Shown: positions 1 to 38,551, counted from the stretch's first letter. The stretch is 38,551 nt of DNA from an uncultured Erysipelotrichaceae bacterium (GCA_902782835.1 CACZOQ010000011.1:1-38551), one strand, 5' to 3'. Made by a program: numbers and translations. Notes: generated by a model not told the origin, from the letters alone.

Positions 1-639
1 CATAAAAAAGGTTATATAGACGTAATGGCAAGCTGTAAGGAAAGTATCCAAGAATTCTATAAAAATGAAGGGTATCATGCACACTTTATCACAAATAAAG
101 TAGAAACAAATGTAAAACCGGAAAACAAAAAGTCGAAAGAGATTAGAATCGGTTTATATGCCGCAAAATGTGATGATTGGAGAAAAAACATGTTTTCTCA
201 AATGGCAGCAGTTGCTTTAATAGATAATGCTGTATTAGATATGGTTCCTCTAAATCCAGTTGCTCAAGAATTTGCTGAGACAATTGGTTTAAAAATTGAA
301 GGAGTAGAAAAATCACTTCCTCGCGAAGAATTATTAAAAAGAATGTCCAATAATCACTTAAATTTATATGTAACCTATTCAGAATGTGCTCCTATGCTAC
401 CTCTAGAGAGTTTTGAAATGGGAGTTCCATGTATTACAGGAAATAATCATCATTATTTTAAGAATAGCGAATTAGAAAAATATATTGTTGTGAATAATGA
501 AGAAAATCCAGTCGATATTAAAGAAAAAATAGAAGAATGTTTAAAAGAAGAAAAAAAGATTATGAAACTTTATGAAAAATTCCGAGAGAAAAATAAGAAA
601 GAAGCGGAAGATTGTGTAGATAAGTTCATAGAAATGTAG
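1..639 (+). CDS. GT-B fold (GT4-like) glycosyltransferase, 5'-truncated by the window edge
   Basis: Frame is open from base 1 (HKKGYIDVMASC...). It has the C-terminal GT-B E-x7-E motif (SECAPMLPLESFEMGVPCI) and lies in a glycan operon. Confidence 0.7.
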   Translation, partial: HKKGYIDVMASCKESIQEFYKNEGYHAHFITNKVETNVKPENKKSKEIRIGLYAAKCDDWRKNMFSQMAAVALIDNAVLDMVPLNPVAQEFAETIGLKIEGVEKSLPREELLKRMSNNHLNLYVTYSECAPMLPLESFEMGVPCITGNNHHYFKNSELEKYIVVNNEENPVDIKEKIEECLKEEKKIMKLYEKFREKNKKEAEDCVDKFIEM

Positions 640-647
640 GTGAGAGT

Positions 648-2663
648 ATGATAGAAAACAAATTAGATTTAATTTATAACAAAAAGTATCTTGTCATCGT
701 ACCACAAATGTCTAGTATGTATTATGATGCCCTTACTTATACTTTTAAAAATACCATATTATTAAAGAATAATATTGATGATATTGCTTTTGTAACAGAA
801 TTAATCAACAAGAATAATATCAAACAATTAATCTTTGTAGATTATATAGTAGAATATGAAAGAATTTTATCAAATCTAAAAGAAGATCATGAAATTAAAT
901 ATATTTTTACCAATTCTTTAGGAGCTTTATCTAGTCCATTCTTATATAGTGTTTTCCAGGGAATCTATACAAACTATAAAAAGAGAAAAGTGAATAAAAT
1001 TGGTTTCTTAGATAATGGGATGTATGAGACATTTAGACATAAAGGAGACAATGTTAACTATCTAAAATTAGATGTGGAACCAGAAACCGCTGAAAAAGTA
1101 GATTCAAATACTGTTGGTATATTAAGTGATGAAAATAAAGATACCCATAGTTTCTATAATGAAATGAGTGCTGTTAAATTAACCAATCAATATGCAGCAA
1201 AGATTGTTAAATGTAATAAAGTAACGAAAAAATTTGCTAAAACATTTGATATAACATTAGAAGAAGTAGAGCAAGAAGAAGTAATGAAAAACAACATAGT
1301 AAATCTAAATGTTAATTTTACAGAAAATCATTATTTATACTTTATCAAGAGTATGGATTTAGGAATTCCTTGTCTATTAGGAAATTCAGATTTATTAGAT
1401 CATTATAAAACTTTAAAAGAATATCTAGTTGTAAAAAGCGATGATGATATTAATGAAATAAAAGATAAAATACAACTTGCTATTAAAAATACTAAGGCGA
1501 TTCAAAAAGAGTATCTAAATTTTAGAAAAGATTATAGTAAAGATTCTAAAAAACTAGTAGAAGAGTTTTTAGAAACAGAAGTAGAAGAAGAGACTGCAGA
1601 CTCTAAAGAAGATCTTTTAATAACAGTAGTAGTACCAGTATATAATACAGCAGATTATTTGGAAAAAAGTCTATGTTCTATCATTGATGCCATTCCAGAA
1701 AAAACAGAAATTCTAATCATTAATGATGGATCCACTGATAATAGTGAAGAAATTATATTAAAATTTAAAGAAGAATATCCAGATATTATTCGTTACATCA
1801 AACAAAAAAATCATGGTTTAGGAAACGTTCGTAATGTTGGACTAAAAGAAGCTAAAGGTAAGTATATCGCATCCATTGATTCAGATGATACGATTCATAA
1901 AGACTTTTTCCAGGATGCTTTAGAATATCTAGAAAATGATATTGATATTGTAATGTGTGATTGGCTAACTATTACAAATGAAACGAAATTCGAAACAGCT
2001 GCCTTAGACTATATTTTTAATACAATAGATCCATATCAAGGACTATTATATACAACAATTATGCCATCTACTTGTAATAAAATCATTAAAAAAAGTTTAT
2101 TTGAAGACTTAAAAATTCATTATATAGAAGATAAATATGAAGATTTAAGTACGAATCCATTTGTTATGTTAAAAGCCAAAACAATTAAGTACATTCCAAA
2201 ACCATATTATGAATACTATATTCGTAGTAATTCTATTATGCGTTCTAGTGCTGGCCTTAGTATGATTGATGTTCTTAAAATAGTAGAGGAACGACTAAAT
2301 AAATATAAAAAATATTGTAATGTCGATATGAATACGTTTAAATACTATACTTATTCATGGCGTATGGAAGAATATATCATGAATCAGCTATATACAATAG
2401 AAGAAAAAGAGTTAAAGAATTATATTGATTATATTGAGAAAAATATAAAAGATTTAATGTTAGAAATATTTCAAAATGAAAAATATCAAGATACAATCAA
2501 TCAATTATCTAAAAAAGATAGAGATTATATCATAAGAAGAAATGCTGCTTTAAAAACAAATAAATTATTAAGTTTTATTAAAGAAGTAAGAAAAACAAAA
2601 AAATATTATAAAATAAGTCCAGGAGTAATTTATTATGGAAACCAAGAAAAAAAAGAGGATTAG
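648..2663 (+). CDS. Two-domain glycosyltransferase: degenerate GT-B-like N-terminal half plus GT2 C-terminal domain
   Basis: GT2 motifs ITVVVPVYN, INDGSTD, RNVGL and SIDSDD from about aa 324. The N-terminal half aligns by eye with the upstream ORF. Confidence 0.85.
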   Translation: MIENKLDLIYNKKYLVIVPQMSSMYYDALTYTFKNTILLKNNIDDIAFVTELINKNNIKQLIFVDYIVEYERILSNLKEDHEIKYIFTNSLGALSSPFLYSVFQGIYTNYKKRKVNKIGFLDNGMYETFRHKGDNVNYLKLDVEPETAEKVDSNTVGILSDENKDTHSFYNEMSAVKLTNQYAAKIVKCNKVTKKFAKTFDITLEEVEQEEVMKNNIVNLNVNFTENHYLYFIKSMDLGIPCLLGNSDLLDHYKTLKEYLVVKSDDDINEIKDKIQLAIKNTKAIQKEYLNFRKDYSKDSKKLVEEFLETEVEEETADSKEDLLITVVVPVYNTADYLEKSLCSIIDAIPEKTEILIINDGSTDNSEEIILKFKEEYPDIIRYIKQKNHGLGNVRNVGLKEAKGKYIASIDSDDTIHKDFFQDALEYLENDIDIVMCDWLTITNETKFETAALDYIFNTIDPYQGLLYTTIMPSTCNKIIKKSLFEDLKIHYIEDKYEDLSTNPFVMLKAKTIKYIPKPYYEYYIRSNSIMRSSAGLSMIDVLKIVEERLNKYKKYCNVDMNTFKYYTYSWRMEEYIMNQLYTIEEKELKNYIDYIEKNIKDLMLEIFQNEKYQDTINQLSKKDRDYIIRRNAALKTNKLLSFIKEVRKTKKYYKISPGVIYYGNQEKKED

Positions 2664-4365
2664 AATATCAATAGGAGTCATATTATCTATGTTTGCATAT
2701 GTAAGTCTATATCTTCAAGGTTTTATGGCTCTCAATCACACAATATCATTTTTTATGTTCGTAATAATCCTGTTAGCTTACTTAAAAAGTGATATAGGAA
2801 ATAAAGAGTATTGTAAAGATTTCATTGTATTATCTATATTTTTAGGTTTTCTATATACGATTGGAAAACAATTATATGAAATACGATATGTGAATCATAT
2901 CAACTATATTCGAGAATTTCTTCGAATAAAAAGTATGGTTAGTTGGATAGGTAATTCAGCGATTATTTATTTAGTCTTAATTAATGTAATTCCAGCATTT
3001 TTAAAATATAATATCTTTACAAAAGAAAAGGAAAGTAAAAGATTTCTTCTCACAACAACGATTATTTTATTAGGATGGTTACCATATTATATTTTATTTT
3101 TCCCAGGAATATTAACATTTGACTCATTAGGACAACTTCGTATGATTAATGGTCTACAATTATTAACCAATCATCATCCTGTGATTAGTACCGTTTTCAT
3201 GGCAATTCCCTATAAAATCGTATATGCAATTACAAAAAATGTTAATATAGCCGTAGGGGCAATTTCTCTTACTCAAATGATTCTTATGGCCTGTATTTTT
3301 TCATATACATTATCTTTTTTAAGAAAAAGAAATGTAAATATCAAAGTAAGGGCAATTATTCTAGCATACTTTACATTATTCCCAGTAAATGCTCTATATA
3401 GTATTACATTATGGAAAGATATATTATTTAGTGGATTAATACTATTATTAACATTAGAATTAATCAAAATAACAGAAAAAAAAGATCAATTAACATTAAA
3501 AAATACAGTTTCTTTTATCATTATTTCCATCTTAACGAATTTATTTCGAAATAATGCAATCTATATGTATTTCATATTAATTATCATTACAATGATTGTG
3601 TTTAGAAAACAATGGAAATACTTTGTAAAAGCATTCGCGATTATATTAGTAAGTTATTTTATGATTTCAGGACCTGTATATAATTATTTTAGAATTGAAA
3701 AATCATCTTCTACAGAATATATAGCAATTCCACTACAACAAATTGGAAGAATGGCTTATAAAAATGTTAAGTTCAATAAAAAAGAAACAAAATTATTAAA
3801 TAACTTAATAGGAGTAGAAATATTAAGAAAAAATTATAATGCAGAGATTGTCGATAGTATAAAATTTCATAAAAAATATGATGTCAAAGTATTCGATAAT
3901 CATAAAGGTGAATATCTAAAAATGTGGGCAGGTTTATGTATCAAGCATTTTGATATAGCAACAGAAGCCTATTTAATATCAACATTAGGTTATTGGTATC
4001 CAGATACAACATACTGGATCTCTACTGCTAGAATTGATGAAAATGATATGGAAATTAAAAATCTATTCTTTTCTGATTCCTTAAGAGAAAAAGTAGCGAA
4101 AGTATTAACCAGAAGTCTACCAGTAGTTGGAATACTATATAGTATTGGTTTTTGCTTTTGGTTAATCATTCTATCTATTTATTTTTGCATCAAAAAGAAA
4201 AATAAGATTGCAATATACAGTATGGTACCAGTGTTAGGAATATGGTTTACCATGATGATCGCAGCACCAGTTTTCTCAGAATTTAGATATGTTTACTGTA
4301 TGTTTACTACAGTACCTGTATTATTATTAGTTAGTAGAATCATAAAAACATCAAAAAAAGCATAA
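2635..4365 (+). CDS. DUF6020-like polytopic membrane protein (putative GT-C glycosyltransferase)
   Basis: Many TM helices. Motifs PGILTFDS, NHHP, LWKD, FRNNA, LQQIGR, LGYW and EFRY. Paralog of 6462..8606. Confidence 0.7.
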   Translation: METKKKKRIRISIGVILSMFAYVSLYLQGFMALNHTISFFMFVIILLAYLKSDIGNKEYCKDFIVLSIFLGFLYTIGKQLYEIRYVNHINYIREFLRIKSMVSWIGNSAIIYLVLINVIPAFLKYNIFTKEKESKRFLLTTTIILLGWLPYYILFFPGILTFDSLGQLRMINGLQLLTNHHPVISTVFMAIPYKIVYAITKNVNIAVGAISLTQMILMACIFSYTLSFLRKRNVNIKVRAIILAYFTLFPVNALYSITLWKDILFSGLILLLTLELIKITEKKDQLTLKNTVSFIIISILTNLFRNNAIYMYFILIIITMIVFRKQWKYFVKAFAIILVSYFMISGPVYNYFRIEKSSSTEYIAIPLQQIGRMAYKNVKFNKKETKLLNNLIGVEILRKNYNAEIVDSIKFHKKYDVKVFDNHKGEYLKMWAGLCIKHFDIATEAYLISTLGYWYPDTTYWISTARIDENDMEIKNLFFSDSLREKVAKVLTRSLPVVGILYSIGFCFWLIILSIYFCIKKKNKIAIYSMVPVLGIWFTMMIAAPVFSEFRYVYCMFTTVPVLLLVSRIIKTSKKA

Positions 4366-4388
4366 TAACAGTTTAAGGGGGAAATGGA

Positions 4389-5540
4389 ATGAATACAAAA
4401 ACAAGAAATTCCAATTATGAATTAATGAGAATCATTTCTATGTTTTTAATCGTTCTTTATCATGTGATTTTTCATGGCAAAGTAAAAGAAAACTGTACGA
4501 GTTTAGGAGTAAAAGAAATATTTACTTTTATTGAAATGTTAACAATTGTACATGTTAATTCTTTTGTACTTGTGTCAGGTTATTTTCAAAGCACTTCAAC
4601 TTGGAAACAAAGTAAACTATGGAAATTGATTATACCAATTATTTTCTATAGTATATTAATATTAGTACTAGTACTTGCATTTGGTGTTGTTCCATTTGAT
4701 AAAAATGGTATTATAAAAGAACTTTTTCCTCTAGAATTAATATGGGGAAGTTATTGGTTTATGAAGTACTATATTGCCCTTTACTGTTTATCCCCATTTA
4801 TAAATCAAGGAATAAAAAACTTTTCCAAACAACAATTTCAAAGATTATTAGTCATTTTAACTATACTATTCTCAATTTTACCTTTTTTAACAGGGCAAAA
4901 AGCTTTTGATAATACTGGTTATTCCTTATATCAATTTATCTATTTATATTTAATAGGGGCTTATCTTAGAAAATATCCAATAGAGAATAGTTATTTAGGA
5001 AGAAAGTTTTCCAATTCTTTCTTACAAATCATATTCATTGGAACAGCTTTTTTAAGTTTACTAGCAAATTATATTTTAGCAAAAGCAAGTTTTTCGTTAT
5101 TAGGAGTCAATGCAACTCTAGATTATTTTGCAATGAATATTTATAAGGCCAAAGAATGGTATAGTAATCCATTTGTTTTAATCCAAAGTATTTCATATTT
5201 CTGTTTTTTTAAAACATTAAATATCAATAGTAAAATCATTAATAAATTAGGAAGTTTAACAATAGGAATATATCTAATTCATGACAATCATTTTATTAGA
5301 GATTATTTGTATTACTGGACAAAAATCAATAGAGAAAATATAGGTTCCTATCAATTTATTCTATATGTTATAGGAATAGCCATTCTAATTTACATAGTAT
5401 CTTCTATCATAGAATGGATACGACAACTTATTTTTCATTTTATAGGAAATCGAAAAATAAGTAAAAAAATACGGAATAAATATTATGACTGGATTCATAG
5501 TATTTATATAATAAAAAATAGTGGAGGTAATAGTGTATGA
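4389..5540 (+). CDS. Acyltransferase-3 family membrane O-acyltransferase
   Basis: RNSNYELMRIISMFLIVLYH, FVLVSGYF, YWFM..Y and GIYLIH motifs; about 10 TM helices. Confidence 0.85.
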   Translation: MNTKTRNSNYELMRIISMFLIVLYHVIFHGKVKENCTSLGVKEIFTFIEMLTIVHVNSFVLVSGYFQSTSTWKQSKLWKLIIPIIFYSILILVLVLAFGVVPFDKNGIIKELFPLELIWGSYWFMKYYIALYCLSPFINQGIKNFSKQQFQRLLVILTILFSILPFLTGQKAFDNTGYSLYQFIYLYLIGAYLRKYPIENSYLGRKFSNSFLQIIFIGTAFLSLLANYILAKASFSLLGVNATLDYFAMNIYKAKEWYSNPFVLIQSISYFCFFKTLNINSKIINKLGSLTIGIYLIHDNHFIRDYLYYWTKINRENIGSYQFILYVIGIAILIYIVSSIIEWIRQLIFHFIGNRKISKKIRNKYYDWIHSIYIIKNSGGNSV

Positions 5541-6484
5541 AAAATACAAAAAAAATAGCAGTATTAATTCCCTGCTATAACGAATCAAAAACAGTAGAAA
5601 AGGTAGTAAAAGATTATAAGAAAGTTTTACCAGAAGCGGATATTTATGTATATGATAATAATTCAACAGACGGTACCGATAAAATTGCTAAAAAGGCAGG
5701 GGCTATTGTTCGCTATGAGTATAAACAAGGAAAAGGAAATGTTATTCGTTCCATGTTTAAAGAAATTGATGCAGATTGTTATTTAATGATTGATGGAGAT
5801 GATACATATCCAAAAGAAAATGCTCGAGAAATGTGCGACTTAATTTTAGAGAAGAAAGCAGATATGGTAATAGGAGATCGTCTTTCTTCTACCTATTTTC
5901 AAGAAAATAAGAGACCTTTCCATAACTTTGGAAATAAACTAGTAAGAGGATTAATTAACACATTATTTAAGAGTAATGTAAAAGATATTATGACTGGATA
6001 TAGAGCGTTCAGTTATGAGTTTGTAAAGACATTTCCAGTCTTATCAAAGGGATTTGAAATTGAAACAGAAATGACGATTCATGCATTAGATAAAAATTTC
6101 TTATTAAAAGAAATACCAGTAGAGTACCGTGATAGACCAGCTGGAAGTGAATCAAAATTAAATACGGTAAGAGATGGTATGAGAGTATTAAAAACGATTG
6201 CTCGACTATTTAAAGAGTATAAACCAATGATTTTCTTTGGCTTAATTAGCTTATTATTCTTTATTATTTCATTAATATTTGGAGTTCCAGTTTTTGTAGA
6301 ATATTTCCAAACAGGTAGAGTTCCAAGATTTCCTACATTGATATTCTCTGGATTTATTTTAATGATTTCAATGCTAAGCCTAATTTGTGGAATCCTATTA
6401 GAAGTAGTCGTAAAAAAACACCGTCAATTATTTGAGTTGTTCTTGATAAGGAGTTATAAAAATGATGGAAAAGATACTAAATAG
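5537..6484 (+). CDS. GT2 polyprenyl-phosphate glycosyltransferase (DPM1/GtrB-like)
   Basis: IPCYNE, DNNSTD, QGKG, DGDDTY, DIMTGYRAF and GFEIETE motifs; two C-terminal TM helices. Confidence 0.88.
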   Translation: MKNTKKIAVLIPCYNESKTVEKVVKDYKKVLPEADIYVYDNNSTDGTDKIAKKAGAIVRYEYKQGKGNVIRSMFKEIDADCYLMIDGDDTYPKENAREMCDLILEKKADMVIGDRLSSTYFQENKRPFHNFGNKLVRGLINTLFKSNVKDIMTGYRAFSYEFVKTFPVLSKGFEIETEMTIHALDKNFLLKEIPVEYRDRPAGSESKLNTVRDGMRVLKTIARLFKEYKPMIFFGLISLLFFIISLIFGVPVFVEYFQTGRVPRFPTLIFSGFILMISMLSLICGILLEVVVKKHRQLFELFLIRSYKNDGKDTK

Positions 6485-8606
6485 GAAAGATATTAAATAT
6501 TTAGTAGTTATACTGATATACTTTTTATTCATTTATAAATTGGAAATCAATGTATTTGATACATATTCATGGGTATTGTTCTTATTTATGATAATGGGCT
6601 GTCAAAAACTAACGCTTTATCAAAAACATTACTTTTCTATGAGTGTTTTATTATCAATTATTTTTTCAGTATTATTAGTATATGGTAGTGCCGCCAAAAG
6701 GGTATTATTTGAAAAGACGCTTACATTATCATCCGTCTTTTTTACCGTACCTAAATTTATCATGATTCTTCTAACATTTATCATGTTTTATAGTTTACTA
6801 ATCAATATCTTTAGTATATTAGATAAACTAACACTATTTGAACGAAGAAAAGAAGTAACCAGTAAAAAGATATGGGTAGGGGTAAGTATTTTTTCCATAG
6901 TTGCGAGAATTCCATATTTTCTAGCTTTATATCCAGGTGTTTTAACACCAGACTCTATTTATGAATACAACATGATTACCGGAATATCTAAGACACTAAG
7001 TAATCATCATCCTCTGATTCATGTTTTATTTACATATCTGCCTTATAAACTAGGAATGATTTTATTTCATAATGTAAATGCTGCAGTTGCAACCGCAACA
7101 TTCACTCAAATAGTAGTAACCAGTATCATCATAGGTTACATTATTCAATTTTTATATAAAAAAGGAGTAAAAAAATTCTATATCATATTAGTATTCCTTT
7201 TCTATACTTTATTACCACTACATAGTTATTACAGTGTAACTGTTTGGAAGGATGTAATGTTCTCTTACATTTTAGTGTTATTATTACTAAAAATATATGA
7301 TTTATATACCAAGTATTTTAATCGAGAAGATTTAACCAAAAAAGATATGATTTCTTTTGTTCTTATCTCAATCATATTTGTACTATTTCGAAATAATGCA
7401 ATCTATGCATATGCATTCTTCGGAGTCATAATGGTATTATGCTTCCATAAACAAAAGAAGTTAATGATTTCTTCGTTATTAATCGTAATAGGAGTATATT
7501 TAATCATAATGATTCCAATCTATAATATGATGGGAGTTAAAAGGTCATCATCATCTGAATATATAGCTATCCCTCTACAACAAATTGGTAGAATGACCTA
7601 TAAAAACACAAAATTTACTAAAAAAGAGAAAAAACAAATATCAAAACTATTACCAATCAAAACTATGGAAGAATCATACATTCCTCAAAACGTTGATAAA
7701 TTAAAATTTCATAAAGAATTTCAACAAGACGAATTTGACAAGAATAAAATGGAATATTTACAATTATGGATGAGTTTAGTTTTAAAACATCCTGATACAG
7801 CAGTTGAATCCTATAGTATATCAACATTAGGATATTGGTATCCTAGTTTACAAGAATGGAATACAGAAAGAGGAGTATATAAGAACAAATCAGGAATTAA
7901 ACATACTCCATTAGGAATCAAAGAAGTTAATAATGTTTTATTAAAAGGAGATAACTTATTCCAAAAAATAGGAATAATAAATATCTTTTTATCGGTAGGT
8001 GCAGGTTTTTGGATATCACTTGTTCTAATGACCTATAGTATGAAGAAAAGAAAAGAAAGAATACTATTCTTTGCCCCATTAATAGGAATATGGATTACGA
8101 TGATGATAGCATCTCCAACATATGGAGAATTTCGTTATATTTATTCTGTGTATTTAGCACTACCAATATTATTTTTAGTACCATTTATAAAAACAGAGAA
8201 AAGGGTGGAACAAATTCAAATGGAAAAAAGCAATTTAATGATGCAAATACTAAAATTTGGTGTTGTAGGTGGGACAGCATTTGTAATTGATTATGGAGTA
8301 TTAATATTCTGTAAAGAATTTCTTCATTTTAATACAATTATCTCAACATTCTTAGGATTCACTATATCAGTCATCTATAACTATATTGCTAGTGTTAAAT
8401 GGGTTTTTGATGTAAATAAAGAGAATAGTAAGAAAAAGAATTTTATTCTATTTATTGTCTTTAGTATTATTGGATTAATCTTAACAGAAGTAATTATGTT
8501 TACAGGTGCTGACTTATTAAAATTTGAATATAAATTAGTAAAAATATTTGCCACCGCAATAGTAATGGTATTTAACTTTGTAACGAGAAAAATATTCTTA
8601 GAGTAA
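6462..8606 (+). CDS. DUF6020-like GT-C membrane protein fused to a C-terminal GtrA flippase domain
   Basis: Same motifs as 2635..4365. The last ~125 aa (QILKFGVVGGTAFVIDYG...NYIASVKWVF...FNFVTRKIFLE) are a typical 4-TM GtrA domain. Confidence 0.8.
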   Translation: MMEKILNRKDIKYLVVILIYFLFIYKLEINVFDTYSWVLFLFMIMGCQKLTLYQKHYFSMSVLLSIIFSVLLVYGSAAKRVLFEKTLTLSSVFFTVPKFIMILLTFIMFYSLLINIFSILDKLTLFERRKEVTSKKIWVGVSIFSIVARIPYFLALYPGVLTPDSIYEYNMITGISKTLSNHHPLIHVLFTYLPYKLGMILFHNVNAAVATATFTQIVVTSIIIGYIIQFLYKKGVKKFYIILVFLFYTLLPLHSYYSVTVWKDVMFSYILVLLLLKIYDLYTKYFNREDLTKKDMISFVLISIIFVLFRNNAIYAYAFFGVIMVLCFHKQKKLMISSLLIVIGVYLIIMIPIYNMMGVKRSSSSEYIAIPLQQIGRMTYKNTKFTKKEKKQISKLLPIKTMEESYIPQNVDKLKFHKEFQQDEFDKNKMEYLQLWMSLVLKHPDTAVESYSISTLGYWYPSLQEWNTERGVYKNKSGIKHTPLGIKEVNNVLLKGDNLFQKIGIINIFLSVGAGFWISLVLMTYSMKKRKERILFFAPLIGIWITMMIASPTYGEFRYIYSVYLALPILFLVPFIKTEKRVEQIQMEKSNLMMQILKFGVVGGTAFVIDYGVLIFCKEFLHFNTIISTFLGFTISVIYNYIASVKWVFDVNKENSKKKNFILFIVFSIIGLILTEVIMFTGADLLKFEYKLVKIFATAIVMVFNFVTRKIFLE

Positions 8607-8618
8607 GGAGATCATTAT

Positions 8619-9473
8619 ATGGATTATATAAAATTAATGAGACCAAAACATTATATTAAAAATTTATTAGTATTTTTACCTTTAATCTTTAGTGGATTAT
8701 TAACAAATCAAGCTTATCTAATCCAAACAATTATTGGGTATATTGCTTTCTGCTTAACAGCTAGTACCATTTATATAATGAATGATATTCGAGATAAAGA
8801 AAAAGATAAAAAACATACAAAAAAGAAAAATAGACCAATCGCATCTGGAAGAGTACCAGTCAAGAATGCAATAATTTTAATTGTTGTTTTATTAATTGCA
8901 GTAACTCTAATTCTTTATTTTTCAAAAATAAATATGACAGCCATAATCTTTTTAGTAACATATTTTGTCATTAATATTGGTTATAGTTTTGGATTGAAAA
9001 ATGTTCCATTAGTAGATATTGCAATTATTGTTGCAGGCTTCGTAATTCGTGTTCTATATGGAGGAGCAATAAACAATATAGAAACCTCTAACTGGTTGTA
9101 TCTAACAATCATTACCCTTTCTTTTTACTTAGCATTAGGAAAAAGAAGAAACGAAATTTCAAAAGAAGGAAAAAAGGCTAGAAAAGTATTAAAATATTAT
9201 ACTCAAGAATTCTTAGATAAAAATATGTATATGTTTTTATCAATGGCTATAGTATTCTATTCTCTTTGGGCTACATCAACAGAAATGGTAATAAAATCTC
9301 ATAATCGTCTAATTATTACGATACCAATTATAATGCTATTATGTATGCGTTATAGTATGAATATAGAAGATAATAGTGATGGAGATCCTACAGAAGTTAT
9401 TATAAAAGATAAAGTAATATTAGGACTAGGAACTTTATTAGGAATAGGATTAATTGTTATTTTATATGGATAG
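8619..9473 (+). CDS. UbiA-family polyprenyl-phosphate phosphoribosyltransferase (DPPR synthase-like)
   Basis: MRPKHYIKN, YIMNDIRD, NRPIASG, YSFGLKN, GFVIRV, LGKRRNE and GDPTE motifs typical of the Rv3806c-like subfamily. Confidence 0.88.
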   Translation: MDYIKLMRPKHYIKNLLVFLPLIFSGLLTNQAYLIQTIIGYIAFCLTASTIYIMNDIRDKEKDKKHTKKKNRPIASGRVPVKNAIILIVVLLIAVTLILYFSKINMTAIIFLVTYFVINIGYSFGLKNVPLVDIAIIVAGFVIRVLYGGAINNIETSNWLYLTIITLSFYLALGKRRNEISKEGKKARKVLKYYTQEFLDKNMYMFLSMAIVFYSLWATSTEMVIKSHNRLIITIPIIMLLCMRYSMNIEDNSDGDPTEVIIKDKVILGLGTLLGIGLIVILYG

Positions 9474-9481
9474 GAGGAAAT

Positions 9482-11113
9482 ATGAAAGTATTAAGTAAAA
9501 AACAAGAAGTATTATTAAAAATAATCTTATGCATATCCATTCCATTCTTTACGATATTATTATCCAATCGATACCAAAAATCCCATATTTTAATTGGTAG
9601 TATTATAGCTTTTATGATTGGAATAATCATAATGAAAAAAATAAAAATAGAGAAAATCAATACAAAATCATTCATTGCTTCTCTCTTTTTCAGTTCTCTT
9701 ACAATAAAAGAATGGTTAGTAGCTTCTGCCGATGTACAAAATAATATTAGTCTTCTTATCAGAATACAAGAAATGCTTTTTCATCGTACATTTTCTTTTA
9801 CAACTACAATGAATTTATTAGGAATAATGGCCTTTCCATTTGCGGTTTTGCTCATTACAATATGGATTGATAAAATGGTAATACCAGGATATCAGTTTTT
9901 AAAAGAGTTATCCAAAACAGAAAAAAGTTACTTACTAATCATGACGATCATTGGAGTGATTCTAAGTATTGGAATTACAAGATATACAACTGCTTTTTCA
10001 AAACCATTCGCTAATAATCAATTACATATCTATGATGTAATCTATACATCAGATTCTGGAGCACTATCCTATGAAAATACGTTTATTGATGCGAGTTATG
10101 AAGAAAATGATATAAGACAACCTATATTTGGAATTATGTCTCTACCATTTTCAATTCCAGCTCTGTTTATTAGTAAATTCTTATTCTTTGTCCAAGATAA
10201 TTTTACGTTCGAAGTATCGATAACAATATTTCAATTTATTTTAACAACCATTACTACAATCTTAATTGCCAGAATGTTAAGTTTAGAAGACAAAGATAAA
10301 AAATATTTATATTTATTATTTAGTTGTAGTTTTCCTTATATGATTTTTAATTTAATCATTGAACAATATGTAATAGCTTTATTCTATGTAATTGTTACAA
10401 TCTATATTCATTATAATAATCCAAATCGATTGAATTATTCCTACATAGGAGCAGTTGGTACATTAATAACATCAGGAATATTATTTCCAATGATTACCAA
10501 ATTTCATTCTGCAAAACAATGGATAAAAGATGTTGGAAAAGTCTTTCTAGCTTTTTGTTCAACATTAATCATTGGAGGACAATTTCCTCAAGTATTACTA
10601 GCGTTTAGACGAATGAAATTTTTATTAAATTCATTTGCGAAAAAAGTAACATTTCCAGAAAAAATCATTCAATATACGAATTTTGTAAAAGGTATATTTT
10701 TTGCAAATACTGGAAATGTAAAAGTAATTAATAAACATTTTTCCTATCAAACAATCGACTTTCAAAAAGCTAGTATAATAGGAATCATAATATTAGGAAT
10801 CATCTTTATTAGTTATCTAATGAATCATCGAAATAAAATGGCTAGATTATCATTCTTATGGGTACTTTTCTCAATAATCATTTTAGTAATTGTAGGATGG
10901 GGTACTGCTGAAAATGGCTTAATTCTATATAGTTTATACTTTGGTTGGGCTTTTCTAATTCTTTATTTCTTATTTTGTTATAAAATTGGAAAAGGGACAA
11001 AGATCTATAAACTGTCAATTATTGTAACATGTATAGGAATGTTAATCGTAAATAGTCAAGAAATGATCAAAATATTAAAATTTGCATTAGAATATTTTAA
11101 GGTGATTCTATGA
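9482..11113 (+). CDS. Polytopic membrane protein, possible GT-C glycosyltransferase
   Basis: About 13 hydrophobic segments and an acidic external loop (DVIYTSDSG...ENDIRQP). Located between the UbiA and HAD genes. Function is inferred from context. Confidence 0.5.
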   Translation: MKVLSKKQEVLLKIILCISIPFFTILLSNRYQKSHILIGSIIAFMIGIIIMKKIKIEKINTKSFIASLFFSSLTIKEWLVASADVQNNISLLIRIQEMLFHRTFSFTTTMNLLGIMAFPFAVLLITIWIDKMVIPGYQFLKELSKTEKSYLLIMTIIGVILSIGITRYTTAFSKPFANNQLHIYDVIYTSDSGALSYENTFIDASYEENDIRQPIFGIMSLPFSIPALFISKFLFFVQDNFTFEVSITIFQFILTTITTILIARMLSLEDKDKKYLYLLFSCSFPYMIFNLIIEQYVIALFYVIVTIYIHYNNPNRLNYSYIGAVGTLITSGILFPMITKFHSAKQWIKDVGKVFLAFCSTLIIGGQFPQVLLAFRRMKFLLNSFAKKVTFPEKIIQYTNFVKGIFFANTGNVKVINKHFSYQTIDFQKASIIGIIILGIIFISYLMNHRNKMARLSFLWVLFSIIILVIVGWGTAENGLILYSLYFGWAFLILYFLFCYKIGKGTKIYKLSIIVTCIGMLIVNSQEMIKILKFALEYFKVIL

Positions 11114-11673
11114 AAATAAACATATATGATTTTGATGGGACTATTTATCATGGAGACTCTTCCATAGATTTTTATAAGTTCTGTATCCATAAAAAGAAAA
11201 AGAATATCTGGAATGTATTTCCAGTAATTGGAAATTATTGCTTATATTTTTTTAAAATAAGAACAAAGACACAAGTAAAAGAAGTGTTCTTTCAATTTTT
11301 AAAAGACATGGATTCCATAGAGGATTTAGTTGAGGAGTTTTGGCAAGAAAATCAAAATAAAATAAAAAAATTCTACAAAAAAAAGAATCATAAACAAGAT
11401 ATTATTATTTCAGCTTCTCCAGAATTCTTATTAAAACCAATCTGTAAACAATTAAAAGTAAAAGATTTGATTGCTAGTAAAGTTGATTCTAAGACCGGTA
11501 AGTTTTTAGAAGATAACTGTAAAGGAGAAGAAAAAGTAAAAAGATTATATCAAAAATATCCAAAAGCAGAAGTAATGGAAGTATATACGGATAGTAAAAG
11601 TGATTTTCCATTAATCGATATCAGTAAAAATGGATATTTTGTTAAAGAAAATGAAATAACAAAAGTAAAATAA
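11110..11673 (+). CDS. HAD-IB family phosphatase
   Basis: Motif I DFDGT, motif II ISASP, motif III CKGEEK, motif IV TDSKSD. ATGA-coupled to the upstream gene. Confidence 0.88.
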   Translation: MKINIYDFDGTIYHGDSSIDFYKFCIHKKKKNIWNVFPVIGNYCLYFFKIRTKTQVKEVFFQFLKDMDSIEDLVEEFWQENQNKIKKFYKKKNHKQDIIISASPEFLLKPICKQLKVKDLIASKVDSKTGKFLEDNCKGEEKVKRLYQKYPKAEVMEVYTDSKSDFPLIDISKNGYFVKENEITKVK

Positions 11674-11696
11674 GAAAGGGATTCCTTTCTTTTTTT
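11672..11696 (+). terminator. Intrinsic terminator ending the glycan operon
   Basis: AAGAAAGG-GATT-CCTTTCTT followed by a T run. Confidence 0.8.
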
Positions 11697-11718
11697 GACT
11701 AGTATTTTTATAAATAAA

Positions 11719-11727
11719 TGATATAAT
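11719..11727 (+). promoter_or_regulatory. Extended -10 sigma-A promoter
   Basis: TGATATAAT upstream of an AAGGAGG RBS and the ATG at 11763. Confidence 0.65.
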
Positions 11728-11762
11728 AAAGCTAGTTAAAGGGGAAAAAGGAGGCTATTATT

Positions 11763-12683
11763 ATGAAAAAATGTACAATAATAATGAATCCAGAGAGTGG
11801 TAAAAAGAAAAAGATTAAAACGTATGAAGAATTTTATGATATTTTAAGAAAATATGGATATGATACAGAAATCATTCTTACCAAAGCAAAAGGGGATGCT
11901 GAAAGAATCATTCAATCATTAGATAATGATGTTGATTTGGTAGTAAGTGGTGGTGGGGATGGAACCCTAAATGAAATTGTTACTGGAAATATGAAACGTC
12001 AAAAAAAACTAATCATAGCTCCACTTCCATTAGGAAGTACCAATGATGTAGGAACAATGTATGGACTTAACAAAAGTGTATATGAGAATCTAGAAATACT
12101 TCTACAAGGAAAAGCCAAAAAAGTAGATATTTGTTATATTAATGATAATCCATTCGTCTATGTAGCTTGCTTAGGAGATTATATCGACATGGCATATAAT
12201 ACTCCACGTAGTTTAAAAAAGAAATATGGCAAAGTAGCTTATCTATTATATGGACTAAGCAAATTTCGTCTTAAAATAAACAATTATAATATTAAATATA
12301 AAATTAATAATGAAGAGTTTTTTGGAACCTATTCATTTATCTTTATATCAAACTCTTCTAGAATAGCAGGTCAACCAGATGTATATTATGATGTAAAGTT
12401 AGATGATAATCGTTTTGAAGTAGCTTTAGCGAATGTAAAGAATTATCGAGAGCTATCAAGACTTTTAGTATTAATCAGTACCGTAGATGTAAAAAACATA
12501 CCAAATGTTACATACTATCAAACTAATCACTTTGAAATTGATTTCTTATCTCCATTAAAATCCTCTTGGTGTATAGATGGAGAAGAATATAAGACAGAAT
12601 CAACTCATTTTGAATTTCGTGTCGAGCAAGGAATGAAAATGTTAATTCCAGAAAAGAGTATAAACAAATTATTTGAAGAATAA
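11763..12683 (+). CDS. Diacylglycerol/lipid kinase, YegS/DagK/BmrU family
   Basis: NPESG, GGGDGTLNE, PLGSTND and IDGE motifs. Confidence 0.9.
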   Translation: MKKCTIIMNPESGKKKKIKTYEEFYDILRKYGYDTEIILTKAKGDAERIIQSLDNDVDLVVSGGGDGTLNEIVTGNMKRQKKLIIAPLPLGSTNDVGTMYGLNKSVYENLEILLQGKAKKVDICYINDNPFVYVACLGDYIDMAYNTPRSLKKKYGKVAYLLYGLSKFRLKINNYNIKYKINNEEFFGTYSFIFISNSSRIAGQPDVYYDVKLDDNRFEVALANVKNYRELSRLLVLISTVDVKNIPNVTYYQTNHFEIDFLSPLKSSWCIDGEEYKTESTHFEFRVEQGMKMLIPEKSINKLFEE

Positions 12684-12700
12684 AAAATAGGGGGAATATT

Positions 12701-13390
12701 ATGAAAAAGAATCATAGTGAAAAACGGCTAATCATAAAAATGTTTCTATGTATCATATACTTAATCATAATAACCTTACTATCTGTTTGTACGTATCATT
12801 TATATCAAAAAGATAATCAAATACTACCATGGTCTGAAGTAAAAGGTACCAAAGATTACTCTTATATGAATATCTCAAAAATGTCAGAAAAGTTTGCGTA
12901 TTATAAAGAACAAGACATTGGAATCCATTTTATCATAGAAGAAGAAGATACTGGTCAGTGGCATACATTTTTAATTGCAATTAAAGAATCTAAGATAGAT
13001 TTATTTCAAGAAATAATTGATTATACCTATGAAAAGACAGAAAAGAGACCAACCCCTATCAAAGTATATGGTTATCCTGTTATCATGAGTCAAGAAATCA
13101 AAGAATTAGCAATAAAAAATATTAATCATTTCATACCTGCAGAAAATGAAGTACAAATAACAGAAGAAAACTTTGAAAGATACTTAACAAATAGTTATTT
13201 AGACACAACCAAGCCAAAAATAAAAAATGTAGACATTCAATTCAGTCTATCTGTATCTTTCTTAATCATTACCATTATTTTACTATTACTAACAATCATC
13301 AATAAAGATAAGATTGTTGATAGTATTATGAATAAAATGGAAAAGGAAAGTATACGTATAAAAAGGAAAAGAAACTACCATAAAAAGTAG
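12701..13390 (+). CDS. Hypothetical membrane protein (two TM helices flanking an external domain)
   Basis: GGGGA RBS; hydrophobic N- and C-terminal helices; no recognised family. Confidence 0.7.
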   Translation: MKKNHSEKRLIIKMFLCIIYLIIITLLSVCTYHLYQKDNQILPWSEVKGTKDYSYMNISKMSEKFAYYKEQDIGIHFIIEEEDTGQWHTFLIAIKESKIDLFQEIIDYTYEKTEKRPTPIKVYGYPVIMSQEIKELAIKNINHFIPAENEVQITEENFERYLTNSYLDTTKPKIKNVDIQFSLSVSFLIITIILLLLTIINKDKIVDSIMNKMEKESIRIKRKRNYHKK

Positions 13391-13399
13391 TTTCTTTTT
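13367..13399 (+). terminator. Intrinsic terminator
   Basis: AAAAGAAACTAC-N8-GTAGTTTCTTTTT, overlapping the stop codon. Confidence 0.75.
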
Positions 13400-13407
13400 A
13401 GATTAAA

Positions 13408-13416
13408 TGGTATAAT
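13408..13416 (+). promoter_or_regulatory. Extended -10 promoter
   Basis: TGGTATAAT about 20 nt upstream of the ATG at 13436. Confidence 0.65.
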
Positions 13417-13435
13417 ATATTTTATAGGATAGAAT

Positions 13436-15763
13436 ATGAAAAAGAGAATCATAAAGACAAATCGTAAAAAAAGAAAAATGATGTTAAGTATAGGCTTAGC
13501 AGTTTTTCTGTTTTTAGGAATTGGTTATTCTACCCTAAGCACGAACTTAAATTTAAATGGAAATATAAAGGTCAAAGAACATGATTATACAATGTATGGC
13601 ATTTTAAGAAAAGCATATAATAATAACGCAGCAAGTCAATACACTCTTGGTAGTAAAGACACAATGACCGGAACACATGATAAACCTGTCTATTATTGGA
13701 AAAATCTAAATGATATAGAAAATAAAATTAATGTTATATTTGGAGACAAATGTTGGCAATTGATGCGAACAACCGATACCGGTGGTGTCAAATTATTATT
13801 TAATGGAAATGTAGAAAATGGAAAATGTTTAAACACTAGAGGAACTCATATAGGATATAATGACTCTTCTGTAATATCTATGGTTTCTAATGCCTATTAT
13901 GGTACTGATTACATATACGACCCTGAAACATCTAAGTTTTCCTTATCAGGAAATCTAGTACAATCTAACTGGAATGAGAGCACATCTTCAGATTTGATAG
14001 GACATTATAGTTGCAACTCAACATCAGATACTGCTACTTGTTCAACTTTATACTCTATGTATGCATATTCAAGTCCATCATCTAGTAGTAATAATAAAAC
14101 AGCAGCTGTTTTAAACATAACCTCAGCAGCAGATTATGATTCAATAGGTAATTTGCCACTTAATTATAATGTCCACTTGAATGGTGAATCATTAGCGAGT
14201 GTGAGTTATATGTTTAATGAATACTACCCAGATACAAGAATTAATATGGAAGGTTACATGGAAATCTCTTCTATGTATTCTATCTTTAGTTATTCTTCAA
14301 AAACTACTATTACAGAAGACAAATGGTTCGCAGATTCAGTATCATATTCAAACCGTTACTATGCATTAGATTCCCCATATCATGTATCTACTGATGTTGA
14401 TCCTACTACAGTAATTGGAAAGTATTTTGCAACAAGCACAAATGGATTATACACTGTAAGTTACATAATTGGTTATGATGGAGAAAGATTAATAACAGTT
14501 ACGATGTCAAACGGAAAAACAATTAGTGATTATGAACCAATAATTGTTGGAGATTCATATACAGATAATGGAGATGGTACATATACTCTACAAAATACCA
14601 ATACTTTATCATTTGTAGAATGGTATAATGATATATATTTTGGTAAATATACCTGTGGGATTAATAAAACAGCATGTGAAAAACCTATGCGTATCGTAAG
14701 TACGCATGATGGAACTAAATTCAGTTATGTTGGATTCCAAGACTCTTTTACTTTGGGAAAGGGAAGAAATAATCTTACTTTAACTGATACAATCACTCTA
14801 AGCACATTTGATCTTATTGCTAATAATACTGCTTACGATGAATACAAATATTTATGCAAGTCTGGAAAAGCCATCTGTGAAAATGCTTCTGATTTAATAA
14901 TGGCCTACCAAGGCTATAACGAAATTACAACCAATGATTATTATAAAGATATCAAGTTTATTAAAAACTATACGTTTGGAAAAAGTGTTACCTGGGATGG
15001 AACAAAGTATACATTAAAAGACACAGTAGGAATGGAATCATATAATAACAATAGTATTATTTCCAATCACCACTTCACATGTAAAGATACAAGTGGAACA
15101 GAATGCGAAAATGTAACATATCTATACTATAGCATGGGTAGTTCTTTCTATTCTTTTGAATTATCAAATGGAAAAACTGGTCCCGATGATATAATCTATG
15201 AAACATTACAACATAATGTTAAAGATTCTGTTTCTAAATATGGAATAGAAAAGTGGTATGAAAGAGAAATGCTAGAATATGACAGCTATTTAGAAAAAGC
15301 CATATTTATTAATAGCAAATATATTAAAAATAGAGCAGGTCTTAATCCAAATGGTTCTGGCGACGATATAAGAGACGTCATTCGCTTTTCATCATTCAAC
15401 GGATCGTCTAGTCCTATTGGTTCACTTTATACAAATTCTAATACTGAAGCTTATAGTGTTGAAAATAGTGAAGCAAGATTAAAGTATTCTATAGGATTAC
15501 CTTCATATAGAGAACTGAGCTTAATGCCATCAACACTAAGACCGAATTATCCAAAAATCTTAACTGCCTCACCATGGGACTATAATAATGGTGAAAGAAT
15601 TATTCTAATGAATTCAACATATACATTATCATATTATTCAGCTGGACAGGCAGCTAGAGTTAGACCTGTTATCTCATTAAAACCAGGAACAACATATACT
15701 TCTGGTACAGGATCACAAGAAGCCCCATATATAGTGGATGCACCACCAATAAACCAACCATAA
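13436..15763 (+). CDS. Large secreted/surface protein with Cys-pair repeats and a DUF6273-like C-terminus
   Basis: Basic N-terminus plus hydrophobic helix; S/T/Y/N-rich; 10 Cys; ends RVRPVISLKPG...GTGSQEAPY. Confidence 0.7.
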   Translation: MKKRIIKTNRKKRKMMLSIGLAVFLFLGIGYSTLSTNLNLNGNIKVKEHDYTMYGILRKAYNNNAASQYTLGSKDTMTGTHDKPVYYWKNLNDIENKINVIFGDKCWQLMRTTDTGGVKLLFNGNVENGKCLNTRGTHIGYNDSSVISMVSNAYYGTDYIYDPETSKFSLSGNLVQSNWNESTSSDLIGHYSCNSTSDTATCSTLYSMYAYSSPSSSSNNKTAAVLNITSAADYDSIGNLPLNYNVHLNGESLASVSYMFNEYYPDTRINMEGYMEISSMYSIFSYSSKTTITEDKWFADSVSYSNRYYALDSPYHVSTDVDPTTVIGKYFATSTNGLYTVSYIIGYDGERLITVTMSNGKTISDYEPIIVGDSYTDNGDGTYTLQNTNTLSFVEWYNDIYFGKYTCGINKTACEKPMRIVSTHDGTKFSYVGFQDSFTLGKGRNNLTLTDTITLSTFDLIANNTAYDEYKYLCKSGKAICENASDLIMAYQGYNEITTNDYYKDIKFIKNYTFGKSVTWDGTKYTLKDTVGMESYNNNSIISNHHFTCKDTSGTECENVTYLYYSMGSSFYSFELSNGKTGPDDIIYETLQHNVKDSVSKYGIEKWYEREMLEYDSYLEKAIFINSKYIKNRAGLNPNGSGDDIRDVIRFSSFNGSSSPIGSLYTNSNTEAYSVENSEARLKYSIGLPSYRELSLMPSTLRPNYPKILTASPWDYNNGERIILMNSTYTLSYYSAGQAARVRPVISLKPGTTYTSGTGSQEAPYIVDAPPINQP

Positions 15764-15775
15764 TGAGATGAACTA

Positions 15776-15784
15776 TGCTATAAT
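15776..15784 (+). promoter_or_regulatory. Extended -10 promoter
   Basis: TGCTATAAT six nt before a GAGGTG RBS. Confidence 0.65.
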
Positions 15785-15802
15785 AAAAAAGAGGTGCATA
15801 TA

Positions 15803-17035
15803 ATGGAATTTACGGAAATAACAGAAAAAGAATATACAAAGTTTTGGGAGAATCATCCCCTTAAAACATTTTTATCGGCTCCTGAAATATCAAAACTAAG
15901 AGAAAAAAGTGGTTGGACTACCTATTATGTTGGAGTAAAAGATAAAAAAAGACTAGTTGCAGCAACGATGCTTTTAGCCCATCCAAGACATTTTCATAAA
16001 TATGAATTTTATTCACCAAGGGGCTATTTATTAGACTTTGAAAATAAAGAGTTAGTAACGTTCTTTACCGAAGAATTAAAAAAATATATAAAAGAAAAAA
16101 AAGGGTATATATTTCGAGTAGATCCCTATCTTATTTATAAAGAAAGGGATATTGATGGTAATATAGTAGAAAATGGAATTGACCATTCTGATATAGTAGA
16201 ACATTTAAAGTCTTTAGGTTTTAAAAAGGTACCAACTCCTCAAATGGAACAAGTAGGTTGGATGTTTTCACTAGGTTTAGATGGAAAAACAGAAGAACAA
16301 ATTTTAAAAGAAATGAAACCGAATACAAGAAATACCATTCGGAAAGCAGAGAAGTTTGGAATTACTGTGAATGAAATCACTTATGATGAATTAGATCGGT
16401 TTCAAAGTATCATGGAAGAAACTTCAAAACGAAAAGGTTTTTCCAATCGTAAACTATCTTATTATCAAGAAATGTATAAATTATTTCATGATAAAGAAGA
16501 AGTTAAATTCTTTATTACGGAATTAAATCTAAAAGAATATATTCATCGCCTAGAAGAAGAGAAGAAAGAAAAAGAAGAAAAAATTAAGAGTTTAAGTGAT
16601 GCGAAATACAATGAAGGGGCCAAAAAGAATTTAACCAATGAAATAGAATCCATTAATAAAAGAATACAAGAGTCAGAAGAAATCATAAAAGAAAAAAATA
16701 CCGATATTATTACCTTATCAGGATCCATGTTTATGTTAATACAACCTGAAGTAATCTATCTTTCTAGTGGAAACTATGAAGAATTTATGAAGTTTAATTC
16801 ACAATATTTAATACAATGGGAATTAATAAAATATGGAATTGAAAAAGGTTTTAAAAAACATAATTTTTATGGAATACCAGAAAACATTAATGAACATCCT
16901 AAAGATTATGGAATTTATGAATTTAAAAGAGGGTTTAATGGCTATGTAGAAGAATTAATAGGAGAATATGAACTTCCTATTACATGGCATTTTCAATTAA
17001 TAAAAATGATTCATAAAATGAAAGGAGAAAAATAA
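15803..17035 (+). CDS. FemABX/MurMN peptidoglycan interpeptide-bridge aminoacyltransferase
   Basis: YSPRGYLLDF, FRVDPY, a coiled-coil insert, HNFYGI and GIYEFKRGFNG..ELIGEY. Start moved to the ATG at 15803, after GAGGTG. Confidence 0.9.
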   Translation: MEFTEITEKEYTKFWENHPLKTFLSAPEISKLREKSGWTTYYVGVKDKKRLVAATMLLAHPRHFHKYEFYSPRGYLLDFENKELVTFFTEELKKYIKEKKGYIFRVDPYLIYKERDIDGNIVENGIDHSDIVEHLKSLGFKKVPTPQMEQVGWMFSLGLDGKTEEQILKEMKPNTRNTIRKAEKFGITVNEITYDELDRFQSIMEETSKRKGFSNRKLSYYQEMYKLFHDKEEVKFFITELNLKEYIHRLEEEKKEKEEKIKSLSDAKYNEGAKKNLTNEIESINKRIQESEEIIKEKNTDIITLSGSMFMLIQPEVIYLSSGNYEEFMKFNSQYLIQWELIKYGIEKGFKKHNFYGIPENINEHPKDYGIYEFKRGFNGYVEELIGEYELPITWHFQLIKMIHKMKGEK

Positions 17036-17281
17036 ATGCATAAGACATATAAGACAAAGGGAACATGTTCTGTACAAATAGATTATGATATAGAAGATAA
17101 TAAAATCCATAATGTACAATTTTTAGGTGGTTGTAATGGAAATCTAAAAGGAATAGCAGCCTTAGTAGAAGGGCAAAACAAAGAGGAAGTAATTCAAAAA
17201 CTAAAAGGGATTAAATGTGGATTTAAACTAACATCTTGCCCAGATCAATTAGCCAAAGCTTTAGAAGAGAGTAATGAATAA
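17036..17281 (+). CDS. TIGR03905 family TSCPD-domain protein
   Basis: YKTKGTCS, GGCNGNLKGI and CG..TSCPDQLA motifs. Confidence 0.9.
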   Translation: MHKTYKTKGTCSVQIDYDIEDNKIHNVQFLGGCNGNLKGIAALVEGQNKEEVIQKLKGIKCGFKLTSCPDQLAKALEESNE

Positions 17282-17308
17282 CTCCCTTTTTTAGTGAAAA
17301 AATAAAAC

Positions 17309-17337
17309 TTGCTTTTTTTCGTAAAATAGAGTATTCT
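17309..17337 (+). promoter_or_regulatory. Sigma-A promoter for the leader-permease-upp transcript
   Basis: TTGCTT-17 bp-TATTCT. Confidence 0.6.
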
Positions 17338-17357
17338 CATATTAAGGGTGTGAGAGT

Positions 17358-17444
17358 ATGAGTATGAAAGAAGTATTTAAAATGACTATTCAAAATACAA
17401 AAGCTGTTTCTTTCTTATTCGTATTATCAGCTATTTCTTTATAA
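17358..17444 (+). CDS. Putative 28-aa leader peptide MSMKEVFKMTIQNTKAVSFLFVLSAISL
   Basis: AAGGGTG RBS-like sequence before the ATG; T-rich 3' half; stop codon 3 nt before an attenuator-like hairpin. Confidence 0.55.
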   Translation: MSMKEVFKMTIQNTKAVSFLFVLSAISL

Positions 17445-17447
17445 TTC

Positions 17448-17485
17448 AAAAAGAAGGTATTTTATTGGAAATTCCTTCTTTTTTT
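17448..17485 (+). terminator. Leader terminator (attenuator) upstream of the uracil permease
   Basis: AAAAAGAAGG (17448-57) pairs with CCTTCTTTTT (17474-83), with an extended inner stem and a 7-T tract. Confidence 0.75.
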
Positions 17486-17519
17486 GTAGAGAAAACCCTA
17501 TTTGAGAGGAGTGAATAAA

Positions 17520-18962
17520 ATGAATAGTCGCAAGTTAGCATACGATATTGAGGAGATGCCACCTTTAAAAGAATCCATCATCTTAGCATTTCAGCATCTA
17601 TTTGCTATGTTTGGTGCTACTATCTTAGTACCAATTCTAGTAAATGCTGCAGCTGGAAAAGAAGTATTAACGATTCCAGTTGCCTTAGTAACATCTGGTA
17701 TTGGAACACTTATCTATATTCTATGCACAAAAGGAAAATCGCCTGTTTATCTAGGAAGTTCCTTTGCCTTTATTGTTCCAATTGCCGCCGCTTATACAAA
17801 AGCTGGAATTGCAGGAGCAATGACTGGTATTATGGCCGTAGGTTTAATCTACATCATAGTAGCCATTATTATTAAATTTGCAGGAAAGGATTGGTTGGAA
17901 AAATTACTACCACCAGTTGTCATAGGACCAATGATTATGATAATTGGTTTAGGATTAGCTCCATCTGCTATTAATCAAATAGGTTTAGCAAGCGGAACCA
18001 GTCTTGATTGGAAAATCATTTTAGTAGCATTTATTTCCTTTATTGTTACTGCAATTGTAATGACAAAAGCAAAAGGATTTCTTCGTATAATTCCTTTCTT
18101 AGTAGGAATTGTTGTAGGATACATAGTAGCTGTTTGCTTAGGCATGATTGATTTTAAGACAGTGGGGGAAGCTACTTGGTTTAGCGTTCCAAAATTTAAA
18201 ATCTTATGGAAAGATTATCAATTAAATTTCACAGCTTTAATGACAATTGCCCCAATCGCCTTAGTAACACTATGTGAACATATAGGAGATCACACATCAT
18301 TAAGTAATATTATAGGAAGAGATTTAATCAAAGAACCAGGATTAGATCGTACTTTATTAGGAGATGGACTTGCAACATTTGTTGCTGGATTTTTAGGAGG
18401 ACCAGCTAATACAACATATGGAGAAAACACTTCCGTAGTAGGAATGACTAAAGTTGCCAGTGTTAAAGTAATTGGTTTAGCAGCCATCTTCGCCATAATT
18501 ATTGGATTTTTAGGAAAATTTACAGCCCTAGTATCTACGATTCCAAATGCAGTATTAGGAGGAGTATCCCTATTACTATATGGATTTATTGCTGTAAACG
18601 GTTTAAAAGTATTAATTAAAAATCAAGTTAATTTTGAAGAACCTAAAAATGTAATTGTAGCATCATCTATGTTAGTATTAGGATTAGGAGGTGCAGCTGT
18701 TTCTATTGTAAGTGGAGACTTATCATTGACCATTTCTGGTATGTCTTTAGCAGCAATCTTTGGTATCATTTTAAATTGTGTATTACCAGGGGAGAAAAAA
18801 CCAGTAGCAACTTTAATCAAAGAAGATACAAGATATGTAAAACAAGATATTAATAAATTAAAAGAAGATATTAAAGAAGAACTAACAGTAGAATTAAAAG
18901 AAGATATTGTTAAAATGATTCAAAAAGAAATGGATCATCCAAAAAAGAAGAACAAAAAGTAG
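17520..18962 (+). CDS. uraA: Uracil permease (NCS2/UraA-PyrP family)
   Basis: AFQHLFAMFGATILVP, YLGSSFAF, EHIGD, GPANTTYGEN and VLGGVS motifs. GAGGAG RBS before the ATG at 17520. Confidence 0.92.
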   Translation: MNSRKLAYDIEEMPPLKESIILAFQHLFAMFGATILVPILVNAAAGKEVLTIPVALVTSGIGTLIYILCTKGKSPVYLGSSFAFIVPIAAAYTKAGIAGAMTGIMAVGLIYIIVAIIIKFAGKDWLEKLLPPVVIGPMIMIIGLGLAPSAINQIGLASGTSLDWKIILVAFISFIVTAIVMTKAKGFLRIIPFLVGIVVGYIVAVCLGMIDFKTVGEATWFSVPKFKILWKDYQLNFTALMTIAPIALVTLCEHIGDHTSLSNIIGRDLIKEPGLDRTLLGDGLATFVAGFLGGPANTTYGENTSVVGMTKVASVKVIGLAAIFAIIIGFLGKFTALVSTIPNAVLGGVSLLLYGFIAVNGLKVLIKNQVNFEEPKNVIVASSMLVLGLGGAAVSIVSGDLSLTISGMSLAAIFGIILNCVLPGEKKPVATLIKEDTRYVKQDINKLKEDIKEELTVELKEDIVKMIQKEMDHPKKKNKK

Positions 18963-18971
18963 GAGGACAAA

Positions 18972-19598
18972 ATGGAAGTTGTAGAATTAAATCATCCCTT
19001 AATAGAACATAAACTTGCCATATTAAGAGAGGAAAAAACAGGAACAAAAGAATTCCGAGAATTAATAAGTGAAATAGCAATGTTTCTATGCTATGAAGCA
19101 ATGAAAGATGTAAAACTAAAAAAAACAGTGATTAAAACCCCAATAGAAGAAATGACTACAGGGAAACTAGAAGAAGATAAATATGCATTTGTTCCAATAT
19201 TAAGAGCAGGAATGGGAATGCTAGATGGTGTAATAACCGTCGTTCCTAATGCCAAAATAGGTCATATTGGAATGTATCGTGATGAAACAACATTTGAACC
19301 AGTAAATTATTTCTTTAAAGTGCCAAAAGGAATTGAAAAAAGAGAAGTATTCTTATTAGATCCAATGCTAGCAACAGGAGGAAGTGCCTGTGATGCCATT
19401 GATTTGTTAAAGTCAAAAGGAGTAAAAAAGATTAATTTTCTTTGTATCATTTCGGCTCCTGAAGGCTTAAAAGCAGTATCGGAAAAACATCCGGATGTAA
19501 AGATATTTACAGCTCACATTGATCGAGAATTAAACAAGAATAAGTATATTTGTCCTGGATTAGGAGATGCAGGAGATCGTATTTTTGGAACAAAATAG
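18972..19598 (+). CDS. upp: Uracil phosphoribosyltransferase
   Basis: HPLIEHKL, VPILRAG, DPMLATGGS and PGLGDAGDRIFGTK motifs. Confidence 0.97.
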   Translation: MEVVELNHPLIEHKLAILREEKTGTKEFRELISEIAMFLCYEAMKDVKLKKTVIKTPIEEMTTGKLEEDKYAFVPILRAGMGMLDGVITVVPNAKIGHIGMYRDETTFEPVNYFFKVPKGIEKREVFLLDPMLATGGSACDAIDLLKSKGVKKINFLCIISAPEGLKAVSEKHPDVKIFTAHIDRELNKNKYICPGLGDAGDRIFGTK

Positions 19599-19624
19599 AA
19601 AGACAAAAATCTTTCTATTTTTTT
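19592..19624 (+). terminator. Intrinsic terminator
   Basis: AAAATAGAAAGA-N6-TCTTTCTATTTT plus a T run, followed directly by TGTTATAAT (19626-19634). Confidence 0.8.
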
Positions 19625-19649
19625 ATGTTATAATAAAATTGGTGATAAT

Positions 19650-20423
19650 ATGAGAGCATCTATAAAAAATAAGATTATTGTTTTCTTAATAATAGGAGTC
19701 AACGCTAGTATAGGATTTTCTTTCATAATAGGGGGAGCGATTATGGCTATTCAAGAAAATATCCCTATATGGAAATACTTACTATCAATGTATCCTTTAC
19801 TAGCTTATGCTTTATTTTTTACAGGCATTCTTATCTATGCCATTATAAAAACAATAAAATATACTATATCTAAACCAGTAGAAGAAATCACGATTTGTAA
19901 AATGAATAAGGATAAATATTTATTTGTAAATCAAAAAAGGAAGCTTTATTCTAGTACGAGAACATTTAAAAAGAATATAGAAATCAATCAATATTATAAA
20001 ATTACTAGAAGAGATGATGAAATTATCAATATTGAAGAAACTACAGAGAAGATCCCTTTTAATGGAATAAAAGAAGGTTTTTGGACTACTTTTTATACTC
20101 CCAATGATATTTATAAAGATGTTGCATATCTGCCAATAATATATACGATAGCCGTTATGTTTCTACCATCTATTATCGCCATTCCTGTATTAGGAATTAT
20201 TGGTTATGACTTATATACTAAAATAAGAGTATCCAATCGTAAGAAAAAAATATTAAACGAAAACTATACATATGAAGATATAGAAAATATTGAAAGAAGT
20301 ATTCAAGGAGAAGATGCCCCTTTCTTTGAAAAAATATTCAAGTTCTATCAAAAACATCGACCTATCTTGATAATTCTTTTTATCGTTCTATTATGCTTAA
20401 TCTTCTATTTATTAGTGAAATAA
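19650..20423 (+). CDS. Hypothetical membrane protein
   Basis: GGTGA RBS, its own extended -10 and about 4 hydrophobic segments. Confidence 0.7.
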   Translation: MRASIKNKIIVFLIIGVNASIGFSFIIGGAIMAIQENIPIWKYLLSMYPLLAYALFFTGILIYAIIKTIKYTISKPVEEITICKMNKDKYLFVNQKRKLYSSTRTFKKNIEINQYYKITRRDDEIINIEETTEKIPFNGIKEGFWTTFYTPNDIYKDVAYLPIIYTIAVMFLPSIIAIPVLGIIGYDLYTKIRVSNRKKKILNENYTYEDIENIERSIQGEDAPFFEKIFKFYQKHRPILIILFIVLLCLIFYLLVK

Positions 20424-20437
20424 TATAAGGAGAATCT

Positions 20438-21670
20438 ATGAAAAAAATCATGATTGGAATTATTTCTTTAATCAGTATTCTATGTATTTTTTGTATTGGT
20501 AAATCTTTTTATCGAAACTATCAAATACGTCATGCAAAGAAAGTTGTTATATTAAAAGAACAAGAATTAGAGGTTTTTTCGGATGTAAAGTTAAAAGATT
20601 TGATTCAATCAATGAATGGAACTCTAATCAAAAATAAAAAAATCAATACAACAGAAATAGGAGAACAAGAAATCACTTTCGAGTATATAACAGATCAAAA
20701 CATAAAAGTTCCATATACAATTCATATTTATGTAGTAGATCGTACCCCTCCCATTATCTATCAGCCATCTTCTTATACAGTAGAAGAAGATTCCATGACA
20801 AAGAAAGAATTAGCTGAATCTCTATTTTGTGGAGATAATTATGATGATCATCCAAAATGTACTATAGAAGGAGATTATAATTTAAAAGAAATAGGAACAT
20901 ATCCAGTAACATTTAAAGGAGAGGACTCTTCCGGGAATATTTCAAACTATTCTTTCAATTTAATTGTAAAAGAAAAAATAAAAAAAAGTAAAAAGAGTAA
21001 TACGACGACGAATCATTTCACATCATATACAGATTTTCAGGATATTATAAAGAATTATAAAAAGAAAAATACGAAAATAGGAATTGATGTTTCTCATTGG
21101 CAAGGAAAAATAGACTTTGAGAAAGTAAAAAAGAGTGGCATAGAATTTGTCTATATCCGAGTAGGTAGGGGAGATGGAATCGGTGAAAAATATGTTTTAG
21201 ATGACCGGTTTGAAGAATATATTAAAGGCTTTAATAAAGTAAAAATACCAGTTGGAATCTATTTCTATTCAAATGCAAACAGTGAAGAGGACGCTAAAAA
21301 AGAAGCAAAATGGGTACTTTCAAAAATAAAAAAATATAAAGTAGATTTAGAAATAGCTTTTGATTGGGAAAATTGGAATTACTACCAAGAGTATGATTTG
21401 AGTTTTTATCATTTAACACAAGTAGCCAAAGCGTTTATCGATACAGTAGAGAAAGAAGGCTATCATGGCATGTTATATTCTTCCAAACACAATTTAGAAA
21501 CCATATGGTATCCTATCAATACAAATATATGGTTAGCTCATTATACTAAAAACACAAATTATGAGGGATCTTATAAAGTATGGCAAATTTGTGAAGATGG
21601 AAAAGTAGATGGGATTGATGATAATCTTGTGGATATTAATATCCGATATAACAAAAAAGGCAAGGATTAA
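20438..21670 (+). CDS. Membrane-anchored GH25 muramidase with Ig-like spacer domains
   Basis: N-terminal TM; Ig-like segments (VVDRTPPII, DSSGN); GH25 motifs GIDVSHWQG, AFDWE, WLAHY and VDIN. Confidence 0.88.
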   Translation: MKKIMIGIISLISILCIFCIGKSFYRNYQIRHAKKVVILKEQELEVFSDVKLKDLIQSMNGTLIKNKKINTTEIGEQEITFEYITDQNIKVPYTIHIYVVDRTPPIIYQPSSYTVEEDSMTKKELAESLFCGDNYDDHPKCTIEGDYNLKEIGTYPVTFKGEDSSGNISNYSFNLIVKEKIKKSKKSNTTTNHFTSYTDFQDIIKNYKKKNTKIGIDVSHWQGKIDFEKVKKSGIEFVYIRVGRGDGIGEKYVLDDRFEEYIKGFNKVKIPVGIYFYSNANSEEDAKKEAKWVLSKIKKYKVDLEIAFDWENWNYYQEYDLSFYHLTQVAKAFIDTVEKEGYHGMLYSSKHNLETIWYPINTNIWLAHYTKNTNYEGSYKVWQICEDGKVDGIDDNLVDINIRYNKKGKD

Positions 21671-21686
21671 TTATACCTTGTCTTTT
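21655..21686. terminator. Bidirectional terminator spanning two convergent stop codons
   Basis: AAAAGGCAAGG-N10-CCTTGTCTTTT; the two TAA stops share TTAA at 21667-21670. Confidence 0.6.
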
Positions 21687-22461
21687 GATATGTTTTTTTG
21701 CCTTCTTCATAGACTTTCTTACATAAATCATTTAATTGATTTACCGGAACAGAAATTCTTTCATAGATTTTTGCTTTTCTAAATCTTAATAAATCAGCTA
21801 TTTTTGGTCTATCAGAATCATACCAATTACGATTTTGAACATTTGTAGGATCCAAACCTTCACGAAATGATAATGTATCATGAACGTCACCATAAGGAGA
21901 TAGATTAATAGTAATATCAAATACATCCGTCTCAATTTTTTGCTCAGGTAAAACTAGATGATCTCTTTTATCAAACACATAGTGACTATCAAATAAAGAG
22001 GCAAATTTTTCTAAAGTGGAAATTATTTCATAAAAATCATCTCCACACTTTTCTAAAATAACAGGACTGATTGGTTCAGTGGAATCACTACAAAAGAACG
22101 AATCATCACCAACTTCTTTGTTTATAGAATGAAAAGATCGCTTCGATTTTCCTGCTAGTGACATAGATATGGATATGATTGTTCCTTCCCCAGTTGGACT
22201 AGGATAGATGATTGGACATATATATTCACATTCTACATGTTTTTTTCTAGTAAAAAAACCTTTCTTTTTTTCTTCTTCCACAAGTACACGGTTCACTTTA
22301 TCAACCAATTCACTAGTATCATATGCTCTTTGTAATTCTGAGAATTTTCCTCGTAGTATAGATATTAGTGTTCCTACACTAATTTCTTCTTCTGTATCTT
22401 CAAAATAATCACGATGGGACCAATCTTGAATAATATCAGCTAATTCTTCGTATTTTCCCAT
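21667..22461 (-). CDS. Hypothetical soluble protein
   Basis: AAGGAGG RBS and a TAGACT-17-TATAAT extended promoter (22491-22519, minus strand); no recognised motif. Confidence 0.75.
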   Translation of the reverse strand: MGKYEELADIIQDWSHRDYFEDTEEEISVGTLISILRGKFSELQRAYDTSELVDKVNRVLVEEEKKKGFFTRKKHVECEYICPIIYPSPTGEGTIISISMSLAGKSKRSFHSINKEVGDDSFFCSDSTEPISPVILEKCGDDFYEIISTLEKFASLFDSHYVFDKRDHLVLPEQKIETDVFDITINLSPYGDVHDTLSFREGLDPTNVQNRNWYDSDRPKIADLLRFRKAKIYERISVPVNQLNDLCKKVYEEGKKTYQKTRYN

Positions 22462-22523
22462 AAGGGACTTCCTCCTTCATAACGGCCTATATTATAACAC
22501 AAAAGAGTAAAAAAGTCTAGTTA

Positions 22524-23204
22524 TTATATATACTTATATATTTGCACTACAACATGATTCCCTTTTGTTTCTTTTATAATGCCTTTATAACGATATTTTC
22601 CAATCCTTTTAATACTAAATACATCATTCTCTTTTAACTTATAAGATGAATCTTTTAAAATATCATAATTTAATAAGATTTCTTTCTTTTGTATTTTTTC
22701 CACAACATCTTTTCTAGCAATATGACATAAGAAAGCAATTATCGTATCAATTCGATTACTAGAAACAATTCCTTCAATCAATTCATATTTTCTTTCATAA
22801 TCATATAAGGTATCAATCGGAAGTTCTTCAACACTAACCGAACAATTTCTAACCATTAAAAAATTTGATTCAAAATAATTTCTAACAATCGGTAATAGAT
22901 AAAGAAAATATCTCCCATCAATTAATAAGATATCTCCAAACAGTTCAGGCGCAATATTCAAAGAATAAAGACTTCCTAAAATATCTTGGTGACGGACAGG
23001 AACTTTAATTTTAATCTCATATAATAGAACTTCTGGTATTTCTTTTTGATAAACAATGACTTTTTCACTATCTTTATAGGGATAATAGATAGAATAATCT
23101 CCTTTTTTTAATTTTCCCTTTAATAAAGATAATTCTTTTGGATCTAAAAAATAAGTACTATGTTGATTCCATAATCGATTTAAATTTTTTTCAATAAAAT
23201 ACAT
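22524..23204 (-). CDS. ylmH: YlmH/Sll1252-family S4 RNA-binding protein
   Basis: TYFLDP, HQDILGSL, FGDI, SNRIDTII and DVFSIKRIGK motifs. TGCTATAAT promoter at 23228-23236 (minus). Confidence 0.85.
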   Translation of the reverse strand: MYFIEKNLNRLWNQHSTYFLDPKELSLLKGKLKKGDYSIYYPYKDSEKVIVYQKEIPEVLLYEIKIKVPVRHQDILGSLYSLNIAPELFGDILLIDGRYFLYLLPIVRNYFESNFLMVRNCSVSVEELPIDTLYDYERKYELIEGIVSSNRIDTIIAFLCHIARKDVVEKIQKKEILLNYDILKDSSYKLKENDVFSIKRIGKYRYKGIIKETKGNHVVVQIYKYI

Positions 23205-23272
23205 AAGAATCCCTCTTCTTAAAAGATATTATAGCATGATATAAAAAAGAAAAGAAAAAGAAATCGTTAGTC

Positions 23273-23300
23273 TTGACAAACAAAAAAAGAATACCATAAT
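23273..23300 (+). promoter_or_regulatory. Sigma-A promoter
   Basis: TTGACA-16 bp-CATAAT. Confidence 0.6.
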
Positions 23301-23370
23301 ATAATAATAGAAGATGTAAAAATGAGATAAGAAGAGGATCTTCTATAAGGAGTAGAAACAAGAAGTATTT

Positions 23371-25536
23371 ATGAAAAAAATAATCATTAAATTAAATATT
23401 CTTGAAGAAGAAAAGAAATCTTCAAGAATTGAAAAACACTTAAAAAATAAAGAAAAAATCCATAACTGTAAAGCAAATTTAGAAGCTAAGACAATTTCTA
23501 TTATCTGTCAAGATGATCTAACAATAGAAGAAATAGAAGAGTATTTAGAAGAAATAGGATATTCATCACTAGGAGTAGAATTAGTTTCTAAAATTCACAG
23601 AAGGAAAACAGGAATAACAGTTCTTCTAGGAATCGTATTACTAGGAGTTTTTTTGCATACTCTAAAAGAAATCGTTCCAATTCCATTCTTTCAAAAAATG
23701 ACCCCTAAAAGTGAAGTGCTCCTTCTATGTATTTTATCCATAGTATTTATAGGATATGGTATGACTATTATAATAGATGGTATCAGTAAGTTATTTACAA
23801 AAAAGATGAATTTAAATAGTTTATTATCAATCGATATTATAGTAACTTATATTTATTCTTATGTTTTATTTTTTAAAGTTTTAACAGGTAATAGTTCATA
23901 TATGAACAATGTTTATATTGAAATCTGTTTTTTCTTAATATATTTTCAAAAAATAGGCCATTCAATAGAAAGAAAGAATCAAGAAGAATTAGAATTAGAA
24001 GTAAGTCAATTATCAAAAACGAATCGAAATAAAGTAAGTAAAAAAGAAGGAAATTCCTACAAAGAAATATTTCTAGAAGATGCCAAAAAAGGAGATACAA
24101 TTCTATGTTTACCAGGAGATAGAATACTATTAGATGGGACAATCATTTCAGGAAATACACATTTGGATGAATCATCTACTCTTGGCAAAAGTGTTTCTTC
24201 TCCTAGAAAAGAACAAGATAAAGTATTATCAGGTAGTATGAACTGTGAAAACGAAATAGAATATAGAGTCGATAGAATATTAAGAGATACGTATACTAGT
24301 CAAATTAGTAAAGAAGTCATTGATGAGAGAAGAAATAAAGAAAGAGGAATCAAAAAAATTGATTATCTATGTCTCATTTGGACTCCAATCTTTGTAGTAA
24401 TAACATTCATAATATTAGGACTAATCTATTTTATAACTAAAAAAGCAAGTGTAGCATTTACTACTTATGTTCTAATTTGGAATATTGTATGCCCACTAAG
24501 CTTAACATTAATTACGCCTTTAGCATTTCAGAAAAGTTCTAAATATGCCAAGAAAAAGGGTGTTTTAATTAAACGAGTAGAATCTCTCTTACAACTTCGA
24601 ACAATCAATACCGTAGTATTTGATAAAACAGGTACCTTAACAAACGGCTATTTAAGTGTATCTAGAATCAACAATCATAGTGAAATGGAAGATAAAGAAT
24701 TACTAGAGTTACTAGGAGCGATTGAAAAACATAGTTCTCATGCCATTGCAAGAGGGATTAATAAATATCTAAGAAGTGAAAGAATCAAGGTGAAAAATGA
24801 TTTTATTACAGAAGATTTAGATGGATATGGAGTAAAAGCAAAAGATGATAATACAATTTATTATGCTTGTAACGGGGAATTATTAAAGAAACTAGATATT
24901 ATTAATTCCTATAAAGAAGAAGAAAGAAAACTAACATTAGAAGGAAATACCACTATCTATCTTGTAAAAAATAAAAAAGTAATTGCAACATTTGGATTAA
25001 AAGATAATGTGAAAAAAGAAGCTAAAAAAGTAATGGATTATTTAAAAGAAAAGAATATCGAAATTATGATTTTATCAGGAGATTCAGATGAAATTACTAA
25101 AAAGATAGCAAAAGAATTAGGAATCAAAAAGGCCTATGGAAATCAAACAACAGAATCTAAGAAAGAAAATATCAAAAAACTTCTTCAAACGGGAAGAAAA
25201 GTAATGGTAATAGGAGATGGAATAAATGACGCTCCATCTCTTGCCACAGCAACAATAAGTCTAGTTTTTAAAGGATCAAATGATATTGCAATTTCCGCAG
25301 CAGATGGAATGTTAATGAATTCCAGCTTATTGAAAATTATCGAATTATTTACAATCCGTAAAATAGTTTTAAGAACAGAAAAACAAAATCGAATTATCAC
25401 AATGGTTACAATATTTATGTTATTCATCATGTGCCTAATCTTCAGAGAAAAACTAAAAACATGGATGATATTAGTAGGAATGTTAATCAGTACTTTATTC
25501 GTTATTGGAAATACTTTTAGACGGAAAAGAAAGTAA
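23371..25536 (+). CDS. P1B-type (heavy-metal family) ATPase with degenerate motifs
   Basis: HMA-like N-domain; PGDRILLDG, DKTGTLT, SGD and GDGINDAP are present. CxxC, TGE, CPC and HP motifs are altered. Confidence 0.85.
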   Translation: MKKIIIKLNILEEEKKSSRIEKHLKNKEKIHNCKANLEAKTISIICQDDLTIEEIEEYLEEIGYSSLGVELVSKIHRRKTGITVLLGIVLLGVFLHTLKEIVPIPFFQKMTPKSEVLLLCILSIVFIGYGMTIIIDGISKLFTKKMNLNSLLSIDIIVTYIYSYVLFFKVLTGNSSYMNNVYIEICFFLIYFQKIGHSIERKNQEELELEVSQLSKTNRNKVSKKEGNSYKEIFLEDAKKGDTILCLPGDRILLDGTIISGNTHLDESSTLGKSVSSPRKEQDKVLSGSMNCENEIEYRVDRILRDTYTSQISKEVIDERRNKERGIKKIDYLCLIWTPIFVVITFIILGLIYFITKKASVAFTTYVLIWNIVCPLSLTLITPLAFQKSSKYAKKKGVLIKRVESLLQLRTINTVVFDKTGTLTNGYLSVSRINNHSEMEDKELLELLGAIEKHSSHAIARGINKYLRSERIKVKNDFITEDLDGYGVKAKDDNTIYYACNGELLKKLDIINSYKEEERKLTLEGNTTIYLVKNKKVIATFGLKDNVKKEAKKVMDYLKEKNIEIMILSGDSDEITKKIAKELGIKKAYGNQTTESKKENIKKLLQTGRKVMVIGDGINDAPSLATATISLVFKGSNDIAISAADGMLMNSSLLKIIELFTIRKIVLRTEKQNRIITMVTIFMLFIMCLIFREKLKTWMILVGMLISTLFVIGNTFRRKRK

Positions 25537-25537
25537 C

Positions 25538-25566
25538 TTGAAGGAAAAAGAATAATATGCTATAAT
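25538..25566 (+). promoter_or_regulatory. Sigma-A promoter of mnmA
   Basis: TTGAAG-17 bp-TATAAT with a TG extension. Confidence 0.7.
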
Positions 25567-25590
25567 AAGGCGGTCAAAGGAAGTGGTACT

Positions 25591-26694
25591 ATGAAAAAAG
25601 TTGTCATTGGTATGAGTGGTGGAGTAGATAGCAGTGTAGCAGCTATAATCCTACAAAAACAAGGCTATGAAGTCATAGGACTCTTTATGAGAAACTGGGA
25701 CTCTTTAGCTGACGGAGAGTTAAATGGTCCAACAACAGATTCCGGTATCTGCCCACAAGAAGAGGATTATTTAGACGCAAAATCAGTATGTGATAAATTA
25801 GGAATACCTCTTCATCGAAAAGACTTTATTAAAGAGTATTGGAATTATGTATTTACGTATTTCCTAGATGAATTAAAAAAAGGACGTACTCCAAACCCAG
25901 ATATCATGTGTAATAAATATATTAAATTTGATGCCTTCTTGGAAGAAGCAAAAAAATTAGGGGCTGATTATATCGCAACGGGACACTATGCTAGAATAAA
26001 AGATGGCAAATTATTACGAGGTGTAGATTCCAATAAAGACCAAACGTATTTCTTATCACAAGTGCCAAAAGAACAGTTTCAAAATGTATTATTTCCAATC
26101 GGTGATATGGAAAAGAAAGAAGTTAGAAAAATTGCTGAAGAATATGATTTAATAACTGCCAAAAAGAAAGATTCAACTGGAATTTGCTTTATAGGGGAAA
26201 GAAATTTTAAAAACTTTCTAAAAAACTATTTACCAAATCAACCAGGAGATGTTGTAGATATTGATACCAATGAAGTTATTGGAAAACATATTGGTTTAAT
26301 GAATTATACAATTGGTCAAAGAAAAGGTTTAAATATTGGCGGAACCAAAGATAAAATGTTTGTTGTAGGTAAAAATTTAGAAAAAAACATTTTATATATT
26401 TGCTTGGGAGAAGATAATGATTATTTAATAAGTACTTCTTGTTTAGTAGACAATTTGAATTATTGGGAAGAAGAAAAAATAACAAAATGTACTGCTAAAT
26501 TTCGTTATCGTCAAGAAGATGTTCCAGTAGAATTAGAATGGTTAGAAAATGGAGAGGTTTTAGTTAAATATCCACAAGGGGTAAAATCAGTGACTCCTGG
26601 GCAAGCTTGCGTATTCTATGATAAAGAAGTATGTTTAGGTGGAGGAATCATCAAAGAAGTTCGAAAGAACAATCAAAAACTTTGGTATTTATAA
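25591..26694 (+). CDS. mnmA: tRNA 2-thiouridine(34) synthase
   Basis: [47 protein letters not shown] and TPGQ motifs. Confidence 0.97.
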
Positions 26695-26715
26695 AAAAAA
26701 TTAGTAGGGGTAATA

Positions 26716-27747
26716 ATGTTCGGATATAAGGAAATTAATTTAAAAAGAAAAAATGGAAAGAAATTCTTCTACCAAAAAGAAAGAATAGATAGATTACTAA
26801 GAAAAATCATAAAAGAATCTCAATCAGAATCTTTTTGGCACCAAAAAACATTTTTTATACAAAAAAACTTATCCCCAGAATATGTGGATAAAAGGAATAA
26901 AAAAAATATACGTGTGGAAAACCTTCGAAGAGCCTATCAGTTTTTGAATGAAGAACCAGATATCAACGAAGAGAGTGTACACACATTATATGAAATGATT
27001 ACGAATGGACTATTAGATTCATTCTCAGAAGAAAATATGGGGGCTCTCTATCGAACAAGAGATGTATATATTCTAAATGCATATGATAGAATGGATTTTG
27101 ATAAAGGCTTTTCTCCGGAAGAAATCCACTCTCATATGAAGGATATTTTTTCATACGAAAAAGGAGAAGAAAAATCTTTAGAAGAAATACTTCTAAAATC
27201 CCAAATCATTCATTTTTACTTTGTATATGTTCATCCATATTATGATGGAAATGGTCGAACAGCTAGAATGCTAGCAGAGTGGTATTTATTAAAAAGAAAA
27301 GCCTATCCATTTATTTTATTCAACAGAGGAGTATCTTTTACTCCAGTAGAATATAAGAAAAGTATTCAAAAAGCACGTTCTGGAGATTTAACTTCATATT
27401 TAGAATATATGTTAAAGACAATCGAAAAAGAATTAAAAAAAGAAAAAATCATACATCAAATATCTTCAAACCAAAAAGAAAGACTTTCACTGCTAGAAGA
27501 GAAATTTCTTTTATACTTATTGTCAACATCTCAACCAACCATTCAAGAAATAAGAGATTGTTATGAATTGCAAGAAGATTATTCAAAAACATCATTTGCG
27601 ACAAGCATTTTATCATTATTAGAAAGAGGAATTCTCACAATTGTAGATAATAATATCAAAATCAATCGAAAATGTATGAGTTCGAAAGAAAAAATAAAAA
27701 CAAAAGAGGAATCATTATGGATCAAGAAAAAATTGGAAAATTCATAA
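26716..27747 (+). CDS. Fic-domain protein
   Basis: HPYYDGNGRTAR catalytic loop; possible C-terminal wHTH. Confidence 0.88.
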   Translation: MFGYKEINLKRKNGKKFFYQKERIDRLLRKIIKESQSESFWHQKTFFIQKNLSPEYVDKRNKKNIRVENLRRAYQFLNEEPDINEESVHTLYEMITNGLLDSFSEENMGALYRTRDVYILNAYDRMDFDKGFSPEEIHSHMKDIFSYEKGEEKSLEEILLKSQIIHFYFVYVHPYYDGNGRTARMLAEWYLLKRKAYPFILFNRGVSFTPVEYKKSIQKARSGDLTSYLEYMLKTIEKELKKEKIIHQISSNQKERLSLLEEKFLLYLLSTSQPTIQEIRDCYELQEDYSKTSFATSILSLLERGILTIVDNNIKINRKCMSSKEKIKTKEESLWIKKKLENS

Positions 27748-28406
27748 AGAAAATTCGTCAAGAAAACCATTTAACACAAAAAGAAATGGCTGATAAATTA
27801 GGTGTAACCTTTCAAGCTGTATCAAAGTGGGAAAATGGTAAAAATGTTCCTGATATTGCGATTTTAAAGCAAATAAGTGATGAATTTTCAGTCGATATAG
27901 AAGAATTATTAGAGGGAGAAAAGAAAACCTCTTTAAAAAGAAAAAAATTACCAGTAGGTATAATCCTTCTTGGGGTATTATTATTAGGAACTTTGGTTTT
28001 TCTATTCATCCAAAACCAAAATTCTGATTATGAATTTAAAACAATATCATCTAAATGTTCCGATTTTAAAATAACAGGAAGTGCAGCTTATAATAAAGAA
28101 AAAGCAACTATATATATTTCAAATGTAGAATTCTGTGGCAAAGAAGATACAAATATATATCAAAACATTCAATGTACTTTATATGAAAACTATAAAGATA
28201 CAAAGACAAAAATTAGTACATGTAAATCCGATACGAATATTAACTTAGAGGATTATTTAAAGAAAGTAAATATAAATGTTGATCATTATTCTAAGAGTTG
28301 TAAGAAACTAACATCAAATTCATTATCGTTAGAGATTATAGCTAGTACAAAAGAAGGAAAAAATATTCAATATATTATTCCTATTAAATTAAATGATAAC
28401 TGTTAA
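27717..28406 (+). CDS. Membrane-anchored XRE-family regulator with an extracellular Cys-rich domain
   Basis: MDQEKIGKFI...LTQKEMADKLGVTFQAVSKWENG HTH, one TM helix and 6 Cys downstream. GAGGA RBS before the ATG at 27717. Confidence 0.88.
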   Translation: MDQEKIGKFIKKIRQENHLTQKEMADKLGVTFQAVSKWENGKNVPDIAILKQISDEFSVDIEELLEGEKKTSLKRKKLPVGIILLGVLLLGTLVFLFIQNQNSDYEFKTISSKCSDFKITGSAAYNKEKATIYISNVEFCGKEDTNIYQNIQCTLYENYKDTKTKISTCKSDTNINLEDYLKKVNINVDHYSKSCKKLTSNSLSLEIIASTKEGKNIQYIIPIKLNDNC

Positions 28407-28407
28407 G

Positions 28408-28449
28408 AAGATTCAACGAATAGTTGAATCTTTTTCAACGTCAATTTGA
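28408..28449 (+). promoter_or_regulatory. Terminator hairpin plus tandem TCAAC-N5-(G/T)TTGA palindromes
   Basis: AAGATTCAAC-GAATA-GTTGAATCTTTTT, then TCAAC-GTCAA-TTTGA. Abuts a TAGACC-17-TATAAT promoter (28450-28478). Confidence 0.6.
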
Positions 28450-28497
28450 TAGACCTTTTTCTATATTATAGATATAATAATAGCAGGTGATGAAAAA

Positions 28498-29199
28498 ATG
28501 AAAAAATTAGTTTTCGTATTATTAATGATTAGTACTCTTTTTATAGTAACTGGTTGTGAAACGGGAAAAAAGGAAACTTCTACCAATGAATTTAAAAAAG
28601 AATATGAAAGTATAAACAATACAGTAAATGAAAAAAATGGAAAGAAATATAGGTCTGTTAATATTCCAGATAATAATCCAATGGTAATCACAACAGCAGA
28701 AGAGATTGTCAAAAAAATAGAGAAAAAAGAAAGTTTTTACGTATTTTTTGCTTTTAAAGAATGTCCTTGGTGTAGAAGTGTAGTAGAGCAATTAATCAAA
28801 GCTGCAAATGAAAAGAAAGTAGATACAATCTACTATGTAGATGTAAAAGATATTAGAGATGTAAAAGAAATAGACGAAGAAGGAAATATAAAAACAGTAT
28901 CAGAAGGAACTGAAGCATATCAATCCTTACTAGAACAATTAGGAGAAGTATTAGAAGAATACATTTTAACAAAAGAAGAGGAAAAAATAGAAGTGGGAGA
29001 AAAAAGAATTTATGCCCCAAATTTAGTCGCAGTTTATAATGGTAAAGCAAGGCAACTAGAAACAGGAATCAGTGATGAATTAGAAGATCCATATGGAAAG
29101 TTAAATGACAAGGTGAAAAAATATGCTTATAATAAATTTAAATGCTTAATAGAGTGTTTAGAAGAAGAAAGCACAACATGTCAAAAAAATAAATGTTAA
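28498..29199 (+). CDS. Thioredoxin-fold lipoprotein (CPWC)
   Basis: Lipobox VTG-C, FYVFFAFKECPWC, a cis-Pro-like YAPN loop and a Cys-rich C-terminal tail. Confidence 0.8.
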   Translation: MKKLVFVLLMISTLFIVTGCETGKKETSTNEFKKEYESINNTVNEKNGKKYRSVNIPDNNPMVITTAEEIVKKIEKKESFYVFFAFKECPWCRSVVEQLIKAANEKKVDTIYYVDVKDIRDVKEIDEEGNIKTVSEGTEAYQSLLEQLGEVLEEYILTKEEEKIEVGEKRIYAPNLVAVYNGKARQLETGISDELEDPYGKLNDKVKKYAYNKFKCLIECLEEESTTCQKNKC

Positions 29200-29219
29200 A
29201 GAAGGGATCCTTCTTTTTT
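29198..29219 (+). terminator. Intrinsic terminator
   Basis: AAAGAAGG-GAT-CCTTCTTTTTT, followed by TGATATAAT (29227-29235). Confidence 0.75.
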
Positions 29220-29253
29220 AATTTAATGATATAATAAAAATTGGAGGGATATT

Positions 29254-30771
29254 ATGACAAAACCAATTGTATTATGTATATTAGATGGCTGTGGTGTTCG
29301 TGAAGAAACCGACGGCAATGCCTTTAAAAATGCCAATAAGCCAACGCTTGACTTGTTAATGAATAAATACCCACATTCCATTTTGCAAGCCAGTGGAAAA
29401 GCCGTAGGACTACCAGAAGGACAGATGGGTACAAGTGAGGTTGGACACATGAATTTAGGATCTGGGCGTGTTGCCATCCAACCATTAGAAAATATTACGG
29501 CATCGATAGAATCAAAAGAATTCTTTCAAAAGAAAGAGATTTTAGATGTTATAAATCATGTAAAGAAAAATCATTCCTCTCTACATGTTTTCGGATTACT
29601 ATCAGATGGAGGAGTTCATTCCCATATTAACCATGCCTTAGCATTATTAGAGATGTGTAAAGAACAACAACTAGAAGATGTATATTTTGAAATATGCTTA
29701 GATGGTAGAGATACTTATGAAAAAAGTGCATTAACATACCTAGATCAATTGCAGAGTAAAATAGAAGAAGTAGGAATTGGTAAGATTCATACCATTTCAG
29801 GAAGATATTATGCGATGGATCGAGATAATAATTTTGAGCGTTTAAAATTAGCTTATGATGCTATGGTGTATGATGAAGCACCTAAATATAATAATTATAA
29901 ACAATTAGTAGAAGAAAACTATCAAAATGAAAAATATGATGAATTTGTAATTCCAGGTATTATTGAAAAAAAGCCATTAGAAGATAATGATGGTATTATT
30001 GCTTTTAACTTCCGTAAAGATCGTTTAAGAGAAATGTTTACATTACTATCTAATCCAACAGCATATGAAGAACAAGCAAATGAAAAAAATTTAACAGTAA
30101 AACATTTTAATAATTTAAAAGCCCTTACAATGTATCCAGTTACTGAAACTGTTACTTGTCCACATGCATTCAATGATTTAGATTTAAAAAACATATTGGT
30201 AGATTACTTTCATGAGAAAGGAATCAGTCAATTACGAATAGCAGAAACAGAAAAGTATCCGCATGTAACATTTTTCTTTGATGGAGGAAAAGAAGTAGAA
30301 TATCCAGACATGAAAAAAATTCTAATTCCTTCTCCCAAAGTAGCTACGTATGATCTGAAACCAGAAATGAGTGTTTATGAAGTTACCGATCATTTCTTAA
30401 AGGAAGTAGAAAATTTTGATGTTACAATTATGAATTTGGCGAATGGAGACATGGTAGGACATACAGGTGTATATGAAGCTGCTAAACAAGCAGTAGAGGA
30501 TATGGATAAATGTTTGACCAAAATATATGCGAAAGTAGAAGAACTTGGTGGTATATTGATAATTATCGCCGATCACGGAAACTGTGATGTTATGTGGGAT
30601 GAGAATCATAAACCAGTCACATCTCATACAACCAATCCAGTACCATGTATTATTACCAAAGAAAATATAAAACTAAGAGATGGAATTTTAGCGGATATTG
30701 CTCCAACAATGTTAGAGCTATTAGGTTTAGAAATTCCACAGGAAATGACAGGAACTTCATTAATAATATAG
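29254..30771 (+). CDS. gpmI: 2,3-bisphosphoglycerate-independent phosphoglycerate mutase
   Basis: ILDG, GQMGTSEVGH, SDGGVHSH, DGRD, GRYYAMDRD, AETEKYPHVTFFF, DMVGHTG and ADHGN motifs. Confidence 0.97.
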   Translation: MTKPIVLCILDGCGVREETDGNAFKNANKPTLDLLMNKYPHSILQASGKAVGLPEGQMGTSEVGHMNLGSGRVAIQPLENITASIESKEFFQKKEILDVINHVKKNHSSLHVFGLLSDGGVHSHINHALALLEMCKEQQLEDVYFEICLDGRDTYEKSALTYLDQLQSKIEEVGIGKIHTISGRYYAMDRDNNFERLKLAYDAMVYDEAPKYNNYKQLVEENYQNEKYDEFVIPGIIEKKPLEDNDGIIAFNFRKDRLREMFTLLSNPTAYEEQANEKNLTVKHFNNLKALTMYPVTETVTCPHAFNDLDLKNILVDYFHEKGISQLRIAETEKYPHVTFFFDGGKEVEYPDMKKILIPSPKVATYDLKPEMSVYEVTDHFLKEVENFDVTIMNLANGDMVGHTGVYEAAKQAVEDMDKCLTKIYAKVEELGGILIIIADHGNCDVMWDENHKPVTSHTTNPVPCIITKENIKLRDGILADIAPTMLELLGLEIPQEMTGTSLII

Positions 30772-30784
30772 AAAGAGGAATAAT

Positions 30785-32383
30785 ATGAAAAAGAGTTTAT
30801 TAGGGATTTCATTACTGACAATATCTTGCTTATATTTCTTACTAGCAGCCGTTATTATTTTACTTACCATCATAATGAAAATACCTGTAATTTATGGAAT
30901 TTCAGGTAGTATTATTTTATTAATTCTTCAATTTTTAATTTCTCCATTTTTAACAGACATTTCCATGAAATGGTTTTACAAAGCAACATTTGATTATACA
31001 ATACCAAAATACTTAGAGGACTTTATTAATGAAGTATGTCAAAAGAATAATATGAAATATCCAAAGATTGGATATATTAATGATGGAGCACCAAATGCCT
31101 TTACATATGGACATACTAAAAATGACGCTCGAATCATAGTAACAAAAGGTATATTTGATTTATTAACAGAAGAAGAAGTAAAAGCAGTAGTTGCTCACGA
31201 ATTAGGGCATGCAACACATTATGATATGCTATTTATGACAGTTGCTCAATTAGTACCATTGATTTTCTATTTTATTTATGAAAATGCTATGGATACAGAT
31301 AGTAAATCTAGTAAAAATGATGACAATTCATCAGGAGCTTTAATAGCAGTGATTGCTTATATACTATATGTGGTTAGTAATTATATCGTTTTAGCCTTAT
31401 CAAGAACAAGAGAATATTACGCGGACTATTTTTCAACAGAAGTGACCAACAATCCTCAAGCTTTAGCTTCGGCTTTAGTAAAAATCGGTTTTGGTTTATC
31501 AACCGCTTCTACCAATGGAAAACATTCTGCTTCTAAATCAAATGCTCTAGGAATTTTTGATTCTAAAACATCCAAGGCACTAGTAGTTACCAGTATGGAT
31601 AATGGACAAATTTCCAAAGACCATATCAAACAAGCAATGAAGTGGGAACAATGGAACCTTTGGGCGAGATGGTATGAAATTAATTCTACGCATCCATTGA
31701 TTTCAAAAAGATTATTAGCAATCTCTGAACGTTGTAAAGAGATGAACCAAGAACCCTATATTGTATTTGATTTAAAGAAAGAAGAATCTTACGTAGATGA
31801 TTTCCTACTAGAAGTATTCATCAGTTTTTTACCATTGATATCTTTCTTAATAGGTATGATTGTAATAGGATTTTTATTTTATCAAGAAAAGAAAATAGTT
31901 TTAGCAATAGGTATAACATTACTTGTAACAATACTATTTTCATTTATTAAATTTAGAAGATGTTATTCATCTAAACCATTTGAAGAAAGAAAAGTACGAG
32001 ATTTATTAGGAGAAGTAAAAGTATCCCATATTACATCGATTCCATGTACTATGAAAGGAAAAATTATAGGTAGAGGAAATCCAGGATGTATTTTTAATGA
32101 AGACTTTATTCTTCAAGATGATTCTGGAATTATCTTTTTGGATTATAATCAACCAGTAAGAATAGTAAATACCATTTTTGCAATATTTAAATCAAAAGAA
32201 TACTTTGACAAAGAAATAACAGTAAAAGGTTGGTATCGGAGAAGCCCTGTTCCTTATGTAGAATTAAAAACAATGGAAATTGATGGAGTAGAAAAGAAAG
32301 TCTATACCTATACTTTCAAAAAAGTGTTATTAATCATTGGATTAGTAATAGCAATTGGACTTATAATTGCATCATTTATATAA
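30785..32383 (+). CDS. htpX: HtpX-like M48 membrane zinc protease with a C-terminal extension
   Basis: PNAFTYG, AHELGH, SRTREYYAD, LASALVKI and STHP motifs; extra TM helices plus a soluble domain. Confidence 0.88.
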   Translation: MKKSLLGISLLTISCLYFLLAAVIILLTIIMKIPVIYGISGSIILLILQFLISPFLTDISMKWFYKATFDYTIPKYLEDFINEVCQKNNMKYPKIGYINDGAPNAFTYGHTKNDARIIVTKGIFDLLTEEEVKAVVAHELGHATHYDMLFMTVAQLVPLIFYFIYENAMDTDSKSSKNDDNSSGALIAVIAYILYVVSNYIVLALSRTREYYADYFSTEVTNNPQALASALVKIGFGLSTASTNGKHSASKSNALGIFDSKTSKALVVTSMDNGQISKDHIKQAMKWEQWNLWARWYEINSTHPLISKRLLAISERCKEMNQEPYIVFDLKKEESYVDDFLLEVFISFLPLISFLIGMIVIGFLFYQEKKIVLAIGITLLVTILFSFIKFRRCYSSKPFEERKVRDLLGEVKVSHITSIPCTMKGKIIGRGNPGCIFNEDFILQDDSGIIFLDYNQPVRIVNTIFAIFKSKEYFDKEITVKGWYRRSPVPYVELKTMEIDGVEKKVYTYTFKKVLLIIGLVIAIGLIIASFI

Positions 32384-32386
32384 AAA

Positions 32387-32416
32387 AAAAAGAGTCTTAA
32401 GAGGAAGACTCTTTTT
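32387..32416. terminator. Bidirectional terminator
   Basis: AAAAAGAGTCTT-N6-AAGACTCTTTTT between convergent genes. Confidence 0.8.
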
Positions 32417-33650
32417 CTTTAATTGTAACAATCGTATAATGACTAAAATCTAACCGTCGAATCATAGAAGTAAATTCTTCAAAATTCAAATGTTCTATAT
32501 CTTGTACAGAGTCTAAATACGGATAGTGATAAGTAATAACATTTTCAACAAAAGGCATAATCATATTCATAATATTTTCATCTCGTAAAAGAACACGGAC
32601 CATTGAACTTTTTTTATCTAATTCAAAACTCTCTTCATCAAAGAAATCCATTTCTTGGATAGCCTTTAATATTTCTTCTTGAAAGACTTTAGCATTATGA
32701 GTATAACCTCCAATACTAATAAGTAAATAATCTCCAACTCGAGTTTCACTACAATGAATCGAATTAGAAATAACTTTTTCTTCAACCATTTTTTGATAAA
32801 GAGGAGAAACCATTCCAAAAAAACTATTATAAAAACAACCTAAATAAAAATCTAATTTTAACTGTTCTTTGGAATCCATAGAATGAATATCTACTTTATA
32901 AGTAATATCAACATGTTCAAGAGGAGTTGGAAAATATAAAATATCTTTTTCTTTCACAACAGCAGCAGGTTCATTTGGAGATAATAAGGTAACAGGAGAA
33001 GTATCAAAAGACATTTTTTTATAAAAATCTTGAATGACAGTAAGAACTTCATCTCTATTATAATTTCCAGCGATGAAAATCATTTGATTATTTGGTCGAT
33101 AAAAAGCATCATAACATACCTGTAAATCATCAATGGTAACCTTTTCTACCTCTTCTAGACTTCCACCTACAGAACGAAAAGAAATAGAATGAAATAGATT
33201 CTGAAATGTTAAAAGACTATTATGATAAAAACGATTATTCATTTTACCACGTATTTCTTGATAGATAGGATTTTTAAGCTTTTCTAATGCTTCTTCTTTA
33301 AAGGAAACATGATAGATACCATCTAAAAGAGTTTGAATTCCATAAGAGACATCTTCAACGGTTTCAAAATAAAAACGTGTCATGTTGATATAAGTAGAAG
33401 CATTGGTATTCATTTGTTTTTTTCCTAAAAGTTCTATAAAATTTCCTTCTTCATTACACTCAACAAGATAATGCTCTAAAATATGGGCAATACCATCTTG
33501 AAAATGGTATTCTTTTTGTTGATATTGAAAGTCTTTCATTTCTCCACCAAATAATGTAATGAACTGAAAAAAGGTAGAATGACGTCTTGAATCTGGATAT
33601 AAATAAATGGTAAGTCCATTTTCTAAATGGAGAGTCTCTATTTTATTCAT
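32397..33650 (-). CDS. M16B zinc peptidase, catalytic subunit (YmfH-like)
   Basis: GIAHILEH inverted zinc motif, NAST, and FYRPNNQ. Confidence 0.85.
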   Translation of the reverse strand: MNKIETLHLENGLTIYLYPDSRRHSTFFQFITLFGGEMKDFQYQQKEYHFQDGIAHILEHYLVECNEEGNFIELLGKKQMNTNASTYINMTRFYFETVEDVSYGIQTLLDGIYHVSFKEEALEKLKNPIYQEIRGKMNNRFYHNSLLTFQNLFHSISFRSVGGSLEEVEKVTIDDLQVCYDAFYRPNNQMIFIAGNYNRDEVLTVIQDFYKKMSFDTSPVTLLSPNEPAAVVKEKDILYFPTPLEHVDITYKVDIHSMDSKEQLKLDFYLGCFYNSFFGMVSPLYQKMVEEKVISNSIHCSETRVGDYLLISIGGYTHNAKVFQEEILKAIQEMDFFDEESFELDKKSSMVRVLLRDENIMNMIMPFVENVITYHYPYLDSVQDIEHLNFEEFTSMIRRLDFSHYTIVTIKEKESSS

Positions 33651-34899
33651 GGTCTTCCTCCTTTAAAAAGTAGATAGTATCTAAATAAAATCTACGAACA
33701 AATTCTGCAATATCGTGAGCAGTAATCTTTAGACACTTTTGATAATGTTCCTGTAATGTATCATCAATTCCTAAATCTGCAAAAATAAAATCACTAAAAA
33801 GAGAATATTTATCATCTAACTGTCTAATTAAATCAAGACGTTTCCGTTCTTTAATATTATTTAGTAATGGGGTTACTATTTCTTCATTTTGTAAATCTTT
33901 AAGGATTTCTATCAGTACTTTTTTTACCTCATCAACATGATTTTTATGAATACAAGCAGTAATTTCAAATACTCCAAAATGACCGTAAGCAGCAGCAAAA
34001 GAAGAATATATTAAATCTTTTTCATTTCTCAATCGCTGATTCAGTAACCGAGAAGATAGGGATGTAAGTAAACTTTTAGTAACAGCCATAGGAATAATAT
34101 CTTCCTTTTTCATATCCTGAATTTTATATAAGAAAGAGATAGAAGAATCTTTAAAAATAGAATCTTCTTCAATTTCTTGTACATCTTTTCGAGGAGGTAA
34201 AAAATTCCAAATATCAGCTTCTATTTCTTGATTTTCTGAACTCATATGTGGGAAATACTTTCTACATAGCTCTTTTATACGTTCTTCATCCACATCTCCC
34301 ATAATATAAATAATAGGTTTTTGCTTAGTAATAACTTCTAAATAATATTCATAAAGGTTTTGCGGGGTAACTGTTTGAATTAAATCTTGATGGTGGACTA
34401 AACTCTTAGAAAATAATTCTCCTTCATCCACTAATTCTTTAACTCTAAGACTATGGTAAGAATAAAAATCTTTAGAAACTCCTTTAATAGAGGTCTCTAA
34501 ATTGACAATTTCTCGGTCTAATTCTTTTTTAGAAAATCCTCCATTTTCTACAAAAGGAGAATAAATCATTTCTTGAAAAAATTGAAATTGACTATCTAAA
34601 TAATCATGCCCCAAAGCATAAGTATCTGGAATAATCATAGAAAATGAAAAACATCCTTCATTACCAATAACGGTTCTGCTACATCCTGTTCCTAATATGA
34701 AACGTCTTTTCTTTTCTTTTTGAAAACTTTCTTCTGTAGGATAAGATTGACTAATATAAGATAACATACTAGGTAATAAACGATTTTTTGCTAATAAATT
34801 GATAGAATCATTAAAAGGAAATAATACTTTTATAAGAATCGTTTGAAAATCTTGATTTTTAAGAATAATTGGAGATTCTTTTAATGTAATAGTTTGCAT
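33643..34899 (-). CDS. M16B peptidase, non-catalytic subunit (YmfF-like)
   Basis: No HxxEH; SRLLNQRLRNEKDLIYS R/Y motif; overlaps its partner gene. TGTTATAAT at 34917-34925 (minus). Confidence 0.8.
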   Translation of the reverse strand: MQTITLKESPIILKNQDFQTILIKVLFPFNDSINLLAKNRLLPSMLSYISQSYPTEESFQKEKKRRFILGTGCSRTVIGNEGCFSFSMIIPDTYALGHDYLDSQFQFFQEMIYSPFVENGGFSKKELDREIVNLETSIKGVSKDFYSYHSLRVKELVDEGELFSKSLVHHQDLIQTVTPQNLYEYYLEVITKQKPIIYIMGDVDEERIKELCRKYFPHMSSENQEIEADIWNFLPPRKDVQEIEEDSIFKDSSISFLYKIQDMKKEDIIPMAVTKSLLTSLSSRLLNQRLRNEKDLIYSSFAAAYGHFGVFEITACIHKNHVDEVKKVLIEILKDLQNEEIVTPLLNNIKERKRLDLIRQLDDKYSLFSDFIFADLGIDDTLQEHYQKCLKITAHDIAEFVRRFYLDTIYFLKEEDHE

Positions 34900-35007
34900 A
34901 ATATCACCACAATAATATTATAACATAGAAAAATATCTATGAGAAATCCACTAAAAAGTAGAATAATTGATCAATTTAGTATATAATGAAAAAGAGTAGG
35001 TGATAGA

Positions 35008-36102
35008 ATGGCAAATAAAGAAACAAAAGAAAAAACAGAACAGTCATTAGAAAATCGTTGCCCCGCATGTAAAGCTTCTATATCATATAATCCAAAAGTT
35101 GGAAAATGGAAATGTGAATATTGTGGTAGTGAATTTACATTAGAAGAAATGCAAAAAGAAAATGATAATGCATCAACAGAGAAAAAGAATAGAAAAGAGC
35201 AAAAGCCAGAAGATACTTATGATGGTTATATATCTTATAAATGTGAGAGCTGTGGTGCCGAAATAATAGCGGATGACCAAACAGCTGCTACATTCTGTGT
35301 TTATTGTGGCAATACAGCGATATTACAAAGTAAACTATCCGGAAAGTTTTCTCCAGATGTTATCATTCCATTTAAAAAAGAAAAAACAGATGCAACCAAT
35401 GCTTTTAAAGGATTATCTAAAGGAAGACCATTAATGCCAAAAGGTTTTAACGATTCTCATAATATAGAGAAAATAAGAGGTGTATATATTCCATTTTGGC
35501 TATACGATATTACGGTTTCAGGAGATGTCGTTATGGATGCAAAAACAGTAGAAAAGTGGACAGTAGGTGATACACATTATACAAAAACCAATACCTTTAA
35601 AGTTACAAGAGGAGGAAATATTCATTTTTCCAAAATACCTGTTGACGGATCTACTCGCTTTGCTAATGATATAATGAATACGATAGAGCCATTTGATTAT
35701 AAAGAAATGATTCCCTATAATCATGCTTACTTATCTGGCTTTTATGCAGAAAAATATGATGAAGATCCAAATGTTATTTATCCAGAAGCATCGAATCGAG
35801 CACTAAACTCTGCTCGAATAATACTCAAAGACGATGCTAGATATGCAACAAAAGTAATTGTTTCGGATCAATTAGAAGCAAAAGAAACAGAAAGAAAATA
35901 TGCCATGTTGCCTGTTTGGATGGTAAACGTAAAGTACAAAAATAAAATGCACATCTTCGCAATGAATGGTCAAACAGGAGAATTTATTGGGAATATACCA
36001 CTAGATAAAGGTAGAACATTATTGTATACAATCATAATATTCACAATCTCTATGGCCATATGTATATTAATTAGTTATTTAATATTTATGGGAGGTAATT
36101 AA
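35008..36102 (+). CDS. Double zinc-ribbon membrane-anchored protein
   Basis: Four CxxC pairs, YIPFW, LPVW, MNGQTG and a C-terminal TM helix. Confidence 0.85.
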   Translation: MANKETKEKTEQSLENRCPACKASISYNPKVGKWKCEYCGSEFTLEEMQKENDNASTEKKNRKEQKPEDTYDGYISYKCESCGAEIIADDQTAATFCVYCGNTAILQSKLSGKFSPDVIIPFKKEKTDATNAFKGLSKGRPLMPKGFNDSHNIEKIRGVYIPFWLYDITVSGDVVMDAKTVEKWTVGDTHYTKTNTFKVTRGGNIHFSKIPVDGSTRFANDIMNTIEPFDYKEMIPYNHAYLSGFYAEKYDEDPNVIYPEASNRALNSARIILKDDARYATKVIVSDQLEAKETERKYAMLPVWMVNVKYKNKMHIFAMNGQTGEFIGNIPLDKGRTLLYTIIIFTISMAICILISYLIFMGGN

Positions 36103-36103
36103 T

Positions 36104-37030
36104 ATGAAGAAAGCATTAAAATTATTATTTATCTCACTAATATGATTAAGTATTACAAACGTACAAGCCAGTACTAAGACATTTGATCGAAATGATTTAG
36201 AAAACTATGGAGTAAAAAAGAAATGGGATATTACAAGTAAAAATTTAAATAATGTTTTAAATACAAAAGCAGTAGACTCTTCCGAAAAAATATATGATTA
36301 TGCTGATTTATTAACAGATGAACAAGAAGAAATGCTAAAAGAAAAAATGTCCAATTTTATTGAAGAAAATAAGATGGATATCGTAATTGTAACAGATAGT
36401 TTTTATTATGCTACGGATGGGAAAAATGAAGAATATGCATCAGATTTTTACGACTATAATGATTTTGGAATGCAATTTGAAAATTATAGTGGAGTTTTAT
36501 TATTAAGAAATGCTTATGAACAAGATCCATATTTTGATATGTATTCATTTGGAAATGCCCAATTGTATTTTACACAAACAGAATATGATAGCATCTTAGA
36601 TGGTATTTATGATGATCTACATTCTGGAAACTATTTAGATGGATTTTTATCTTTCGTTTCTAGAACAGATTCCTATATAAAATCAGGCCCTCCTTCAGCT
36701 ATGAAAAACTATTATGTTGACGAAAAGGGATATTTAAAACAATACTATCGTATTCCTTGGTTAATATCCATAGGAATATCATCCATTTTAACATTAATTA
36801 TTATGATTATTTTAGTAAATAAAAATAAAATGGTAACCAAGGCAAGACAAGCTGAAGATTACGTAAATAAAGATTCTATTCATATAACCAATCGAAAAGA
36901 TGTATTTGTAGGATCGCATACAAGTAGTTATACATCTTCTTCCAGTAGTGGAGGAGGGGGTGGAGGATTTTCATCCCATAGTGGTTCTTCTGGTGGAGGT
37001 CACAGTAGTGGTGGAGGACGCCATGGCTAA
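36104..37030 (+). pseudogene. TPM-domain membrane protein with a Gly/Ser tail, interrupted by an in-frame TGA at codon 14 (pseudogene, readthrough or sequence error)
   Basis: GGAGGT RBS and ATG at 36104; signal peptide MKKALKLLFISLI*LSITNVQA. The frame continues through the TPM start motif IYDYADLLT into ORF 36332..37030. Confidence 0.7.
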
Positions 37031-37115
37031 AAATTCACAGAACCATAATGAAAATTTCATATAGATTTCACAATAATAGAATATGATGATTAAGAAAGAA
37101 GTAAGAGGTGATAAT

Positions 37116-38336
37116 ATGTCAGAAAGATTAGATGACGAAGAAGAATATATAAAACCAAAAAAGAATACCAAGAAAAAAGGAAAAGGAATTACATTAATCG
37201 TAACATTCTTTATCTTATTAATAATAGTTGCCTTTGTAATTGCGCTAAATAATGTTGGATTACTAAAAATAGAACAATTAAAACCAGTAGGTGGTAAGAA
37301 AGCAGAATTAAACTATACACAAACAACAGATAAAGTAAAAGAAGGAATTTATATTACTGATGTATCTGAAATTGTTGAAGAAGCTATCCCTTCCATTGTA
37401 GCAATTACAAGTAAAACATTAGTAAAATCTGGTATGTTTGGACCAAGTTATTTTGGTCAAGGACAATACTCTGAAGGGGCAGGTTCAGGAATTATTGTTA
37501 GTAAGAATGATACAGAATTATTAATTTTAACGAATAATCATGTTATTGAAGGTGCTGAAGAATTATCTGTTCAATTTGTAAATGAAAAAAGTGTAGATGC
37601 AACTGTAAAAGGAACTTCTGAAAGAAAAGATGTAGCTGTAATAGCTGTAAAATTAAGTGACTTAGATAATGCAACCATTGAATCCATTAAAATTGCAACA
37701 CTAGGTGACAGCAAAGAATTAAAAGCAGGAAATGGTATTATTGCAATTGGGAATGCATTAGGTTATGGACAATCTGTAACAGCAGGAGTTGTTAGTGCCG
37801 TAAACAGAGAAGTGACAATTGATAATATAACTTCAAAAATGATTCAAATTGATGCAGCTATTAATGGTGGAAATAGTGGAGGAGCATTATTAAATAGTAA
37901 AGGAGAAGTTGTAGGTATTAACTCTGCCAAGTATTCATCAAGTGGTTCAAGTACCTCTGCTAGTATTGAAGGAATGGGTTTTGCAATTCCAATTAGTGAT
38001 GTAAAAGATTTGATTACTTCATTAATGAATGGTGAAGATAGTAATGATGCTGCAATGGGTGTTGAAGGATATATGATTACAGAGGATCAAAGCAAATCAT
38101 ACAATATGCCAGTAGGTTTCTATATTTCTAAAATTGTAGAAGGCAGTGGTGCAGATAAAGCAGAATTAGAAATAGGGAATATTATTACAGAAATTGATGG
38201 AAACAAAGTAGAAAAATTCAGTGATTTAACTGACGTAATCTACAATAAGAAAAAAGGAGATAAAGTAAAAATAAAAATAAGTTATGCAAGTGGCAGAAAA
38301 TATAAAGAAAGAGAAGTAGAAATAACTTTATCATAA
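37116..38336 (+). CDS. htrA: HtrA/DegP serine protease with a PDZ domain
   Basis: TM anchor; GSG, TNNHV, DVAV and DAAINGGNSGGAL; C-terminal PDZ. GAGGTG RBS before the ATG at 37116. Confidence 0.93.
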   Translation: MSERLDDEEEYIKPKKNTKKKGKGITLIVTFFILLIIVAFVIALNNVGLLKIEQLKPVGGKKAELNYTQTTDKVKEGIYITDVSEIVEEAIPSIVAITSKTLVKSGMFGPSYFGQGQYSEGAGSGIIVSKNDTELLILTNNHVIEGAEELSVQFVNEKSVDATVKGTSERKDVAVIAVKLSDLDNATIESIKIATLGDSKELKAGNGIIAIGNALGYGQSVTAGVVSAVNREVTIDNITSKMIQIDAAINGGNSGGALLNSKGEVVGINSAKYSSSGSSTSASIEGMGFAIPISDVKDLITSLMNGEDSNDAAMGVEGYMITEDQSKSYNMPVGFYISKIVEGSGADKAELEIGNIITEIDGNKVEKFSDLTDVIYNKKKGDKVKIKISYASGRKYKEREVEITLS

Positions 38337-38362
38337 AAGAGTCATAATAAATGACTCTTTTT
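38335..38362 (+). terminator. Intrinsic terminator
   Basis: AAAAGAGTCAT-AATAA-ATGACTCTTTTT. Confidence 0.85.
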
Positions 38363-38383
38363 CTTATTATTTTTAAAAAAACA

Positions 38384-38411
38384 TTGACAACACTCAAATT
38401 TTTAGTATAAT
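38384..38411 (+). promoter_or_regulatory. Consensus sigma-A promoter (stable-RNA type)
   Basis: TTGACA-16 bp-TATAAT with an A/T-rich UP element. Confidence 0.85.
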
Positions 38412-38414
38412 TAA

Positions 38415-38479
38415 ATATGTCTACTTATTTAGTCGACTCGGCGTTCGGAAATTTAGGCTGGGTTCGATTAAAGACATAT
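38415..38479 (+). ncRNA. Putative 65-nt hairpin RNA / structured tRNA leader
   Basis: Three stacked helices containing G-U pairs fill the whole gap between the promoter and the tRNA. Confidence 0.4.
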
Positions 38480-38551
38480 GCGGATGTAGTTTAATGGTAG
38501 AACCCCAGCCTTCCAAGCTGACTACGGGAGTTCGATTCTCCTCATCCGCTC
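38480..38551 (+). tRNA. tRNA-Gly(TCC)
   Basis: Acceptor stem GCGGATG/CATCCGC, D arm, anticodon TCC at 38512-38514, TTCGATT T-loop and U73. The CCA end is cut by the window edge. Confidence 0.96.

Follow-up and report, generated by a model that had tools for sequence, protein, structure and literature searches.

A putative UTP-sensing leader-ORF attenuator upstream of the uracil permease and upp genes in gut Bacilli lacking PyrR

Several pyrimidine operons of E. coli respond to UTP in the course of transcription itself. The pyrBI operon of E. coli and Salmonella, which encodes aspartate transcarbamoylase, is preceded by a short leader ORF, pyrL, with a U-rich stretch before an intrinsic terminator, and a close-following ribosome prevents the hairpin from forming while the peptide itself plays no role. 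The pyrL frame runs through the attenuator. Upstream of E. coli pyrE it is the frame of a full-length gene, rph, that ends shortly before the terminator, and the response to UTP goes through the speed of the polymerase. Control may also take place at initiation, by reiterative transcription or by the choice of start site, as for E. coli upp, codBA and pyrBI and for B. subtilis pyrG; at E. coli upp-uraA and codBA, UTP-sensitive start-site selection is combined with reiterative transcription at a T run, and no repressor takes part. For the pyrBI attenuator, Turnbough and Switzer are said to have set out in 2008 how UTP-sensitive pausing works together with ribosome coupling.

Gram-positive pyrimidine control is usually equated with PyrR, which acts on pyr, pyrP and upp genes of Bacillus and its relatives through an intrinsic terminator in the leader (Rfam family RF00515). 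Enteric pyrimidine control by UTP is described in reviews (excerpts of PMC6524683). According to passages in PMC2965389, attenuators that use leader peptides were for many years believed to be all but missing from the Firmicutes, and in 2010 a His leader was predicted for bacilli. Leaders that sense antibiotics, vmlR for instance, are also described as ribosome-mediated attenuators in Firmicutes. Our full-text search of the literature found no leader-peptide or UTP-sensing attenuator of pyrimidine genes in this phylum.

Here we describe a leader upstream of a uracil permease gene and upp which we consider very likely to be a leader-ORF attenuator. It was found in a window (the whole stretch of DNA that was analysed, 38,551 nt) from an uncultured Erysipelotrichaceae bacterium, the host assembly being 1.52 Mb long and 80% complete, and all features given below are on the plus strand. 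The region 17309-17519 holds, in this order, a promoter-like site, a Shine-Dalgarno (SD) sequence, an ORF of 28 codons, a terminator and the SD of the permease gene. Every element is found where a first-pass annotation of the same DNA had placed it; the permease ATG, which had been put at 17521, is at 17520. The promoter-like site (17309-17337) consists of the -35 hexamer TTGCTT (17309-17314), a T-rich spacer of 17 nt and the -10 hexamer TATTCT (17332-17337). With 7 of 12 positions matching the consensus the hexamers are weak, and the transcript is expected to start about 7 nt past the -10, just 5' of the leader SD AAGGGTG (17344-17350), which is located 7 nt 5' of the ATG. The genes 5' of the leader encode a FemAB-family protein and a TSCPD-domain protein as judged by Pfam.

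The leader ORF (17358-17444) ends with a TAA stop codon, and its peptide, MSMKEVFKMTIQNTKAVSFLFVLSAISL, matched no Pfam family. Its head is A-rich, with 12 T and 24 A across the 47 nt of 17358-17404, while its tail is U-rich, with 22 U in the 36 nt of 17405-17440; the T counts are exactly as first reported. At least 22 T are reached in just 0.3% of all 36-nt segments on the same strand of the whole window. We propose this U-rich tract as a zone where RNA polymerase may be slowed in a UTP-sensitive manner, and it is also the 3' strand of a predicted helix with the start region; the first-pass annotation had pointed out the U-richness but not the helix. The inverted pair of AGCTG (17402) and CAGCT (17428) that it had reported within the ORF is present, but the pair is not conserved as such.

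An intrinsic terminator follows at 17448-17485, with the stem-loop at 17448-17483, its G-C core at 17453-17478 and a T7 tract at 17479-17485. The fold of the stem-loop was predicted at -12.5 kcal/mol (z = -3.4), a value equalled by none of 200 shuffles. The hairpin had been described as starting 3 nt past the stop codon, which holds when A:U pairing with the T tract is included, but the G-C core begins 8 nt past the stop. It should be noted that a consensus scan for promoters and terminators listed neither the leader promoter nor the leader terminator, the latter because its stem is bulged and has too few G-C pairs for the scan rule; both elements were instead judged by folding and conservation. 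The permease-gene SD, GAGAGGAGTG, was read from the sequence at 17504-17513. The first gene under the proposed control is a uracil/xanthine-family permease of 480 aa (17520-18962; Pfam Xan_ur_permease, E 5.9e-94), and the uracil phosphoribosyltransferase gene upp (18972-19598; Pfam UPRTase, E 1.1e-77) starts 9 nt past its end, the two forming one operon.

With the PyrR-controlled loci this one shares its genes and the leader intrinsic terminator, but PyrR and its binding loop are both absent. A regular expression for PyrR-box-like motifs found no match in 17200-17520 and no Rfam family came near its threshold in 16500-18200, which agrees with the first impression that no such loop is visible. 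When 16500-18200 was scanned by E-value against Rfam, only chance microRNA-like matches on the hairpin were returned, far under threshold. RF00515 gave no match in the window or in four same-genus loci, while L024, from a genome with PyrR, scored 56.7 bits, and a scan of 20 loci at the gathering thresholds returned only a tRNA and one PyrR site. No covariance-model match above threshold placed the leader (16500-18200; 20 loci) among the riboswitches or the curated cis-regulatory RNAs.

A search for the pyrR gene, a check that the first-pass annotation had suggested, was negative for the own genome (80% complete) and for 24 others of the genus, the one match reaching 33 bits versus 94-139 bits for real PyrR. 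Searches for pyrF and Rho were negative in all 25 genomes, as were those for pyrB and CTP synthase in the own genome at its 80% completeness. The genus is one without PyrR, without de novo pyrimidine genes and without Rho. As pyrF is absent from the genus and pyrB from the own genome, uracil salvage is the route to UMP, and the organisms of the genus appear dependent on it. Five genomes reached via the leader loci gave no convincing pyrF (a match of 53 bits in G042 covered the profile only partly), and four of five further permease-leader genomes had no carbamoyltransferase, the fifth having an ornithine carbamoyltransferase beside arginine deiminase. Since no pyr operon was found alongside a permease leader, salvage and de novo leaders are not comparable within one genome.

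Further we wanted to follow the leader among relatives. Permease orthologues with 73-89% identity were present in 18 of 24 sampled same-genus genomes, and the 17 orthologous loci with upstream DNA made up, together with the window, a set of 18 leaders. All 18 show the order promoter, SD, short ORF, U-rich end, terminator and permease. Hexamers of the types TTG(C/A).. and TAT(T/A)CT stand at a constant distance to the leader ATG in nearly all of them, and AAGGGTG or AGAAGGTG precedes the ATG in most, with variants in L008, L010, L017 and L018. The leader stop lies -2 to +5 nt from the stem base in 16 leaders and in the loop in the other two. For the wider set, a scan of one genome per species yielded 80 more loci, mostly from uncultured gut and rumen Bacilli; three were dropped as they had no upstream DNA, and after removal of duplicates there were 79 distinct leaders in total. 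The upp gene is found 3' of the permease in 16 of the 18 same-genus loci, the remaining two ending early, and in 69 of the 80 further loci.

A terminator together with an SD-preceded ORF of 23-44 codons (median 33) was detected by script in 73 of the 79 distinct leaders. The layout could be read by eye in four of the six that the script missed (L056, L095, L098 and L099), with the ORF reading through the terminator in L098 and L099, and was absent by eye in L072, a GC-rich Sarcina record, and in L110. In 50 of the 73 the stop codon ends -2 to +6 nt from the base that opens the stem, and in 23 it lies within the hairpin. The chance of an open frame of such length, given the composition, has a median of 0.05 per leader. 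A hairpin with a T tract is found at the equivalent place in 76 of 79 leaders (median terminator -11 kcal/mol), and as the stem sequences are entirely unlike between lineages, the hairpin is kept as a structure. The T tract is a median of 40 nt from the permease ATG, hence the operon is transcribed only by readthrough; a separate promoter after the terminator, which had been named as a finding that would speak against attenuation, has no room in this distance, SD included. The counts are drawn from related genomes and so are not independent.

These leaders can be set beside the described systems. As for pyrBI and pyrE, a predicted frame with start signals precedes a pyrimidine-operon terminator (73 of 79 leaders), its stop is close enough to mask the 5' arm of the hairpin (50 near and 23 inside, of 73), and a U-rich tract lies before the terminator in the window but not in one distant genus. 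The differences from pyrBI are several: no sequence relation is seen, the phylum is another, and the genes controlled are those of a salvage operon, permease-upp, and not aspartate transcarbamoylase. Unlike pyrL, the window-type ORF usually stops at the hairpin foot; its U tract is also the predicted pairing partner of the translation start region, and no reiterative-transcription signal is seen at the leader start site. The pyrE frame likewise comes to its end a few nt short of the stem, where a ribosome blocks the terminator only if it follows closely, but the frame here is a dedicated leader of 23-44 codons with its own promoter. E. coli upp-uraA and codBA resemble the proposed system in placing uracil uptake and salvage under UTP without a repressor, but the window leader lacks their T run at the start site and has a terminator and a leader ORF. 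The His leader and vmlR of Firmicutes likewise have a short ORF, translated in those cases, before a downstream intrinsic terminator, but they work by codon runs and antibiotic arrest, whereas we find no codon run, no conserved arrest peptide, and pyrimidine genes downstream. Nor does the leader fall among classical attenuators of the trpL/hisL type, as there is no common codon run and the antiterminator-like helix has only about 6-7 bp, although a 1:2-like helix does exist. Descent from the enteric leaders is not indicated by any Rfam match, and leaders differ even between lineages of the class. Because it has no sequence similarity to the enteric leaders, the window system is, as far as sequences can tell, an analogue of the enteric attenuators and no homologue, and it has a putative start-site-closing helix in addition.

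The leader peptides of the genus have a median pairwise identity of 23%, falling to 12% over the last 8 residues, versus 73-89% for the permeases. In L006 the tail nucleotides of the window are kept but in another frame. Across the 73 leaders U makes up a fraction of 0.47-0.65 over the 48 nt preceding the hairpin, versus 0.19-0.25 at 61-96 nt upstream of it, and 65 of the 73 have a tail with 50% U or more, compared with 8.5% of 434 ordinary terminator-like sites of the own genome. Codon use was computed for 66 leaders, as were the shuffles and chimeras below, L015, L055 and L101 being left out of these sets. The last 12 codons contain 57% U versus 30% in the remaining ORF, and U at codon positions 1, 2 and 3 of the tails amounts to 0.47, 0.62 and 0.62 as against 0.21, 0.44 and 0.38 in the adjacent permease genes. 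Synonymous codons ending with U were seen 490 times out of 747 where 395 were expected, and the serine codon TCT makes up 58% in tails versus 25%. A share of the U-richness is owed to hydrophobic codons, but the bias goes beyond what the amino acids need. As the peptide is unconserved and U is favoured even at synonymous sites, selection is on U content and on the end position of the frame, and the peptide sequence is not its target. The expectation raised by the first-pass annotation, that orthologous leaders keep the ORF and its U-richness but not the peptide, is borne out: the ORF is kept, it still ends at the terminator and its 3' part is U-rich, though U-richness is not universal in the distant examples. 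The other computable predictions of that annotation held as well. A share of the U-richness could also serve pairing with the purine-rich start region and not UTP sensing. Enrichment of the NusG-type pause motif TTNTTT was considered as support for pausing and dropped, as the tails hold 92 occurrences against 134 +/- 11 in shuffles.

Some observations would suit a leader peptide that responds to another signal, either by a ribosome stalled near the stop through a small molecule such as uracil or a nucleoside together with the nascent peptide, as in TnaC, or by reporting general translation capacity. In 31 of 73 leaders the spacer is -2, which puts the stop right at the foot of the hairpin, the last two bases of the stop codon being the first two of the stem. 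TAG is the stop codon in 31 of 73 leaders, and in 12 of 18 within the genus, versus 23% of the long ORFs in the own genome. In one distant mollicute-like genus the tails have 22-33% U and are not U-rich, and the last residues of the peptide are conserved (KP.II.NKFLTTK), and the two closest leaders found before pyrB (see below) have FPHFI in common. However, the excess of TAG is accounted for by the AG that opens the stem, the peptides of the window genus are unconserved down to their last residues, L006 has kept the nucleotides through a shift of frame, and a preference for U at synonymous sites is not required by a peptide sensor. We regard this alternative as unlikely, though it is the one that survives best.

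The purine-rich SD and early codons of the leader are complementary to its U-rich tail. Folds of the leader ORF were compared with versions in which head and tail had been shuffled apart, giving a mean z of -2.07 with 80% of leaders below -1 (n = 66), and with native heads placed on foreign tails, giving a mean z of -1.49 with most same-genus leaders below -2. Around the start codon a median of 16 out of 32 nt is predicted to pair with the tail. As foreign U-rich tails pair almost as well (14.3 nt), the modelled pairing of start region and tail is largely compositional. The head-tail effect is weak in the longer leaders labelled Clostridia, which have a local hairpin 5' of the U tract instead. 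In the genus the SD and the 5' arm of the terminator are alike (AGAAGG), so that the tail and the 3' arm could exchange partners.

It might be that the start-tail helix is itself the functional element, for example as an anti-antiterminator or as the target of an RNA-binding factor, and that the ORF is incidental. The stability of the ORF region beyond its shuffles, the advantage of native head-tail pairs over chimeras and the possible exchange of partners in the genus are all compatible with such an RNA-only or protein-assisted attenuator. On the other hand, 73 of 79 leaders have held on to an SD, a start and a frame that always ends at the hairpin, in spite of indels and unrelated sequences and although the chance of an open frame is about 5% in each, no conserved sequence block for binding of a factor or ligand is visible across lineages, and no Rfam family matches. 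The alternative helix of tail and 5' arm is also short, about 6-7 bp by eye, versus a terminator with a median of -11 kcal/mol. This makes an attenuator with an incidental ORF rather improbable.

Very improbable, in our view, is that the ORF is a small membrane peptide gene in its own right, with a leaky terminator belonging to it and no part in regulation. The peptides do have a basic N-terminus and a hydrophobic C-terminus, and the loci labelled Clostridia encode about 40 residues with a hydrophobic stretch of about 22 and some conservation. Among the same-genus leaders, however, the median length of the uncharged C-terminal run is 13 residues, and only 6 of 18 have one of at least 18. The tails over-use Phe (17.7%) and Ser (13.8%) and are depleted in Gly and Ala, which are common in real membrane helices, and in this they are unlike the membrane helices of the permease. 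With an identity of 23% in the genus the peptide is not the conserved small membrane protein that had been named as an outcome against attenuation, and the overlap of stop and hairpin, with no promoter past the terminator, leaves readthrough as the only way to express the permease. The recurrence of the layout before pyrB also speaks against such a gene.

That UTP is sensed at initiation, by reiterative transcription or start-site choice, or that Rho terminates in the pyrimidine-rich tract, is hardly credible. A T run does lie between the -35 and -10 hexamers, and T-rich RNA adds to Rho targets in B. subtilis (passages of PMC13323073). Where the transcript is predicted to start, however, the sequence is rich in A and G (..TAAAAGAAGG, ..ATTAAGGG) and no T run follows the -10. 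The tract is C-poor with about 48 nt and 10% C, while an excess of C over more than 150 nt is required of Rho targets in B. subtilis (same passages), and the Rho-dependent reading was rejected since rho was not found in the genus (25/25).

The translating ribosome probably decides, by the supply of UTP, on the transcription of the uracil uptake and salvage genes in these PyrR-less gut bacteria, and for the full mechanism, a ribosome-dependent attenuator of permease-upp that reads the UTP pool, we lean towards acceptance with less assurance than for the attenuator as such. Transcription would begin a few bases 5' of the leader SD, and RNA polymerase would have to copy about 48 nt of 50-65% U directly before the intrinsic terminator. 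When UTP is plentiful the polymerase would cross the U tract fast, and the U-rich tail would then pair with the purine-rich start region and close the start site to ribosomes. Without a following ribosome the terminator hairpin would form, and transcription would stop short of the permease gene. Under UTP shortage the polymerase would linger on the U tract, and a ribosome would enter at the start site while this is still open. Having translated the 28 codons, the ribosome would arrive at the stop at the hairpin foot and cover the 5' arm, allowing the polymerase to read through into the permease gene and upp. The folding back of the tail on the start site would thus end the time window for ribosome loading at high UTP.

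We infer the translation of the leader ORF, the UTP-dependent pausing of polymerase on the tract and the direction of the response. Passages of PMC4824070 report for E. coli that a terminator placed 5 nt past a stop codon falls in efficiency from about 90% to less than 10% in a translation-dependent manner, and that short leaders need polymerase pause sites so that the ribosome catches up, with a steep dependence on distance. As RNA polymerase outruns ribosomes in B. subtilis and its relatives (according to passages of PMC13323073), coupling on a leader of 130 nt needs a special pause. The leader lends itself to simple tests of how ribosome and polymerase are coupled in Firmicutes, whose polymerase is thought to outrun the ribosomes. 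It also suggests a design rule, in that a U tract doubling as an anti-start-site strand could sharpen such switches.

To see how the leader is distributed across the class we used an even sample of 150 genomes that were at least 90% complete, in which the PyrR scores were bimodal. A permease match at E <= 1e-70 was present in 88 of them, and the upstream DNA was compared between 40 PyrR-less genomes and the 20 with PyrR that scored best. Among the 40 PyrR-less ones, a terminator at which a leader ORF of 20 codons or more comes to its end was detected in 15 by script and in one more by eye (L162). Together with three of five PyrR-less genomes from a smaller sample this gives 19 of 45 outside the genus, in eight families, and 26 of 45 without the layout. 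None of 24 genomes with PyrR (the 20 best-scoring and four others) has the leader ORF. Thus PyrR and the leader ORF are mutually exclusive within the sample. PyrR boxes were detected in 11 of the 20 PyrR genomes by regular expression and in all four others by eye, one of these being confirmed by Rfam. Two script matches among the 20 PyrR genomes are TTG frames of 12 and 15 codons. G089, counted as PyrR-less, carries a PyrR box and has a sister genome with PyrR, hence its pyrR gene is probably unassembled.

It had further been suggested to align other pyr leaders. A like layout precedes pyrB in four of five genomes, from three genera, of a PyrR-less family (f3), while none was seen before pyrB in two other PyrR-less genomes (G032 and G034). 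The pyrB leaders of f3 have 30-37 codons and unrelated peptides, apart from the FPHFI of the two closest, with tails of 56-75% U and heads of 19-38% U, and the stop is located in the hairpin or 2 nt before it, followed by a T9 tract. Within the sample the layout is limited to PyrR-less lineages and to pyrimidine operons.

Uncultured gut and rumen Bacilli without PyrR or pyrimidine synthesis, a large group, appear to regulate their sole route to UMP by a device that was invented independently in E. coli. Further, we speculate, with less confidence than for the window itself and as a tentative idea that may well fail, that a class of nucleotide-sensing, ribosome-dependent attenuators has replaced PyrR at salvage and de novo operons of Rho-less gut Bacilli with reduced genomes. 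Such attenuators would work as a kinetic race, in which dwelling of the polymerase on the U tract at low UTP keeps the start open for one pioneering ribosome that masks the terminator, and the finished tract folds back and shuts the start. If true, this would mean that transcription and translation are coupled by design in lineages for which runaway transcription is regarded as normal.

For annotation, frames of 25-40 codons before salvage genes that are now left unannotated are better entered as leaders than as hypothetical proteins. The only other U-rich ORF-plus-hairpin in the own genome, on contig C62, was rejected as a pyrimidine leader; it encodes a Cys-rich peptide before radical-SAM enzymes and belongs to a peptide-modification cluster.

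We looked for the pyrimidine genes of the genus in the genome carrying the window (80% complete) and in 24 sampled same-genus relatives. pyrF was not found in any of these 25 genomes, nor were PyrR, the usual pyrimidine regulator of Bacilli, and Rho; de novo pyrimidine synthesis, PyrR and Rho thus appear to be absent from the genus. No CTP synthase was found in the window's own genome at its 80% completeness, and without this enzyme cytidine or cytosine would be required as well.

Among the stop codons of the leader ORFs preceding the permease, TAG is in excess. TAG ends 31 of the 73 leaders in which the script detected both a terminator and an ORF with a Shine-Dalgarno sequence, and 12 of 18 within the genus, compared with 23% of the long ORFs in the window's own genome. 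The excess is probably due to the AG that opens the terminator stem; but a slowly released stop would also prolong the masking of the hairpin by the ribosome.

In a mollicute-like genus where TGA is a sense codon (loci L028, L141, L143 and L145) the permease leader ORFs likewise stop at the terminator, the U content of their tails is only 22-33%, and they share a KP.II.NKFLTTK-like peptide end. This hints at a different sensing mode in these organisms, perhaps dependent on the peptide.

Two permease loci from different families, L123 (genome G065) and L153 (G077), have no leader of their own. The gene upstream, which by eye from its C-terminal sequence we take to encode a ribosomal protein S18-like product, has its stop codon adjoining a terminator, with the permease next, a geometry similar to that of rph-pyrE in E. 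coli. The pyrB leader of the PyrR-less genome G034 (locus L118, ~5120-5235) contains hairpins that compete with one another and a T9 tract. It has no ORF and may be a further pyrimidine-responsive RNA.

In five same-genus loci (L010, L012, L014, L015 and L025) the TTGAC that serves the leader promoter as its -35 element is also the 3' arm of the hairpin that terminates the gene upstream (GTCAAGAAAAG..CTTTTCTTGAC-like), hence termination of one unit overlaps initiation of the next.

Within the window, the long ORFs at 13436-15763 (775 aa) and 19650-20423 (257 aa) matched no Pfam family at E <= 0.001. Outside it, contig C62 of the same genome carries at 7440-15400 (locus L116, ~1940-8860) a cluster with a Cys-rich ORF of 41 codons, which ends ..SCFSSCFNFCGNNDFW and has its stop within a hairpin loop. 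The genes after it encode an alanyl-tRNA-synthetase-like protein that is truncated, a radical-SAM/SPASM enzyme and a dehydrogenase, and further two more radical-SAM enzymes, one of them B12-binding, and an S51 peptidase. The region resembles a gene cluster for a ribosomal peptide natural product.
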